Positions 1 through 43,294 of a DNA stretch of 43,294 nt are shown here, one piece after another (positions within the stretch are counted from its first letter, which is position 1; every line of letters starts with the position of its first letter). The translations under genes were made by a program, and so were the position numbers. Source of the stretch: a virus. The stretch lies in IMG/VR virus record IMGVR_UViG_3300026223_000001; one strand, given 5' to 3'. The notes beneath the pieces are model-generated. The model saw only the letters and a program-made list of their open reading frames with translations, searched no databases and was not told the origin of the DNA.

Positions 1-127
1 GCATGGCTTGGCCGCTACCGGGCACCGGCGGTACAGGCGGCGCGGGCGGCGGCGGCCACATTGGCTTTGAGTAGGTCACCTCGCCTGTCCGCGCGTTCGT
101 GAGCGCGATGACGATGGGTGGCGTTAC
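1..127. repeat. Terminal direct repeat, copy 1 (identical to 43168..43294); circular-contig overlap
   Basis: nt 1-127 (gcatggcttggccgctaccggg...gatgggtggcgttac) recur verbatim as the last 127 nt of the window. Confidence 0.95.
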
Positions 128-205
128 GATCATCGCCATGCCTTCTGGCATCCAGTCGCGCTCTAGTACTTTGATCCCGCAGATACTTAGCTGTTTGTCG
201 CTCAT
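1..205 (-). CDS. Hypothetical 75-aa protein; ORF crosses the window junction (205..1 joined to 43167..~43145)
   Basis: ATG at ~205 reads MSDKQLSICGIKVLERDWMPEGMAMIVTPPIVIALTNARTGEVTYSKPMWPPPPAPPVPPVPGSGQAM. The frame is still open at nt 1 and continues through the repeat copy to PPAPPVG-TGA at ~43145. It is split by linearisation, so it is absent from the track. Confidence 0.45.
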   Translation of the reverse strand, partial: MSDKQLSICGIKVLERDWMPEGMAMIVTPPIVIALTNARTGEVTYSKPMWPPPPAPPVPPVPGSGQAM

Positions 206-214
206 GTCGTCATA

Positions 215-484
215 CTACGTCACCGGCGGCGCAGGCGGTAGCGGTACAGGGAACACCGACGGCACAGCGTTTTGCGCCGGCGCGTTCATCTGGTCGAAGA
301 AGCCCTCCGCCGTTCGCAGCAGGCCCAGAATAATCGGCGCAGCAAACGCGAACTGGCCCCAATCCAAGATCCCCGCCTGGTGCTGCGCCTCGCCGATCGC
401 AGCGAGGAGCACGGCCAGCACAATCGCTCGAGCAGCGCCCACGGCCCACGGCGGCACGTTCAGTCCCAGAAGTAGGTTATTCAT
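215..484 (-). CDS. Membrane protein, holin-like (89 aa)
   Basis: Track ORF 215..496. Start moved to ATG 484, which overlaps the upstream stop (ATGA). MNNLLLGLNVPPWAVGAARAIVLAVLLAAIGE...FAFAAPIILGLL gives two hydrophobic helices and a Pro-rich tail. Lies in the lysis region. Confidence 0.5.
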   Translation of the reverse strand: MNNLLLGLNVPPWAVGAARAIVLAVLLAAIGEAQHQAGILDWGQFAFAAPIILGLLRTAEGFFDQMNAPAQNAVPSVFPVPLPPAPPVT

Positions 485-648
485 GCCGGCGCCCAACTCA
501 CGGCGAGCGCAAACGCTACCAGCGCCAGCCCGATGTCAACGTCAAACGCCGAGCTCTTCAGCGTTTGCGCTGGCTCCTGGAATCCGGCCAGCAGAAACAG
601 CACGCCGGCGATCAGCGCCAGCGCCACGCAAACCCAAGTCTTACTCAT
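481..648 (-). CDS. Small two-TM membrane protein, holin-like (55 aa)
   Basis: Track ORF 481..717. Internal ATG at 648 is preceded by AAGGAGG. MSKTWVCVALALIAGVLFLLAGF...DIGLALVAFALAVSWAPA forms two TM helices. Confidence 0.55.
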   Translation of the reverse strand: MSKTWVCVALALIAGVLFLLAGFQEPAQTLKSSAFDVDIGLALVAFALAVSWAPA

Positions 649-1073
649 CTCTTCTTCCCTCCTTGAACTTGACACTTCTTTCGCCATCGGTGTAGACGTA
701 CACGGTCCCGGACACACACTCCGGCGGGTTCCGGCTTCGCGCCGCGTTCGCTCGCTATCGCTATCCGCGCAATTTCCAGCGGCACGGCGGCGATCAGCGC
801 CCGAACGATGGCCGTATCCGTTGTCGGATCATCGCCGCCATCATGCAAAGCCTCATCGGGTACGTCGTCGATGTCGGTATGAGCGTGACGGCGTTCGCCC
901 CGCCAAAGGTCGTTGCGGGCGTGGCGAGCCATCAGATGCGCCCCGCCAAAAGTTCGCGGCGGATACCGGAGAAACCGCAACCAGCCCTCCTGATAAACGT
1001 CCCAGCGCTGCCACACGGGAGCAGTGGCCGCGACCTCACGGGCGATGATGTCCAGTTGCTCAAAAGTGAGCAT
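645..1073 (-). CDS. Hypothetical protein (142 aa); only a loose sigma-70 region-2-like pattern
   Basis: Track ORF with an ATGA overlap to the downstream gene. WDVYQEGWLRFLRY...ARHARNDLWR is vaguely sigma-region-2-like. Function not established. Confidence 0.5.
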   Translation of the reverse strand: MLTFEQLDIIAREVAATAPVWQRWDVYQEGWLRFLRYPPRTFGGAHLMARHARNDLWRGERRHAHTDIDDVPDEALHDGGDDPTTDTAIVRALIAAVPLEIARIAIASERGAKPEPAGVCVRDRVRLHRWRKKCQVQGGKKR

Positions 1074-1226
1074 CCCACTGCTCCGTTGCGGGCCAAATCT
1101 GGATCGTTTGCGGTAAACTGGCCTTGCATCGGGAGAAAGCTCCTCTCGGTGTCATGCGCCCGGAGTTGTAGGACTCGCGGGCGCTTTCTGTAAACCCGCG
1201 CCACCACGCGATCACGAACAAGCAGA

Positions 1227-1562
1227 TCACCAGTACCCCATTGCGTGGCCGGCAATGAGCACGCCAGTGGCGAAGGCTACGCCAATGGCCATCCAGAACG
1301 AGCGCTGAGCCTGCGTCACGGTCCAGTTGCCGGGTGTTGGCACGCCGGCGGCGATCGCTGTGTTTGTGGCTGTGGACTGCGCCAATAGTGCCTTGGCCGT
1401 GTAGCTATCTAGCGTGCTCTCGATCTTGGCGACTTTCACCACGAGCCAGGACTCCCGCATATCCGCCGTCATGCCGCGCGTGTAGCGGATCAGACTGCGC
1501 TCGGCTTCCGAAAGCGTGTCGAGCCATGCCTGCTCACGGCCGCCGTTGGCTGGCTGCGTCAC
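1227..1562 (-). CDS. Hypothetical protein with C-terminal TM anchor (111 aa), lysis-cassette associated
   Basis: Track ORF. GTG start overlaps the upstream stop (GTGA). C-terminal helix FWMAIGVAFATGVLIAGHAMGYW. Confidence 0.55.
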   Translation of the reverse strand: MTQPANGGREQAWLDTLSEAERSLIRYTRGMTADMRESWLVVKVAKIESTLDSYTAKALLAQSTATNTAIAAGVPTPGNWTVTQAQRSFWMAIGVAFATGVLIAGHAMGYW

Positions 1563-1636
1563 AGCCGTCTCACCAGCCAGAGGATAAGCAGGATCACAAG
1601 GATCAGCACCAGCAGCCCGCCGAGATCCACGGTCAC
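1559..1636 (-). CDS. 25-aa single-TM peptide between endolysin and the next gene
   Basis: Below the track cut-off. GTG overlaps the endolysin TGA, and its own TGA overlaps the next GTG. Sequence (M)TVDLGGLLVLILVILLILWLVRRL is one TM helix plus a basic tail. Confidence 0.3.
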   Translation of the reverse strand: MTVDLGGLLVLILVILLILWLVRRL

Positions 1637-2499
1637 TTCACCCTCTTGTGGATGGCGCTGGCGTTGTTTCCGTAGTCCTTGTCGTCGGCGTAGTAGCCCT
1701 GGTCGAAGAACCACTGGTCCAGGTCAGAGACGTTCTTCTTGACTGTCGCCAGGTCGTCGGCGAGTGGCTTGAGCGCCGCGTCCACCACGGCCTTGCATTC
1801 CTCTGGCGTCATGTCGTTACCTCCTGCTGGTTGTGTTGCGTAGAGAGCCCCGTCGATTACGTTGAGATCGCAGTTAACGCCGTGAACGTCCGTGCCGCCG
1901 CTGTACTGGTGTCCAACAAGTTTTGGGTGCATCGGACACAAGCCCAACCCGCACTCAAGCGTTGGTCGGATGTCGGCGTAGTCGGCGCGGTTGTAACCGT
2001 CGAGCACGGTTGAGTAGTCGTAGCGCTGGCCGGCGGCGTGCATTAGCGTCGTGAACCACGGCGAGCTGTAGCCAATCACCGGCACGGCTACAGTCCGCAG
2101 AACCGCGACGAACGCCAGCATGTCGTCGCTTTGGATGTACAAGCCGCCCTTATCGCTGATCTCGAAGTCCAACTCGATAAACGACACCTTGGCGAGTTCG
2201 GCTCCTGCTGCGCGTTGCGTTTCCTCCCACCAGTTCGCGGGGCCAATCGTGCCCCAAGGGTACGTCCAACGCGGCCCGGCGTTGGTGTAGATCGCTGTGC
2301 GGCCGCCGACCTGTCGCATATTGCGAAGCGAGTTCTGTGCGTTAGCCTGCATCGTGTCGTACAAGCCGCCGTTGCCCTTGCCGGCGTACCCGCCGCCCCA
2401 GACGCCTACCATGAGCCCCGTAGCGCCGTCAGCGAGCATCTGGTTGCACTGCGCGGGGCTCACCGCCGTGTAGGCGTCAGGCCAGCGTTCGAGCGTCAC
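1633..2499 (-). CDS. Endolysin candidate, GH25-like / glycoside-hydrolase TIM-barrel muramidase (288 aa)
   Basis: Track ORF 1633..2622. Start set to GTG 2499 (GTGA overlap with ORF 2496..2771). Contains ...SFIELDFEISDKGG.... The near-C-terminal HQYSGGTDVHGVNCDLNV resembles the GH25 WQYS..G.V.G..VDlN signature. Flanked by small membrane proteins. Confidence 0.5.
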   Translation of the reverse strand: MTLERWPDAYTAVSPAQCNQMLADGATGLMVGVWGGGYAGKGNGGLYDTMQANAQNSLRNMRQVGGRTAIYTNAGPRWTYPWGTIGPANWWEETQRAAGAELAKVSFIELDFEISDKGGLYIQSDDMLAFVAVLRTVAVPVIGYSSPWFTTLMHAAGQRYDYSTVLDGYNRADYADIRPTLECGLGLCPMHPKLVGHQYSGGTDVHGVNCDLNVIDGALYATQPAGGNDMTPEECKAVVDAALKPLADDLATVKKNVSDLDQWFFDQGYYADDKDYGNNASAIHKRVK

Positions 2500-2771
2500 T
2501 TGCGCCCCCACTTCAGAAAGTAGTGCCGCCCGCGAAGCCCCTGCCAACAAGAGCACTTGATGTCCATGGACAGATGACCGTCTAGACTCATGCCATCGAC
2601 AAACGCCATAGATTCGCCACAAGGCATCACGACGTTGATCTCGCCGCCTGCCGCTGCCAACTTGCGATAGTAATCTGCCTTGTTGGCCTTGGAGTGGCTG
2701 GCGATGTAAACGCCGTAGAGCTTAGAGCGCGGCCAGTCAGCGTTCAGCACAGGAAGAGTGATCGTTCTCAC
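2496..2771 (-). CDS. Hypothetical protein (91 aa)
   Basis: Track ORF with 4-nt overlaps at both ends (2768-2771 and 2496-2499). Confidence 0.5.
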   Translation of the reverse strand: MRTITLPVLNADWPRSKLYGVYIASHSKANKADYYRKLAAAGGEINVVMPCGESMAFVDGMSLDGHLSMDIKCSCWQGLRGRHYFLKWGRK

Positions 2772-3112
2772 TTCTTGGCCCTTCGTTTCGCTGCCCGGTC
2801 AACCAGCACGAATCGCTCATACAAGGGCACCTGCGCCACTGTCAGCGTCTTGGCCGCGTCCAGGGCTACAAGCGCCTCCTTGATGATCGTGGCGGCCCTG
2901 GGCCCAATCTCTACATCCTTCGGCGCGTCCTTGTCCCATCGGTAGACTGATTGAGCACCGACGCTCTCGACCCTCAAGTTCGATTCGGCGATCTCCGCTT
3001 CGTTTGGCGCAAGGTCGAGTCTGAGGTCGCTGAGTATCTTGAGGTCGGCGTAGGAGCCGGATGGCGGTAGGATGCTCTCGATGATGATGCGTTCGGCGAG
3101 TATCAGGTTCAC
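2768..3112 (-). CDS. Hypothetical protein (114 aa)
   Basis: Track ORF, ATGA-coupled to both neighbours, downstream of the fibre gene. Confidence 0.55.
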   Translation of the reverse strand: MNLILAERIIIESILPPSGSYADLKILSDLRLDLAPNEAEIAESNLRVESVGAQSVYRWDKDAPKDVEIGPRAATIIKEALVALDAAKTLTVAQVPLYERFVLVDRAAKRRAKK

Positions 3113-3348
3113 AAGCCCTCCTTTGTTTTGATGATCGTGGTTACAGCGGTGAACAGATTGGTTACCCCCGTCAGCAGCGCCCCGATGATCTCCGTCTGCG
3201 CGTCGCGGTGTATCACTTCCCCCTGCGCGGTCTGCACGTCGTAGCCCACGGCCAGGAAGTAGTGCAGCGTCACGCCGTCCGGGTCGAGGACGACGGATAG
3301 GCGCAGGCCGGGAAAGGTGATCCCTGTTTTCGTAAGTGTTGTCGCCAT
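3109..3348 (-). CDS. Hypothetical protein (79 aa)
   Basis: Track ORF. GGAGGA precedes the ATG at 3348. Confidence 0.55.
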   Translation of the reverse strand: MATTLTKTGITFPGLRLSVVLDPDGVTLHYFLAVGYDVQTAQGEVIHRDAQTEIIGALLTGVTNLFTAVTTIIKTKEGL

Positions 3349-3356
3349 CGTTCCTC

Positions 3357-4877
3357 CTATACCGCTATCCAGACAAGTTGCCCGTTGGTGAAGTTGACGC
3401 CCGCGAGGCCGGGATTGAACGTCTGAAATTGCCGGCGGGTTGGCGTAGCACCTTCTGAGACAAATAGCGGCGAAAGGTTCGCCCCCGCTGCGAAGTTCGC
3501 CATCACCTCGAAGAGGCCGCTTGTCGTCGTCGGCGTCGCGCTGCCGAACTGCACGATGCGGTTGTTGGCAGCGGTAAACGAACTTCCAGTGATGTCCCCC
3601 ACACGAAGCTGAATGGCGGTGGTCACCGTTGTGCTGGCGAGCGATTTGGCGACGGCCTGAATGTCGATCCCCAGCAGCGTGGTCACCACGATCGTCGGCG
3701 TCGTACCGGAAGTCACGAAAGTGGGAGTCGTTACCAGGTAGCCGACAGCCGTGGTGACCGCCAGCGCTTCAGAGGTCGAGGATGTGCCGCCAGCCTGAAA
3801 CGTGAGCTTCGTCGCGTAGCCGGTCATCGCGGTGATATTCAGAGTACGGCTGGACGAGGACGAGACGAGGTTGCCCGCCGCGACCTGTGTTGATGCGCCC
3901 GTGAGAGCCGCCATCGTGGCCGTGGCGCTATTGGCAAGGCCGCTGAAGTTGGCTGCCATGCCGAAGTTCATGCCCAGAATGCTGCCGGCAGTGACGGTCC
4001 CCGAAGGACTCATCGCAGCACTGGCGGCAAACACTGTGACCAGCGCCGACGCCGCCGTTGGAAGGAATGCCGCCGTAGCAGCCGGGATGCTGAGAATAGT
4101 CTGAGTGGCTGCTACCGTCAGGTCGTAGGCGCCGACGGTTAGTGCTGAGTTGGCGCTTACGGCAGCGTTGACGCCCCACGCCACGCCTGACGTGCTTCCC
4201 TGTACGTTGCCGGTCAGAGCGATCGGTACGGTTCCTGTCACTAACCACGCAAAGCCATTTCCGGGGGTAGTGCCGCCAGACCAACTGGTACCCGTGAAAG
4301 TTGTCGCGGTGTTACTTGTGACGGTCAGACTCTTCCCATTGCAGAAAACGGCTAAACCCACGTACGCATTGATCACCATCGCCAGCCGTGTATCGGTAAG
4401 AGTTGTGGTCGTTGTGGTGACAGCGGCATCAGCTGTCCCGCTTATCGAACCAGCGCTCAACGTCATTCGGGTTACGCTATCAGGCCCGATTATTTTGTTG
4501 GCCAGCGTCAGCGCCCCGGTAATGCTCACGTCGCCGGTCAGCGTGAGGTGCGGCGAGGCCGTGTTCAGCGTGACGCGCGGCGTAGCGCCGATGTCGGCGA
4601 GGCCCGACAGATGCGGGATGGTCTCCCAGGTCGGCGCTGCGGTGACGCCCTGACCCTGCATGACGGTCGAGGCCGCGCCCACGGCGAGCTCGACCGTAGC
4701 GCCGGTGCCGTTAGTGTAGGGCATGATCCAGTTCGAGCCGGTGGTCAGGAGGTACGTACCGCCGCCAGGCGCGGCCAGGTGAACCTCCGAGCCATGAATG
4801 CGAGTGTGCGTCGTGGTCGTGCCGTACTTGCCGGTCAGCGCTTCCAGCGCGGCGATACGTTCTTCGTCGCTAGGCAT
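3357..4877 (-). CDS. Tail fibre / receptor-binding protein candidate (506 aa)
   Basis: N-terminal MPSDEERIAALEALTGKYG is followed by ~450 aa of Thr/Ala/Ser/Gly-rich beta-type sequence. It is the last large structural gene before the lysis genes. Confidence 0.5.
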   Translation of the reverse strand: MPSDEERIAALEALTGKYGTTTTHTRIHGSEVHLAAPGGGTYLLTTGSNWIMPYTNGTGATVELAVGAASTVMQGQGVTAAPTWETIPHLSGLADIGATPRVTLNTASPHLTLTGDVSITGALTLANKIIGPDSVTRMTLSAGSISGTADAAVTTTTTTLTDTRLAMVINAYVGLAVFCNGKSLTVTSNTATTFTGTSWSGGTTPGNGFAWLVTGTVPIALTGNVQGSTSGVAWGVNAAVSANSALTVGAYDLTVAATQTILSIPAATAAFLPTAASALVTVFAASAAMSPSGTVTAGSILGMNFGMAANFSGLANSATATMAALTGASTQVAAGNLVSSSSSRTLNITAMTGYATKLTFQAGGTSSTSEALAVTTAVGYLVTTPTFVTSGTTPTIVVTTLLGIDIQAVAKSLASTTVTTAIQLRVGDITGSSFTAANNRIVQFGSATPTTTSGLFEVMANFAAGANLSPLFVSEGATPTRRQFQTFNPGLAGVNFTNGQLVWIAV

Positions 4878-4922
4878 GGTAACCTGTAAAACATGTCTGA
4901 AAGCGTGGAAACGAGAGCATTA

Positions 4923-6959
4923 TCAAGCATACCTGAGCAAAGTAGCTGTTATGCTGGCAAATCCTGCACCAGGCATCCCCTGAACAGTCGTTGGGAGCCC
5001 GTAATGGGTTTGCCCGTACAGTGGCAACGCTGAATCGACGGTGCGAATGAGCACTTGCCCCGTGTTGCCGAAGCGGTCGATGTACGCCTGCGCCGTGCTG
5101 CGGAACGCTTCGAGTTCGGCGAACACAGCCTCGACCGTGGATGTGCGCTCGCCGGCTGTGCGCATCAGGTCGATAGTGAACGCCAGGTCGTCCTCGACTG
5201 CGGGAATGTAGGAGCCGCGACACTGTAGGCGTTTGGCGATGGGAACATGAGCAAAGGATGAGCCGTTCGTTGTCGCCCGGACCGTGAAGATTTGGTAACG
5301 CGTAGAAGTAGAGGAGCCCACAGCCCACGCCTTGCCGCTTTGGACACCCGATGTGTTGCCGCCGGGAACGCCTATCACACTCCAAAGACAGACTGGGCTG
5401 GACGGATTGACGTACCACTCATACTCCCGGAACAGCACCGGCCCGCCGAAGTCCTGCTCCATCAACGTGGCATAGTACAGCGTCGCGCTATTCCCGAAGG
5501 AAGCATCCCCTTGCGTGCCAATCATCACCGGCGCGCCGTCGGCCTCCAGCGCGATCCAGGAGATGTCGCCGCCGTTCGTGTTGTCGCCGAAGAACAGCCG
5601 GCCGCCGCCTGTAGTACTGACGCCGAAAGTGCCGTTGATCTGCCGGTGGACGCCCTGCGGAGTCGCGGCGTTTTGAGGGGTGCACGACGCCACGGCGACC
5701 CAGCAGAGATCATTCGTTCCCGGCGCGTCGTCGGACTCCCTGCGCCGCACCGCCATGATGTAAGAGTTGGAGTTAGCGGGGTCGGCGTGGGGGAAGTAGG
5801 CCCATCTGTCGCATGCCTCGCCGGTCGCTACCGTACCTTGCTTTATCATCGTTGAGTAAGCGTCGGAGGTTACGTTCTCCTTGATCGCGTTGAGTCCTAC
5901 TGGCTTGGAACGCACGCCTGGAACCGTCCGCACGACTCCACCTGTCGGGATAGGTAAGAACAACTCGCCGCCCCAGAGCATCGGCTTATGCACCTTGAGC
6001 GTCGTTGGGTCGCCCGTCTGCTGAAACTTCGTATCGAGCAAATCGCTCCATGTCAACGTCCCGTTGGCGTTCGAGATAGCGGCGTCGTAGCCGTCCTGCT
6101 TGCCCGTGATAATCAAATCACCGTAGTGAGTGAGCGACGTGCCGTAAATTCCTTGCTGACCAACGGGAAAACCGGTACTCCACGATGCATCCAGATCACC
6201 GCGCCCCGCAATCACAGAAGCCATTATCGAGACTTCGGCGCGCGGCGTAGCCAGCAGCGCCCCGGCTGAGTGTGACGAGTTCCATTTGACATACCGCCCA
6301 TCCGGCAGGGCGTCAAAATGAGACGCGCCCTTGGTGACAGTTGTAAAGACCGTCCATGTAGAGATAGTCGAGCCTACTGCCCCGCCGGTGCCAACCGTCG
6401 TCAGTTCCATGATGCGGTTGTCGTTGTTGCAGGGGATCAACCAGCGCGCCTTGACCGTGCCCGAGGCGCTGGCGTCAGAGAGCACATAGATCGGCTGGCC
6501 GAAGAAATCGTTAGCCGAAGCGATGACGCTGGCCGCGTCCACGCGCCGCACAACTGGCACCGTAGCGTCAATGTCGATCGTGATGATGTGGCGTGGCGTG
6601 ACGGCGATCAGAAGCCATTTGCCGTTCGTATCCTGCGTCTCGAACCAGTAGCGGATCGGTAGGTTGGGCGTCGCCGGCATAGTAGGCCGCGTCACCGTCG
6701 GCGGAAGCCGCAGCCCGTCCGGCTCTGTCGCCAAAAGCGGTTGTGCCTGATTGTAGTCGTGGACGCCGATGCCGATGCCCGAGGACGCCTTATCCAACAG
6801 CGACACGTCGAAGTCGTCTGAAGGTACTGTCTGTGCGATGCGCGTGCTGGACGCGAATAGCACCTTCGCCGTGCCATCGGGCGACGCGCCTTGTATTTTG
6901 GAGAGCCAGTAAGACTCGCCGCCGATGCTAAGGGTGTCTTCGCCCCCGCCGACGCTCAT
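4923..6959 (-). CDS. Large tail/baseplate structural protein (678 aa)
   Basis: Track ORF in the structural operon. Its start overlaps the upstream stop by 1 nt. No motif recognised. Confidence 0.6.
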   Translation of the reverse strand: MSVGGGEDTLSIGGESYWLSKIQGASPDGTAKVLFASSTRIAQTVPSDDFDVSLLDKASSGIGIGVHDYNQAQPLLATEPDGLRLPPTVTRPTMPATPNLPIRYWFETQDTNGKWLLIAVTPRHIITIDIDATVPVVRRVDAASVIASANDFFGQPIYVLSDASASGTVKARWLIPCNNDNRIMELTTVGTGGAVGSTISTWTVFTTVTKGASHFDALPDGRYVKWNSSHSAGALLATPRAEVSIMASVIAGRGDLDASWSTGFPVGQQGIYGTSLTHYGDLIITGKQDGYDAAISNANGTLTWSDLLDTKFQQTGDPTTLKVHKPMLWGGELFLPIPTGGVVRTVPGVRSKPVGLNAIKENVTSDAYSTMIKQGTVATGEACDRWAYFPHADPANSNSYIMAVRRRESDDAPGTNDLCWVAVASCTPQNAATPQGVHRQINGTFGVSTTGGGRLFFGDNTNGGDISWIALEADGAPVMIGTQGDASFGNSATLYYATLMEQDFGGPVLFREYEWYVNPSSPVCLWSVIGVPGGNTSGVQSGKAWAVGSSTSTRYQIFTVRATTNGSSFAHVPIAKRLQCRGSYIPAVEDDLAFTIDLMRTAGERTSTVEAVFAELEAFRSTAQAYIDRFGNTGQVLIRTVDSALPLYGQTHYGLPTTVQGMPGAGFASITATLLRYA

Positions 6960-8326
6960 CAGTAGCGTCCCGGGCGCATACCCTCAGCGTGGAAGTGCCG
7001 CGCCGTCAGGCGGCTCAGCGCCCCCGCCAGACGTGCGTCGCGCCCGATGTTCTCCCGGCGTTCGAGCCATGACGCCTTCTCGTCAGCCTTGCCTTGCGCG
7101 GTCGCCGTCATCACCAGGTCGTTCACGCAGAGCCACAGCGCCGTCTTGACCAGCACCTCACGGTCAACCGTGGTCGAGTCGGTGTCGTTGACCAGTGTGG
7201 GCATCGGGCGGGAGCTGTAGATGTACAGCGGGCGCTGTGAGTATTCGGTGAGCCGGACCCGGAACGGGCTCTGCGTCCCGGCGTTGCCGACGCCCTCGTC
7301 AACCTCCGTCTCGTACTTAACCGATACGAAGTCGCGTTGGTCTACGTCGTAAACGTAGGGATTAGCCGAGCTCGAGTAGGCGGCGCGGCCCTGTACGAAG
7401 TAGCCGATGTCGTCAATGTCGGCGGGATCTTCGATCCACGTCGGCAGTTGCGAATAGTCGCGCCGGTCGTAGCGCCAAAGAACGGCGTCATCGAAGTTGA
7501 TGTCATCGCTTGTATTCGTCCCCGCTAGACGGAGAGCGACCTGCTGCGTGCCGACCGGAATGAAGAAACGTGGCGAGTACGCCTCAACGTAGTGCCGGCC
7601 GGCCCAGGTGATGTTCGCCCAGCCAGCTGTAGCCAGCAACGTCTGCGAGTTGGTGACGTCGTAGACGCTGAGGACGCCTGTGCCAACATCGGCACGGAGC
7701 GTCACAGAGGCGAAGTACGTCCCACCCGGCACCACGTCCACGGTGCTCGACTGGAGATAGCCTGCGGGGGCTGAGAGCAGCGCTCGCGCGGCGTACTGGC
7801 CGTGGCGCACCTTCAGCGTCGTGTAGCCGCTGGTCGTGGTAACGGTACAATTCGAGTACGTCCAGCCGGTTGCGCCCGAACCGGAGACTACATCCGCGAA
7901 GTCGGGGTTAGTAACCAATGAGAGCGGGTAGAAGTCGCGCACCCGCATCAGGCGGCAAGCCTGCTGGACGAAGAGGAGGACACGCGCCGGGTGCATACTG
8001 CGCCAAATCGAATAGTCGGTCAGCGATTGCACCGTCTGCGGGAAACCCGCGACCGTAATCACGCCTGTGCCGCCAGCGAATCCGCCTTTGCGGACGATGC
8101 GTGCAAGCCCTGGAGCGGGGCCAGAGGCGACCTGCGAGTCAATCCTGACCCAACAGCCATCCATGAGGCTCACAGGACTGTCAGGCAGCGTCAGCGTCGT
8201 GTCAGTGAGGGTTGTGGGTGAGCCGATGGCGGTCGTCGTGTTCGTCGTGGGCACCTGGCCAATGGTCTGCCCGAGTTCGGTGCAAAGCTGGCGCATTACC
8301 TGAGCCAGCGTGGTGGCCGTGGGCAA
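6959..8326 (-). CDS. Tail structural protein with a central CBM4_9-like jelly-roll segment (455 aa)
   Basis: The middle segment GWTYSNCTVTTTSGYTTLKVRHGQYAARALL...VVPGGTYFASVTLRADVGTG...QQVALRLAGTNTSDDINFDDAVLW has the pattern of carbohydrate-binding jelly-roll modules. Judged by eye only. Confidence 0.55.
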   Translation of the reverse strand: MPTATTLAQVMRQLCTELGQTIGQVPTTNTTTAIGSPTTLTDTTLTLPDSPVSLMDGCWVRIDSQVASGPAPGLARIVRKGGFAGGTGVITVAGFPQTVQSLTDYSIWRSMHPARVLLFVQQACRLMRVRDFYPLSLVTNPDFADVVSGSGATGWTYSNCTVTTTSGYTTLKVRHGQYAARALLSAPAGYLQSSTVDVVPGGTYFASVTLRADVGTGVLSVYDVTNSQTLLATAGWANITWAGRHYVEAYSPRFFIPVGTQQVALRLAGTNTSDDINFDDAVLWRYDRRDYSQLPTWIEDPADIDDIGYFVQGRAAYSSSANPYVYDVDQRDFVSVKYETEVDEGVGNAGTQSPFRVRLTEYSQRPLYIYSSRPMPTLVNDTDSTTVDREVLVKTALWLCVNDLVMTATAQGKADEKASWLERRENIGRDARLAGALSRLTARHFHAEGMRPGRY

Positions 8327-8329
8327 CGG

Positions 8330-9394
8330 TTATCTCCCGTATGCCTTGCTGACCATGACGCCCTTCTTGGCTCCGTGGAAATTGGGGCCGCCGGGTGCCG
8401 CGCCTGCTGCGCGTGCGAGGTTGCCGATTACACCGCCGGGCACGCCAGCAGCTTTCAGTTGCGCCGCGCGTCCGCCGTGGCCGAGCTTGTTCGACTTGCC
8501 CTTGAACGATCCGCTCGTCTTAACGGTCTTCTCGCCGCGCTTGGCTGCCATCTGCTGAACCGTGCTCAATGTCTGCGCTTGCACCTTGCCTACGGGCTGC
8601 GTGGTCTTGGAGGCGGCGGCCTGCGCTGTGTTCAGGTTGGTGCCGTCAGGCTGCGGGCCGTTTCGCGCTGCCCTCGTTGCGTAGAGCGCCTTCGCGGCCC
8701 TCTGCGCTGGCTGCATGTTGGGGTTCCATGTGTCACCGACGGAGTTGCCGAAAGCGTCAGAACTGGTGTTGACGCCTGGCGTATTGGGTGGCTGCGCCTT
8801 CTGTCGCGTTGCCGTAGCGGCTGTCGCCGCGTTCTGCCGCGCCGCCGCGTTCGCCGCGTTCGCGTTGCGCTGTACCGCGCCCTGCTGGCCCTTGTTGCGC
8901 GCCGCCGCCGTGGCATTCGCGTTGCGCTGAGCGTTAGCCGTGTTGGTGTTGCGCTGCTGGATGGCCGCGTTCTGCGTCTTCTGCAGTGCGTCCACGCGAG
9001 CGATGTTGGCTGTCTGCGCCGGTGTGCGGGTAACTGTCTTCGCGCCTGTAGCCGCCTTCACCTTGACGGTCTTCGCGCCCTTCTTGGCAGGGAACGGCTG
9101 GCCGCCGGGGCCTTCGGGCGGCATGTTCGACATTGCGCCCTGACCGGGCATCCCGCCCATCGGTGCCGCTGTGGGCCGCATGACGGGCAGCGCTGCCTTA
9201 GCGCGACGCAGACCCTTCTTGGCCGCCAGCACCGTCTCGCCGCCTCTGTGCGCGCCGCTGACCGTGACCGGCCGCATCCGTGTATGCGCCGGGACGCTCA
9301 CCTGCGAATAGTCGCGCTGTCCCAGGCTCGGCGTCTGGCCGGTGATCGCCTGCGCCCAGGCGTTGCCGCGTGCGTTGCCGCGTGCTGATGCCAT
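8330..9394 (-). CDS. Highly basic low-complexity virion protein candidate (354 aa)
   Basis: Ala/Asn/Gln/Lys/Thr-rich (…QRNTNTANAQRNANATAAARNKGQQGAVQRNANAANAAARQNAATAATATRQKAQ…). The antisense 337-aa ORF is an Arg/Cys-rich shadow. Confidence 0.6.
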   Translation of the reverse strand: MASARGNARGNAWAQAITGQTPSLGQRDYSQVSVPAHTRMRPVTVSGAHRGGETVLAAKKGLRRAKAALPVMRPTAAPMGGMPGQGAMSNMPPEGPGGQPFPAKKGAKTVKVKAATGAKTVTRTPAQTANIARVDALQKTQNAAIQQRNTNTANAQRNANATAAARNKGQQGAVQRNANAANAAARQNAATAATATRQKAQPPNTPGVNTSSDAFGNSVGDTWNPNMQPAQRAAKALYATRAARNGPQPDGTNLNTAQAAASKTTQPVGKVQAQTLSTVQQMAAKRGEKTVKTSGSFKGKSNKLGHGGRAAQLKAAGVPGGVIGNLARAAGAAPGGPNFHGAKKGVMVSKAYGR

Positions 9395-9405
9395 GATTGT
9401 TCTCC

Positions 9406-10251
9406 TTAGCCGTAAGCTGCCTGCCCAAATGTGGTGTTGGCCGACGTGGCTGTCGTGGCGATGCCGATCGACGTGCCATCTGCCGTGGCGATATTCATGC
9501 TTGAGTCGTCCAGCGCCACCGCTAGGGCGGTCATGGCGACAGTGACGGTCGTGGGGTTGGTGGCGACAGCGAAGGCCGCGAAGTCCACATCAGCGTTGAG
9601 AGCGTTCTTGACCGCCGTTGCAACCTGCGCTTCGGTTTGGTTCGTTGTCACGCCAACGGTGATCGCTTTGCCAGCGGCCAGTGCAGGCGAGTTGGCCGCC
9701 GTCACGGTCACCGTCATGTTGCCCGCGACGAGCACGCCGGGCGCTGTCTCATGAATGGTGGCCGTCTCGACTTGCAGAACGCCAGTGGAAAGCGAGAGCG
9801 TCGCACCCGCTGTAATCGGAACGTAGAGCGCGTTGCAGACGATCACGCCCGCCGTGGTGTCAGCAGTCGTGTGGAAGGTTTGGATGGATTCGTTAACCAG
9901 GAGCGGATCCGTGCCGTTGCTTGCGTCTACAAGCTTCAGAATCCCCGCCAATGCTCCTTGGCCCCCAGAGGACAATAGGTATTGTGGCGCAGTGGCCGCC
10001 GAGGCCGTGCCGACTATACCGCCGGTAGAACTGGCCGATCCGATCGTGATACTACCGCCGCCCAGCACCAGGCTCGTTGTCGCCTGAAACGACGTGAAGA
10101 GCAGCAACACGACGCCCCCCGGCGAAATCTGCCAGATGACCGGCCCAGCGCCAACTTTGCCCTTGCCGCCGGTGCCGTCGAAAGTGAACGTGCCTGTAGG
10201 CGCGTTGAAGATTTGTACGTTGTTGCTTGGGGCCTGAAGTATGTCAGCCAT
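9406..10251 (-). CDS. Structural protein (282 aa)
   Basis: Track ORF 9406..10458. Start moved to ATG 10251 (ATGA overlap with the upstream stop). MADILQAPSNNVQIFNAPTGTFTFDG..., Thr/Ala/Gly/Val-rich. Confidence 0.6.
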   Translation of the reverse strand: MADILQAPSNNVQIFNAPTGTFTFDGTGGKGKVGAGPVIWQISPGGVVLLLFTSFQATTSLVLGGGSITIGSASSTGGIVGTASAATAPQYLLSSGGQGALAGILKLVDASNGTDPLLVNESIQTFHTTADTTAGVIVCNALYVPITAGATLSLSTGVLQVETATIHETAPGVLVAGNMTVTVTAANSPALAAGKAITVGVTTNQTEAQVATAVKNALNADVDFAAFAVATNPTTVTVAMTALAVALDDSSMNIATADGTSIGIATTATSANTTFGQAAYG

Positions 10252-10562
10252 CAGTTGAAGTACATGATGTCGACCACGGCGTTCGACCCCGCTACCGCGT
10301 TGCAAAGCATGAGTTGCATCAGCACGCCCCGGAAGTCGCCCGAAGCGTCGGTGTAATTGACGAACCCCCCGGCGGCCAGCGTCACTCCTGACGTGCCCGC
10401 CACGGGTACGGTCGTTGCGCTTCCCAACCGGACGCCGAACGTCGTGATGGCGATGCATGCGTGCCGCGCCGCCGTCGGTACTGTCAGGCCTACGGCAGCA
10501 TCGGCGGCGAAAGTGATCTGCTGCATCCCGACGATATTGAATGCCGTTCCAGCGACGCTCAT
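10251..10562 (-). CDS. Small structural protein (103 aa)
   Basis: Track ORF 10251..10793. Start moved to ATG 10562 (ATGA overlap). MSVAGTAFNIVGMQQITFAADAAVG... Confidence 0.55.
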   Translation of the reverse strand: MSVAGTAFNIVGMQQITFAADAAVGLTVPTAARHACIAITTFGVRLGSATTVPVAGTSGVTLAAGGFVNYTDASGDFRGVLMQLMLCNAVAGSNAVVDIMYFN

Positions 10563-11290
10563 GGCTTTTTCGCCTCGGCCATTCTCGCCGCGATCATCGG
10601 CTGCAAGTGCGGAGCCAGCGACAGCGCCTCCTGCGCGTGGTAGTACATCATGTGCATGTCCAGCATCGCCTTTGTGCGTGTGGCTGGGTTCGAGACGGCG
10701 TAGGCGTCGTCCTGGATCACGGTGGGGTCGCCCGCGTCCGGACCGCCCTCGTTGTCGCCCACCATCGGTTCGTCGCGGAACACTTTGCGGCAACTCGGAA
10801 CTGGGCAGATACGGCGCAAACGCGCGGGCCGTGCCGTGCAGTCCGCCTCAATGCCGCAGTCCGTCGTCCCGCAGTCCGGGCAAGCGCTGAGATAACCATT
10901 TTTCCAGCACATCTCGACGTTGCCTTCGGGGACGGGCACGGGATCGTAGTTGCCCATCCGGTTGAGTTTGTACATGCGGACCAGCGGCGGCGCGGTGTAG
11001 GCCATGTTGCCCGACGCTTTGCCCTTCATGTCTTCGGGCACTTCCATGTCAGACTCGGTAACCGCCTTGCGCTGGCGTTCAGCTCGGAAGTGGTCGAGTT
11101 CGCTCATTATGCGCGTCGGGCGGTTAGGTTGGGTCGCCGTGCTCATCGAAGCGAGCACGGGCGGCGCGTTCGCGGCCGCGTCGGCGCGCCTACGCGCAGC
11201 CTCTTCGCGGCCCGCTTTGAGACGCGCGCCGACGGCTGCGCGTTCAGCGAGTTCGGTATCGGTTAATTGTGTCGCTTGTTCGGTGGTCAT
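10559..11290 (-). CDS. Hypothetical protein with a Cys-rich cluster (243 aa)
   Basis: Track ORF 10559..11311. Start at ATG 11290 (ATGA overlap). Contains CWKNGYLSACPDCGTTDCGIEADC...ICPVPSC. Confidence 0.55.
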   Translation of the reverse strand: MTTEQATQLTDTELAERAAVGARLKAGREEAARRRADAAANAPPVLASMSTATQPNRPTRIMSELDHFRAERQRKAVTESDMEVPEDMKGKASGNMAYTAPPLVRMYKLNRMGNYDPVPVPEGNVEMCWKNGYLSACPDCGTTDCGIEADCTARPARLRRICPVPSCRKVFRDEPMVGDNEGGPDAGDPTVIQDDAYAVSNPATRTKAMLDMHMMYYHAQEALSLAPHLQPMIAARMAEAKKP

Positions 11291-11712
11291 TCCGAGATGC
11301 CTCCCTGCCATTGAGTACGGTCACGGCTTTTTGTGACTGCCGTGCGCCGGTTCTGTTTGACTTTTCGTATGGTGTCTTCCGCGAGGTTGCGGAGGTTGTC
11401 GATCATGGTCTCTTGCTGCGGGAGCCCTCTAGCCTCCCGACTTGCCCGCCAGTCGCTATCTTTCTCGCGATCGAGCGCGGCCAGCGCACAGTCCTCAAGT
11501 TCAGCGGCGTCGGCGACACCAGCGCCATAGACCATGAGAATCGTGCGGTTGTCTGGGCCGACCAGGTACAGCGGCAGTTGCGGCTTGTAGGAGCGCCCGA
11601 ACGCCTCCGCGATCTTCGTAGGGTCGCCAACGCCGACGGCCTTGCCGCGCAAGGCACCGGGCGGCTGCATGTACGTCCCGATGGGGATGAGGAGTTCAGG
11701 GACGTAGGTCAC
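11287..11712 (-). CDS. Hypothetical protein (141 aa)
   Basis: Track ORF, coupled at both ends. Confidence 0.55.
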   Translation of the reverse strand: MTYVPELLIPIGTYMQPPGALRGKAVGVGDPTKIAEAFGRSYKPQLPLYLVGPDNRTILMVYGAGVADAAELEDCALAALDREKDSDWRASREARGLPQQETMIDNLRNLAEDTIRKVKQNRRTAVTKSRDRTQWQGGISE

Positions 11713-11894
11713 TTCGGCAGCATCCTTCCCGCGAACCGCAGGCGCTCCACGGCTAGCCGCGCCTCTCGCTTCTGGCGCGTTGTGCCGGCCTTGGCGACAA
11801 ACCGTATCTCTGCGGCGGCCAGCGCGGTGTCGTACAGTTCGTGTAGCCGCGCAGCCTCGTTCGGGACGACAGGCTTATCTACGGCAGGCGTCAT
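11709..11894 (-). CDS. Hypothetical protein (61 aa)
   Basis: Track ORF with ATGA overlaps at both ends. Confidence 0.45.
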   Translation of the reverse strand: MTPAVDKPVVPNEAARLHELYDTALAAAEIRFVAKAGTTRQKREARLAVERLRFAGRMLPK

Positions 11895-12076
11895 CGGCTA
11901 ACCTTTACCGGCTGACGAAAAGCCACGATCGAAGCTGCTATCACCAACAACCAATCACGTGAGAAGCGAGCGAAGTCCGTTTTGGCGAGAAATACTCGCG
12001 CGAAAAACGTCGGTCTGTCGCGCGTCGCGGGCGTGTCCAAACACACCTCGAAGCAATTGTCTCGCTCGAAAATCAT
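11891..12076 (-). CDS. Hypothetical protein (61 aa)
   Basis: Track ORF with ATGA overlaps at both ends. Confidence 0.4.
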   Translation of the reverse strand: MIFERDNCFEVCLDTPATRDRPTFFARVFLAKTDFARFSRDWLLVIAASIVAFRQPVKVSR

Positions 12077-12462
12077 CTTTTGCCTCGTCTCTTCTGGGAA
12101 TGGACGATGGGCGTGGCCGCTCCCTCAGATGGCTTCTTGTAGACCGCGAGACCCGCCGGGGTCATAAAGTTACCAGGCAGCGCACCGAAGAGGCCGTCCT
12201 TGATCTTCTCCAGCTTGTGATCCGGGCAGGTGACTCGCCCGAGTTCGTCCTGTAGCCAATGGTCGGCGTAAGCGCAGATATGCACCTCGTAGCCCCTGCG
12301 CCCCAAGACCTGCCCGAAACCTCGCTCGTAGTAGTGCGTCAGATGGCAGCACGGGCACGTCTCGGGCGTTACTGAGTCGAGGTAATGCCCGCGCACACCG
12401 ACGCCAACGCCCTCTTTGAGGTCGCCCGTCTGAACGAGGTTCGGGTTAAAGCCGTCGCTCAT
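12073..12462 (-). CDS. Hypothetical Cys/His-rich protein (129 aa)
   Basis: Track ORF. Contains ETCPCCHLTHYYERG...HICAYADH...VTCPDH. Confidence 0.5.
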   Translation of the reverse strand: MSDGFNPNLVQTGDLKEGVGVGVRGHYLDSVTPETCPCCHLTHYYERGFGQVLGRRGYEVHICAYADHWLQDELGRVTCPDHKLEKIKDGLFGALPGNFMTPAGLAVYKKPSEGAATPIVHSQKRRGKR

Positions 12463-13242
12463 CTACGAAAACGTCTCTGTGTCGCGTGGCTGAGTAGGTG
12501 TAAATGGCGGCGTCTGTGTGAACGGCGCGGGCTTCGTCGTTGTCGTCCCTGTCGTCCCTGTCGTCGTTGTGATCCTCTCAGACTTTGGCGTGGTCTTCTC
12601 TGGCTTCGGCGTAGTCGAAAGCGCCGCTACCAGCTTGGCGTCGAGTGCGGCACGCTCGTCATTCGTGATGACCCCATCGGCATGAACGATTCTCGAAGGA
12701 GTGGAGCCGCTCGCGTTGCCGGTTGCCTCATAGCCCTGCGGGAAAATCGGATGCACGTTGTGACCGGCGAGATTCGCCACCGCCGTGCGCTGCGCCTCAA
12801 TCTTCGCGTCGTCATTCGTCCCGACGGCGCTATCTGTGTCCTTGAGCGCCTGGGCGAAGGCAGGACTCGCATTCGCGTCAACGGCTTCCTCTGCGGCCAC
12901 TGAAGCCGTGGTGGGGATGCCGTCTGTGAGTCTGCTTGTTGACGTGGGATCTGGGTCCGTACTGAACGCTGGATCATGCTCATGGCCGGACACACCAGTA
13001 AAAGTGCCCGATGTGTCTGCCGGAGTCTGAGTTGGCGTTGAGTTCGCCACCCATGTGCCCGTTGCCGGATCGAGGTGGTAACCATCTCTGCGGGTATTGG
13101 GGTCGTTCACTGCGCCCGTCTCATGGCCGGTTACGCCGGTAAAACTCGGCGATATGACATTTGAGACATCGCTTGTCGGGTTACTTGGCGTTGGCGCTTG
13201 GTTTGCCAGATCGTTCTCTTTGTCGAAAGACGGTATAGGCAT
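12463..13242 (-). CDS. Acidic protein with duplicated FTGV(T/S)GHE motif and Thr/Pro-rich tail (259 aa)
   Basis: Track ORF 12463..13455. Start moved to ATG 13242 (MPIPSFDKEND...), downstream of a GC hairpin and a purine-rich stretch. C-terminus ...TTTTGTTGTTTTKPAPFTQTPPFTPTQP. Confidence 0.5.
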   Translation of the reverse strand: MPIPSFDKENDLANQAPTPSNPTSDVSNVISPSFTGVTGHETGAVNDPNTRRDGYHLDPATGTWVANSTPTQTPADTSGTFTGVSGHEHDPAFSTDPDPTSTSRLTDGIPTTASVAAEEAVDANASPAFAQALKDTDSAVGTNDDAKIEAQRTAVANLAGHNVHPIFPQGYEATGNASGSTPSRIVHADGVITNDERAALDAKLVAALSTTPKPEKTTPKSERITTTTGTTGTTTTKPAPFTQTPPFTPTQPRDTETFS

Positions 13243-13268
13243 TTTCTTGTTCTCTCTTTCCCCATCCC

Positions 13269-13298
13269 GGCGGCGGCGAGACGACGCCCGCCGCCGCC
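13269..13298 (-). terminator. Perfect 10-bp GC hairpin between capsid-associated genes (U-tract-less terminator or RNA stabiliser candidate)
   Basis: GGCGGCGGCG-agacgacgcc-CGCCGCCGCC lies in the 62-nt gap after the 245-aa gene. Confidence 0.4.
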
Positions 13299-13306
13299 CA
13301 AGATGA

Positions 13307-14044
13307 CTAGTCGATTCCTGCCAGCCGAACTTCGGCCCACGTACCGCCGATGCGGACAGCCTGACCAACCGTTTCCTGCGCGATGAGGGTAGACGCAGCA
13401 CCCGCCGGCCCCAGTGCCCCTGCACCGATCGAGGTGACAGCTGCGTTGCCGACAACGAGCGTGCCCGAGGCCAGCACCAAAGCCAGGCCGCCTGTCTGCA
13501 CCCAGCCCATACCGCCCGTCGCCACCATTACGGACACACAGACGCCCGCAATCCCCGCCGTCTGTGGCGCGGCGCAGACAATGATGTTCCTGTACGGGTT
13601 CTGAATCAGTGTCACCCGCGAGGATGTCGTCAGCGCCGCCTGCCGGATCGCCTGACCTTGCGCCAGGTTGTAGGCGTTCGCACCAGTCGTAGCTGCGGCG
13701 TGGTTGTCGATGACGTACAGACCTTCGCCCGGAGTTACGTCTACGCAGAAGTAGCCCTCGGCGTATTGGTTGGCTACAACTGAAGTGCCGACAGTGACGG
13801 TTGGCGCGCGTCCGCCGAGCGGCGTAGCGATCGCCGTGCGACCAATGTCATTGGTGATGCCGATGGCTCCCTGATAGAGAGTGCCGACGACGGTGACGCC
13901 CGCGACGCCATTTGAGGCGAAGCGGTACTTGCGGCCATCCTGAGTGAAGCCGGTCGCGCCGAACGGCCAACGCTTGTCCGTCGTGGCGTAGACGTTGTGC
14001 TGCTCCCCGTCCGGGATGTAGATGTTAAACGGACTGTAGACCAT
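13307..14044 (-). CDS. Capsid-associated structural protein (245 aa; decoration/cement candidate)
   Basis: Track ORF directly downstream of the major capsid gene. Gly/Ala/Thr/Val-rich beta-type sequence. Confidence 0.5.
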   Translation of the reverse strand: MVYSPFNIYIPDGEQHNVYATTDKRWPFGATGFTQDGRKYRFASNGVAGVTVVGTLYQGAIGITNDIGRTAIATPLGGRAPTVTVGTSVVANQYAEGYFCVDVTPGEGLYVIDNHAAATTGANAYNLAQGQAIRQAALTTSSRVTLIQNPYRNIIVCAAPQTAGIAGVCVSVMVATGGMGWVQTGGLALVLASGTLVVGNAAVTSIGAGALGPAGAASTLIAQETVGQAVRIGGTWAEVRLAGID

Positions 14045-14110
14045 TTCTATTCTCCTACTCTCTGTCCGATCCGGTCTGGATCGAGGTCGTTATGAGGGAT
14101 TCCTCCCGGA

Positions 14111-15091
14111 TTAGCTTGTTGCCAGTGATGCGTCGAAGGTTGTCGGGATGCCGTAAGCGGCTGCGCGCCACACCCCCCAGGCGTAGGAGCCCCACATGCC
14201 GTACACCTTCGCGCCACGCAACGCCTTCGACAGAATCTCGTCAACGTAGGGCTGCGGCTCGACCTCGGACACGTACAGCAGCCCCTTGCGGGAGAACGCT
14301 GCGCCCGTGGCGTTGGACGAGGTGACGGTGATGTTGGCGTCCATGCGGACGTCCATCCCCGCCAACGTGTAGCCGATCTGCTCGATGCCCTTGGTGATGA
14401 CGTCGTAGCCGATTGAACCGGGCTCGTCACCGCCGCCCACGCCACGGGTCGTGCCAACGTGAACGCCGCCCGTAGCGCCGTAGGACGTGCTAGCGCCACC
14501 TGGCGTCAAGGCATACGGAACGAGACGACCAAACAACGGCACTGCGGACTGCGGGTGGATCACCCAGAACCACGGCTTCGGCGCGGGCTCGGGGAAGGCG
14601 GTGTTGTTGCCGACGTGCAGACCGGAAGCCGCCGCTGCGCCGTAACCAGGCGAGCAGACAGCGGTGCCGCCGAGCGCGGACGTGGTGAAGGATGCGAACT
14701 GAGCGCAGCCGTCAGCGTCTTCCTTAAGGTCGTAGGCGTTGTTCAGAATCATCGCCGTGTTCTTCTCCAGCGAAACGTCGGCGGACCGGCGAATCGTGGA
14801 ACCAGCGAGAATGACCTTGCCCTCGACCTCGCCGGGGGTGTACGCGGTCAGCGCGTCAGAGAGCACCTGGGCCGCTGTCTCAGCGCCGTCAGAGACGGAC
14901 TGCATGAGAACGCGACCGTAGTTGACCTTAAGAAACGCGGTGCCGGTGTGTTCTTTAAGTGTCGCCATATCAGCGCAGTCCCGGACGACGCCGGTCTCAT
15001 CGCGCAGAGTGGCGAACTCGCTAATGACTGTGTTCAGGCTGTTGTCGAGCGCCTGATTCGTCCCGGCCAGGGTGATTCCGGGTACTGGCAT
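14111..15091 (-). CDS. Major capsid protein candidate (326 aa)
   Basis: Directly follows the scaffold-like gene. Size, composition and position are typical of an HK97-fold capsid protein. No database confirmation. Confidence 0.6.
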   Translation of the reverse strand: MPVPGITLAGTNQALDNSLNTVISEFATLRDETGVVRDCADMATLKEHTGTAFLKVNYGRVLMQSVSDGAETAAQVLSDALTAYTPGEVEGKVILAGSTIRRSADVSLEKNTAMILNNAYDLKEDADGCAQFASFTTSALGGTAVCSPGYGAAAASGLHVGNNTAFPEPAPKPWFWVIHPQSAVPLFGRLVPYALTPGGASTSYGATGGVHVGTTRGVGGGDEPGSIGYDVITKGIEQIGYTLAGMDVRMDANITVTSSNATGAAFSRKGLLYVSEVEPQPYVDEILSKALRGAKVYGMWGSYAWGVWRAAAYGIPTTFDASLATS

Positions 15092-15103
15092 GGTAGTGCT
15101 CCT

Positions 15104-15925
15104 CTATATGCGGCGCTGTGCGGGCTCGAAAGACTTTCGGAGCCTCTTGAATTCCGCCATCGTGCCGGTAAATGCCTTGGTGGCAAAGGCCGTTTCGAGT
15201 TCGGCCAGTGATGTATAGCGCGAGCCCGCGCCATTCGATGGAACGCGGTCCTCGGGTCCGCCGGCGGCACGCATCCGTGCTCCAGCGTCGCCCGCCTTCA
15301 GCGCTTCCAGTTCTTCTTTCGCCGTGCGGAGTTGCTCGGCCAGCGGGGCCGTAGCGCGCTGCGCCGCCACATGAGACTCAGCGGTCAGCATCTCCTCAAA
15401 CGAAGGACGGTCGCGGCCATCGTCGGTAGCCCACGAAAGCGCCGCCTGATACGCAAGGCTCTCTTCGGCGTCCGTGATCGCTAGGCGCGTCTTGTGAGCC
15501 ATGTGCGTGGCCATGTTGGCCGCGATAAGCCGCTCGTTGGCGATGGCGTTGGCGTCTACCGGCGCAGGGTTATTGATCCTGTCCAGTTCCGCCCTGACGA
15601 GTGCGTCGGCTTTCTCCGGGTCTTCAGCGGCAGCGGCGTATTGCGCCCGCCGCGCGTCGTGCTCGGTTTGAGCGCGCGCAGCAGCGGTGTCCGCCGCGTA
15701 CCGGTCACGCTCTTCCCGCGTTCGCTGAAGCGCCCTGTCCTTGGCTGCTGAACCCCGCCGCTCGGCTTCGAGAAGCGCATTACGTTCCACCAGAGCGGCG
15801 TCGCGTACGGCGATCTCAGCCTGTAGGGATTCGAGGGTTACTTCTGGTGTAGGTTCACCCGCAGGCGTGGTGCCGTCCGTTACCGGCGCAACCTCCGCGA
15901 CCTGTGGTGCCGCCTCTTGTACCAT
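15104..15925 (-). CDS. Scaffolding protein candidate (273 aa)
   Basis: Ala/Glu/Arg-rich predicted coiled coil immediately upstream of the capsid gene. GAGGAGG precedes the start. Confidence 0.55.
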   Translation of the reverse strand: MVQEAAPQVAEVAPVTDGTTPAGEPTPEVTLESLQAEIAVRDAALVERNALLEAERRGSAAKDRALQRTREERDRYAADTAAARAQTEHDARRAQYAAAAEDPEKADALVRAELDRINNPAPVDANAIANERLIAANMATHMAHKTRLAITDAEESLAYQAALSWATDDGRDRPSFEEMLTAESHVAAQRATAPLAEQLRTAKEELEALKAGDAGARMRAAGGPEDRVPSNGAGSRYTSLAELETAFATKAFTGTMAEFKRLRKSFEPAQRRI

Positions 15926-15943
15926 TGGGCCTCCTCTATCTGG

Positions 15944-15991
15944 GAGGCCCCGGCCAGCGGAGGTGAGGTTCCCCTGACCGGGGCCTCACCT
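15944..15991 (-). promoter_or_regulatory. Two mutually exclusive GC-rich hairpins in the leader of the scaffold/capsid genes
   Basis: GAGGCCCCGG (15944-53) pairs with CCGGGGCCTC (15978-87). AGGTGAGG (15961-68) pairs with CCTCACCT (15984-91). The 3' arms overlap. A further 7-bp hairpin CTATTGC/GCAATAG lies at ~16007-16030. Confidence 0.45.
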
Positions 15992-16030
15992 GTGGATTAT
16001 TGTGCGCTATTGCTTATGCGCTTGCAATAG

Positions 16031-19000
16031 TTAGGGCAGCGGGTTCGCCGCCAGATAGTCGCTGATCGCCTTCTGCTGCGTGAGATCGGCGCGCGTCGGC
16101 GGCTTCGGCGGCGCAGACGGCGCAGGCGGTTTCGGCGGCGCACCGGTGAGCGTTGGCACATCCACGCCCTGCAACCTCAGCTTCGCCGCCGAGTCGTAGT
16201 AGTACGGATAGAACGTCGAGAGTATGGACTTATTGTCGGACAGGAACGTCTCGTAGGCCGGATTGTAGTTCTTGGCGCGGTTCTTGTAGTCCAGCGCCAG
16301 ACGCGGATCGCCTGCCTGTTTGGCGAGCACGGCCACGACGTTATTATCAGACGGTTGCCCGAGGCCGGCCTGGAGCATGGCCTGCGAGACGGCGCTGGCC
16401 TGCGCGGTTAGGCCCTGTATCTGCGTAGAGCGCGCCGCCGTTATGCCGGGACCAGCGTAGACCTGCGGTGCGGCCTGTAGGAGCTGCGTCGATTTCTGTT
16501 TGGCGTCATAGGCTTGCTGGACGCCCGGATCGCTGAAGTACGAGCCATGCAGGAGCGCTGCCTGGTCGGTCGGCGAAAGCGCTGCGAGCGCCGTTGCACG
16601 ATCAGCGTTGTAGGCGTTCCAATCGATCACGCCGGTTGTCGCGTTCATGTACTTCGGATCATCGGCTTGAATCGCGTAGTAAGCATCCACTAGCGGATTC
16701 GTGCCCGCTGGCGCTTGGCCTGGATAGGTGTCGGCGGTGAGTTGGCGCTTGTAGTCGAAGTATTGGGTTAGAGCTTTCTTGAAGTTTGCCGCCGCCGCCG
16801 GGTCGCCTGCAATGACGCCCGCCGCAAGACCAGTAAGGTTCGTGCCCTGCGAGTTCGTCGTGGTCTTCGGCTGTTCCAACGCCGCTTCCTTGGCGTGGAA
16901 GTCTACCGAGCCCGGACTCTGAGCGGCCTGCTGCATCGCCAGTAGCTTCGGGTCGGCGTGGACAGTGGCGATGTCAGACGGCGAGCCGGTGTAGTCGTTG
17001 CCGGTCGCGGCCTTAAAGGCTGAGTTAAAATCGCCGCGCGGGTTGGGGTACGTCTCGACACGGCCGCCGAGCACGGCCAACGGAGCTGTCCCTACTGCTG
17101 CGCCAATTTTGGTAAGGCTTGGGTCTTGCCACGCAGCATGGAATGCGTCATAGATGTTCTTGGCACTAATCGGCGCTCTGTCTTGAATAAGTTGCTGAAT
17201 GTGCGCGGCGCTGTTGAGTCCCACGGGATTGCCAAGATAGTCCTTCCCCTGAAAGAGATCGAGGGCGAGTGAGGTCAGCGGATTAAGGCTGGCCTGCGCG
17301 AATCGTCCAGCGATGGTCGAGGGGTCTTGTCCAGAACCGATCTGGTAGATGGCGCGGGCGATGCGCTGCTGTGGCCCCCAGACGTTGATATGTGTGTTGC
17401 CGACCACGATCTTACCGAAGTCGGCATTCGGCGCGAGTCCCACATCAGCTCCGAGGCCGTATTTGGCGAGCGCCATCAGTGACACACCTGCCGCCGTCAT
17501 CTTGGCGAGTTGCTTTGCAGCTTCTACGCGAATGAATCCGTCCGGGTGCAGAAGTTGCAGCACATTCTCGACTGGGGCAACTGTCATGCGTGGTGTCCAC
17601 ATCACCGTTTCTAGGCCCGCAGTCAACTTGTTCCCGCCGATGGTGTCGAGGGTGACGTTGGTGAGCGGAATCTTGATGTCGCCCTCAATCGACCCACGCA
17701 ACCGCATTCTGTTCACGAGGTTGACGATTGCTTGTACGCGGTCTGCGGGAATCGCGCCTGTGGGAGAAAGAGAGGCGGCGTGCTCCAGTAGATTGTCCGT
17801 CGCGGCTGTACCAAGCGAGTTGTCGAAACTAACGAATGCCCGGTTGGACACCTTGAAGGCAGACCCGAGGATTGGAATACGAGTTATCAACTGTGGCCCA
17901 TGCGCCTCTTCCGATGCCGCGGACGAAGCCACGTCCAGAGAGCGCAAGCCGCCGTAATCCTGCATGACCTGACCGAGCGTGGAATCTACCGTCTCGCCGT
18001 TCGGCATGAGGATACTGACGACTTTTGGATTGAAGCGATTGGCCTGGTCGATGCCTTGCGCGACAGCATCGCCGCCGAACCCGCCTTTGATCGCGTCGGC
18101 AATCGCCTGCCATGTACCCACTGGCCCCGCTGTCGGCGCTGCCGTCAACATTTCTACGGCAAGGTGAGGAATATGACCGGCAAGAGCGAGTTGTTTGATG
18201 AGTTGTGAGGCATCGTAAGCCTTGCCGAGTAGCCCGAGGTTAGTTCCCCCACGTTGAGCCTGCCGGATCGCAGTACCGAACTCCGCACCGAAGACCTGTT
18301 CTAGCTTATTCACTTCTTCATTCTGCAAAGGCTGGCCGACAAACAATTTAAGCAAAGCCCGCTGAGTGGTCACGCGATTGAAGTCAGGGGTTGTCGGTCC
18401 GCGTCCGAAATCAAAAGTATTGATCTTACCCGCCATCGCCGACACTTCTTCTGGGGTGAGTGCGGCGTCGGCGGCGATACCAGCAGTGTACTTTCCTGCT
18501 AAAGCGGCTTCCGAAAGGGCCTGCGCTTCAGCAGGTGTCTTGCCGGCAGCTAGAGCAGCCCTAGAGGCGGCGTCAGCGGCTGCGATGCGCTGGCCCTTTT
18601 CAATAGTCCGCGCAGCCTCGGTTGTGGCGATATTCTCACGGCTCTGAGTGAGCGCTTGAATAGTCTTGCGCGTGCCGGATTCAAGCGGCGTACCGCCAAT
18701 ATCTGGCGGCGGCTCAGCCCCACCGGGCGTTCCTAGCGGCTTGTAGCCGGGACGGTCTAGCGGTGAAGTGCTTGCCGTAGACGGTGCGCTTGGTTCACCA
18801 GGGACATTATTAGCCACCCCACCGACAGAAGTGCTAGCAGGCTCAGTGCCCCCACTAGGAACATTGCCGCTATCTGCAAGGTTAGGATTCCCAGCGCCAG
18901 GATCAGGTAGTACAGGATTTCCAACATTGGGTGCCTCCGCCGGTACTGTACCACTTATCGGTGGCGGTACATTCTCTGGCGGCGTTGGCGGCACGTCCGC

Positions 19001-20281
19001 AGCCCCGCCCGCCATCGGCCCTACGGCGGCGTGCGGTATCTCTTGACCGCTCGAGCCCATACGCACAATCGGCCCCATGCTCTCGTTGCCGGTGGCGATG
19101 CCGGGCGCTTCGATGGGCGAGAGGTTGGGCGTGGGTACGCGGTCGAGGACGGCGGAACCTACGCGCGTGGCCGCTGTCAGCCCCGGCACGATATCGGTGA
19201 GCGGCGGCACGACAGGCGGGTGGACGAAGCCCGGATCGCTGGCTCCTGCGGCAAGTCGAGCCGTTAGTGGTTCGGTGGAGAGTAGCGGCGCTGTCATCTC
19301 GCCGATGTTCTGGTAGGAGAGCGGCAAGCGTGGCAGCATCCCCGAGTAGTCGATAGCGTGGCCGGCAACGCCGCCTACCACAGATTTAGCCGCGATGGCA
19401 GCAGTTGTCTCTGGCGCAAGGAAACCAGCGGAGAGTATGCCAGCGGGCGAAGTCGCCCCGGCAACTACATCGGCGACCGGACCACCGATACCGCTGGGAA
19501 GAGCGTTGCGAATGCCCTGAATCGCCTCTGGCGGCAACACAGATGGCAGCAGTTGCGTTCCGGCCTGTACCACCTGATGAAGGTTCTGGGGAATCATAAA
19601 GTTGCCCTGACCGAATCCGGCCGGGGAAGCGCCCGAACCGCTGCCCTCGATGACGCCAGTCAGGAAGTCGGTGTTCGTGGCGTCTTGCGGGATCGACTTC
19701 GCCCACGTCTGAACCGCCGGGTTCGGGTTCGGAACGCCGGGGTTCTGCTGCATGAACTGTGCCGCTTGGGTCGGCATGTCAGCGGCGGGGTGTATGTCGC
19801 TAGTGAAAATACCGTTTGGCTGGTTCGACGGCGGAAAGTCGCTTCCCGTCAACTGCTGCCCGGCGTCGTACTGCTTGACCGCATCCGCTATCGCGGGAGT
19901 GAAGGGTGCGCGCGGCGGCGAAGAGAAGTTGGTGCTCAAGATGCCGTTAGGAGACTGCGAGGGCTGGAAGTCCGAACCGGTCAACGGCGCGTTGAAATGG
20001 GGCGGTAGTGGTGGCCCCTGTACGGGCTGCGCGCTGTAGTCGATACCCGGCGATGGGGCGCCGAAACCCGGAGGCACAGGTGGGCCTTGTTGTGGCGCAG
20101 GCGCTGGTGCGAACACCTGGTCTTGCTGCGCCATGTTGGCCTGCTGGCGGTCGAGGACACGCTGCGCGGCGAGGAGCGCCTGCCGTTGGCGCTCCAGTTC
20201 GTTCTGGCGATCGAGGGCCGATGAGAGGTCGGGCGTCAGATACTGTACGCCGAAGCCGCCGCCGCCTTCTGTGAGGCGCAT
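16031..20281 (-). CDS. Giant virion protein (1416 aa; ejection / tape-measure-like candidate)
   Basis: Largest ORF. The Pro/Gln-rich N-terminal third carries a duplicated LTGSDF(Q/P)PS(Q/N)xPNGI motif. No catalytic motif recognised. Confidence 0.6.
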   Translation of the reverse strand: MRLTEGGGGFGVQYLTPDLSSALDRQNELERQRQALLAAQRVLDRQQANMAQQDQVFAPAPAPQQGPPVPPGFGAPSPGIDYSAQPVQGPPLPPHFNAPLTGSDFQPSQSPNGILSTNFSSPPRAPFTPAIADAVKQYDAGQQLTGSDFPPSNQPNGIFTSDIHPAADMPTQAAQFMQQNPGVPNPNPAVQTWAKSIPQDATNTDFLTGVIEGSGSGASPAGFGQGNFMIPQNLHQVVQAGTQLLPSVLPPEAIQGIRNALPSGIGGPVADVVAGATSPAGILSAGFLAPETTAAIAAKSVVGGVAGHAIDYSGMLPRLPLSYQNIGEMTAPLLSTEPLTARLAAGASDPGFVHPPVVPPLTDIVPGLTAATRVGSAVLDRVPTPNLSPIEAPGIATGNESMGPIVRMGSSGQEIPHAAVGPMAGGAADVPPTPPENVPPPISGTVPAEAPNVGNPVLPDPGAGNPNLADSGNVPSGGTEPASTSVGGVANNVPGEPSAPSTASTSPLDRPGYKPLGTPGGAEPPPDIGGTPLESGTRKTIQALTQSRENIATTEAARTIEKGQRIAAADAASRAALAAGKTPAEAQALSEAALAGKYTAGIAADAALTPEEVSAMAGKINTFDFGRGPTTPDFNRVTTQRALLKLFVGQPLQNEEVNKLEQVFGAEFGTAIRQAQRGGTNLGLLGKAYDASQLIKQLALAGHIPHLAVEMLTAAPTAGPVGTWQAIADAIKGGFGGDAVAQGIDQANRFNPKVVSILMPNGETVDSTLGQVMQDYGGLRSLDVASSAASEEAHGPQLITRIPILGSAFKVSNRAFVSFDNSLGTAATDNLLEHAASLSPTGAIPADRVQAIVNLVNRMRLRGSIEGDIKIPLTNVTLDTIGGNKLTAGLETVMWTPRMTVAPVENVLQLLHPDGFIRVEAAKQLAKMTAAGVSLMALAKYGLGADVGLAPNADFGKIVVGNTHINVWGPQQRIARAIYQIGSGQDPSTIAGRFAQASLNPLTSLALDLFQGKDYLGNPVGLNSAAHIQQLIQDRAPISAKNIYDAFHAAWQDPSLTKIGAAVGTAPLAVLGGRVETYPNPRGDFNSAFKAATGNDYTGSPSDIATVHADPKLLAMQQAAQSPGSVDFHAKEAALEQPKTTTNSQGTNLTGLAAGVIAGDPAAAANFKKALTQYFDYKRQLTADTYPGQAPAGTNPLVDAYYAIQADDPKYMNATTGVIDWNAYNADRATALAALSPTDQAALLHGSYFSDPGVQQAYDAKQKSTQLLQAAPQVYAGPGITAARSTQIQGLTAQASAVSQAMLQAGLGQPSDNNVVAVLAKQAGDPRLALDYKNRAKNYNPAYETFLSDNKSILSTFYPYYYDSAAKLRLQGVDVPTLTGAPPKPPAPSAPPKPPTRADLTQQKAISDYLAANPLP

Positions 20282-20284
20282 GGC

Positions 20285-23119
20285 TTAGCCGTAACTGACT
20301 GGCTGCGCGTTGCTCATCGAAGTCGGTTGATATTGCGCTATCGTTTTTTCAAACCATGCTTTTGCGCTAGCTGGATCCATGCCCATCGCCTCGCCGTAGG
20401 CCGAGGTCAGCAGGTTCTTCGTCGCGTCGGGCCAGGTGTTGTACTGCGCTGCGTACTGCTGCGGGTTGCCGAGCGTCTGGCCGAACACGGTTGGGAGGTT
20501 CAGATTCGTGGCGACATTCACGTTGCCGCTTGTGATGTTGCCGAGAAGCGTCGTCACCTTCGCCTTGGCCGCGTCGAGCGAAGCCTGGTCGGTTGGCGTG
20601 CCGAGTCCGGCGGCGGTAAGCACGCCCTGATCGGCGCTGGAGATCGTGGGCGATGCGACAGGCTGCGTGTCCACCGAGGGCGTGGGCGTGGCCGTTGGCG
20701 CTGGCGTGATGCTTACCTGCGAGCCGTCGGGGTGCGAGATGTTCCAGGCGAAAGGCTGGTACTGCGGCGAACCGCCCGACGTCGGGCTGTTGGATGACGG
20801 CAGCGCGTTCGGATCAGAAGGTGTAGACGCTGGCGTAGGCGGCGTCACAACCCAGTTGTTGGTGTTGGGATTCCAGACGCGGCCCCCAGCGGTCGTCTGC
20901 ATTGGTTGCTGCATCGGCGGCGCGGTGGCGGCTTTGGCGGCGACAATGGCCTGCGTGCGCTGCGTGATTGTAGGCACTGGCGTCTGCCCCATCGCTGCCT
21001 CGTTTGGAGTCTGGCCGTAGTTGATGGGCGTAGCACTGCCGCCGGTAGAACTGCTAGTGACCGGCGTGGTGCTCCATCCAGCGGGCTGCGTGTTGGCCGC
21101 CATCGGGCCAATGCCGGATGTCGTCGCGCCTGTCGCAGCGCCGACCTTCCCGCCGTGGTAGAGGTTGTGCGGGACGATACGGTCGAGGACGGGCTGTCCG
21201 GAGTAGTCCACGTGCAAGAGCAGCCCTTCGTCGCCGGCCTCGCCCACCTTGACGTGGATCTTCTGGCCGGGCGTCAAGCTCACCTTCTTACCGGAGCCGA
21301 GGACAATCTCGTCGGGGCCGGTGCTCTTCTCCCCTGTACGTGCGTGAATGTCGTATGCGCCAGCGCCCGGCTGATTCCAGGCGGCGTTAAAAGGGGTCGC
21401 GGGGCCGGATACTACCGCTGGTGGAAGAGTTCCGCCGCCGCCGCCGAGAGTAGGCGTGGGAAAGGATGAGATGGGCGCTTGAGCCTGTACCGGCGGCGGT
21501 CCAGCGGCGATCAGGGGTTGCATGTACTGACGGTACTGATCTGCGGCGATGGCGTCAGGTGTGCCGGTGCCCGCGCCGCCGGTCAGGATGTCGGTCTGGC
21601 GGATCGGGTCGTTGGAAAGCGCGGCGGCAGTGCCGTAATACTGACCGACTTCGCCGGTGACGTTCTGCTGTTGAGTGATGTCCTGCCCGCGGCCGGTCGA
21701 GGCGTAGTTGATGTTTTGTCCTCGCATCGTGACTCCAGCGCTAAGCGTCGCCGTGTCCCGGTTCGTCTTGTCGGCCATGATCGCGTTAGCTCTGGTCGTG
21801 GCGTCCTGCATCGTGGCGATTTTGTCATTCGAGGCGATTTGGGCTTTCGTGTTGGCGATACTGGCGTTGGTCGCGGCCAACGAAGCGCCAACCTGCCCGG
21901 CGGCGATGGCTTGCTGTGAGGCCAACGACAGTTTGAGATCGCTGGTGTTAGTCGCCAGCGCTTTGTCAGCGGCGGCGATCTGAGCGGGCGAGAGATAACC
22001 GGGAGTGTTCTGCGTGCTGACGATGCCGCCCGTTGTGTCCGTGATACCGGTAATGCCGGAACCCATGTTCTTCGTGCCGCCGTAATAGTTAACTGGCGGT
22101 TTGTAGTTGGGGTCGGCGATGTACTTGGTGATATGCCCCTTATCGTCGTAGACGGGCTGCATCCCGATAGGGGTTTGACCGCCCCCGTAGGGAGACGGAG
22201 TGTTCGGGTTGGCGTACGACGGGTCGGGTATGTAAGCGATGATGCTGCCATTGGGGCCATACTCCGGCTGCATCCCCGTCGGCGTGGGGCCGCTGTAAGC
22301 CCCTGGAGCCACGTACGACGGGTCGGCCACATACTTCGCGATCTTGCCGTTGCTGTCGTAGACAGGTTGCATCCCGGTCGGCGTCTGCCCGCCGCCATAG
22401 GGCGATGGGGTGTTTACAGACAGAAAATTGGGGTCGGGAATATAAGCGACGATCTTGCCGTTGGCGTCGTACTCCGGCTGCATGCCAGTGGGCGTCGGGC
22501 CGCCAAGATTACTCGATGTCGTCGGCGTGTAAGTCGTGATGACCTGCGGGCCGTTCGATGTGTTCTGCATGACGGCAATGCGCCCGTCGGGGAGTTGCGT
22601 TTCATACGTACCGCCGGTCTGCGTTTGGGTCGTGCCGGGGTTGTACGACGGGTCGGTTTTCGCTACATAGTTGCCGTAGCTGGCCCCGTCGGGACTGATC
22701 GCATTCGGATCCCACACATAGACGTAGCCAACTGGCAGCGCGGGTAATCCCGCCGGACTGCCGCCGCCGCCGGCACCGCTGGTCGGGCCGCTACCGGAGT
22801 CTGAGGGTTGCATAATGTTGCCTCCTGCGAGTGATTTGACGTAGGCGTCGCCTTGCCACGGCGTGGTGCCTTGCGAGCGGTAAAGCGATAGCGCGTAGTC
22901 CGTCGAAGCTACCGGGTCGGTCATCGTCGTCATCGACAGGCCGTGGACGCCGTTAATTTGGTAGAGACCGAAGGAGCCACCGTAGGGATCGTTCGTGTTA
23001 CCCGCGTTCGGGTTGCCGCCTGATTCGGCCATAGCGATGCCAGAGAGCGTCGTCGCTTCAGCCGGAGTAGCTCCTCGGCTGGTTAGCAGGCTGGAGACAT
23101 CGGAGCGACTATAAGCCAC
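20285..23119 (-). CDS. Virion protein with N-terminal lytic transglycosylase (SLT/lysozyme-like) domain (944 aa)
   Basis: LSGIAMAESGGNPNAGNTNDPYGGSFGLYQINGVHG matches the SLT E-S...GLxQI pattern. The rest is Gly/Thr/Pro/Gln-rich with tandem repeats. AAGGGGGA precedes the GTG start. Confidence 0.65.
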   Translation of the reverse strand: MAYSRSDVSSLLTSRGATPAEATTLSGIAMAESGGNPNAGNTNDPYGGSFGLYQINGVHGLSMTTMTDPVASTDYALSLYRSQGTTPWQGDAYVKSLAGGNIMQPSDSGSGPTSGAGGGGSPAGLPALPVGYVYVWDPNAISPDGASYGNYVAKTDPSYNPGTTQTQTGGTYETQLPDGRIAVMQNTSNGPQVITTYTPTTSSNLGGPTPTGMQPEYDANGKIVAYIPDPNFLSVNTPSPYGGGQTPTGMQPVYDSNGKIAKYVADPSYVAPGAYSGPTPTGMQPEYGPNGSIIAYIPDPSYANPNTPSPYGGGQTPIGMQPVYDDKGHITKYIADPNYKPPVNYYGGTKNMGSGITGITDTTGGIVSTQNTPGYLSPAQIAAADKALATNTSDLKLSLASQQAIAAGQVGASLAATNASIANTKAQIASNDKIATMQDATTRANAIMADKTNRDTATLSAGVTMRGQNINYASTGRGQDITQQQNVTGEVGQYYGTAAALSNDPIRQTDILTGGAGTGTPDAIAADQYRQYMQPLIAAGPPPVQAQAPISSFPTPTLGGGGGTLPPAVVSGPATPFNAAWNQPGAGAYDIHARTGEKSTGPDEIVLGSGKKVSLTPGQKIHVKVGEAGDEGLLLHVDYSGQPVLDRIVPHNLYHGGKVGAATGATTSGIGPMAANTQPAGWSTTPVTSSSTGGSATPINYGQTPNEAAMGQTPVPTITQRTQAIVAAKAATAPPMQQPMQTTAGGRVWNPNTNNWVVTPPTPASTPSDPNALPSSNSPTSGGSPQYQPFAWNISHPDGSQVSITPAPTATPTPSVDTQPVASPTISSADQGVLTAAGLGTPTDQASLDAAKAKVTTLLGNITSGNVNVATNLNLPTVFGQTLGNPQQYAAQYNTWPDATKNLLTSAYGEAMGMDPASAKAWFEKTIAQYQPTSMSNAQPVSYG
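22082..22504 (-). repeat. In-frame tandem repeats inside the 944-aa protein (4 x ~35 aa, organised as 2 x ~71 aa)
   Basis: Repeat copies are GPTPTGMQPEYDANGKIVAYIPDPNF, GQTPTGMQPVYDSNGKIAKYVADPSY, GPTPTGMQPEYGPNGSIIAYIPDPSY and GQTPIGMQPVYDDKGHITKYIADPNY. Confidence 0.85.
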
Positions 23120-23122
23120 CCG

Positions 23123-23500
23123 CTATTCCCCCTTCATGGCCCGGACGGCCTGGTCGTAACGCTGCTGCGTCCATTCGCCGGTAGACAGCCGGTGCTTCGC
23201 TTCGTCGGCCATGAGCCCCATGATCGCCTCCCGGTCGAGGACGGGTTGGCCGTCCGGCCCCTTCGCGTCCTGTGGGATGTTGTGCATCATGGCGCTAGCG
23301 GAGTGGATGTTGTTCAGGTAGTTGGGGTCGTTGCGAATTTTGGCGTAGGCCTGCTGCTGCTGCTCGGGTGTAAGCCGAGGCGAGTTGTAGGGCTCCTCGC
23401 CGAACAACTTAGCGACGTCACGGGAACGCGCCATGATCTCAGCGGCGGCGGCGATAGCGGTCACCTGGCGTTGCTGAGCGAAGGACAACTTACGCGGCAT
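23123..23500 (-). CDS. Hypothetical protein (125 aa)
   Basis: Track ORF 23123..23542. Start moved to ATG 23500 (MPRKLSFAQQ...), preceded by GGAG. Confidence 0.55.
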   Translation of the reverse strand: MPRKLSFAQQRQVTAIAAAAEIMARSRDVAKLFGEEPYNSPRLTPEQQQQAYAKIRNDPNYLNNIHSASAMMHNIPQDAKGPDGQPVLDREAIMGLMADEAKHRLSTGEWTQQRYDQAVRAMKGE

Positions 23501-23676
23501 GAAAAGTCTCCAGGAGAGCGGCGTCCTTATCTCGTACCGCAACGCGCGTCCAGTTAGGCGCTATCTCCCGGAGCGCCCTTAGTCTATCACTCATTTACCG
23601 GTGCTCTTGAGAAGCTTCCGAATGCCCATCTGAATTAAGACGCTGTGAATATCTTTCTTTCGGAAAGTAATCTGCT

Positions 23677-25761
23677 TCATTTCCCGATGCCCTTCGTGCG
23701 CTTCGGCGCGGGGCGCGCTACCTGGCGTCTGGCATTGCCGCCACGCCCGCTTTGCGTGGGCGGCGCGGGTGCTGCGGTACGAACGTCGGGTGCGGGCATC
23801 GGCGGTTCGATCGGCGAACTCGCTGCGGGCGACTCGAGTTGCGGCTGGTCAGCGCCGGTGACGCCGGGACCGGGTGTGGCCGTGGGCGAAGCGGGCGGCT
23901 CCGGCGACGGAGCGCCTGCTGGTGCGCTGAACGGGCCGGTGGGTACGCCTGTCAACGTCTTGGGCAAATACATGCCCGGGGGCAGGATGCCGCCGTTGGC
24001 GAGGATAGCGGAGAGATCGGCGAGCGTCATACCGAAGTCGGTGACGGCCTTGACGCCCATCTGAATAAGCGTGTTCTGAATGTCCTTCTGACGAAAGGCT
24101 GGATCTTGCTGGAGGTCTTCGCCCTCTCGCTGCGTGTCCATCTCGCCGATGTTGTCCCACCGCAGCACGTTCGGCCCCACCCATGAACGCGGGGCGCGGA
24201 TCGGGTCGGAGAGCATCTTGGTGGCGATGTCGGCCATCGTCAGGTAGTCCGTCTCCAGCACGTACTCACGGCGCGTCTCGATCTGCGTCATGTAGGGTTC
24301 GACCTCGGGCCAGGTGACGCCGATGGACTGGGTTCCTTTGCCTGCGCCCTTGTAGACGTAAACGCGGGCGTCAGGCCGTCCCTGCGTCTTGGCGATAGCG
24401 CCGACGCAAGCGAACTCATGCCGGTCGCCGTCGGCGTCGGCACGGGCGAAGTTATCGGCGATAGGGTTGAGTTTGCGTTCAGCGTTCTCACTGGAGAACT
24501 GCTCCTTGAATCCTGAGTCGCCGGGAGTCGAGCCACCGGTCATAGACGGTGGCAGAAAAGACTGGATGCGGCGGTTAACGTAGTCGTGCAACAGGTTGGT
24601 GGCGGGGAGGTTGCCGGGCAACTCGAAAAGCCGGTACTTCTCGCCAGCCGTACCGTCGGCTCCCTTGAACTCGATGTTGGTCTGGCCGTGCTTAAATTTG
24701 CGATCGCGGGCCGCTTCGGCGTAACCGTCCGCCGACCAGTTCTGCAGCAGCTCCAAAATCATCGTCGGCTGATATGTGGCACGGATCAAAGTGGCCTGCT
24801 GAGAGAGCACGAAGTCTTCCAGTTCCAACGGGTCGCGGATGCTCTCGATGAGAGACTGCCAGCGCCACTTAAGTTCGGTATCGCTGGTATCGTTGCACTC
24901 GTAAATCGACACGGGGCATTGGCCGTCCGCTACCTTGACGCCGTGCTTCCAGAACTTGACCGCTGTCATCGGGCCGTCGGCTGCGCTCTTGACGTAGTAA
25001 CCCACCCATGTGGGGTCGAGGACTTCGATGAAGTCAACCTCTTCGGTGTCCTTGGCTGTCCAGCCGGCCGTGGGGTCGGCGATCCAGCCGGCGGACAGAC
25101 TGCGTGCGCGGGCCTTGACCCAGGAGACGGGGACGCGCTTCTTCTCGATAGACAACAACACCTGGCGGCCGTAGAGAAGCGGAAACCAGGTCATAGCGGG
25201 AACGTGGTAGGCGCGGATGGGGATACGTCCGACCTCGGCCTCGTACTTCTTGACTTGCTTCGTGTAGGCTGCGTCCTTCTGGCCATTCTGCAGTTCCGGC
25301 CAGTCTGCGTACGCCTGCGGGTAGGGCAGGGTCTTCTTGGCGGAAAAGCCGATGGTCAGCGCCTCGCGGACGACTCGCGCCGTGGTGTTCTCGCCGGACT
25401 GAAACTCCATTGCGGGACCAATAGCGTTGAGCCAATCGGAGGCGTTCTCGGCGGCGGCTTGCGGGTCGCCGCCGACGCCGTGCGAGTCGATGGTGCGGGT
25501 AGAGTTGACGGCGAGGACGCCGGTGTAGAAGTTGATGATCTCCATCGCCCGGCGTCCCTTGATGATCTTGGGGTCGACGATGAGCGCCTTGCGGTCTTCG
25601 GGATCCGGCGCTTCGGTGCCGTCGGTTCCCCGATACTGGGCTACGCGACGCTTGTCGTCTTCCTTGCGGTCGCGCCAGACGAATTCGAGTTCGCGGACTT
25701 TGGCGTTGACGCGGGCGTCAGTCCACTCTGTGTCGTCGGGACGGAGGGGCGTGTCAGCCAC
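23677..25761 (-). CDS. Portal protein candidate (694 aa)
   Basis: Portal-sized ORF downstream of the TerL cluster, with a Pro/Ala-rich basic C-terminal tail. Assignment rests on size and position only. Confidence 0.55.
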   Translation of the reverse strand: MADTPLRPDDTEWTDARVNAKVRELEFVWRDRKEDDKRRVAQYRGTDGTEAPDPEDRKALIVDPKIIKGRRAMEIINFYTGVLAVNSTRTIDSHGVGGDPQAAAENASDWLNAIGPAMEFQSGENTTARVVREALTIGFSAKKTLPYPQAYADWPELQNGQKDAAYTKQVKKYEAEVGRIPIRAYHVPAMTWFPLLYGRQVLLSIEKKRVPVSWVKARARSLSAGWIADPTAGWTAKDTEEVDFIEVLDPTWVGYYVKSAADGPMTAVKFWKHGVKVADGQCPVSIYECNDTSDTELKWRWQSLIESIRDPLELEDFVLSQQATLIRATYQPTMILELLQNWSADGYAEAARDRKFKHGQTNIEFKGADGTAGEKYRLFELPGNLPATNLLHDYVNRRIQSFLPPSMTGGSTPGDSGFKEQFSSENAERKLNPIADNFARADADGDRHEFACVGAIAKTQGRPDARVYVYKGAGKGTQSIGVTWPEVEPYMTQIETRREYVLETDYLTMADIATKMLSDPIRAPRSWVGPNVLRWDNIGEMDTQREGEDLQQDPAFRQKDIQNTLIQMGVKAVTDFGMTLADLSAILANGGILPPGMYLPKTLTGVPTGPFSAPAGAPSPEPPASPTATPGPGVTGADQPQLESPAASSPIEPPMPAPDVRTAAPAPPTQSGRGGNARRQVARPAPKRTKGIGK

Positions 25762-25933
25762 TCATGTGACCGGACTCCTCACGAAGTGCTTTTATCAGCG
25801 CTTCCAAGCGCTCAAATATCTGGGCTTCATCTGGAGGCGTAAATGGTATACGCACCTCCTTGACCACCCGGCAAGTTGGTGGAACGCCGCCGCCCAATGT
25901 AATCTCCAGAGTTTGCTCAACTCTCATAGCCAT
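25754..25933 (-). CDS. Hypothetical small protein (59 aa)
   Basis: Below the track cut-off. MAMRVEQTLEITLGGGVPPTCRVVKEVRIPFTPPDEAQIFERLEALIKALREESGHMSG. Its end overlaps the portal GTG by 8 nt. Confidence 0.35.
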   Translation of the reverse strand: MAMRVEQTLEITLGGGVPPTCRVVKEVRIPFTPPDEAQIFERLEALIKALREESGHMSG

Positions 25934-25934
25934 C

Positions 25935-26060
25935 TCAGAACCCGTTGCCGTTTGACGGCATGGAGCGTACGATGTCGAGTTTAGGTATCGGCGGCGCGTG
26001 CTCGTGCGGCGGCAAGGCGATGCCCTGCGCGGCCTGGGCGAGCATACCGAGAGCGGTCAC
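25935..26060 (-). CDS. Hypothetical small protein (41 aa)
   Basis: Below the track cut-off. GTG overlaps the TGA of ORF 26057..26251 (GTGA). (M)TALGMLAQAAQGIALPPHEHAPPIPKLDIVRSMPSNGNGF. Confidence 0.3.
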   Translation of the reverse strand: MTALGMLAQAAQGIALPPHEHAPPIPKLDIVRSMPSNGNGF

Positions 26061-26251
26061 AATCTTCTGCGCTTCGCCCTGGCACTGCCAGCCGATTGCG
26101 CCGTCGGCGTAAAAGTGAGCGCTTCATTGTAAGGCGTCGCCTCGTCTATAATTTCCGCCTTCAACCGGAATAGCGCCTGCATTTCAGGACGCAGGCGCGC
26201 GATCAGTTGCGCCCAAAGCCCGTCGAAATCTGGGCGGTCCCGCCGTATCAC
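26057..26251 (-). CDS. Hypothetical protein (64 aa)
   Basis: Track ORF, ATGA-coupled to the upstream gene. Confidence 0.45.
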   Translation of the reverse strand: MIRRDRPDFDGLWAQLIARLRPEMQALFRLKAEIIDEATPYNEALTFTPTAQSAGSARAKRRRL

Positions 26252-26439
26252 GCAGTCACCACGATAGTTGTTTCCCGAAGTTTCTTTATCAGGTCGCGCA
26301 CTGCCGTTTCGCGTTCATCGAGAAACGTGAGAACGCGCCGAGCCTCGGGCCAATCTGGATACTGCTCAGCCATTTCTCGCAAAGGGGCGCCGGCCTCCAG
26401 TACTCGCTCGAGATGACTCATATCAACTTGCATCACCAC
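26248..26439 (-). CDS. Hypothetical protein (63 aa)
   Basis: Track ORF. Overlaps the TerL stop by 7 nt. Confidence 0.5.
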   Translation of the reverse strand: MVMQVDMSHLERVLEAGAPLREMAEQYPDWPEARRVLTFLDERETAVRDLIKKLRETTIVVTA

Positions 26440-28643
26440 TCCATTCTGACGTTAATATCGGGCGGGTGGGTAGGTTCGGAGAAGCGGTAGCTATCGGCCA
26501 TCATAGCATAGCGGTCGCAGTCGTAGGGATGGTCCTCGGCCTCGGTGTTCGTTACAAGCACGCCGTTAGCGTAATACAGGTGCGCGGCGTTCACGGTCAG
26601 ATTGTACACCCGCCTGACGCCTACGGAGTGCCCAGCCGCAGCGATACGAACAGGTTGTGGTCTTCGCGTCAATCGTCCGAAACGCTGCAGCGCACTCACT
26701 GCAAATCCGTTCAGGCTGTCGCGCCACCCGGTCGAGATAAGCGCACCGGGGCGAGCAGAGAATCTTTCGAGGATGTCTTGTTCTAAAAGTGACTCGACAA
26801 TATCCACACGCCAGTTCATGTTCAGGGGATCGTTCACGCATTTTGACGGCATTGGCGCGGAGAATCCTCCGGCCTCTTTCCGTCCCTCGCCACTCATGGA
26901 GACCGCGCTTCTGTACTGGGTTAGCGTTGCGGGCAGCGAGATGGAGAGAGGCGTGGTCACTGGGGCTAAGAACATGGAAGTTGGACGGCTCGTTGTGGGA
27001 TGTGTCGCCATCTTCGTGATGAACGTGGTAGCCCTGCGGAATCCCTTTGCCCACGATGGCATGAACGTCTCGGTACTGCGGTTTCTTGTATGGCATACGA
27101 TGTTCTTCTGCATCAGTGTATCATTCTTCCGCAGAGCCGACAACGGCACAAGACCGTGACCGCGCACGTAGACCTTGTGGTCGAGAGTGCCTTCGAGAAA
27201 CTGGCCGCCTGACAGAGGCACGTGAATAACCGGGGCGTCGCCGGAAATACCGTCTTTGATGATGGGACAGGGGCCGATGGGGGTATCCACCAACTCTCCA
27301 GCCTGTAATGTTTCAATTGCGCGATCTCCGTCCGGCGTCGATACCATCGTGCCCGCTACGAAGCAATCGACGTCTTCGATGTTCAATTCGTCCCTGGGCA
27401 AATTAGGAATGGTGCGAATGGCGTTGGGGCAATCCGTCGTCCAAACCCAGCGCGGCGGCATAATCAACTCGCCCAGATCGCCAACGTGTTCCGCCTTAGC
27501 CCGTATCCACCGGAGGTTCTTGCGGAACAAGTTAATGCCAGCCTGGCGGTTGTTGTTGCCCTTCGTCAGCGGCACACCGCCCTCGCGGTATTCGTCGGCC
27601 ACGGAATTGCCGACCGTCTCCTTACGCTGCTGCCACATCGAGGGGTCGCCCACGTACATCGAAATCCTTTCGTTTTTGCCTGCCGCCCGGATCATTTGAG
27701 CCTGTTCGGTGGCATGATGGCCGGGGCCGTACAACTCCCGGTACGTCACCACGCGCTTCTTATCTGGGCGGCGAGCGTGCCAGTGAGCGCAAAACGGGGC
27801 CATGTAGCCGTAGTCCACGCTGACGAACCGCGTCCAGTCCTTCGGTATCTCGAACGGCTGGATCACGTGCAGGTCGCGCCGCCAGACGTCGGCGAAGACC
27901 ATTCCCTCGGCGATGTCCCAATCGCCGTATCTGAGCGCCCGCGCCATGTCGCCGCCCATCGCTAACAGCGTCGCCTCGTAGCCGGGGTTGAGCGCCATGC
28001 CGATGGGGTTGTCCTCGAGCGTAGCCGGGATGAATCGCCGCGTGCGCGTCAGCTTCGAGCCATCGGCCAGGGTGATTGTGATCGGGTGCGAGCCGCCCAA
28101 CGGGTGTGGGTCGATGTAGCGTTGTTTCACCCAGCCATGCCCCAGGCCGCCGGGGTTCGTCGTCGCCGAGACCAGCGGCTTGCAGCCGGCGATCTTGCTC
28201 CGGCAGAAGGCGTTGACGTAGTTGAAGTCGTCCTCGTTCGGAAACTGCGTCAACTCCTCCCAGCCGATGTCCTCCCAGGCCGTCCCCTGCTGCCGGTAGC
28301 GGTCCTCTGAGTGATCCATGAAGTCGAACTTCATCACGGACCCGTTGTGAAACGTGAACTTGTGCTCGTCGCCCTTCCACGCCGCCCGCCCCTTGAGCAC
28401 TTCCATCGCCCGGGGGATCATCGCCCCCTCTTTCGTCAGGTCCGTCAAGTGACGCCTGAGAATCAGCGCTGCGCTCCCTGGATACTTCTCGCGCCGGAGG
28501 ATCATCTTGGCCAAGAGCGCCTCCGTCTTGCCGCCCCAGGCAGCGCCGCCGTACAGCACCTCGTCCTCACTGGCTCGCAGAAACTCCCGCTGCTTCTCCT
28601 GCAACTTCCACTGCCGGGGCCCCGCGTCAGGTGCCTGCGTCAC
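26433..28643 (-). CDS. terL: Terminase large subunit precursor, interrupted by an intein (736 aa; extein 463 aa)
   Basis: Walker A YGGAAWGGKTEA lies near the N-terminus. The C-terminal nuclease motif is ...NIEDVD|intein|TEAEDHPYDCDRYAMM. Exteins are 27366..28643 and 26433..26546. Confidence 0.85.
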   Translation of the reverse strand: MTQAPDAGPRQWKLQEKQREFLRASEDEVLYGGAAWGGKTEALLAKMILRREKYPGSAALILRRHLTDLTKEGAMIPRAMEVLKGRAAWKGDEHKFTFHNGSVMKFDFMDHSEDRYRQQGTAWEDIGWEELTQFPNEDDFNYVNAFCRSKIAGCKPLVSATTNPGGLGHGWVKQRYIDPHPLGGSHPITITLADGSKLTRTRRFIPATLEDNPIGMALNPGYEATLLAMGGDMARALRYGDWDIAEGMVFADVWRRDLHVIQPFEIPKDWTRFVSVDYGYMAPFCAHWHARRPDKKRVVTYRELYGPGHHATEQAQMIRAAGKNERISMYVGDPSMWQQRKETVGNSVADEYREGGVPLTKGNNNRQAGINLFRKNLRWIRAKAEHVGDLGELIMPPRWVWTTDCPNAIRTIPNLPRDELNIEDVDCFVAGTMVSTPDGDRAIETLQAGELVDTPIGPCPIIKDGISGDAPVIHVPLSGGQFLEGTLDHKVYVRGHGLVPLSALRKNDTLMQKNIVCHTRNRSTETFMPSWAKGFRRATTFITKMATHPTTSRPTSMFLAPVTTPLSISLPATLTQYRSAVSMSGEGRKEAGGFSAPMPSKCVNDPLNMNWRVDIVESLLEQDILERFSARPGALISTGWRDSLNGFAVSALQRFGRLTRRPQPVRIAAAGHSVGVRRVYNLTVNAAHLYYANGVLVTNTEAEDHPYDCDRYAMMADSYRFSEPTHPPDINVRMEW
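26547..27365 (-). mobile_element. Intein (273 aa) in the TerL nuclease domain
   Basis: Starts CFVAGTMVSTPDGDRAIETLQAGELV (block A) and contains GTLDH (block B TxxH). Ends VYNLTVNAAHLYYANGVLVTN followed by +1 Thr. Codon positions were checked against track coordinates (Cys codon 27363-27365, Asn codon 26547-26549). Confidence 0.8.
26566..27096 (-). CDS. HNH endonuclease (176 aa) nested in the intein, in a different reading frame from TerL
   Basis: Track ORF. YRDVHAIVGKGIPQGYHVHHEDGDTSHNEPSNFHVLSPSDHASLH is an HNH motif. Followed by CGYCRVTF...LCSPRCAY and CSECAAAF...CSYRCG zinc knuckles. (28643-27096) mod 3 = 2, so it is out of frame with TerL. Confidence 0.75.
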   Translation of the reverse strand: MPYKKPQYRDVHAIVGKGIPQGYHVHHEDGDTSHNEPSNFHVLSPSDHASLHLAARNANPVQKRGLHEWRGTERGRRILRANAVKMRERSPEHELACGYCRVTFRTRHPRKILCSPRCAYLDRVARQPERICSECAAAFRTIDAKTTTCSYRCGWALRRRQAGVQSDRERRAPVLR

Positions 28644-28680
28644 ACGCTAAATTGTGCGCTCACGTTAGCGGTATTGCAAA

Positions 28681-28842
28681 TTAGCCACCTGGCGGCCTAC
28701 AAGCGTGACACGTCGCCCAACTCGGCAGTCTCACGTCCCACCCCATTATCACCAGCACAATCCCCGCTATCAACGCCACCGGCCCCAGGACGAACAATAT
28801 CGCGAACACCGTGTAGTAAGTCGTCCACAGCGCCGTTGCCAT
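28681..28842 (-). CDS. Small membrane protein candidate (53 aa)
   Basis: Internal ATG of track ORF 28681..28890. MATALWTTYYTVFAILFVLGPVALIAGIVLVIMGW gives 1-2 TM helices. It competes with the overlapping ORF 28697..28948. Confidence 0.3.
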   Translation of the reverse strand: MATALWTTYYTVFAILFVLGPVALIAGIVLVIMGWDVRLPSWATCHACRPPGG

Positions 28843-28948
28843 CACGACGCGCCATCCGCTTCCGCCGCTTGTACTCCCGCTGGTACGCATTGTACTTCCC
28901 CCGATCCGCCCCGTTCGGAGCCTTCGTCAGCTTCACCACTCGCCTCAT
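28697..28948 (-). CDS. Hypothetical basic protein (83 aa); only the N-terminal ~35 aa look protein-like
   Basis: MRRVVKLTKAPNGADRGKYNAYQREYKRRKRMARR..., then Gly/Asp-rich sequence that overlaps the TM-encoding frame. Confidence 0.35.
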   Translation of the reverse strand: MRRVVKLTKAPNGADRGKYNAYQREYKRRKRMARRDGNGAVDDLLHGVRDIVRPGAGGVDSGDCAGDNGVGRETAELGDVSRL

Positions 28949-29078
28949 ATCCCCATTTTACTCAGCTTGATCTATTGACATGCGTACACAATTAAGCGTC
29001 TACTTCAACATAGCCGACGCTCGGGACAATCACTCCGAACGCTCTCGCCCCAAACCCTTTCAATTTACGCTCCCTACC

Positions 29079-29264
29079 TTAACCGCGTAGCGTTCCACGT
29101 CGTCTCAACCCCATCCGCCACATAGGGAAACCCCGCGCCTTTACCCCGTACATCTTCTGAGGATGCCGCGTGACGTCGGCATAGCCGCAACCGGCGTCGT
29201 GCGGTTCGACCGGCCGACCGACGCCACACACAGTACAGCGCCAAGTCTTCTGCTTCGTAGCCAT
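29079..29264 (-). CDS. Small Cys-containing protein, zinc-ribbon-like (61 aa)
   Basis: Track ORF 29079..29300 (TTG start). ATG at 29264 gives MATKQKTWRCTVCGVGRPVEPHDAGCGYADV.... TTGACA-N17-TTACCG lies just upstream on the minus strand. Confidence 0.4.
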   Translation of the reverse strand: MATKQKTWRCTVCGVGRPVEPHDAGCGYADVTRHPQKMYGVKARGFPMWRMGLRRRGTLRG

Positions 29265-29370
29265 ACGCCTACGGTAATCGATAACCGATGTAGGTGTCAA
29301 TATTGTGCGCGCAGTGCTAGGCCCATATCACCTACGCGAACATGGCCGAAGGCTGACGGCGACGGCGTGC

Positions 29371-29439
29371 CACCTATCCCACCGCCTACCCCACCCTACC
29401 CAGGGGGCGTGGCACCCTACCCTACCTTACCCTATGCCC
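29371..29439. repeat. Phased CCCTACC-type direct repeats (G-quadruplex-prone on the minus strand) in the TerS-like/TerL gap
   Basis: Sequence is cacctatccc accgcctacccc accctaccc agggggcgtgg caccctaccc taccttaccc tatgccc. CACCCTACCC occurs twice exactly, and there are ~6 degenerate ~10-11-bp units. Confidence 0.8.
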
Positions 29440-29650
29440 GATAGCAGCATCGAGGCGCAGCACCAGGGCCAGCGCCTACGTAGGGCGCTTGTACCTGCGG
29501 ATCGTGTCAACAATGGTGATTGTGCTTAACTTAGTGCGCTTGCTTGTCGTTGCAGATAGCGCTAACTATAGCACTACAGATACATTCATATACGGATGTT
29601 CGCACTATACATCTTATGGTCGAGTCTTAATTAAGGCTTGGGCGTCGCGC

Positions 29651-29836
29651 TTACGGTATCGCGTCCCAATCTTCGGCCTCGATGGCAGCGATAGTCTCGC
29701 AAGCGATTCGGCGCATATCGTGATAAGCGGCCCGGTACTCTATCCCGTTAACGGTCGTATCCTTGATAGCCTGAAGTGCGGCAAGAAGCGATGCGATCTC
29801 GGCGACGAGACACTCCGTTGCTTCTACCTGGATCAC
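29651..29836 (-). CDS. Hypothetical protein (61 aa) ending in EDWDAIP
   Basis: Track ORF, ATGA-coupled to the TerS-like gene. Confidence 0.45.
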   Translation of the reverse strand: MIQVEATECLVAEIASLLAALQAIKDTTVNGIEYRAAYHDMRRIACETIAAIEAEDWDAIP

Positions 29837-30285
29837 GGGATCGCGTCCCAGTCCTCTTGAGTGACGACTAGGTGCACCTGTGAGACGGTCACCGGCTGTG
29901 TCACCTTGCCGTCAACACGATCTAGCCATAGCTCCAACGCCCGGACCGAGTGCGCTTCGTTCGCGGTCGCCAACTTGTAGGCCGCCTCAACGATGTCGTC
30001 GTCGCAGCGTGAGCCTGGGTTCAGCTTAGACAGCTGTTGCCCCTTCGCGCGCATCTTGTCTGCTAGCGATTCACCGCGTTTAGGTCTGCCGGCGGGGTTG
30101 CCGGTTTGTCCTGGGAGCCAACCCGCACCAGTCGCACCGCCCAGCTTGTAAGTTGTATCGCTTCCGCGCGAGGCCGGTTGCTCAACTTGCAGCTGCCGTT
30201 CGTGTTCTGCTTGCGTTAACTCGAGTCGCTGAAGCCTAAGAGCAGGGCGTGTTGGTGTTAGCGGTTCGTCGTCGGGCTCGCTCAT
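29833..30285 (-). CDS. Terminase small subunit-like protein (150 aa) ending in EDWDAIP
   Basis: GQTGNPAGRPKRGES matches the GNPxGRPKG motif seen in many small-terminase-like (DUF5681-type) phage proteins. Lies ~1.2 kb upstream of TerL. Confidence 0.4.
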   Translation of the reverse strand: MSEPDDEPLTPTRPALRLQRLELTQAEHERQLQVEQPASRGSDTTYKLGGATGAGWLPGQTGNPAGRPKRGESLADKMRAKGQQLSKLNPGSRCDDDIVEAAYKLATANEAHSVRALELWLDRVDGKVTQPVTVSQVHLVVTQEDWDAIP

Positions 30286-30419
30286 ACTTCGTACCAGTGA
30301 TTGACCTGGAGCACGTAAGCGGTAAGTTTACGTGTCTCGGACAGTTCCAGCCCGAGAGTCACCGGGTTAACCCACTTGCCGTTCACGAGCACATCGTAGA
30401 AACGCGGCTTGTCGCTCAT
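30282..30419 (-). CDS. Hypothetical small protein (45 aa)
   Basis: Below the track cut-off. MSDKPRFYDVLVNGKWVNPVTLGLELSETRKLTAYVLQVNHWYEV. Its TGA overlaps the ATG of the TerS-like gene. Confidence 0.35.
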   Translation of the reverse strand: MSDKPRFYDVLVNGKWVNPVTLGLELSETRKLTAYVLQVNHWYEV

Positions 30420-30653
30420 GCCTGCAATCGTAGCACAAGCGCCGGTCGCCTATCCGTCTATGCGGAAGGATTCATGTAGTCGAATCGTCGCTAAACCCCT
30501 TGCATTGCCATCCATAGACGCGGATACTGCGAAGTGTCAGGCAACCCCTAGAGCGAAAGGTGAGAACAATGGCGAAGCTAATGTCCGCGGTAACTATCCC
30601 ATGACTGCCGAGATTGGGGTACACTGGCAGCGCGATGTCAACGCTGAAAGTGC

Positions 30654-31469
30654 CTATGAGGGCGGTGGGTCTTGAACAGGCCCGAGCTTGGATTCAGGGA
30701 TGAGGATGCCCGACTCATAGAAGAAGCGGGCGAACCGTGGCAGCACACGGTCTCTTACCTCCATCAACAGAGCGTTCAGGCAAGTGGCTACCTCAGCGCC
30801 CCGCGTCGGCCAAGTATTTTCAAAAGCTACCGAGAAGGTTGGGCGCACTTGCACGTCCATGTCTGCTGGAACGCGCAGCACTCCTGCCTCGTCTTCTTGA
30901 ACCCCCAGCCGGACTTGATCGACGGAAATAGTTTCGGGCGCAGCAACACTGAGGTGTTCGACCGACGGTTGAAGGATGCGGAGCATGCGGTGCTTGTCAA
31001 CTCGGTTGAAGTCATGGAGAAACATCAAGGGCTGTTCCTCAGCGTCATAAGGCCACGCGCCATGCCAGTCTTTCGGAACGTAGTAAGGCTGCAAACTCTG
31101 CACGACTGTCTTCGCTTCAACCCCAACGCCCTTCAAATAAGTCTGCTCATGTTTGAAGTAACCAACTTTGGTCGGGAAGATGGGAAACAGCAAGGTGCTA
31201 TAACGGTCGTCTGGACAGCCAGCCAAATTGAATATCAAGGAGTCGAGCGCAGAGCGGAGGTGGTGAAGAAACTCGCTCACCTCCAGGGTGAAGGTGTCCG
31301 GCGGGTCTGGGAAGAAGACGCCGATGAGCTTCTCTCCTGTGTTGGGGTCTATGCCGGTTCCCGTAGTGTGGGTGTTTCCCTTGATAAAGTCCGACATTTC
31401 GGTTTTGAGAGTGTCGAGCTGCTTCTCTGCCCGATCGACGCGCAAGCTACAAGAGGAAGGCAATCGCAT
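30654..31469 (-). CDS. Unrecognised 271-aa protein in the AT-richer accessory island (alternative start ATG 31397)
   Basis: Track ORF. Notable motifs are SEFLHHLRSALDSLIFNL and FLHDFNRVDKHRML. No family recognised. The antisense 343-aa ORF is a shadow. Confidence 0.6.
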   Translation of the reverse strand: MRLPSSCSLRVDRAEKQLDTLKTEMSDFIKGNTHTTGTGIDPNTGEKLIGVFFPDPPDTFTLEVSEFLHHLRSALDSLIFNLAGCPDDRYSTLLFPIFPTKVGYFKHEQTYLKGVGVEAKTVVQSLQPYYVPKDWHGAWPYDAEEQPLMFLHDFNRVDKHRMLRILQPSVEHLSVAAPETISVDQVRLGVQEDEAGVLRVPADMDVQVRPTFSVAFENTWPTRGAEVATCLNALLMEVRDRVLPRFARFFYESGILIPESKLGPVQDPPPS

Positions 31470-31623
31470 GCGTTACACTCAAATCATGGTGGGCAAGAAG
31501 ACGCAGAAGACCCCGAAGGGCTACGAGATTCCAGTACCGACACGCAAGGACTTCGACGCGATCTTGGACAAGGTAGCGAAGCCCCCGAAGCGCTCAACTC
31601 CCAAGCGCCGCCCGACCAAGTAG
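31468..31623 (+). CDS. Small basic protein (51 aa) divergent from the 271-aa gene
   Basis: Internal ATG of track ORF 31288..31623, preceded by GAGGAAGG at 8-nt spacing. MRYTQIMVGKKTQKTPKGYEIPVPTRKDFDAILDKVAKPPKRSTPKRRPTK. Confidence 0.45.
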   Translation: MRYTQIMVGKKTQKTPKGYEIPVPTRKDFDAILDKVAKPPKRSTPKRRPTK

Positions 31624-31956
31624 CGCCTCAAAGCGCGTCTCAGCCTCATAGCGCTGGTTGTACCGCCAAGCGTACTCATTCAGGTAGCCCTGAAGATGCT
31701 TAGCGGACACCGAATGGTAGACGCCACCAATGCCGCGCTTCACGAGCGACCAAAATCCCTCAATCGTGTTCGTGTGGATGTCCCCGCTCACGTAGACCTT
31801 CGCCGAGTGATTGATGCGCCGGTGCCCATAGCCCTGTTTAGTGAGCCGGTCGTAGACCTTGTATTCGTCGGTGTAGACCATCGACGCGGGCATGACCCGA
31901 TTGACGATGTGCGGCATGACGGTAGCGCGGGCAACGTTCGGGACAGTCATAGCCAC
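31594..31956 (-). pseudogene. IS1595-family (ISXO2-like) transposase, C-terminal fragment only
   Basis: ...SMVYTDEYKVYDRLTKQGYGHRRINHSAKVYVSGDIHTNTIEGFWSLVKRGIGGVYHSVSAKHLQGYLNEYAWRYNQR matches the C-terminal DDE-domain region of IS1595 transposases. The N-terminal zinc-ribbon and first catalytic region are missing, and no inverted repeats were seen. Confidence 0.65.
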
Positions 31957-31986
31957 GACCTTCCCGCGCCGCCATCGAGGCCGCCG

Positions 31987-32103
31987 GTGCGTAAGCTCTC
32001 ACGCTGCCAACACTGCGGCTGGACCTGGTTTCGGCGCCCAGGACCACGGCCCGCACGCTGCCCACAAGCGAAGTGCCGAAGCATGAACTGGGATCGGAAA
32101 TAA
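31987..32103 (+). CDS. Zinc-ribbon micro-protein (38 aa)
   Basis: In-frame GTG within track ORF 31696..32103, preceded by GAGG. (M)RKLSRCQHCGWTWFRRPGPRPARCPQAKCRSMNWDRK has a CxxC...CxxxC pattern. Confidence 0.35.
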   Translation: MRKLSRCQHCGWTWFRRPGPRPARCPQAKCRSMNWDRK

Positions 32104-32198
32104 TGGGCGTCATAGAGGATTGGGCTCTAATCTTTGCGTGTTTTCTGCTCGCCCTTGTCATTGGCCTTGGCCTTCTGTTGGGCGACGCACTGAAATGA
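32103..32198 (+). CDS. 31-aa hydrophobic peptide
   Basis: ATG overlaps the preceding TAA (TAATG). MGVIEDWALIFACFLLALVIGLGLLLGDALK is one TM helix. Its TGA overlaps a further ATG (ATGA). Confidence 0.3.
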   Translation: MGVIEDWALIFACFLLALVIGLGLLLGDALK

Positions 32199-32218
32199 AA
32201 AAGGCACTTAGGCAGGAA

Positions 32219-32247
32219 CTTGAGCGCCAGTTACGCTGGCGCTCAAG
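32219..32247. promoter_or_regulatory. Perfect 12-bp inverted repeat with a 5-nt loop
   Basis: CTTGAGCGCCAG-ttacg-CTGGCGCTCAAG. Confidence 0.7.
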
Positions 32248-32405
32248 AATCTTCCAAAATGCTAGTCGAGGCTATAGAGATTCAGGGCGCGATTGCCAGG
32301 CTTAGCGCGAGAAATTTAGAAGCGACAACTAAAGAAGAGCTGGCCGAAATTACCTTGCGAATCAAAGAGCTGACGGCGCGCCAAAAAGCCCTAACGCGCC
32401 CCTAA
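32220..32405 (+). CDS. Hypothetical coiled-coil-like protein (61 aa; real start uncertain, possibly ATG 32259)
   Basis: Track ORF. ...MLVEAIEIQGAIARLSARNLEATTKEELAEITLRIKELTARQKALTRP. It competes with the frame 32195..32305 (MKKALRQELERQ...). Confidence 0.3.
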   Translation: MSASYAGAQESSKMLVEAIEIQGAIARLSARNLEATTKEELAEITLRIKELTARQKALTRP

Positions 32406-32414
32406 CGCACAACA

Positions 32415-32457
32415 AGACGCCCCGCTGAAAAGGGAGAACTTAAACAGCGGGACGTCT
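32415..32457. terminator. Hairpin between convergent genes (bidirectional terminator candidate)
   Basis: AGACGCCCCGCTG-17 nt-CAGCGGGACGTCT forms a 13-bp stem with one mismatch. It lies between the plus-strand ORF end (32405) and the minus-strand ORF end (32482). Confidence 0.4.
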
Positions 32458-32481
32458 CTGCGTCTGGAGGAACGCCTATGT

Positions 32482-32748
32482 TTAGGGGCCAGCAGGAGCC
32501 GCTGGCGTAGGCGCTGGGGCCGGAGTGGTATCAGCAGCCACCTCAGCGTCCAGAGCGGCCTGGATCGCGCTGTCCTTGGCTGCTAGGCCCGCCAGCGCGT
32601 CAGTCACGGACTGCGGAATCGCGCCCGGAACCTGCGCCGCGCGAATCGCCGCCGTCTCCGTCGCGATCTGTGCGATGCTCTTCGAATTGCTATCGAACGC
32701 TGCGTTGAGCAGGTTGATTGCGGTTAGGGTTTCTTGTTCTGTCGCCAT
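32482..32748 (-). CDS. Hypothetical protein (88 aa)
   Basis: Track ORF 32482..32868. The likely start is ATG 32748 (MATEQETLTAINLL...). Ala/Pro-rich tail. Confidence 0.45.
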   Translation of the reverse strand: MATEQETLTAINLLNAAFDSNSKSIAQIATETAAIRAAQVPGAIPQSVTDALAGLAAKDSAIQAALDAEVAADTTPAPAPTPAAPAGP

Positions 32749-32896
32749 AATTTCCCAATCCCTTCTGAGTATGCGGATTACTAGATGCTCGATTTGGTGT
32801 AGGTGGCTGTGCAACGCTACGTTGCCGAGTTCCCACGTTTCATGTGCGTGCTCGTCGTTCATACGCATTGGATTATACGCTTATACCTTTGCGCGT

Positions 32897-33466
32897 TCAA
32901 TCACCTCCCGTCTTCGCTGCATGTGCGGCCTCGATTCGTGTGAGCGCGTCGTCGGTCATGGGTCCCCGCCCGTTTCTTCGTCTTTGAGGCCGTCCCCCTG
33001 TCAAGGGGGATTTAGGGGGTCTTCCGGAGGAAGTGTTGCCATTAACCGTGTTACCGCCCCCATTCCCCATGTTACCGGCGGATTGCTCTCGTTTTACTCT
33101 GAGAGCAGGATTATAGCCCTCTGGTGCTGGAATTAAGCTCGGTAATTCATTGACGTGCGGAAATTGGTGCTTAGGCCAGTTAATCACCTGAATATACCTG
33201 TCTGTGCCAGAGGCGTATCGGATTATGAACCCGGATGCGACAAGGGAGGCCAACGCAGCCTCGCAGTCTATGTCATCGAATGGCATGATCTCGGCCTTTA
33301 GCTTCCGTGGACGGTCCCTAACGCGGCCTTCGCGGTCGCTTACTGTCCATAATCCGATGAACATGAGGCGAGTTAATGGGCTTAAATCTGCCAAGTCGTC
33401 ATTAGTGAAAAAGCCTGGTTTAATCGCTCGGATGCGTGGCACCTTTATGCCCGTTCGCTTTCCCAA
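32897..33466 (-). CDS. Replication-associated / winged-helix DNA-binding protein candidate (189 aa; alternative GTG start 33442)
   Basis: The N-terminal PRIRAIKPGFFTNDDLADLSPLTRLMFIGLWTVSDREGRV...YIQVINWPKHQ resembles N-termini of phage replication/DnaD-like proteins. Recognised by eye only. Confidence 0.35.
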   Translation of the reverse strand: MGKRTGIKVPRIRAIKPGFFTNDDLADLSPLTRLMFIGLWTVSDREGRVRDRPRKLKAEIMPFDDIDCEAALASLVASGFIIRYASGTDRYIQVINWPKHQFPHVNELPSLIPAPEGYNPALRVKREQSAGNMGNGGGNTVNGNTSSGRPPKSPLTGGRPQRRRNGRGPMTDDALTRIEAAHAAKTGGD

Positions 33467-33654
33467 ACGAAAGCCCCTGCACAGTGACCGAGTACGTTAT
33501 CGACGCGCACCGGGCCGTGCAGGGGCGTATGCACGAACTCGAACGGATAGCGCGGCTGCGGCCGGTTATCGACGCCGACGATCTCGTCGAACCCCGCGCG
33601 GCTGTAGCCCATCGCCGCACCACCAGCGCCACAGAAGAGGTCGAGCAGTCTCAC
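33445..33654 (-). pseudogene. DNA (cytosine-5) methyltransferase, N-terminal remnant only
   Basis: (M)RLLDLFCGAGGAAMGYSRAGFDEIVGVDNRPQPRYPFEFV is motif I (FxGxG, AdoMet binding) plus the following strand. Similarity stops near nt ~33528. No PCQ (motif IV) or ENV motif follows in any frame. The GTG start at 33654 overlaps the upstream TGA. Confidence 0.6.
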
Positions 33655-33788
33655 AGCCAACGCTCAATCTGTTTTACGCACCACTCATCGAAGCACTGAA
33701 GCCATCGGGGGCGGCCATTCCAATGCAACCAAAGCAATAACGCATAATATAGACAGATCGCGCCGATGATATAACCGGCGACGGTCAC
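33651..33788 (-). CDS. Small membrane protein (45 aa)
   Basis: In-frame GTG 33788 overlaps the RusA TGA (GTGA) within track ORF 33651..34025. (M)TVAGYIIGAICLYYALLLWLHWNGRPRW.... Confidence 0.35.
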   Translation of the reverse strand: MTVAGYIIGAICLYYALLLWLHWNGRPRWLQCFDEWCVKQIERWL

Positions 33789-34156
33789 GCCAGCACCTCG
33801 ACCACGATTTCGGTGCGCCGCTCGCGCTTCGGCCCGTCCACCAGGATCACGTGTCCGTCCCTGACCTGCTTGTCGTCGGCGTACAGCACGCCCTGTAGCG
33901 CGTCTGAGACGCCCTTGCCGATGTTGTCCCAGTCCCCCCGCCGACTCGCGCCGTAGACCGTCACAGTGAGCTGCAGGTCGCAGGTGAGCAGCGAGAAGCC
34001 GCGGGGGCGGGCCCGGTTGGCCCACAAGATCACCTCGCCGCGCCAGTCGTTGTAGCGGTCGCTGTAATACGGCTTACCGATGCGTGGCACGCGCGGCCGG
34101 GGACAGGGCACCGGCAGGCGCGGCACAGTGAACCGCACCGCCGTCTCGCCGCTCAC
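33785..34156 (-). CDS. rusA: RusA-family Holliday-junction resolvase (123 aa)
   Basis: ...VYGASRRGDWDNIGKGVSDALQGVLYADDKQV... matches the RusA D-x-D-N..K...DAL...DD signature. Confidence 0.6.
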   Translation of the reverse strand: MSGETAVRFTVPRLPVPCPRPRVPRIGKPYYSDRYNDWRGEVILWANRARPRGFSLLTCDLQLTVTVYGASRRGDWDNIGKGVSDALQGVLYADDKQVRDGHVILVDGPKRERRTEIVVEVLA

Positions 34157-34413
34157 AGCGCCGGCTCCGCTGGCTGGCAGTGCGCGCGAATGTGCAAATG
34201 ATCGGTGTGAAAGTTGCCGCTGTGCTCATGACCTGAGCCGCGATGTGTGTGATCGCACTTGCACGCCTCCCTGCTCGCGTCGTATTCGGCGAGCAAGGCG
34301 GCTGCTCGTTTCAGTTCGTTTTCGGTGCGCCCGTTCATCTCCTGCCCGGAGTCCTCGATAGCATCAGCGAGTAACTTCAGCGCCGCCGCCAGCCGGTCTT
34401 CCAGCGTGCTCAT
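34153..34413 (-). CDS. Hypothetical His-rich protein (86 aa)
   Basis: Track ORF 34153..34422. ATG 34413 overlaps the upstream stop (ATGA). ...CKCDHTHRGSGHEHSGNFHTDHLH.... Confidence 0.45.
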   Translation of the reverse strand: MSTLEDRLAAALKLLADAIEDSGQEMNGRTENELKRAAALLAEYDASREACKCDHTHRGSGHEHSGNFHTDHLHIRAHCQPAEPAL

Positions 34414-34787
34414 GACTGCCACGGCGCGCTATCCGATGGGTTCTCGGATCCAGACGGCCGCGCCGGGCACTTGTGCGTAGGCGTCTGCGTTTTGCCGCAA
34501 CCACCACAGCGCGTATCCGGCTCCGACGCTGCCGCGGCGAGGGCGGCACGATGCTCTGGACACGGCGCAAAGCGGCAATCGGCAAATGCCGGCAACGCCT
34601 CGTGGTCCCGCTGGTGCTCACGGCTCGCCAACGCATACGCCACTTCCCGCAGCCGCCTCGCCTCTGCCCGCAGAGCTGCGATCGTCGCCTCGGCGGCTTT
34701 GGTCAACGCTTGCTGTTCCTTTATCCCCACGGCGCGCGTCCCTCTGCCAGCCAAAGCGCATGGCCCGTAGCGATACCGCCCTGGCAC
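34410..34787 (-). CDS. Hypothetical protein (125 aa; alternative GTG start 34730)
   Basis: Track ORF. A coiled-coil-like segment is followed by CRFAPCPEH...CGGCGKTQTPTHKC. Confidence 0.45.
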   Translation of the reverse strand: MPGRYRYGPCALAGRGTRAVGIKEQQALTKAAEATIAALRAEARRLREVAYALASREHQRDHEALPAFADCRFAPCPEHRAALAAAASEPDTRCGGCGKTQTPTHKCPARPSGSENPSDSAPWQS

Positions 34788-35113
34788 GTCAGCGGGTCGC
34801 CAATTGTGATGTCAGCGTGCATCGGCTCGAGTACCTGAAACGGCCCCATCGCTCGATTGCCGCCGGCCACCTCCTGTGAATTGACGCTATCGCAGTGACA
34901 TGTTGACTCGCGGTAGATCACCGCCATCGCCCACGTCCAGTCCCAGTCGCTCCACTGTTGGACGATTGGGAGGAGCGTCGAACAGCCCGTTTCGATGCTC
35001 CCGGCCACCACGCTCGGGGCGTCTGTGACTGCGGGCTGAGGCTGCGTAGCCGCCGCTGGACCAGGCTGCGCGACGACGGGCGTAGCAACTGCGGCAACGT
35101 CCACCACAGGCAC
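34721..35113 (-). CDS. Lytic-transglycosylase-like protein (130 aa as tracked; possibly 204 aa from a CTG at 35335)
   Basis: AMAVIYRESTCHCDSVN...NRAMGPFQVLEPMH resembles the SLT E-S...G(L/P)xQ(I/V) pattern. The upstream in-frame extension encodes a TM helix (see findings). Confidence 0.45.
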   Translation of the reverse strand: MPVVDVAAVATPVVAQPGPAAATQPQPAVTDAPSVVAGSIETGCSTLLPIVQQWSDWDWTWAMAVIYRESTCHCDSVNSQEVAGGNRAMGPFQVLEPMHADITIGDPLTCQGGIATGHALWLAEGRAPWG

Positions 35114-35331
35114 AACAGCAGCACAGGGAGGAGCGCTAGGGGCCAGTAGGGGAGTAGCGCAGCCATCTAGGCTACCGCCCGCCAGAACACCGTCAATAGT
35201 CCGTTCCTGCCCCGATGCACCACCGGCACCAGTCGCCAGTACAGTTGATTCGTTACCGTTCCGAACATCTCTTGTTCCTCCGATTATCAGAATTGCCGCT
35301 ACCGCCGCGCCCAGCGCAGCCAGCCATCCAT

Positions 35332-35541
35332 TCAGTTCGCTTTACCGCCGCTGGTCGCCGCCGGTTCGGCGTCGCGCCACTCAACGTGAGCGACTGCCGT
35401 CTGATGTAGTCCGCAATGCCGGCATGTTCTGGGGTCCTGTGAAAGGTTGGACGTAACGGCTCCGCACGTATACTCCCAGGTTCCCGTCCAGCAATGACCG
35501 CCCAAAAGCTCCAAGCACTGTTCCTTCGTTATCGCCATCAC
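35332..35541 (-). CDS. Small Cys-rich protein (69 aa)
   Basis: Track ORF with a GTGA overlap upstream. ...GGHCWTG...YTCG...CRHCG.... Confidence 0.5.
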   Translation of the reverse strand: MMAITKEQCLELLGGHCWTGTWEYTCGAVTSNLSQDPRTCRHCGLHQTAVAHVEWRDAEPAATSGGKAN

Positions 35542-35963
35542 TCGCTCCCTAAATCAAGCGCGCCAATCGCCGCCGATAGCCGTTCGGCTCGCTCTCCACT
35601 AGCGTGATCCGCCACTACCCACGCCTCAGCCAACAGCGCGCGCAGCCGCTTGTTCTCGGCCTCTAGCTCGGCGATCTCGGCCTCGGCGTCCTCTGCACGG
35701 CAGTAGGCACCCGTCAGTTCGATGCACTCGCCGTTCATGTCTTTCTCGCAGCAATCCTCGACTGCATCACAACATTCGTGGCGCAGCGCCCGGCGTCCCT
35801 TGCACTCGCCGCGCTCATCAGGCTGAGCGAGCACGTCGGCGAGCTGGCCGGCCATTCTCCACCAATAGACCGCAACATTCTGCTTACCCTTCCCTTCCCA
35901 CTCCTCCACCAGCGCCTCCAGCCTCTCGCGTAGGCGGCTCACGACGTCACCTTGCACCGACAC
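35538..35963 (-). CDS. Hypothetical Cys-rich/coiled-coil protein (141 aa; alternative GTG start 35942)
   Basis: Track ORF. ...HECCDAVEDCCEKDMNGEC... followed by AEDAEAEIAELEAENKRLRALLAEA. Confidence 0.5.
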   Translation of the reverse strand: MSVQGDVVSRLRERLEALVEEWEGKGKQNVAVYWWRMAGQLADVLAQPDERGECKGRRALRHECCDAVEDCCEKDMNGECIELTGAYCRAEDAEAEIAELEAENKRLRALLAEAWVVADHASGERAERLSAAIGALDLGSE

Positions 35964-36055
35964 GGCTTGCCGTCGAATCTGTTCCCCGTACAGCCGATGG
36001 AATTGTGGTAGTTATAGCCATGTCCGCAAAGGCAGATCGTCGGTGGGTACTTCAC
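35939..36055 (-). CDS. Small Cys/His protein (38 aa)
   Basis: In-frame GTG 36055 overlaps the RecT TGA (GTGA) within track ORF 35939..36133. (M)KYPPTICLCGHGYNYHNSIGCTGNRFDGKPCRCKVTS. Confidence 0.35.
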   Translation of the reverse strand: MKYPPTICLCGHGYNYHNSIGCTGNRFDGKPCRCKVTS

Positions 36056-37293
36056 GCCATCCGCCCTTGCTCGACCGGCGCGCCCACGCCGCCCAGCTCG
36101 CCGTCGTCGGGTGCTTCGTGGGCAACGCCCCACGCCTCGTTGACGCGGAAGAGGAGAAGGTCAAGCAGGTCAGCCACCTCACGCGGAGCCTTGCCGCCCT
36201 TCGCCTTCGATCGCGCCGACAGGCTGCGCTGTTGTTCGTGCAACTGCGCCATGTCGCGCACCTGCGCCACGCGGCACACGAACGCCGCGTCAGCGCCTAT
36301 CGCCTCGACGTCGCGCCAGAACGGCGGGTAGGGGTCGGCTTCGTGGACGGGCTCGGATGCGTCTGTTCCCAAAGCGTCGGCGTGGGTCGCTATGTGACGT
36401 TGCCTCGGCGTCGCCAACTCTTCGGACATTGCGTCACCCGGGCGAGACGCTACAGGCGTTGCGTCTGCTGGCGGCTCGGCGCGCGACGCCTCGGCAAGCA
36501 GTACCAGCCGTTCCTCGAGCTCGGCCAGCACTTCGGCCAGCGTCTTCCCCTCGCGTTCCGCCTTCGCCGCCACAGACGCTGCCAGCGCCCCGTCCTCCGG
36601 GCCGACGCCCGCGAAGTCATGGACGAACGCATGGGACTGCCCACGCTCCGTACTGCGCGCCCAGAAGCCCGCCCAGGGCGACGGTAGCCCCTCGGGCGGC
36701 GCGTGTATCTCCATCGGCGCTTCGATGACGTGCCCCTCGATGTACGGCTCTTCGTCGCGCACGTCGGCCCCGCAGAGCACCGCCGGGCAGTACGTCTTGA
36801 CGCCGTGCGACATCGCCCGGGCAAACAGCATCGTGCCCGGCCACTGCACCCAGTTGCCGTACGACTTCACGAGCCCGGCCCGGCGCGCGTCTTCGATGGT
36901 GAACGCCGAGACGCCGAGCAGATGGCCGCGCCGGAAGAACGCGACCCGCGCCTCGTCGTCTTCCTTCTTCTCGACCTTGTACGAGTAGTCAGGGTGCCGG
37001 TCCACAAGCGCCGCCAGCAGGACGTAGCCTACATGGATCTTCGGCGGCTTCGGGTTGCCGTCCTTGTCCTTCGTCACGATCACATGGATGTAGTTGAGCG
37101 AGTCCACCAGGCCGAAGCCCATATCCCGCCCCACCGCCAGCTTGAACGCGGCCTGGGCCACGCTCGTAATGTCCGGGTAGTAGCCCGACGCGGCGACCAT
37201 GCCCGCCGTCGCCATCAGGTCTTGCGGCATCCCAGCGACCCACGCCGGAGGCACCTTTTGTACCGCCGTCGTCTGTCCGTCTGCCTGCGTCAT
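36052..37293 (-). CDS. recT: RecT-family single-strand annealing protein with C-terminal extension (413 aa)
   Basis: The N-terminal ~210 aa (...FKLAVGRDMGFGLVDSLNYIHVI...IHVGYVLLAALV...FTIEDARRAGL...WVQWPGTMLFARAMSHGVKTYCP...) match the RecT core pattern W..yP..ML..RA. Confidence 0.55.
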   Translation of the reverse strand: MTQADGQTTAVQKVPPAWVAGMPQDLMATAGMVAASGYYPDITSVAQAAFKLAVGRDMGFGLVDSLNYIHVIVTKDKDGNPKPPKIHVGYVLLAALVDRHPDYSYKVEKKEDDEARVAFFRRGHLLGVSAFTIEDARRAGLVKSYGNWVQWPGTMLFARAMSHGVKTYCPAVLCGADVRDEEPYIEGHVIEAPMEIHAPPEGLPSPWAGFWARSTERGQSHAFVHDFAGVGPEDGALAASVAAKAEREGKTLAEVLAELEERLVLLAEASRAEPPADATPVASRPGDAMSEELATPRQRHIATHADALGTDASEPVHEADPYPPFWRDVEAIGADAAFVCRVAQVRDMAQLHEQQRSLSARSKAKGGKAPREVADLLDLLLFRVNEAWGVAHEAPDDGELGGVGAPVEQGRMA

Positions 37294-37394
37294 ACCCGTT
37301 CCGCCTTCACGCCGTCGCCCTTGCCGTGCTTAACCGTCTTCTCCTTGACGAGCACCTTCGTTACACGGGCGGAAAACTTAACCAGATTGCGCAT
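37290..37394 (-). CDS. Hypothetical basic micro-protein (34 aa)
   Basis: Below the track cut-off. MRNLVKFSARVTKVLVKEKTVKHGKGDGVKAERV. Its TGA overlaps the RecT ATG. Confidence 0.25.
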   Translation of the reverse strand: MRNLVKFSARVTKVLVKEKTVKHGKGDGVKAERV

Positions 37395-37800
37395 GTTCAG
37401 CCTCCTTCTTACGCTCTAGGACCAACGTCCCTTCGCCGCGTCTGCGGCTGGCGTCGATAATCGTGGCGATCACGCCGCCCAGCTTGTGCATCTCATTCAG
37501 CGCTCGGTTATCCCAGTGGCCTACGGGTGGACGCGGTTGCGGGATGACGAAACAGCGAGCGAGGACATCGGGGTCTGCCCTCAGCGCCCTATCGTCCACG
37601 ATCTCCCACGCCCCGGCCAGGATCGTGCCGGTCCAGTGCTCTGTATCAATCTTTGTCGCTCCGGGATGACGCGCCCCGAGCATGTGCCGCGCCTTGCCGG
37701 ACATCTGCGATAGCCGCGCCGCTTCCCGCTGCATCGAGTCGGCGATCTCGGCCAGCGCGTCGTCGCTCATATCGTCCAGGTATGCGTCGATTATCGTCAT
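37378..37800 (-). CDS. Hypothetical protein (140 aa)
   Basis: Track ORF with an ATGA overlap upstream. Confidence 0.55.
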   Translation of the reverse strand: MTIIDAYLDDMSDDALAEIADSMQREAARLSQMSGKARHMLGARHPGATKIDTEHWTGTILAGAWEIVDDRALRADPDVLARCFVIPQPRPPVGHWDNRALNEMHKLGGVIATIIDASRRRGEGTLVLERKKEAEHAQSG

Positions 37801-38135
37801 GGCGTCTCCTTCGCAATGCTCTCGACGTGCTTAGCCCACGCCTCGACCGCTGCGCCTACCGACGTGTATGTTCCGAGATTGACTAGCGAGCAAGCGCAAC
37901 GTGGGCTGTCTGTGTGCTCTTCGTAGTCGCAGCCGATATCCGCGAGCCAGTGGACGCGCAGCGTCTCCCGTAGCGCGGCGTTATCGGCGGTAAGTTGAGC
38001 GATGCGTCCCATTAGCGCCTCGGCGGCTTTAGCTTCAATGGTCGTGAGTGCCGCTAATGCCTTTGGCGGATCACTCATGGCCGATTCGAGAGCCAGCGCA
38101 ATAGCAGCGCATTCGAGATTCGTACAATCGCTCAT
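37797..38135 (-). CDS. Hypothetical protein (112 aa), shares the QLT(A/D)DNAALRE(T/A)L motif with 39289..39504
   Basis: Track ORF with an ATGA overlap upstream. Confidence 0.55.
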   Translation of the reverse strand: MSDCTNLECAAIALALESAMSDPPKALAALTTIEAKAAEALMGRIAQLTADNAALRETLRVHWLADIGCDYEEHTDSPRCACSLVNLGTYTSVGAAVEAWAKHVESIAKETP

Positions 38136-38524
38136 GCCCGCCCCTTGCCGAAGATTGAGCCAGGGTGCTTAGTCCACGGACAGTCCGGGCACTCGATAGC
38201 GTGCAGCGCCTCAACCTCCGGCCTGTAATCGCTTAGCGCCTTCGCCCCAGCCATGTCCGCCTTTATCCAGTCCACGTACAGCTCCGGTAGTTCAGGCCTT
38301 GTCCAGGCCACGTACGCCTTCAGCCAGGCCACGTACGCCTTCGTAATTTCAACCGGCAGTTTGCCGCGTATCGGCTTCATCAGTCGCAGCCGTGTTTCGA
38401 CCTCGGCCTTCGGCTTATGATTCTTGATGTAGGCGATGCGATTGGCCAGCGACTCCGTTAGCGGCTCGCACAGAACATCGTGGTGCAGGTGCCAGATCAG
38501 ATCGCCGATCTTGCGCGGCGTCAT
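38132..38524 (-). CDS. Hypothetical protein (130 aa)
   Basis: Track ORF 38132..38884. Start moved to ATG 38524 (ATGA overlap). MTPRKIGDLIWHLHHDVLCEPL..., with an internal KAYVAWLKAYVAW repeat. Confidence 0.5.
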   Translation of the reverse strand: MTPRKIGDLIWHLHHDVLCEPLTESLANRIAYIKNHKPKAEVETRLRLMKPIRGKLPVEITKAYVAWLKAYVAWTRPELPELYVDWIKADMAGAKALSDYRPEVEALHAIECPDCPWTKHPGSIFGKGRA

Positions 38525-38793
38525 GCCAGCCACTCCACAACGCCACCCAGCGCCAGGCACGCCAGCAGCATCAGCGCCACGACGAGCCACGTCGCGTCCC
38601 AGCTGGGCGCGGTAGGCGTCGCGTGCTTCAGGTTGTGCCACGTCTCGAAGTCGGCGAACGTCAACGGTGGGACGGTGGTGTACGTCGGCGTCACCTTCAG
38701 CGGCGACGATTCGAGCAGCGCCTTTGGTCGCGTCCGCACTGGCACGTCCAGCGTCGGGCGCAGCGGCTTCGCTGGCGTCTTGCGCGCCGTCAT
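38521..38793 (-). CDS. Tail-anchored membrane protein (90 aa), paralog of 38933..39292
   Basis: MTARKTPAKP... with a C-terminal TM WLVVALMLLACLALGGVV. Confidence 0.5.
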   Translation of the reverse strand: MTARKTPAKPLRPTLDVPVRTRPKALLESSPLKVTPTYTTVPPLTFADFETWHNLKHATPTAPSWDATWLVVALMLLACLALGGVVEWLA

Positions 38794-38936
38794 CGCTCAG
38801 CGCCCAGGACGACACCCAACTCACGGGCCACCTCGAGGGCAGCCGCAGCGACACGCGCCGGTACTTGCGGGTAAGCCGCCACATTCGTCAGGTACTGGAT
38901 GGTCTTACGCAGTGTGCGTTTCTGATCAATCGTCAT
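38790..38936 (-). CDS. Hypothetical micro-protein (48 aa)
   Basis: In-frame ATG 38936 (ATGA overlap) within track ORF 38790..39047. MTIDQKRTLRKTIQYLTNVAAYPQVPARVAAAALEVARELGVVLGAER. Confidence 0.35.
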   Translation of the reverse strand: MTIDQKRTLRKTIQYLTNVAAYPQVPARVAAAALEVARELGVVLGAER

Positions 38937-39292
38937 GGCAGCCACCCCGAAACATCGCCCGGCGTGAACAATTGCCCCGCCGCGTAGCCCACCGCCAGCG
39001 CCATCACGACAATCGCCACGCACGCGACGTATCGCAACCAGCTCCAAGCGTGGCGCGGCGGATTCGCCACTGCGCCGGGTCCGAGGCCAGCGTAGCCGGT
39101 GGCGTCGTGAAGAATGACATGCCGGCGACGAATGCGCTCGTCATCGTGCATCGCAGCGTTGGAGTGCGCCAGCAGTTCCTCCGCGATCATCTCGCACACC
39201 TCGGCCTTCGACACGCCGCCCTGCGGCTTCGCGGGCGTCTTGCGCGCCGTCATCGTCCTGGCCGCGTTGACTGATTCCTTGCGCGGCGTCAT
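38933..39292 (-). CDS. Tail-anchored membrane protein (119 aa)
   Basis: ...TMTARKTPAKPQGG... with a C-terminal TM YVACVAIVVMALAVGYAAG. Confidence 0.5.
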   Translation of the reverse strand: MTPRKESVNAARTMTARKTPAKPQGGVSKAEVCEMIAEELLAHSNAAMHDDERIRRRHVILHDATGYAGLGPGAVANPPRHAWSWLRYVACVAIVVMALAVGYAAGQLFTPGDVSGWLP

Positions 39293-39504
39293 GGCGACAC
39301 CTTGATGGCGGCGTCGGCGATCTCTGAGATTTCGTGAAGCATAGCGCTGGTATCACGGCCCAAATCGCTCCCGATATGGGCGATCCACTTCAGCGCCTCT
39401 CGCAGCGCGGCGTTGTCGTCGGTGAGTTGGGCGAATTGCTCGCGTTGCCCTTCAAAACGACATGCTTCAAGGGGCCACTTACAGCCGAGCTTGGGGCCGC
39501 TCAC
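39289..39504 (-). CDS. Hypothetical protein (71 aa)
   Basis: Track ORF 39289..39540. GTG 39504 overlaps the upstream TGA (GTGA). Confidence 0.45.
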   Translation of the reverse strand: MSGPKLGCKWPLEACRFEGQREQFAQLTDDNAALREALKWIAHIGSDLGRDTSAMLHEISEIADAAIKVSP

Positions 39505-39770
39505 GCCCGCACCGCCGAGCCGCACATGTTGCACTCCCACTCTTTTTGCCGCTCGCCCCGCCTGCCGTCGGCGTCAGCTCCGTACACGTAATCGTTGTAA
39601 GTCAGGTCACGCGCCCCACACGCCGCACAGCCGATAGGCGGGTCGCCCCACTGCGCGCGCCGTGCGTTCTCGGCCTCGATGTCGGCCAGTCTGTCGGCTT
39701 CCTGTTCGACGATCCCCTCGGCGACGCAATCGGAGCAGCCGTCATAAACCTGGCAGCCTCGCGCGATCAT
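39501..39770 (-). CDS. Small Cys-rich protein (89 aa)
   Basis: Track ORF. CQVYDGCSDC...GCAACG...ECNMCG. Confidence 0.5.
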   Translation of the reverse strand: MIARGCQVYDGCSDCVAEGIVEQEADRLADIEAENARRAQWGDPPIGCAACGARDLTYNDYVYGADADGRRGERQKEWECNMCGSAVRA

Positions 39771-40366
39771 GCCGACACCTCCGCGAGCAACTTACCGAGC
39801 ATCGCTTCCAACTTGCGATTCTGTGCGTCCCTGGCGGCGGCCCAGGTGGCGGCCCAGGCGGCGTCCCAGACGGCGTCCCAGACGGCGGCCCAGGCGGCGT
39901 CCCTGGCGGCGTCCCTGGCGGCGTCAAGCTCGCTATCGCTCGCTTTGCCCTTCAGCCACGCGCGCTTCGTCTTAATCGCCGCCCACGATCTAGGATCAGG
40001 CTCACGACCCGCTTTTCGCTCGGCTCGCAACGCTCGCTCGGCACACCAACAGGCGAATTCATGCAGTGTCTTCGTCGCGTCAGCGAATACGTGATGCGTC
40101 CGGCCTTGAGCGCACTCCTTATCGCCGCCGTGCGGGACGATAATGCCGCTCAGCGATACCCGTGACACCCAAGCGCCCCGCGAATACCGTAGGGCGTCGA
40201 TAGCCCGCCTTGAGGCGTGGAAGCCACGCTCACACGGCACAGGCTGTCCCTTGATGCTGTACGTCTTGCCAGCAATCAGCTTCTGCTTAGCGCCGAAGTT
40301 CATTCTCGGCACGTCCGTACCAGCGGCGAAATGCCAGTGAGTTCCGAGTAACGGCGCACGCTTCAT
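39767..40366 (-). CDS. Hypothetical protein with a C-terminal (D/A)AA(R/W) tetrapeptide repeat array (199 aa)
   Basis: Track ORF 39767..40552. Start moved to ATG 40366 (ATGA overlap). C-terminus DAARDAARDAAWAAVWDAVWDAAWAATWAAARDA. Confidence 0.55.
   Translation of the reverse strand: MKRAPLLGTHWHFAAGTDVPRMNFGAKQKLIAGKTYSIKGQPVPCERGFHASRRAIDALRYSRGAWVSRVSLSGIIVPHGGDKECAQGRTHHVFADATKTLHEFACWCAERALRAERKAGREPDPRSWAAIKTKRAWLKGKASDSELDAARDAARDAAWAAVWDAVWDAAWAATWAAARDAQNRKLEAMLGKLLAEVSA
39826..39921. repeat. Eight tandem 12-nt units (GCGKCCCWGDCG) encoding the tetrapeptide array
   Basis: Units are gcgtccctggcg gcggcccaggtg gcggcccaggcg gcgtcccagacg gcgtcccagacg gcggcccaggcg gcgtccctggcg gcgtccctggcg. 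Confidence 0.85.
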
Positions 40367-40662
40367 GCCGTCACCGGCTTGTCTACGATGATGCAGGCCT
40401 GCCACTCGCATGGCTCCTCGGCTTGCGGGCTGCACGTACAATCGCCCGGTTCGTACACCGCCGCGAGTAGCCGTTCCAAGCCCCGGCCTGGGGTTATCAG
40501 CATCTCTGGATGGCAATGTGTGCAGGCGCGGTAGCCGCACGCTGGCTCGCACTCAAACCAGTCGGTAGCGCTGCGCCACTCGCGCACGTCGCCGCAACGC
40601 GGACAGTGGGAGAAGCGCGCCGGGGCCATGCTATTCTGAGTCTCGATGGATGGGGTCGCCAT
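40363..40662 (-). CDS. Small Cys-rich protein (99 aa)
   Basis: Track ORF. HCPRCGD...CEPACGYRACTHCH...CTCSPQAEEPCEWQAC. Confidence 0.5.
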   Translation of the reverse strand: MATPSIETQNSMAPARFSHCPRCGDVREWRSATDWFECEPACGYRACTHCHPEMLITPGRGLERLLAAVYEPGDCTCSPQAEEPCEWQACIIVDKPVTA

Positions 40663-40906
40663 AATCGGCCTCTTCTTTCCGCCCGTCGCTAATCACGGCG
40701 GGCACTTTGTTATCTCGGTTGGTACCGTTCTCCTGCCGCCCGTCGTGCGTGACGCAGCGACACTGACCGTGTAGGTGCTTGAAGACGTTCGGCTCGCTAA
40801 GGCCGGTCAGATCGGCGATCTCGCGCAGAAGCCAACCCTGGCCGCGGAGCCCCACTAACAGCGTGTGAAACTTCGCAGCGCGCACCGCCGTGCTCCTATG
40901 GCTCAT
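40631..40906 (-). CDS. HTH DNA-binding protein candidate (91 aa)
   Basis: Track ORF 40631..41017. ATG 40906 (ATGA overlap). GWLLREIADLTGLSEPNVFKHL is HTH-like. Confidence 0.45.
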   Translation of the reverse strand: MSHRSTAVRAAKFHTLLVGLRGQGWLLREIADLTGLSEPNVFKHLHGQCRCVTHDGRQENGTNRDNKVPAVISDGRKEEADYGDPIHRDSE

Positions 40907-41088
40907 GCGTCCACTCGGTTCAGAGTTGGCCGGTCGCCCGTGCAGTCTTTGCAGCCGGGACAGGCGTGACAGCGTTCGTGTGCGACGGGTGCGACGTTGA
41001 CATTGGCTTGACGGCAACGCCTAAGCATCGGATGTGCGAGGCAGATCCATTTGCGCCCGTAGCAGCGCGCCAGCGGTCGCGCCGTCAT
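40903..41088 (-). CDS. Small Cys-rich protein (61 aa)
   Basis: Track ORF 40903..41238. ATG 41088 (ATGA overlap). MTARPLARCYGRKWICLAHP...HERCHACPGCKDC. Confidence 0.4.
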   Translation of the reverse strand: MTARPLARCYGRKWICLAHPMLRRCRQANVNVAPVAHERCHACPGCKDCTGDRPTLNRVDA

Positions 41089-41261
41089 GCCGTCACGCCA
41101 TTCGTGCGCAGGCACCATTGGAATGTGAGCACCCGGCGGCCGGCGTATTCGACCAGCACACGCCGACGCGGGAAGTTCCGCACAATCGCTACAGCCGCGC
41201 CCACCGGGATCGCGCTCGCCTGATACGCCTTCGTCCACTTGTCGCCGCGATACGTCTTCAT
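41085..41261 (-). CDS. Hypothetical micro-protein (58 aa) ending RTNGVTA
   Basis: Below the track cut-off. MKTYRGDKWTKAYQASAIPVGAAVAIVRNFPRRRVLVEYAGRRVLTFQWCLRTNGVTA. ATGA overlaps at both ends. Confidence 0.35.
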   Translation of the reverse strand: MKTYRGDKWTKAYQASAIPVGAAVAIVRNFPRRRVLVEYAGRRVLTFQWCLRTNGVTA

Positions 41262-41749
41262 GCCGTCACGCCGTTCGTGCGCTTGATGCTTTGTAGTGCG
41301 CTAGCTTTAAATGGATCGCTAGACATCCCAGTAGTCGTCTTGCTGAGTGAGTGAATAATCGTGGAGTGATCGCGGCCGCCGAGTTCATGCCCAATCGCCT
41401 TCAAGATCATTCCCGAGTCCCGCATCCGCCGCGCCGCCCGATCCCGCGCCAAAACATATTCCTGGCGTCGCGCCCGCCCGGTAACGTCCGCGACCGTACA
41501 GCCGCCAAGCGCCGCTTCCTCCACGAGGATCTGCGCCGCGAAGACGTTCCCGCTCTGTCGCGCAACCTCTGCGACCTGTCGTTCCAATAGTTCTTTCCGC
41601 CGTCGTATCGCCGCGTACAGCACCGGCAAGCCGCCCGGCACGTCGTAGCGGCAAATCGGCAGCGGGCAAGTGAAACACGAATCGGAGACGTCCGGACAAC
41701 CGTTGTCGGGGTACACCCAGTCGATGGCGTCGTGCGATGTGACGGTCAT
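41258..41749 (-). CDS. DnaA-domain-IV-like DNA-binding protein (163 aa) ending RTNGVTA
   Basis: Track ORF 41258..41815. ATG 41749 (ATGA overlap). RRQEYVLARDRAARRMRDSGMILKAIGHELGGRDHSTIIHSLSK matches the DnaA C-terminal HTH (IG..fGgRDHsTV.ha). N-terminal Cys cluster. Confidence 0.6.
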   Translation of the reverse strand: MTVTSHDAIDWVYPDNGCPDVSDSCFTCPLPICRYDVPGGLPVLYAAIRRRKELLERQVAEVARQSGNVFAAQILVEEAALGGCTVADVTGRARRQEYVLARDRAARRMRDSGMILKAIGHELGGRDHSTIIHSLSKTTTGMSSDPFKASALQSIKRTNGVTA

Positions 41750-41985
41750 GCGAGCGCCTCGGTGAAGGGCCGCCCGCTCAGCCGCGAGTGGAAACGAATG
41801 TGGCAGGAACGGCAAAGAAAACGCACGTCCAGCGGCTTAGCGTAATCGTCGTGGTGGGCAACGGGCGTGCAGGCGTCGTGGCAGTGCGCGCAAATGTCGG
41901 GCACGACGATCTCGCCACGCTTCATGGCGCGAGCCACGGCCACATGCGCCGCTTCTTGCTCCGGCGTCTTCCCCCAGCGCGTCAC
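41746..41985 (-). CDS. Small HNH endonuclease-like protein (79 aa)
   Basis: Track ORF 41746..42024. Start set to GTG 41985, just after the RHH stop. CAHCHDACTPVAHHDDYAKPLDVRFLCRSCHIRFH. Confidence 0.55.
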   Translation of the reverse strand: MTRWGKTPEQEAAHVAVARAMKRGEIVVPDICAHCHDACTPVAHHDDYAKPLDVRFLCRSCHIRFHSRLSGRPFTEALA

Positions 41986-41986
41986 G

Positions 41987-42151
41987 CTAGGCAACGGCTG
42001 CGACCTTCTTCGTCGCCATCTCATCCGAGAGCACCTTGATGATGAGACTAGTGAGCGTTCGATGGTCGGCCTCGGCCATCTTTTCGAGCCGGTCTTTCAT
42101 TGCGGTCGGGACCCGGAGTCCGATGTACGAGGTGCGGGATGTCTCGGTCAT
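41987..42151 (-). CDS. Ribbon-helix-helix (CopG/Arc-type) regulator (54 aa), first gene of the minus-strand early operon
   Basis: Below the track cut-off. ATG preceded by GGAGG. MTETSRTSYIGLRVPTAMKDRLEKMAEADHRTLTSLIIKVLSDEMATKKVAAVA. Frame checked against track ORF 41746..42024. Confidence 0.6.
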   Translation of the reverse strand: MTETSRTSYIGLRVPTAMKDRLEKMAEADHRTLTSLIIKVLSDEMATKKVAAVA

Positions 42152-42181
42152 TTATTGCCTCCTGCTATATCGCTGTCCGCA

Positions 42182-42236
42182 ATATTGCACCCTGCAAAAT
42201 GATATTGCAAGGGGCAATCGCGCGAATATTGCAGGG
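42182..42236. promoter_or_regulatory. Three operator-like ATATTGCA repeats in the divergent intergenic region
   Basis: The copies are aATATTGCAcccTGCAAaAT (near-perfect 19-bp palindrome), gATATTGCAaggGGCAAtcg (imperfect palindrome) and aATATTGCAgggcg (half-site). Spacing is 20 and 23 bp. On the minus strand, TTGCAA-N17-CAATAT overlaps them. Confidence 0.55.
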
Positions 42237-42268
42237 CGTGAACCCTTATCGCAGCGCGTAATACATTG

Positions 42269-42297
42269 TTGACAAGCGTTTAACAGGGTGCGAAGAT
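42269..42297 (+). promoter_or_regulatory. Candidate promoter for the XRE-HTH gene
   Basis: TTGACA-N17-(TGc)GAAGAT. The -10 element ends ~7 nt before GTG 42305, which suggests a possibly leaderless transcript. Confidence 0.35.
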
Positions 42298-42304
42298 TGG
42301 CGAC

Positions 42305-42604
42305 GTGGAAGGACTGTTCGTGGTTATGGGCGTTCGAGATTATCTGCGCGAGCAGAGGTCACGGTTCCGCACCCAGGAAGACATGCTCGCCTTCATAGAG
42401 CGCGAGTCCGGCGAGAGAGTGGCGCAGTCCACCCTATCGCTGTGGCTGTCTGGCAAGCGGGGCCTAACCAACCGACACTCGTTGCAGACCATACGCAAAG
42501 CGTTCGCGGTGTCTGACCGGAAATGGAAGCAGATGCTGTGGGCCGATATGGTTGAAGCCGAGGACGGCGAAGCCCTGAACCCGCGACGTGTTCGCACTGC
42601 CTGA
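42305..42604 (+). CDS. XRE/cI-type HTH regulator (99 aa; alternative start ATG 42326)
   Basis: RDYLREQRSRFRTQEDMLAFIERESGERVAQSTLSLWLSGKRG matches the XRE-family HTH pattern. It is divergent from the RHH gene. Confidence 0.6.
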   Translation: MEGLFVVMGVRDYLREQRSRFRTQEDMLAFIERESGERVAQSTLSLWLSGKRGLTNRHSLQTIRKAFAVSDRKWKQMLWADMVEAEDGEALNPRRVRTA

Positions 42605-42671
42605 GTGATTCTGACATAACGCGCAGTTTAGATAGACTAGCGCGGACATAACGGGAAACACTTCAGTTATA

Positions 42672-42971
42672 GTGCGAACACTTTCCAGATACGAAATGCA
42701 ACGATCGACATTGGCGGATCATCAACAGGGTGCAATGGGCGCACCACGGCGACACATCCAGCCCATTGGCGAGCGCCGCAAGTACCGCCCCATCGACTGC
42801 ACGTGCGACGGCATCGGCCCCTACTGCGCCGTCTGCCTAGTTCTGATGGCCTGCGCCTTACGCCAAGCGCACCCGGCGACGCTCTCGATCGCCATCCTCA
42901 AAAGACGCATCCCAGGCGTCACCGGGCGCGAGGCTTCGCTGCTGCTGGAAGCCTCGAAGCTCTACGTTTGA
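42672..42971 (+). CDS. Hypothetical protein (99 aa; start uncertain)
   Basis: Track ORF. CTCDGIGPYCAVC... is followed by an HTH-like LSIAILKRRIPGVTGREASLLL. It ends next to the tRNA-like gene on the opposite strand. Confidence 0.35.
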   Translation: MRTLSRYEMQRSTLADHQQGAMGAPRRHIQPIGERRKYRPIDCTCDGIGPYCAVCLVLMACALRQAHPATLSIAILKRRIPGVTGREASLLLEASKLYV

Positions 42972-42973
42972 GC

Positions 42974-43056
42974 CGCCCTCGGTAGGACTTGAACCTACAT
43001 CCCCCGGCTTCACCTCAAGGGATCCACCGGGACTCTGCCAATTAAGCTACAAGGAC
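42974..43056 (-). tRNA. tRNA-like gene with canonical acceptor, D and T arms but a 17-18-nt anticodon loop (identity undetermined)
   Basis: Minus strand: GTCCTTG TA GCTT AATTGGCA GAGT C CCGGT [GGATCC(C)CTTGAGGTGAA] GCCGG GGGAT GTAGG TTCAAGT CCTAC CGAGGGC G. No CCA is encoded. Coordinates +/-2 nt. Confidence 0.5.
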
Positions 43057-43058
43057 GA

Positions 43059-43133
43059 TGGTAGCCGCAGCGGGACTCGCACCCGCGACCTCCGGGTTAT
43101 GAGCCCGGCGAGCTGCTGCTGCTCCATGCGGCG
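43059..43133 (-). tRNA. Initiator-like tRNA-Met (anticodon CAU) with atypical D and T loops
   Basis: Minus strand: CGCCGCA TG GAGC AGCAGCA GCTC G CCGGG CTCATAA CCCGG AGGTC GCGGG TGCGAGT CCCGC TGCGGCT A CCA (75 nt). It has a C1xU72 mismatch and GGG/CCC pairs closing the anticodon stem. Coordinates +/-2 nt. Confidence 0.6.
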
Positions 43134-43167
43134 ACTAGAGTTTATCACCCCACCGGCGGCGCTGGCG

Positions 43168-43294
43168 GCATGGCTTGGCCGCTACCGGGCACCGGCGGTA
43201 CAGGCGGCGCGGGCGGCGGCGGCCACATTGGCTTTGAGTAGGTCACCTCGCCTGTCCGCGCGTTCGTGAGCGCGATGACGATGGGTGGCGTTAC
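43168..43294. repeat. Terminal direct repeat, copy 2 (identical to 1..127)
   Basis: The last 127 nt equal the first 127 nt. Confidence 0.95.

Follow-up and report, generated by a model that had tools for sequence, protein, structure and literature searches.

A predicted intein in a viral terminase large subunit gene with an HNH nuclease ORF nested out of frame

The window analysed here, a 43,294-nucleotide stretch of DNA (IMG/VR virus record IMGVR_UViG_3300026223_000001), contains a terminase large subunit (TerL) gene that quite probably carries a composite element in which an intein would rescue TerL by protein splicing, a separately translated homing nuclease would spread the element, and the TerL-frame linker between the splicing lobes would be filler. 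Comparative and structural evidence supports the core of a preliminary description of this DNA, namely that an intein holds an HNH nuclease as a separate, out-of-frame ORF. As judged from its sequence and relatives, the composite is probably old and mobile. The features are collected in Table 1.

Table 1. Features of the TerL gene and the predicted composite element in the window
Feature	Position	Strand	Evidence
TerL precursor ORF, 736 aa, read through the intein	26433..28643	minus	ORF call
N-extein, TerL aa 1-426, terminus ...NIEDVD	27366..28643	minus	alignment with intein-less P0006
Predicted class-1 intein, 273 aa, Cys1 to Asn273, then Thr+1	26547..27365	minus	absence in L006/P0006, profiles
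N-terminal Hint lobe, intein aa 1-90, blocks A and B, CFVAGTMV... GTLDHKVYV	27096..27365	minus	AF2 pLDDT 87-97
TGA in the HNH frame, nine codons 5' of the ATG	27121..27123	minus	read from sequence
Nested HNH endonuclease ORF (predicted), 176 aa + stop, own ATG, TerL -1 frame	26566..27096	minus	HNH_3, phrog_15471
HNH catalytic core, ORF aa 24-52, HVHHEDGDTSHNEPSNFHVLSPSDHASLH	26941..27027	minus	62-member alignment
Zinc ribbon 1, C97-x2-C100 ... C114-x3-C118	26743..26808	minus	4/4 Cys invariant, 62-sequence alignment
Zinc ribbon 2, C132-x2-C135 ... C149-x3-C153	26638..26703	minus	4/4 Cys invariant, 62-sequence alignment
TerL-frame linker, intein aa 91-235, stop-free, overprinted on the HNH ORF	26661..27095	minus	pLDDT, stop counts, identity
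GGG run; protein P0002 implies GG	26631..26633	minus	P0002 vs window DNA
Dual-coding stretch, HNH ORF 3' end (aa ~146-176 + TGA) over the C-terminal Hint lobe	26566..26660	minus	ORFs, sequence
C-terminal Hint lobe, intein aa 236-273, PVRIAAAG strand, blocks F/G VYNLTV...HLYYANGVLVTN	26547..26660	minus	AF2, TIGR01443
C-extein (TEAEDHPYDCDRYA..., TerL nuclease-domain motif) + stop	26433..26546	minus	alignment with P0006

Results

The TerL gene contains a predicted class-1 intein

The window TerL gave a weak match to Terminase_6N in a profile search, and its intein-less homolog P0006 (locus L006) matched the PHROG terminase large subunit families (phrog_979, E 8e-42; phrog_2, E 3e-25). Alignment of the exteins with this homolog, as the preliminary description had proposed, showed that the intein-less allele reads ...NIEDVD/TDAEDHPYD... 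at the junction and lacks exactly 819 nt in frame. The exteins of the two alleles are 96% identical in amino acids and 89% in nucleotides. The earlier claim that the 273 codons after ...NIEDVD are a bona fide intein is borne out by this TerL, from which precisely those codons are absent.

Profile searches run separately on the two frames, also proposed earlier, found Hint in the TerL frame and HNH_3 in the shifted ORF. In the TerL frame, Hint_2 matched TerL residues 427-455 (E about 1e-6 to 3e-6), and the intein C-terminal region TIGR01443 matched residues 679-700 (19 bits, cut-off 15.6). The block A nucleophile, Cys427 of the precursor (C1 of the intein, CFVAGTMV), is invariant across 14 family inteins, as are both T60 and H63 of block B (GTLDH, T60-x-x-H63) and the terminal N273, which is followed by T, S or C at the +1 position in 14/14. 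The penultimate Thr of the window intein had been flagged as unusual; it is unremarkable, since family members have T, S or H at this position. The AF2 model gave a pLDDT of 93-96 at intein residues 241-273 in the C-terminal Hint lobe, the sequence of which is kept across the family alignment. Foldseek matched the Hint lobes to the gp41-1, RecA and DnaB mini-inteins with a probability of 1.0 (TMt up to 0.87), and the N-terminal lobe region also matched mini-inteins (gp41-1 6qaz, TMt 0.86). The element thus has the nucleophile, block B, blocks F/G with the Asn and +1 residue, the precise absence from a relative and the HINT fold by which class-1 inteins of the HINT superfamily are recognised, and we assign it to this class. 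Splicing is predicted because TerL is essential and the splicing motifs are intact.

The intein overlaps an HNH nuclease ORF in the -1 frame

The offset of the nested ORF, (28643-27096) mod 3 = 2, places the HNH frame at TerL -1, and the upstream TGA shuts this frame toward the N-terminal Hint lobe. A nuclease ORF thus lies within the intein in a frame other than that of the splicing domain, the arrangement of an alternative-frame intein. The HNH motif, the two CxxC...CSxxC knuckles, the ATG of its own and the TGA nine codons upstream, all reported in the preliminary description, were verified. The ORF matched HNH_3 (PF13392) with 26.9 bits (cut-off 24.8, E 3.8e-6) and phrog_15471 'HNH endonuclease' with an E value of 9e-17. 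None of the core residues H26, H27, N39 and H48 varies among 62 family members; the window ORF has all four and retains 12/12 of the invariant catalytic and zinc residues. The AF2 model of the nuclease has a pLDDT of 90.1, with a low C-terminal tail (58-73). Its top Foldseek match, I-HmuI (1u3e), was not significant (E 0.26, TM 0.25), and the same HNH homing endonuclease was the best match of the family profile against PDB sequences (E 0.0011). The ORF is predicted to encode a nuclease, an HNH/His-Me finger protein of the HNH_3 (I-HmuI-like) type with two Cys4 zinc ribbons.

The nuclease had been described as overprinted on the intein linker. The linker is indeed covered, but the ORF also covers the C-terminal splicing lobe, with which its last ~30 codons share DNA. 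Direct reading showed that the last knuckle of zinc ribbon 2 (TCSYRCGW) is encoded by the same DNA as the Hint strand PVRIAAAG, and AF2 predicted a strand at intein residues 239-241. Relatives retain the identical overlap, in which the HNH end ...TCSYRCGWALRRKNAGLQPDG and its stop codon lie over PVRIVAVG..VYNLTV. AlphaFold models of the TerL-frame product show folding of the two Hint lobes alone, the linker having a pLDDT of 37-65. The earlier view of this middle segment as non-protein-like filler agrees with these values and with a TerL-frame identity below that of the HNH frame in all pairs compared; the segment is not a conserved folded domain. The linker is best read as filler, in which the sole visible TerL-frame constraint is the lack of a stop codon.

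Both frames appear to be under selection

In a chance test, the HNH ORF was shuffled synonymously and stops were scored in the TerL frame. The window linker has no TerL-frame stop against 2.2 expected and was stop-free in 3.4% of shuffles (P 0.034). Among 13 complete nested loci the TerL frame is stop-free in 13/13, with per-locus P values from 0.37 down to <0.0002 that overstate independence when combined, as the loci are phylogenetically related; the third frame of these loci holds 4-33 stops. The TerL frame is likewise stop-free in all 28 nested genome loci, versus none of the 23 free-standing relatives tested for the equivalent frame, in agreement with the earlier statement that the TerL frame is kept open across the nuclease ORF. 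A comparison of substitution patterns in both frames, which had been suggested earlier, revealed an excess at third positions of the HNH frame: differences at HNH codon positions 1/2/3 numbered 7828/7205/10241, and HNH-frame amino acid identity exceeded TerL-frame identity in 91/91 pairs. Between the window and its closest relative, L030/P0007 (52% identity), they numbered 68/54/91, again peaking at position 3. A host frame kept open beyond chance and purifying selection on the nuclease frame, the two marks of an alternative-frame homing endonuclease, were both found. The best reading is that selection preserves the nuclease frame throughout the overlap and holds the TerL frame open.

The nested layout is widespread

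The preliminary description had recommended a search of related viruses for the same insertion, and this search found -1 nesting in more than 40 divergent loci. The layout was seen in 15 viral or metagenomic loci besides the window, among them the four cultured phages TJE1, Highwayman, LS06-2018-MD07 and phiCDHM19, and in 28 of 58 genome loci (prophage or MAG), none of the 58 being fully in frame. The host proteins of the nested genome loci are mostly TerL, and, as in the window, no nested relative has its nuclease in any frame but TerL -1. The composite recurs, in the same register and at three neighbouring insertion points, among divergent TerL genes from viruses of bacteria and archaea, and the family spans Firmicutes, Proteobacteria, Actinobacteria, Bacteroidota and archaea. 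The nuclease relatives comprise 735 representatives, nearly all of them stand-alone proteins of ~200 aa. Annotated free-standing HNH genes lie beside terminase genes, between TerL and portal in PAE1 and likewise in CL2, and upstream of TerS in BP10; the BP10 gene and the copy nested in Highwayman share 51% identity. The Highwayman insertion site is elsewhere taken by a mini-intein lacking the HNH segment, and mini-intein derivatives occur at the same sites in other lineages. No HNH gene was found within the 7.3 kb surrounding the intein-less TerL (P0006/L006). This intein-less allele circulates in related phages; therefore, targets for homing exist.

An SD-like core was found 4-18 nt upstream of the HNH start in 9 of 15 loci, against a background of 12%. 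At the window HNH start no upstream SD-like motif was found (duplex -1.0 kcal/mol, background quantile 0.73). The window nuclease is without the ~30 N-terminal residues (VxYxGxxYxRYxGRxYY) found in most relatives, and it has H34 for N and F40 for L at two positions that hardly vary in the family. L030/P0007 has the same short N-terminus, yet a strong SD (GAGAGGGA), from which the short form appears to be a maintained subfamily. Given its place in this short-N-terminus subfamily and the lack of an evident ribosome-binding site, the window copy may be weakly expressed or beginning to decay.

Discussion

We propose that a composite selfish element resides in the essential TerL gene. Translation of the TerL frame would yield the N-terminal Hint lobe, a ~145-residue unstructured linker and the C-terminal Hint lobe; the intein would then excise itself and join ...NIEDVD to TEAEDH..., so that the TerL nuclease motif is whole again. 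This splicing step is suggested by the intact splicing residues, the fold and the exact intein-less allele. In the -1 frame, an HNH and double zinc-ribbon gene of the free-standing type would be translated from its internal ATG as a separate 176-aa protein. During co-infection this nuclease would most likely cut intein-less TerL alleles, and repair would copy the whole element in. The 3' end would be truly dual-coding, with the last zinc knuckle and the nuclease tail lying over the β-strand and block F of the C-terminal Hint lobe.

An artefact, in which two compensating 1-nt indels of sequencing or assembly would disguise an ordinary in-frame HNH intein, is practically ruled out. The TerL gene differs by 0-1 nt among six fetched contigs (four JGI and two ENA/MEGAHIT short-read assemblies), and the exact window protein is recorded on at least 15 contigs; these virtually clonal assemblies exclude error and carry no evolutionary signal for the window copy. 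The match of independent assemblies and the recurrence of the -1 layout in the divergent loci, finished genomes of cultured phages included, led us to reject compensating indels, and no fully in-frame relative occurs among the 58 genome loci or the best 150 representative proteins. What speaks for them is P0002, one protein-level assembly product from another read set (SRR5450756), in which GG in place of GGG would yield an in-frame fusion of HNH with the C-terminal Hint lobe (HSVGVRRVYNLTV...) and the C-extein. L105 has the same fusion, and both sequences also favor programmed frameshifting, -1 near 27100 and +1 near 26630, by which a single in-frame Hint-HNH-Hint polypeptide would be made. 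This we regard as very improbable. In nearly all loci a stop closes the HNH frame 3-26 codons before the start (nine in the window), the space after it is tiny and holds no slippery heptamer, and the start codon is preceded by SD-like motifs. Moreover, the TerL frame is open over ~190 codons in all nested loci, which would be needless if ribosomes left it, and a +1 return after ...CGW would drop the PVRIAAAG strand, which is conserved and predicted in the fold.

The nuclease could instead be a packaging accessory that aids terminase, like the HK97 gp74-type proteins, with its placement in a TerL intein incidental. The free-standing relatives in PAE1, CL2 and BP10 directly adjoin terminase genes, and zinc-ribbon HNH genes beside cos sites and terminase genes are outlined in the literature (PMC3592412). 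We consider this improbable, as the 96%-identical TerL works with neither intein nor any HNH gene nearby, mini-intein versions do without the nuclease, HNH_3 membership and the best solved relative point to the homing endonuclease I-HmuI, and a scattered distribution over three insertion points in unrelated TerL lineages is consistent with mobility. There is a larger, though still lesser, chance that the nested layout is real and the window HNH is inactive or barely expressed, a post-fixation remnant en route to a mini-intein, in which case only the no-stop constraint on the TerL frame would persist in the window phage. The missing SD-like motif, present in 9 of 14 relatives, the lost N-terminal ~30 residues, the two substituted positions and the mini-intein derivatives of other lineages are in line with such a remnant, as is the life cycle of homing endonucleases, which predicts decay. 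However, the ORF is intact with all 12 invariant residues and a confident model, the differences from L030 still peak at HNH position 3, and the circulating intein-less allele supplies homing targets.

The composite reading can be extended, tentatively and with some doubt, to an old, widespread and undescribed family in which an intein and a free-standing-type HNH gene are fused by dual coding (zinc knuckle TCSYRCGW and Hint strand PVRIVAVG from shared DNA), and in which single-base changes at the 3' junction interconvert three states: a nested out-of-frame homing endonuclease; an endonuclease fused to the C-terminal intein half and C-extein (P0002, L105), in effect a 'fractured gene' with a split intein; and a mini-intein. 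[quoted passage not shown]

Comparison with known systems

The preliminary description held that known intein homing endonucleases are in-frame domains. This is incorrect, as out-of-frame or antisense homing endonucleases in inteins have been reported (Gorbalenya 1998, as cited; Gosselin et al. 2025, bioRxiv 10.1101/2025.01.02.630785; Phillips et al. 2026). The closest layout is that of the Keitabear TerL intein (Gosselin, Arsenault & Gogarten, bioRxiv 10.1101/2025.01.02.630785), for which invasion of the intein by a free-standing homing endonuclease gene has been proposed. It is likewise a class-1 intein in the terminase large subunit, its nuclease ORF shares the strand of the intein and is in 'frame 3' (-1 to the intein), no stop interrupts its host frame and no fold is recognisable in its in-frame linker, all as in the window. 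The nuclease families differ, T4 endoVII-like (CxxC...DHDH) in Keitabear and HNH_3 with two Cys4 zinc ribbons in the window, and so do the insertion sites, the ATPase domain (...VLVM/C...SHN/TRWHEDD) in the former and a nuclease-domain motif (D-V-D/T-x-x-E-D-H) in the latter. On these two differences homology to the Keitabear-type EndoVII intein was rejected. The dual coding of the ORF 3' end with the C-terminal Hint lobe and a much wider host range also set the window type apart, and no PhagesDB-type actinophage was found by tblastn with the window HNH.

The cyanobacterial DnaX intein (Gorbalenya 1998, as cited; Phillips, DeSimone & Gogarten, bioRxiv 10.64898/2026.09.14.751524) also has its endonuclease in an overlapping frame. 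It shares with the window type purifying selection in the endonuclease frame, a relaxed host frame and the coexistence of mini-intein and intein-free alleles, and secondary invasion of a mini-intein has been proposed for it (bioRxiv 10.64898/2026.09.14.751524). It differs in having a LAGLIDADG nuclease and a cellular dnaX host, against HNH and phage TerL in the window. The ShiLan domain of mycobacteriophage DNA methylases (Arsenault et al. 2025, Genes 16:178, PMC11855218) is, like the window ORF, an out-of-frame HNH with an open host frame; no splicing domain can be detected in it, and it is presumably retained in the protein, whereas the window HNH lies inside a complete intein predicted to be able to remove the filler.

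Canonical in-frame HNH inteins, such as the P0117 ribonucleotide reductase intein and published phage HNH inteins, have Hint lobes around an HNH_3-type nuclease as in the window, and the P0117 HNH is 38% identical to residues 8-85 of the window ORF. Their nuclease is a domain of the intein polypeptide without the two zinc ribbons, whereas that of the window is a separate ORF; such an intein was rejected, the two frames being one base apart and the TGA lying before the ATG. The fractured genes outlined by Dassa et al. (2009, NAR 37:2560, PMC2677866) have, like the window, a free-standing-type nuclease gene between intein halves. The window host ORF is continuous, from which we infer a cis-splicing intein, and only P0002 and L105 resemble the split arrangement as outlined there; a split intein or fractured gene was rejected, as the window and each of the six assemblies have a single 736-aa ORF. 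The free-standing PAE1 Orf3, CL2_3 and BP10 UYL86055 are full-length members of the same nuclease family (27-31% identity to the window ORF) that lie outside inteins and, unlike the window ORF, have 4-12 stops in the +1 frame. The nested HNH/TerL family appears to be unreported so far, and by its sequence features the window element represents a further case of the already described out-of-frame intein nucleases, in an independent lineage.

Boundaries of the terminase intein and the nested nuclease ORF

The preliminary description had proposed an intein in the terminase large subunit (TerL) gene of the window, with an HNH nuclease encoded by a separate ORF in another frame of the same DNA. The observation was confirmed, and the interpretation is supported. 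Profile searches were run separately on the two frames. In the long ORF, aa 427-455 matched Hint_2 and aa 679-700 matched TIGR01443, a model of the intein C-terminus; the short ORF matched HNH_3 (26.9 bits, against a Pfam cut-off of 24.8) and a PHROG HNH family (E 9e-17). In the HNH frame, a TGA lies nine codons 5' of the ATG.

The exact intein boundaries were given by an intein-less homolog, P0006, a 462-aa protein in the cluster of the window TerL (NCBI metagenome assembly and Logan run), which is 96% identical and reads ...NIEDVD/TDAEDHPYD... (slashes here and below mark the insertion point or the downstream border of the intein). A comparison with intein-less homologs had been requested in the preliminary description. 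The exteins of the window and of the intein-less allele (L006) are 89% identical in DNA; the site in L006 reads ATCGAAGACGTGGAC/ACTGATGCCGAAGAT, and the missing part is exactly the 819-nt intein. Because the intein-less homolog matches phrog_979 (E 8e-42), the host protein is assigned as the terminase large subunit. This identity was decided by PHROGs: with the same intein-less query, the search of solved structures gave no match, and the Pfam search gave at most a sub-threshold Terminase_6N match. A gene with a DDE_Tnp_IS1595 transposase match is located ~3 kb before TerL, at about 31594 of the window and further upstream (locus L001:1-50).

Features of the window, insertion sites in TerL and nested nucleases of deposited phages
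Feature	Position or motif	Strand or frame	Remark
Long ORF, TerL precursor	26433..28643	-	736 codons
Intein	26547..27365	-	missing from P0006/L006
HNH ORF	26566..27096	-; one base out of phase with the long ORF (frame -1)	176 codons, ATG start
Nuclease/C-Hint dual-coding overlap	26566..26660		
Site A	D-[VI]-D/T-x-x-E-D-H		window and ten others
Site B	AEDH/SYDSLRY		LS06
Site C	H..DA/C		three cultured phages
Nested HNH, Tetrasphaera phage TJE1		frame -1	tblastn
Nested HNH, Acinetobacter phage Highwayman		frame -1	tblastn
Nested HNH, Rhodobacteraceae phage LS06-2018-MD07		frame -1	tblastn
Nested HNH, Clostridium phage phiCDHM19		frame -1	tblastn

Predicted structures and overlap of the two products

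The window HNH ORF was modelled by AlphaFold2 with a 62-sequence alignment at a mean pLDDT of 90.1, and only the first ~10 and the last ~15 residues were weak. Residues H26, H27, N39 and H48 and eight cysteines forming two Cys4 ribbons do not vary within the family, and the window has all of them. A profile search against solved structures returned the HNH homing endonuclease I-HmuI as the top match (E 0.0011). Foldseek of the model against the PDB also placed I-HmuI first with a match that was not significant, probably reflecting the elongated multi-domain shape of the model, and the fold assignment relies on the profiles.

In the TerL frame, only aa 1-90 and 241-273 of the intein were modelled with confidence (pLDDT 87-97), and these parts superpose on mini-inteins (gp41-1, TMt 0.86, probability 1.0). 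A folded domain in the middle segment was ruled out by the pLDDT of 37-65 at aa 91-235. The claim that the nuclease is overprinted on the intein linker held in part: the linker is covered, but the ORF also runs over the C-terminal Hint lobe. The last zinc knuckle (TCSYRCGW) and a Hint strand (PVRIAAAG) are read from common DNA, and the nuclease tail covers block F.

Selection on the two reading frames

Over the nuclease ORF, the TerL frame had no stops in 13 of 13 complete nested loci, while the third frame had 4-33 stops and the equivalent frame in free-standing relatives had 4, 12 and 8. In a shuffle test, synonymous codons were permuted with the HNH protein held constant, and openness of the TerL frame was scored. 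The chance of a stop-free TerL frame ranged per locus from 0.37 down to <0.0002 (0.034 for the window, 0.0002 for Highwayman and 0/5000 for phiCDHM19). In the genome set, the frame was open in 28/28 nested copies and in 0/23 free-standing copies (mean of 3.5 stops per 100 codons).

Over the common aligned DNA, identity was higher in the HNH frame than in the TerL frame in 91/91 pairs (mean 0.39 vs 0.23). Nucleotide differences at HNH codon positions 1/2/3 were 7828/7205/10241 overall, 40/32/78 between the loci L009 and L010, and 68/54/91 between the window and L030, its closest relative. The higher identity and the excess of differences at position 3 show that purifying selection acts on the nuclease frame at the protein level. 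For the TerL frame in the overlap, staying open is the only constraint that we detected.

In all nested loci the host frame is HNH +1 and never +2. Both in shuffles and among free-standing relatives, +1 is usually the frame that has far fewer stops (0.75-5 vs 6-35 expected), which could account for the equal offset of the published out-of-frame TerL intein.

Assembly and translation of the nested ORF

Two compensating assembly indels could give the same layout from an ordinary in-frame HNH intein. At least 15 recorded contigs, ~43.3 kb long, carry the exact 736-aa TerL product. In the six contigs that we compared, four from JGI samples and two from ENA MEGAHIT assemblies, the TerL gene departs from that of the window by 0 or 1 nt, with no difference in the intein. 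This agreement of independent assemblies led us to reject the artefact as the main explanation and to take the layout as real DNA, although the six contigs are clonal and thus rule out error without carrying evolutionary signal. The ~43.3-kb sequence recurs in several samples with differing start points and orientations (contigs of 43,266-43,308 nt). This fits a complete phage genome, circular or circularly permuted, with near clonality from sample to sample.

In P0002 (SRR5450756_326295), which was assembled from the reads of another run at the protein level, the HNH is fused in frame to the C-Hint lobe and C-extein: ...CSYRCGW is followed by HSVGVRRVYNLTV...TEAVDHPYD. It implies GG where the window has GGG at 26631..26633, and TerL in such a genome would be two overlapping ORFs in a split-intein-like arrangement. 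Alternatively, the fusion could be a read error, since P0002 also shows one extra substitution and a tail derived from adapter sequence. P0002 and P0001 are both protein-level products with adapter-derived tails; an exact look-up of their contigs found none recorded, and the GG/GGG variant is known from protein only.

Independent internal initiation of the HNH ORF is favoured, because an SD-like core (GGAG, GAGG or AGGA, 4-18 nt upstream of the inferred start) occurs in 9 of 15 loci against a background of 12% inside the same genes (binomial P ~1e-5, a value that ignores relatedness). The window itself has no such core upstream of its HNH start, which lies ~30 residues later than in most relatives; L030 has the same short HNH form but a strong SD. 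By eye, the stretch of the window that runs from the TGA (27121) to the ATG (27096) contains no -1 slippery heptamer. Double frameshifting and a packaging-accessory role were rejected as main explanations. We infer splicing, separate translation, nuclease activity and homing.

Occurrence in other viruses, prophages and MAGs

A DNA similarity search with the window TerL gene found no match among deposited phages, and its relatives were reached only by protein-level searches. A word-indexed single-sequence search gave two matches each for the HNH ORF and the intein, whereas pattern scans and an exhaustive search, which covered 1.84 billion representatives, yielded much more information. The IMG/VR pattern scan with the HNH ORF returned 13 loci (HNH 35-48% identical), and every locus with sufficient flank had the window-type layout. 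In these relatives, a long TerL ORF of 560-1156 codons carries CWVAGTMV..., a T-x-x-H block, ~190 stop-free junk-like codons and PVRIVAVG..VYNLTV..HLFYANGILSSN/T; an HNH ORF of ~195-225 codons in frame -1 has a start of its own, and its end (...TCSYRCGWALRRKNAGLQPDG and stop) lies over the C-terminal Hint lobe.

Among deposited phages, several cultured or finished genomes have the nested nuclease, always in frame -1, and phiCD119 was also matched. The records of Highwayman, TJE1 and phiCDHM19 annotate only "terminase large subunit" over the nested region, that of phiCD119 a hypothetical protein, and our literature search found no paper linking inteins with these four phages. The nesting is also seen in the short contig L030 (52% identity), in contig L031 from marine sediment and in several proteins that carry shadow motifs, for example ITKMAT. 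In L031:2400-3130 (ERZ940452), the TerL frame changes upstream of the intein and the called genes (376 and 378 aa) split one terminase; the cause could be an indel in the assembly, pseudogene formation or a shift that is programmed. P0069, a 359-aa protein from the representative search, starts in the TerL/Hint frame, switches mid-ORF to the HNH frame (...GKRILRENARKMHERTP...) and exits near its end; the extra frameshifts of this copy stem from decay or sequencing error.

When one genome was scanned for each prokaryotic species, a long HNH match was obtained at 58 loci. In 28 of them the HNH lies at -1 inside a long ORF that has Hint motifs, two more are probably nested, 28 are free-standing, and a fully in-frame HNH was found in 0/58. 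The nested loci come from prophages and MAGs, bacterial as well as archaeal, and their host proteins are mostly TerL. Some of these terminase genes have a second intein (L096:806-4564, L101:2-3667 and L034:431-3907, from Isosphaeraceae, Nitrosotalea and Halobacteriales MAGs), of LAGLIDADG type in two. Since such double-intein terminases occur in archaeal MAGs, the family extends to archaeal viruses.

Origin and turnover of the composite element

The insertion points cluster near the TerL nuclease motif, at most about ten codons from it. The overlap register is identical in the site-A clade and the Highwayman/TJE1/phiCDHM19 clade, which argues that the composite of intein and HNH is ancestral and moved as a unit. 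In the exhaustive search, HNH relatives amounted to 735 representatives, nearly all stand-alone and ~190-225 aa long. Annotated free-standing copies adjoin terminase genes in PAE1, CL2 and BP10, and over its full length the BP10 copy shares 51% identity with the nested copy of Highwayman.

A 126-aa mini-intein occupies Highwayman's site in P0167, a Highwayman-like TerL with 28 cluster members, and in L032:658-2334 (Logan SRR32613794), against a 327-aa intein at the same site in Highwayman itself (L023). About 630 nt of HNH are absent from the mini-intein, and the persistence of the DNA common to the Hint strand and the HNH tail suggests that it arose through deletion. With free-standing, nested, mini-intein and intein-less forms at hand, every stage expected of the homing-endonuclease cycle is represented.

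In L105:2054-4569 (Planctomycetota MAG contig CAWJTV010000011.1, 1.49 Mb), one frame holds the N-extein and N-Hint lobe, and the other holds the HNH, the C-Hint lobe (VYDLHVEDAHEFYANGILVHN/C) and a ~300-aa C-extein in a single 568-codon open segment. This intein lies in the ATPase domain (Walker B region), and the locus represents a natural split-type arrangement or else a prophage terminase in decay. A ribonucleotide reductase, P0117 (844 aa), has a conventional intein with an in-frame HNH_3 that is 38% identical to the catalytic part of the window ORF; unlike the window ORF with its two zinc ribbons, it has none. Therefore, the nuclease core has in-frame relatives inside other host genes.

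Comparison with published systems

[quoted passage not shown] The family is a clean natural case of overprinting in which one frame is selected solely for openness, and it supports the view that inteins gain nucleases when free-standing genes invade. Such nested nucleases escape gene callers. The family is tractable for testing translation of the internal ORF and joint homing of intein and nuclease, and the tolerance of the intein halves for a ~145-residue junk linker is of use in intein engineering.

The concept of an out-of-frame intein nuclease is already in print, and the premise that known intein nucleases are in-frame domains does not hold. Gosselin, Arsenault & Gogarten (bioRxiv 10.1101/2025.01.02.630785) described actinophage inteins with endonucleases in another frame or strand, one class being an endonuclease VII-like enzyme in 'frame 3' of TerL inteins; they credit Gorbalenya 1998 for the dnaX case. 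Phillips et al. 2026 analysed the dnaX intein with a LAGLIDADG +2 ORF, and Arsenault et al. 2025 reported a hidden out-of-frame HNH without an intein. The Keitabear TerL intein has the same frame offset as the window family; however, its nuclease belongs to a different His-Me finger family (CxxC...DHDH), and its intein lies in the ATPase domain rather than in the TerL nuclease motif. Because of these differences we rejected the view that the two are one family, and the window family is an independent lineage with the same frame offset. The architecture was thus already known, if rare, and the window family stands apart by its nuclease family, its insertion site, true dual coding shared with the splicing domain, and a much wider distribution.

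Follow-up and report, generated by a model that had tools for sequence, protein, structure and literature searches.

The stretch of DNA analyzed here (the window) comprises the 43,294 nucleotides of IMG/VR virus record IMGVR_UViG_3300026223_000001 and is phage-like, with nearly all of its genes on the minus strand. Its landmarks include the large terminase gene of the packaging module (TerL; 26433-28643), a DUF5681 gene (29833-30285), a replication-initiator-like gene matching a PHROG replication initiator (32897-33466) and a RecT-like gene (36052-37293). Between the replication initiator and the DUF5681 and TerL genes lies a segment (30654-31623) with two intact ORFs. The larger, on the minus strand (30654-31469), encodes a 271-aa protein and has the orientation of the flanking phage genes. 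The smaller, on the plus strand (31468-31623), encodes 51 aa from an ATG at 31468, with a Shine-Dalgarno-like sequence, GAGGAAGG (31453-31460, plus strand), 7 nt upstream. The plus-strand ATG (31468-31470) and the minus-strand ATG (31469-31467) have CATG in common, within GCATGC at 31466-31471. The G+C content of the segment is 0.559 versus a window mean of 0.621 (970-bp windows; sd 0.028), and only 2.5% of 970-bp windows are equally low, yet low G+C characterizes the entire stretch from 29.3 to 33.5 kb. A first-pass annotation of the segment had described as such the two ORFs, their overlapping starts (ATG/CAT), the GAGGAAGG ribosome binding site and the low G+C, and had also correctly placed the segment between early, replication-type genes and the packaging module. 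A 343-aa plus-strand ORF at 30672-31703 was considered as well and set aside as a shadow ORF.

Positions 30589-31972 are a 5′-truncated, decayed and immobile IS1595-family transporter insertion sequence (tIS) residing inside the phage genome. The relic keeps the right end of the element, the gene for the 271-aa protein (hereafter, the cargo gene), the small ORF and, of the transposase gene, the 3′ third. The first-pass annotation had overlooked that the next ORF (31594-31956, minus strand) is a transposase fragment, and a truncated IS1595-family IS is the actual context of the two genes. In full, the C-terminal fragment of the DDE transposase occupies 31594-31971 on the minus strand, corresponds to residues 187-311 of 311 plus the stop codon, and overlaps the 3′ end of the small ORF. 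It matched Pfam PF12762 (E=2e-30; 106 bits, cut-off 27) and NCBIfam NF033547 (E=7e-29; 101 bits, cut-off 75). At the other end is the right terminal inverted repeat, GGTAACTATCCCATGACTGCCGAGA (30589-30613; core TATCCCATGACTG at 30595-30607), and the cargo gene lies as a passenger between this repeat and the transposase fragment. The repeat core occurs once in the window, where an intact IS has two. Missing are the left inverted repeat and transposase codons 1-186, two thirds of the gene, so the element cannot move.

The boundaries of the relic were defined by comparison with a metagenome contig, L001, that carries a complete 2-kb element with 37-nt inverted repeats. Its gene order is a 311-aa IS1595 transposase, an opposite-strand small ORF overlapping the transposase 3′ end, and then a gene for a 270-aa protein that is 89% identical to the 271-aa protein of the window; the Shine-Dalgarno-like sequence is present there too. 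Window positions 30589-31972 aligned by blastn with L001 positions 2367-986 at 90.5% over 1385 nt. One end of the alignment coincides exactly with the repeat terminus, GGTAACTATCCC, and the other falls within the transposase gene. When the L001 transposase was used as a tblastn query, 119/125 residues were identical and nothing upstream matched. L001 is without an 8-bp target duplication. The right repeat of the window matches the L001 inverted repeats and also the termini GG(T/C)(A/G)A(T/C)TATCCCTTGAC of six further elements (L015, L115, L057, L096, L098 and L107), whose ends are defined by target duplications. The ISNwi1 subgroup of IS1595 has the end consensus ggnnatTAT in ISfinder; the termini GGTAACTAT, GGCGATTAT and GGTAATTAT (GGnnAyTATCCC) fit it, and the IS may thus belong to this subgroup, which we take as a lead only.

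Between the window and L001, dN/dS was 0.28 for the cargo gene (dS 0.19) and 0.045 for the transposase fragment (dS 0.51). The former value indicates that the cargo is under purifying selection, and the higher dS of the transposase fragment suggests a mosaic history. Since the segment, whose G+C deviates, is foreign DNA lying between phage modules, the earlier proposal of a moron holds in the broad sense, whereas a promoter and terminator of its own were not found: a scan for one promoter type only, sigma-70-like sites, found none in 30300-32500 and none near either start, and terminator-like matches in the same scan were not above shuffled expectation. An Rfam scan gave no match, nor did a blastn search of the region against phage records, and searches of IMG/VR viral contigs, with the window protein and with the flanking DUF5681 protein, gave no match and so yielded no empty-site phage. 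The GCATGC palindrome at the start codons was rejected as a regulatory element, as it is not conserved; it is incidental, in that L001 has GCATGG, the two starts are 22 bp apart in L015, and they overlap by 11 nt in L024.

The cargo protein belongs to a large family. A word-indexed search with the window protein returned 12 relatives, and a profile search of 1.84 billion representatives returned 18,948 at E<=1e-3, with 13,839 clusters at E<=1e-10. The members are nearly all 240-300 aa long, single-domain and mostly non-viral. Their signature motifs are G-D-x2-H-N-L-R-S-A-L-D-H-L, F-P-I, L-Q-P-Y and L-x-N-x-D-K-H-R; the His/Arg motifs quoted in the first-pass annotation proved to be two of these. 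Conserved residues comprise K/R10, R13, A14, H17, G65, D66, H69, N70, R72, S73 and D76, followed by F95, P96, Q127, P128, Y129, D158, K159, H160 (invariant) and R161. Neither the window protein nor any of 112 diverse members matched a model of Pfam, NCBIfam, PHROGs or PADLOC (E<=0.01 for PADLOC), in agreement with the earlier statement that the large protein has no recognizable phage core function; against PADLOC-DB v2 the window protein hit only DpdD, a noise-level match (E=0.029). Sequence and profile searches of the PDB were empty, and a genome scan with the narrow pattern HDFNRVDK found nothing. The start of the cargo gene is predicted to be the ATG at 31469, and just possibly the TTG at 31445 (the JGI call). 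An alternative start at ATG 31397, proposed earlier together with a 70-bp divergent control region, is refuted by the conserved N-terminus, because K/R10, R13 and A14 are nearly invariant and Met1 aligns to the starts of homologues.

In order to place the family in its genomic context, species-representative genomes were scanned for HNLRSALDH, which gave 206 loci, of which 80 were examined. Gene calls at these loci were made by a GC3 heuristic and are approximate; detection of transposases, family members and small ORFs was independent of the gene calls, since HMMs were run on stop-to-stop ORFs. At 33/80 loci (41%) a transposase lies within 5 kb of the member (25 IS1595, 5 IS1-like and 3 DDE_Tnp_1), and clustering of all neighbors showed the IS1595 transposase to be the sole recurrent one. 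At the other 47/80 genome loci and at 19/22 viral loci, no IS1595, IS1-like or DDE_Tnp_1 transposase occurs within 5 kb; these 47 are heterogeneous, with methyltransferases, integrases, a reverse transcriptase, an IS66 transposase and housekeeping genes nearby, and are not clearly defense islands. The family is thus also found stand-alone in phages, plasmids and chromosomes. In Gordonia phage Samba, a temperate phage, gp32 is a member (E=1e-40); together with one other gene it forms a reverse-oriented insert among the minor tail genes. On actinobacterial plasmids, copies are located in accessory regions, and one copy is flanked by a large helicase gene and a DNA methyltransferase gene. By hhalign, the cargo family showed no relation to a DUF5677 neighbor or to Samba gp33.

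Several of the transposase-linked copies lie in what are real mobile units, since perfect 8-bp target duplications bracket them. Such duplications enclose the member in L015 (TCTCACGA), L115 (GTCAAGGC), L057 (ACTTCAGT) and L089 (AGCGATAT), and were also seen at L096, L098 and L107. Intact relatives of the window element carry both terminal repeats and consist of a left repeat, the DDE transposase gene, the opposite-strand small ORF, the cargo gene and a right repeat. Across elements, three architectures were distinguished, with the member downstream of and co-oriented with the transposase gene (A), upstream and divergent (B), or downstream and convergent (C); the last of these contradicts a rule that we had entertained, namely that the member always reads outward to the nearest repeat. 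These arrangements indicate that the cargo family has been captured repeatedly, in several orientations, by IS1595, IS1-like and DDE_Tnp_1 elements.

Cargo and transposase hardly co-diverge. Over 26 pairs, transposase identity and cargo identity were scarcely correlated (Spearman 0.13). In L083 and L088 the transposases are 93% identical and the members 26-29% identical, and DNA homology between the two extends over the small ORF and throughout the transposase gene, breaking off at the 5′ end of the latter. Conversely, L040 and L042 share a member at 88% identity while their transposases are 63% identical and the orientation differs. L090 equals L089 plus one extra member cassette, and L015, L059, L088 and L090 have divergent paralogues in tandem. 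Because near-identical transposases carry members that are only about 26% identical, the cargo is swapped in the manner of a cassette, and the 271-aa protein is cargo and not a core component of transposition.

The explanation that we favor is that an IS1595-family transporter IS landed in the phage genome and then decayed, and that its cargo would act on its own, independently of transposition, as an effector in conflicts between mobile elements and hosts, in defense or exclusion or in counter-defense. In the window, the cargo gene runs in the direction of the phage genes and could therefore be expressed from phage transcripts. We put the probability of this explanation as a whole, the IS1595 relic together with an independently acting cargo, at roughly 60%. 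The function proposed for the cargo is a separate and less secure matter: that it is an autonomous conflict effector, probably an enzyme acting on nucleic acid or a nucleotide, we rate at somewhat below even odds. The conflict-effector reading fits the cassette swapping, the tandem paralogues and the residence of the family on IS elements, phages and plasmids.

Next after an independent effector comes the view that the 271-aa protein is an accessory or fitness factor of transposition that aids the movement or retention of IS1595-, IS1- and DDE_Tnp_1-type elements, and whose target could be the donor site, the IS ends or the host response. Precedents exist in IstB of IS21, which has an accessory role in transposition, and in TnpB, which promotes retention of IS200/IS605 elements. 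The member does lie directly beside the transposase gene (7-160 bp), inside the inverted repeats, in many elements of three transposase families, and the 41% of genome loci with a screened transposase within 5 kb speak for the same view; such tight and repeated linkage could mean that the protein helps transposons directly. A factor of this kind is nevertheless difficult to reconcile with the almost complete lack of co-divergence between member and transposase, with the variable orientation and position of the member in the three architectures, and with an IS lineage that transposes with unrelated cargos. Furthermore, most genome copies and 19 of the 22 viral copies are more than 5 kb from any screened transposase, and the window cargo is intact beside a dead one. 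We therefore consider an accessory role unlikely.

The structure predicted for the cargo protein bears on what kind of effector it might be. An AlphaFold2 model built from a deep alignment (pLDDT 85, pTM 0.82) has a helical core (helices 5-30, 58-82, 101-125, 147-160 and 227-251) together with a beta-hairpin and a small sheet. The structure and homology check suggested in the first-pass annotation was run with AlphaFold2 and Foldseek on the cargo protein, and neither a PDB relative nor a housekeeping homology emerged: two AlphaFold2 models searched against the PDB gave no relative (best E=0.4), and a search of BFVD gave one match, the 275-aa viral protein A0A514TZW7, which, judged by length and homology alone, is probably Samba gp32. 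In the model, K/R10, R13, R72, D76, D158, K159, H160 and R161 cluster on three helices. This clustering of conserved basic and His/Asp residues is the reason for proposing an enzyme of nucleic acids or nucleotides, and the K/R/H/D residues might together make up a site of the phosphotransfer or nuclease type that is independent of metal.

A more specific form of the effector reading, with which it overlaps, would count the 271-aa protein among the HEPN-type RNases of abortive infection; a likeness to nuclease/HEPN-like helical domains had been mentioned in the first-pass annotation. The family consensus RSALDH does correspond to an Rx4H motif, it lies on a long helix of a helical-bundle core that has further conserved basic and His residues, and the Samba member adjoins a small protein with RNHVEH. 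On the other hand, none of the 112 members matched a HEPN or Abi model in Pfam or PADLOC, and Foldseek gave no HEPN structure. The distribution of the residues is also unfavorable, in that R72 is present in 110/112 members but the His of the Rx4H motif (H77) in only 83/112; it is replaced in 26%, the window protein itself having Ser77, and the invariant His of the family is in the DKHR motif and not in RSALDH. We accordingly judge a HEPN assignment improbable.

The small ORF belongs to a family of 143 clusters (44-60 aa) with the consensus MPKTNGDxPTQxT...GxEIPIPTREEVFRDLGKVAKPRK. In its cores, EIPVPTR and LxKVAKP, 12 conserved codons show 11 differences between the window and L015, all of them synonymous, while the large proteins of the two are only about 21-27% identical. 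Conservation of the family and synonymous-only change in the core mark the small ORF as a genuine conserved gene, in keeping with its earlier annotation as such. Of its two possible starts on the plus strand, ATG 31468 gives 51 aa and ATG 31486 gives 45 aa, and the equivalent of 31486 is used by most homologues. The 51-aa form is plausible in the window because an in-frame MRYTQxM extension with an upstream Shine-Dalgarno motif is present, as it is in L001, L024 and P0377.

Wherever the small ORF occurs, it converges on the 3′ end of an IS1595 transposase gene, which it abuts or overlaps, whereas its other neighbor varies: a cargo-family member in the window, L001, L015, L024, L086, L115 and L121; an unrelated 260-aa Cys-rich protein in L028-L035; and a DUF5343-like protein in L025-L027. 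This distribution identifies the small ORF as a component of the IS backbone in one lineage of IS1595 transposases. Given that the ORF keeps its place next to the 3′ end of the transposase gene, with a divergent gap of 16-22 bp to the cargo, the small basic protein is most likely an IS-encoded regulator acting on transposase or cargo expression, which would thereby regulate the IS at its tightly packed divergent/convergent junction. The PDB was also queried with a profile of the small-ORF family, and gave no match.

The first-pass annotation had proposed the two genes as a candidate pair of the toxin-antitoxin type, and an addiction pair that stabilizes the element would account for the tight, divergent apposition of the genes in the window and the six loci just named, and for a small protein that is basic and conserved. 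The pairing breaks down on wider comparison. It is the transposase, and not the cargo, that the small ORF accompanies, since it is found beside the transposase with three unrelated cargos, only one of which is the family studied here; in architecture B, the transposase gene even separates it from the member. It is missing at 64/80 genome loci and 21/22 viral loci that have a member, including members next to IS1-like or DDE_Tnp_1 transposases, those on plasmids and those in most phages, and clustering of all neighbors at the 80 genome loci found no other conserved small partner. The genes are moreover divergent and do not form an operon, and no toxin or antitoxin model of Pfam, NCBIfam or PADLOC matched either window protein. 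A toxin-antitoxin pair is thus very doubtful. Lastly, that the 271-aa protein is an ordinary phage replication or packaging gene with coincidental IS debris, for which its co-orientation with the flanking phage genes might be cited, is effectively refuted by its position inside a block that matches the complete IS of L001 up to the repeat terminus, and is further at odds with the lack of a PHROG match, the G+C below that of the phage and the mostly non-viral family.

Insertion sequences are normally thought to carry only genes for their own movement. Transporter IS, as described by Siguier, Gagnevin and Chandler (2009) in the account given in PMC3129680, are IS1595-family elements with passenger genes, and they are restricted to the IS1595 and IS66 families (TnCentral preprint 10.1101/2021.05.26.445724). 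The elements described here resemble them in having a PF12762/NF033547 DDE transposase, short terminal inverted repeats, 8-bp duplications in intact relatives and one to three extra genes within the repeats; the window copy differs in being a truncated, immobile relic inside a phage. The local feature, an IS scar, is hence of a known kind, and the interest lies in the cargo family and in the small ORF conserved in one IS1595 lineage. A search of the literature found no description of the cargo family or of a 45-60-aa ORF convergent with the transposase; the passenger genes may already be catalogued in ISfinder.

Other known systems show partial likeness. Tn3-family transposons carry integrated toxin-antitoxin passenger modules, which are likewise small accessory modules beside the transposition genes of a transposon, but the window genes are a non-obligate, divergent pair that matches no toxin or antitoxin family. 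TnpB and IscB (IS200/IS605, IS607) are non-transposase proteins that recur beside several transposase families and also stand alone, as the cargo does. The cargo differs from them in lacking sequence or fold similarity, in not co-diverging with the transposase and in having no guide-RNA-like conserved non-coding region (Rfam was empty). Finally, actinobacteriophages carry defense morons expressed from the prophage, e.g. gp43/gp44 of Gordonia phage CarolAnn (PMC6426606). These too are small foreign gene sets between phage modules, comparable to the reverse-oriented insert of Samba with gp32, although the cargo family has no similarity to RexAB-like or other tested systems.

For the phage of the window, the significance is modest: it carries an IS scar whose cargo is intact and under purifying selection. 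More broadly, about 14,000 clusters that have neither annotation nor a structural relative in the libraries searched emerge as the preferred cargo of IS1595-type elements, with such carriage spanning Actinomycetota, Acidobacteriota, Chloroflexota, Planctomycetota and others. Fast divergence of the cargo (26% identity, against 93% for the transposase) and tandem divergent paralogues are the usual pattern of arms-race genes. We tentatively propose, as a possibility rather than an expectation, that the family is a new class of effector on mobile elements, with a fold that has no PDB counterpart and a swappable, rapidly diversifying IS cassette as its vehicle, which would provide single-gene anti-phage or anti-plasmid defense, counter-defense, or a TnpB-like, protein-only fitness factor, and that the 45-60-aa ORF is an undescribed IS1595 regulator. 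If the cargo does serve defense, counter-defense or transposon fitness, the vehicles known for such genes would come to include the smallest mobile elements, and a role would be found for a large body of protein sequence that now lacks annotation.

The two halves of the decayed IS1595-family transporter IS in the window differ in their divergence from the complete 2-kb element of locus L001. The dS value is 0.51 for the C-terminal transposase fragment (31594-31971, minus strand) and 0.19 for the adjacent gene of the 271-aa cargo protein (30654-31469, minus strand), and this disparity suggests separate histories of the transposase and cargo halves. A 343-aa ORF on the plus strand (30672-31703), antisense to the real 271-aa gene, was rejected as a gene: it is a shadow ORF of the kind that G+C-rich DNA typically contains. 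Beyond the IS break point, a replication-initiator-like ORF (32897-33466, minus strand) lies at a distance of 0.9 kb and matches its PHROG profile at positions 3-119 only, of 315. Because the intervening DNA (31973-32896) is low in G+C and contains short ORFs only, some phage DNA may have been lost in the same deletion that cut the IS short.

Members of the 271-aa family also adjoin transposases outside IS1595. In L006:91-3558, inverted repeats of 29 nt (93% complementary) lie at both ends; between them are two HTH genes and a DDE_Tnp_1 transposase with a family member 20 bp downstream. This unit may be an IS with passenger genes that belongs to neither the IS1595 nor the IS66 family. A DDE_Tnp_1 transposase also adjoins a family member in L102, L055 and L067. 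In L008:4035-5729, and also in L113, an IS1-like transposase is followed by a member, after 15 bp in L008. The L008 transposase matches PF03400 at 25.7 bits, barely over the cut-off, and its arrangement with the member was found in contigs from seven sequencing runs.

The IS1595 lineage bearing the small ORF has other cargos. An unrelated 260-aa Cys-rich protein (FCPKAADSLEDVFSTWF...CRKCNYTWMSDWE) is encoded at L028:923-1705 and in L029-L035, and had no match in Pfam, PADLOC or the PDB. In another copy of the lineage, the small ORF is adjoined by the gene of a 242-aa protein (L025:3109-3837; also L026 and L027), and the L025 protein gave a weak, full-length match to DUF5343 (E = 0.0066, below the cut-off). 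Tandem pairs of 271-aa-family paralogues occur in some transporter IS (L015, at 1512-2306 and 2348-3157; L059; L088; L090). The paralogues of one IS share only 19-30% identity, and L090 differs from L089 by one additional cassette.

A second, apparently frameshifted family copy occurs at L002:2248-3197, 3 kb from P0005, an N-terminally truncated homologue. In Gordonia phage Samba, the member gp32 is adjoined by gp33 (163 aa; L120:4416-4907), in an insert that lies among the tail genes in reverse orientation. The HEPN-type Rx4H motif RNHVEH is present in gp33; a sequence search of the PDB with gp33 returned only noise, and hhalign found no relation to the 271-aa family. A further member is plasmid-borne (L007, Citricoccus plasmid NZ_CP133844.1, 26631-27488), and its neighbourhood, in which it is flanked by a helicase-related gene of ~6.5 kb and a DNA methyltransferase gene of 2.8 kb, looks like a defence island.

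Follow-up and report, generated by a model that had tools for sequence, protein, structure and literature searches.

The identity of bacterial initiator tRNAs lies in a small set of residues. The CAU anticodon and the discriminator A73 provide identity for MetRS, and a 1:72 position without a Watson-Crick pair serves formylation and the exclusion of the tRNA from EF-Tu and peptidyl-tRNA hydrolase. The G:C pairs 29-31:39-41 are responsible for P-site and IF3 selection, and A11:U24, G2:C71, and C3:G70 are the formyltransferase determinants.

In the tRNA elbow, the base at residue 18 is inserted between 57 and 58, positions 4 and 5 of the T loop, and forms one hydrogen bond with Psi55, and the G19:C56 pair provides a flat outer face for stacking by the ribosome, RNase P, and T-boxes (PMC4810234). 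Psi55 has been described as the most universally conserved tRNA modification (PMC7912444), and a yeast suppressor tRNA, screened to saturation, tolerated no single change at G18, U55, G19, or C56 (PMC4117946). The T loops of the FMN and cobalamin riboswitches are UGNRA or YGNRA; their intercalating base is almost always an adenosine, which is stacked between positions 4 and 5 and bonded through two hydrogens to the sugar edge of G at position 2, and tRNA departs from them by the U at this position (bioRxiv 10.1101/2022.12.26.521914). Here we describe a tRNA gene in a 43,294-nt stretch of viral DNA (IMG/VR record IMGVR_UViG_3300026223_000001; the whole stretch is hereafter called the window) that combines the identity elements of an initiator with substitutions at both 18 and 55.

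The tRNA gene and its setting in the phage genome

With default settings, ARAGORN reports a single tRNA for the window: tRNA-Met(cat), minus strand, 43059-43133 (75 nt with an encoded CCA). The Rfam tRNA model RF00005 matches 43062-43133 on the same strand over its full length (model positions 1-71) with 57.0 bits and E=8e-10, about twice the gathering score of 29 bits, and no other Rfam family gives a credible match over the tRNA region. An earlier note on this DNA had placed the gene at exactly these coordinates without stating the strand; ARAGORN, which it had named as a check, calls the tRNA. The features of the locus are as follows.

43110..43124, minus strand: D arm GAGC-AGCAGCA-GCUC with A11:U24; A18 at 43117 and G19 at 43116
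43099..43101, minus strand: anticodon CAU in the CUCAUAA loop, flanked by three G:C pairs (ARAGORN, anticodon position 33, and sequence)
43075..43081, minus strand: T loop UGCGAGU (sequence and Rfam alignment), with U54 at 43081, G55 at 43080, C56 at 43079, and A58 at 43077
43059..43061, minus strand: encoded 3' CCA, after the discriminator A73 at 43062
43145..43294, minus strand: 3' part of the 75-aa ORF that lies upstream; the ORF spans the circular junction and occupies 1-205 as well (circularised ORF scan)
42974..43056, minus strand: second tRNA-like gene (Rfam tRNA, 42.3 bits), starting 2 nt after the CCA

From 5' to 3', the first half of the gene reads CGCCGCA UG GAGC AGCAGCA GCUC G CCGGG CUCAUAA CCCGG and the second half AGGUC GCGGG UGCGAGU CCCGC UGCGGCU A CCA. 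As expected for an initiator, 1:72 is a mismatch (C1xU72), and the other 20 stem pairs are all Watson-Crick. The anticodon stem CCGGG/CCCGG contains G29-G31:C39-C41. The initiator hallmarks named in the earlier note (C1xU72, the G:C triplet, CUCAUAA, A73, and CCA) are all present, and the gene also has A11:U24, G2:C71, and C3:G70, none of which the note had listed. Judged by its sequence, the gene belongs with the initiator tRNAs of bacteria. The minimum free energy fold of the tRNA is not the cloverleaf (-36.0 versus -33.7 kcal/mol, 2.3 lower), and an in silico "repaired" version with G18 and U55 likewise has a minimum free energy fold other than the cloverleaf.

The first 127 nt of the window are the same as the last 127 nt, so that the phage genome is a complete, circularly assembled one of 43,167 bp. 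The phage encodes a large terminase TerL (PHROG 979, E=1e-41) and a RecT-like protein, and RusA, a DnaA_C-domain protein, and a weak Arc match are also on record for it. Most genes lie on the minus strand, including the terminase-to-lysis block. The double stop of the 75-aa ORF ends 11 nt before the tRNA(CAU) gene, and this layout suggests that the gene is the last but one element in the late transcription unit, where the minus-strand late/lysis block ends. In the tRNA-like element that follows, the acceptor stem, D arm, and T arm are well formed and the elbow is canonical (GG/UUC), but the 5-bp anticodon stem closes a 17-nt loop (GGAUCCCUUGAGGUGAA), and no CCA is encoded. ARAGORN reports this element when the intron option is on, as "Ser(tga)" with an intron of 12 nt although a long variable arm is missing, or at a relaxed threshold, and not otherwise. 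It is probably co-transcribed with tRNA(CAU), and two plus-strand ORFs converge on it. A promoter and terminator scan around both tRNA genes gave nothing informative.

JGI, ENA, and Logan samples contain the same phage in at least 16 contigs, which carry an identical 506-aa protein. Seven other assemblies were compared; over the 220 nt that include both tRNA genes they show no difference and so carry no evolutionary signal. In megablast searches of INPHARED, a 20-kb query and the tRNA region match nothing but the tRNA itself, and no close relative of the phage is found among 50,697 deposited phage genomes. IMG/VR scans seeded with the neighbouring 288-aa and 163-aa proteins reveal no diverged relative, and in a blastn of all fetched loci against the window the tRNA is the only match. 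The best tblastn matches of TerL are at most 37% identical and scattered over Roseobacter, Arthrobacter, Rhizobium, and Bacillus phages, indicating no host.

Coupling of positions 18 and 55

The D loop AGCAGCA differs from its canonical counterpart AGCGGCA only at position 18, where G is replaced by A, and in the T loop U55 is replaced by G, so that the canonical 18:55 contact (G18 with U55 or Psi55) is absent. The G19:C56, U54-A58 reverse Hoogsteen, and G53:C61 contacts of the elbow are kept. The earlier note had correctly read the T loop as UGCGAGU with G at 55. It had also described G18-G19 as missing and both partners of the D/T-loop contact as altered; this holds for G18 and for the 18:55 pair, but the aligned G19 is retained, as is its partner C56. 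An antiparallel pairing of G55-C56 with G18-C19 in the D loop was our first reading; we dropped it because the variant D loops depart from canonical ones solely at the site aligned with G18. Such D-loop twins occur in many backgrounds (AGUGGUA/AGUAGUA, AGCGGCA/AGCAGCA, and AACGGCA/AACAGCA). The D arm does contain an (AGC)4 run, which the note had attributed to a (GCT/AGC)n microsatellite; the conserved GAGC/GCUC stem and the G18A change suffice to produce it (canonical form GAGCAGCGGCAGCUC), and evolutionarily it is no microsatellite. Read at the sequence level, the two odd loops are one coordinated swap from G18-Psi55 to A18-G55. Because it has G55 and A18, the window tRNA cannot carry Psi55 or Gm18. 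We define the A18:G55 class as tRNAs with AG at the canonical G18-G19 site of the D loop and an NGCRA T loop; the window tRNA, with AGCAGCA and UGCGAGU, belongs to it.

We examined the two positions in public data with patterns that left one or the other free. A metagenome scan in which the D arm GAGC-AGY-N-GYA-GCUC and the initiator anticodon arm were fixed and position 18 was free gave at least 120 matches, and all 116 readable ones among those listed have G18 with a TTC T loop. The D loop is AGYGGYA in every one of the matches listed (at least 120), and a 7-nt D loop is therefore ordinary for initiators: the earlier note was right that the loop has 7 nt, reads AGCAGCA, and lacks GG, but not in taking the length as abnormal. 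In IMG/VR, a D-anchored pattern with A18 (AGYAGYA) hits 12 contigs, and TGC (G55) is found in 12/12. Searching IMG/VR from the other side, with the T loop TGCRANT, yields 64 stretches, 37 of which pass a cloverleaf check; all 37 have AG at 18-19, 30 in plain form and 7 in longer loops (e.g., AGGCCAGUCGU) with an extra, unrelated GG. In the TTCRANT control on IMG/VR, 94 of the matches listed pass the cloverleaf check, with GG in 92, AG in none, and another state in 2. Among distinct 72-nt initiators with 7-nt D loops, positions 18/19/55/56 are G,G,U,C in 108, A,G,G,C in 37, and otherwise in 3. The A18:G55 class accounts for 37 of the 40 distinct G55 initiators with D loops of this length.

The coupling is not confined to initiators. 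ARAGORN was run over 289 sequences (2.1 Mb), and the D and T loops were parsed. The 759 non-initiator tRNAs near the scanned initiators, which were selected on neither loop, divide into 506 with GG/U55, 243 with AG/G55, 6 with GG/G55, and 4 with AG/U55, and mixed states are thus seen in only 10 of 759. Fisher's test for the 18:55 coupling gives p=3e-186, a value that overstates independence as the sequences are related; given this kinship, the real message of the table is the off-diagonal counts. The results show that the 18:55 coupling is general and extends beyond initiators. At the 120 listed phage loci chosen for a canonical initiator, none of the 374 neighbouring tRNAs has G55, indicating that the variant is rare overall and clustered.

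To characterise the class as such, 25 diverse variant initiators including the window tRNA were aligned. Standard pairs fill 95.4% of the stem cells, and 15 of the 21 stem pairs have changes on both sides. None of 500 shuffles matches the observed pairing values, and sliding the partner drops pairing to 40-49%. The three anticodon-stem G:C pairs are invariant, and 1:72 is unpaired in 18 of the 25. These results show that the variant class is under purifying selection, both as a tRNA and as an initiator.

The A18:G55 tRNAs occur in phages and in a few cellular lineages. Dozens of IMG/VR contigs carry them. The initiator is the only G55 tRNA in the large phage arrays L246 (1/26), L265 (1/20), and L273 (1/13), and other phage arrays hold several variant tRNAs (e.g., 8/17 in L236). 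Among Patescibacteria, the A18:G55 initiator is found in Berkelbacteria, Paceibacterota (including a complete 644-kb chromosome), Saccharibacteria, and Andersen-, Yanofsky-, and Kaiserbacteria. In these bacteria, canonical loops are seen in the elongator tRNA-Met, which lies a few hundred bases from the initiator, and in the other neighbours, with one exception, the elongator tRNA-Met of the Kaiserbacteria locus L078. In Verrucomicrobiaceae, syntenic arrays in Prosthecobacter (including a P. fluviatilis isolate) and in MAGs labelled Akkermansia comprise 32 isoacceptor types with A18:G55, and their tRNA-Glu(UUC) is consistently canonical at 20 loci. Other cellular matches are a few Bacteroidales MAGs, a Telluribacter humicola isolate, and a Poriferihabitaceae chromosome. 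A genome scan for G55 tRNAs gave only 91 stretches among representatives of 185,579 species, and the A18:G55 state is therefore rare in cells. The nearest sequence to the window tRNA (L017, 90.8% identical) has the same D arm, anticodon arm, and T stem and a different acceptor stem; it comes from a phage-like contig of 1.5 kb that had been binned with a Limnocylindrales MAG, and does not represent a host gene.

The riboswitch T loops offer a structural rationale for the coupling. At the sequence level, U54, G55, C56, G57, and A58 together with A18 of the D loop fit the UGNRA T-loop motif with an adenosine donor. By analogy, A18 would intercalate between G57 and A58 and hydrogen-bond to the sugar edge of G55, and this riboswitch-like docking would preserve the L shape and the exposed G19:C56 face. 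In sequence, the variant tRNAs have thus switched from the tRNA T-loop rule to the general UGNRA rule while keeping G19:C56. A57 is found in 60% of variant initiators versus 14% of canonical ones, a rise in the direction of the riboswitch preference; the window tRNA has G57. Because single mutations at 18 and 55 are not tolerated in the yeast screen (PMC4117946), the double change implies compensation, and for the same reason only the double state is seen in nature.

Function of the phage tRNA

We consider the gene to encode a working phage initiator tRNA of the tRNA-fMet type with a compensated A18:G55 elbow that lacks Psi55, and we assign this reading a probability of about 0.7. The tRNA would form the tail of the late/lysis operon transcript, from which host tRNA processing enzymes (RNase P and the 3' enzymes) would release it. 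MetRS would then charge it, formylation would follow, and it would serve in the 30S P site as the host initiator does, so that the phage would add to or maintain the initiator pool late in infection. We infer the expression, the charging and formylation, the three-dimensional geometry, and the benefit to the phage. The identity elements, the perfect stems, and the recurrence of the coupled pair in well over 100 independent tRNAs support the "structurally unusual functional initiator" that was one of the interpretations offered in the earlier note. Simple replenishment of initiator tRNA by the phage is a possible role.

The same note had also allowed for a decaying gene, and two of the most conserved tRNA nucleotides (G18 and U55) are indeed altered in a gene that is absent from the nearest cultured phages. 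A pseudogene whose conserved loop nucleotides have drifted is nevertheless extremely improbable. The covariance score of 57 bits against a threshold of 29 and stems with no mismatch save the functional 1:72 speak against it, and so does the presence of the exact coupled pair in hundreds of tRNAs with compensatory stem evolution. Random decay would not strike just the two interacting residues, and the homologues change in coordination rather than randomly; by two of the note's own tests, the model score and the pattern of change in homologues, decay is thus rejected. The apparent defect of the window tRNA thus becomes evidence for an intact initiator gene. A tRNA-like structure with a role outside translation, either an RNase P/RNase Z signal that ends the late transcript, acting together with the adjacent tRNA-like element, or an integration-site remnant, is likewise very unlikely. 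The gene lies where the late operon ends on its 3' side and meets a transcription unit running the other way, which fits such a role, as does a neighbour 2 nt away whose 17-nt anticodon loop can hardly decode. A processing signal, however, needs no CAU, G:C triplet, A11:U24, 1:72 mismatch, A73, or CCA, and all of these are present. As for an att remnant, no integrase is found among the called genes with Pfam matches on record or among the ORFs scanned, and the gene is full length, unlike the 3' tRNA fragment of a typical attP.

The gene could also be a working initiator whose swap is adaptive and not just tolerated. The tRNA would then escape, or do without, a host factor by which G18 or Psi55 is read, such as TruB or TrmH in modification or chaperoning, a T-loop- or elbow-directed tRNase, or a defence system; the phage initiator pool would then survive when that of the host is inactivated. 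Toxins that cleave the T loop are known, among them CdiA-CT of Burkholderia E479 with its cut between 54 and 55, lending this idea a candidate type of factor, and G55 tRNAs are concentrated in mobile contexts (64 IMG/VR stretches versus 91 in the representative genomes of 185,579 species). The initiator alone is G55 in several large phage arrays (L246, L265, and L273), and the initiator-only pattern of Patescibacteria suggests something specific to initiators. Attractive though this makes the adaptive reading, we regard it as unlikely. No defence or toxin gene is linked to the swap at any locus examined, and the "initiator-only" arrays are partly a sampling effect, as the loci were selected for a variant initiator. 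The swap is also fixed in seemingly chromosomal, vertical genes (the Verrucomicrobiaceae arrays and the Patescibacteria initiators), for which phage-host conflict is no obvious driver, and the anticodon stem-loop is unchanged, so that anticodon nucleases are not evaded. The last point bears equally on the earlier note's proposal of a decoy or replacement against VapC-type nucleases, which we do not favour: VapC-type toxins recognise the anticodon stem-loop, and because that of the window tRNA is identical to those of canonical initiators, the elbow change is unlikely to evade them. More broadly, A18:G55 tRNAs may form a distinct, unrecognised class that has arisen or spread repeatedly, with a swap that is functionally meaningful and exploited by phages. 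Its repeated settings would be the phage initiators, the Patescibacteria initiators, and the near-complete Verrucomicrobiaceae sets in which only tRNA-Glu is canonical. If this tentative idea, for which the odds are rather against than in favour, is true, the swap would be an insulation from elbow-reading enzymes or nucleases, or a mark of the initiator or of a "second set".

Comparison with known tRNAs and T loops

The window tRNA resembles the E. coli-type tRNA-fMet (metZWV/metY) in the CUCAUAA loop, G29-31:C39-41, A11:U24, G2:C71, C3:G70, the 1:72 mismatch, A73, the 5-nt variable loop AGGUC, and the GAGC...GCUC D arm. It differs in having A18 for G18 and G55 for U/Psi55, and it has C4:G69 where E. 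coli tRNA-fMet has G4:C69. Its C1xU72 is about as common as C1xA72, as position 72 is T in 42% and A in 47% of metagenomic initiators. Initiator-like tRNA-Met genes are also borne by cultured phages and megaphages, including Stenotrophomonas phage vB_Sm_QDWS359 ("tRNA-fMet"), Xanthomonas phage Xoo-sp2, Mycobacterium phage Erdmann, Nocardia phage NTR1, and the Lak megaphages. They are 77-95% identical to the window tRNA over the aligned stretch and often adjoin structural or terminase genes or sit in tRNA arrays. None of the nine cultured-phage genes checked has the variant elbow; all have a GG D loop and a TTC T loop.

Departures from the canonical elbow are known from other tRNAs. Some mitochondrial tRNAs lack G18/G19 or the conserved T loop, and their D/T interaction is lost or degenerate; in the A18:G55 class, unlike in these, the contact is replaced by a specific covarying pair, and G19:C56 and U54-A58 are intact. 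The eukaryotic initiator tRNA has its own T-loop signature, A54 and A60 (PMC7912444), a precedent for initiator-specific T-loop departures, and the swap of Patescibacteria is confined to the initiator with one elongator exception. Unlike in the eukaryotic initiator, the changes concern positions 18/55 rather than 54/60 and lie in another domain of life, and the present data give no evidence that the A18:G55 swap acts as an initiator/elongator discriminator. In the searchable literature, most of it outside subscription journals, we found no description of A18:G55 tRNAs, so that a prior description is possible, and none of verrucomicrobial tRNA arrays with A18:G55. The single gene has an ordinary role, and its architecture is sharply defined and appears undescribed. 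For annotation, it follows that odd-looking loops are no ground for dismissing such tRNA genes as pseudogenes. The swap predicts tRNAs unable to carry Psi55 or Gm18 and flags lineages and phages that use it in the initiator only or in a whole set, and it offers a natural experiment on how the elbow is built and how RNase P, the ribosome, TruB, TrmH, and perhaps nucleases read it.

The altered elbow also resembles the T-loop motif of the FMN and cobalamin riboswitches: U-G-C-G-A fits UGNRA, and an adenosine occupies the tRNA intercalating site 18. The tRNA differs from the riboswitch motif in its elbow context, where C56 (position 3) still pairs with G19, and the riboswitch-like geometry is one that we infer here. 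G18, G19, Psi55, and C56 are textbook near-invariants of tRNA, and A18:G55 is a natural, recurrent, and strictly coupled alternative that turns the tRNA-type T loop into the UGNRA type of riboswitches.

Circular assembly and the surroundings of the tRNA pair

The window ends in an exact direct repeat of 127 nt, which shows that it is a genome assembled as a circle of 43,167 bp, and one small ORF runs across the circular junction. Two plus-strand ORFs converge on the pair formed by the initiator tRNA(CAU) gene and a second, tRNA-like gene, and an inverted repeat lies between the convergent units.

1-127 and 43168-43294, exact terminal direct repeat, 127 nt
43145..205 (-), 75-aa ORF across the circular junction
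42305-42604 (+), ORF converging on the tRNA pair
42672-42971 (+), ORF converging on the tRNA pair
42930-42965, inverted repeat of 8-9 bp, GAGGCUUC...GAAGCCUC, between the convergent units
42974-43056 (-), second tRNA-like gene, Rfam tRNA match of 42.3 bits

Judged by eye from its sequence, the product of the ORF at 42305-42604 reads like a helix-turn-helix protein, and it has no match in Pfam.

The tRNA-like gene begins 2 nt downstream of the CCA of the initiator. It has the canonical elbow (GG in the D loop and UUC in the T loop), has no encoded CCA, and carries in the position of the anticodon loop a loop of 17 nt (GGAUCCCUUGAGGUGAA) that is closed by a 5-bp stem and contains the palindrome GGAUCC. 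ARAGORN makes no call for this gene at default settings, and with the intron option it reports Ser(tga) with a 12-nt intron, a call that we find unconvincing.

Terminase and a repeat-bearing ORF

26433-28643 (-), large terminase ORF, 736 aa
39813-39944, tandem repeat with a 12-nt unit similar to GCGKCCCAGRCG, in about 10 copies, within the ORF at 39767-40552 (-)

The N-terminal domain of the large terminase ends near residue 254-277, and residues 427-455 give a borderline Hint_2 match, which at 28.0 bits lies just under the cut-off of 28.4. The ORF may contain an intein or a Hint insertion. The repeat-bearing ORF shows a weak match to DUF7666.

The A18:G55 elbow in bacterial lineages

An Alphaproteobacteria MAG locus (L079) holds an array of 23 tRNAs, whose initiator has G55 but a D loop, AGCACCA, that lacks G19; a further tRNA at 1389-1464 of this locus has an 8-nt anticodon loop with a four-base anticodon, 'caat', according to ARAGORN. 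Syntenic tRNA arrays are found in Verrucomicrobiaceae (L011, L021, L044, L054, L061, L088 and about 30 further loci), where nearly all tRNAs, of 32 isoacceptor types, have the A18:G55 elbow; tRNA-Glu(UUC) is canonical throughout (20 loci). In eight Patescibacteria loci (L008, L014, L028, L033, L038, L041, L069 and L078) the initiator has A18:G55, whereas the adjoining elongator tRNA-Met and other nearby tRNAs are canonical, the sole exception being one variant elongator tRNA-Met in L078, which suggests that the elbow is specific to the initiator in these Patescibacteria lineages.
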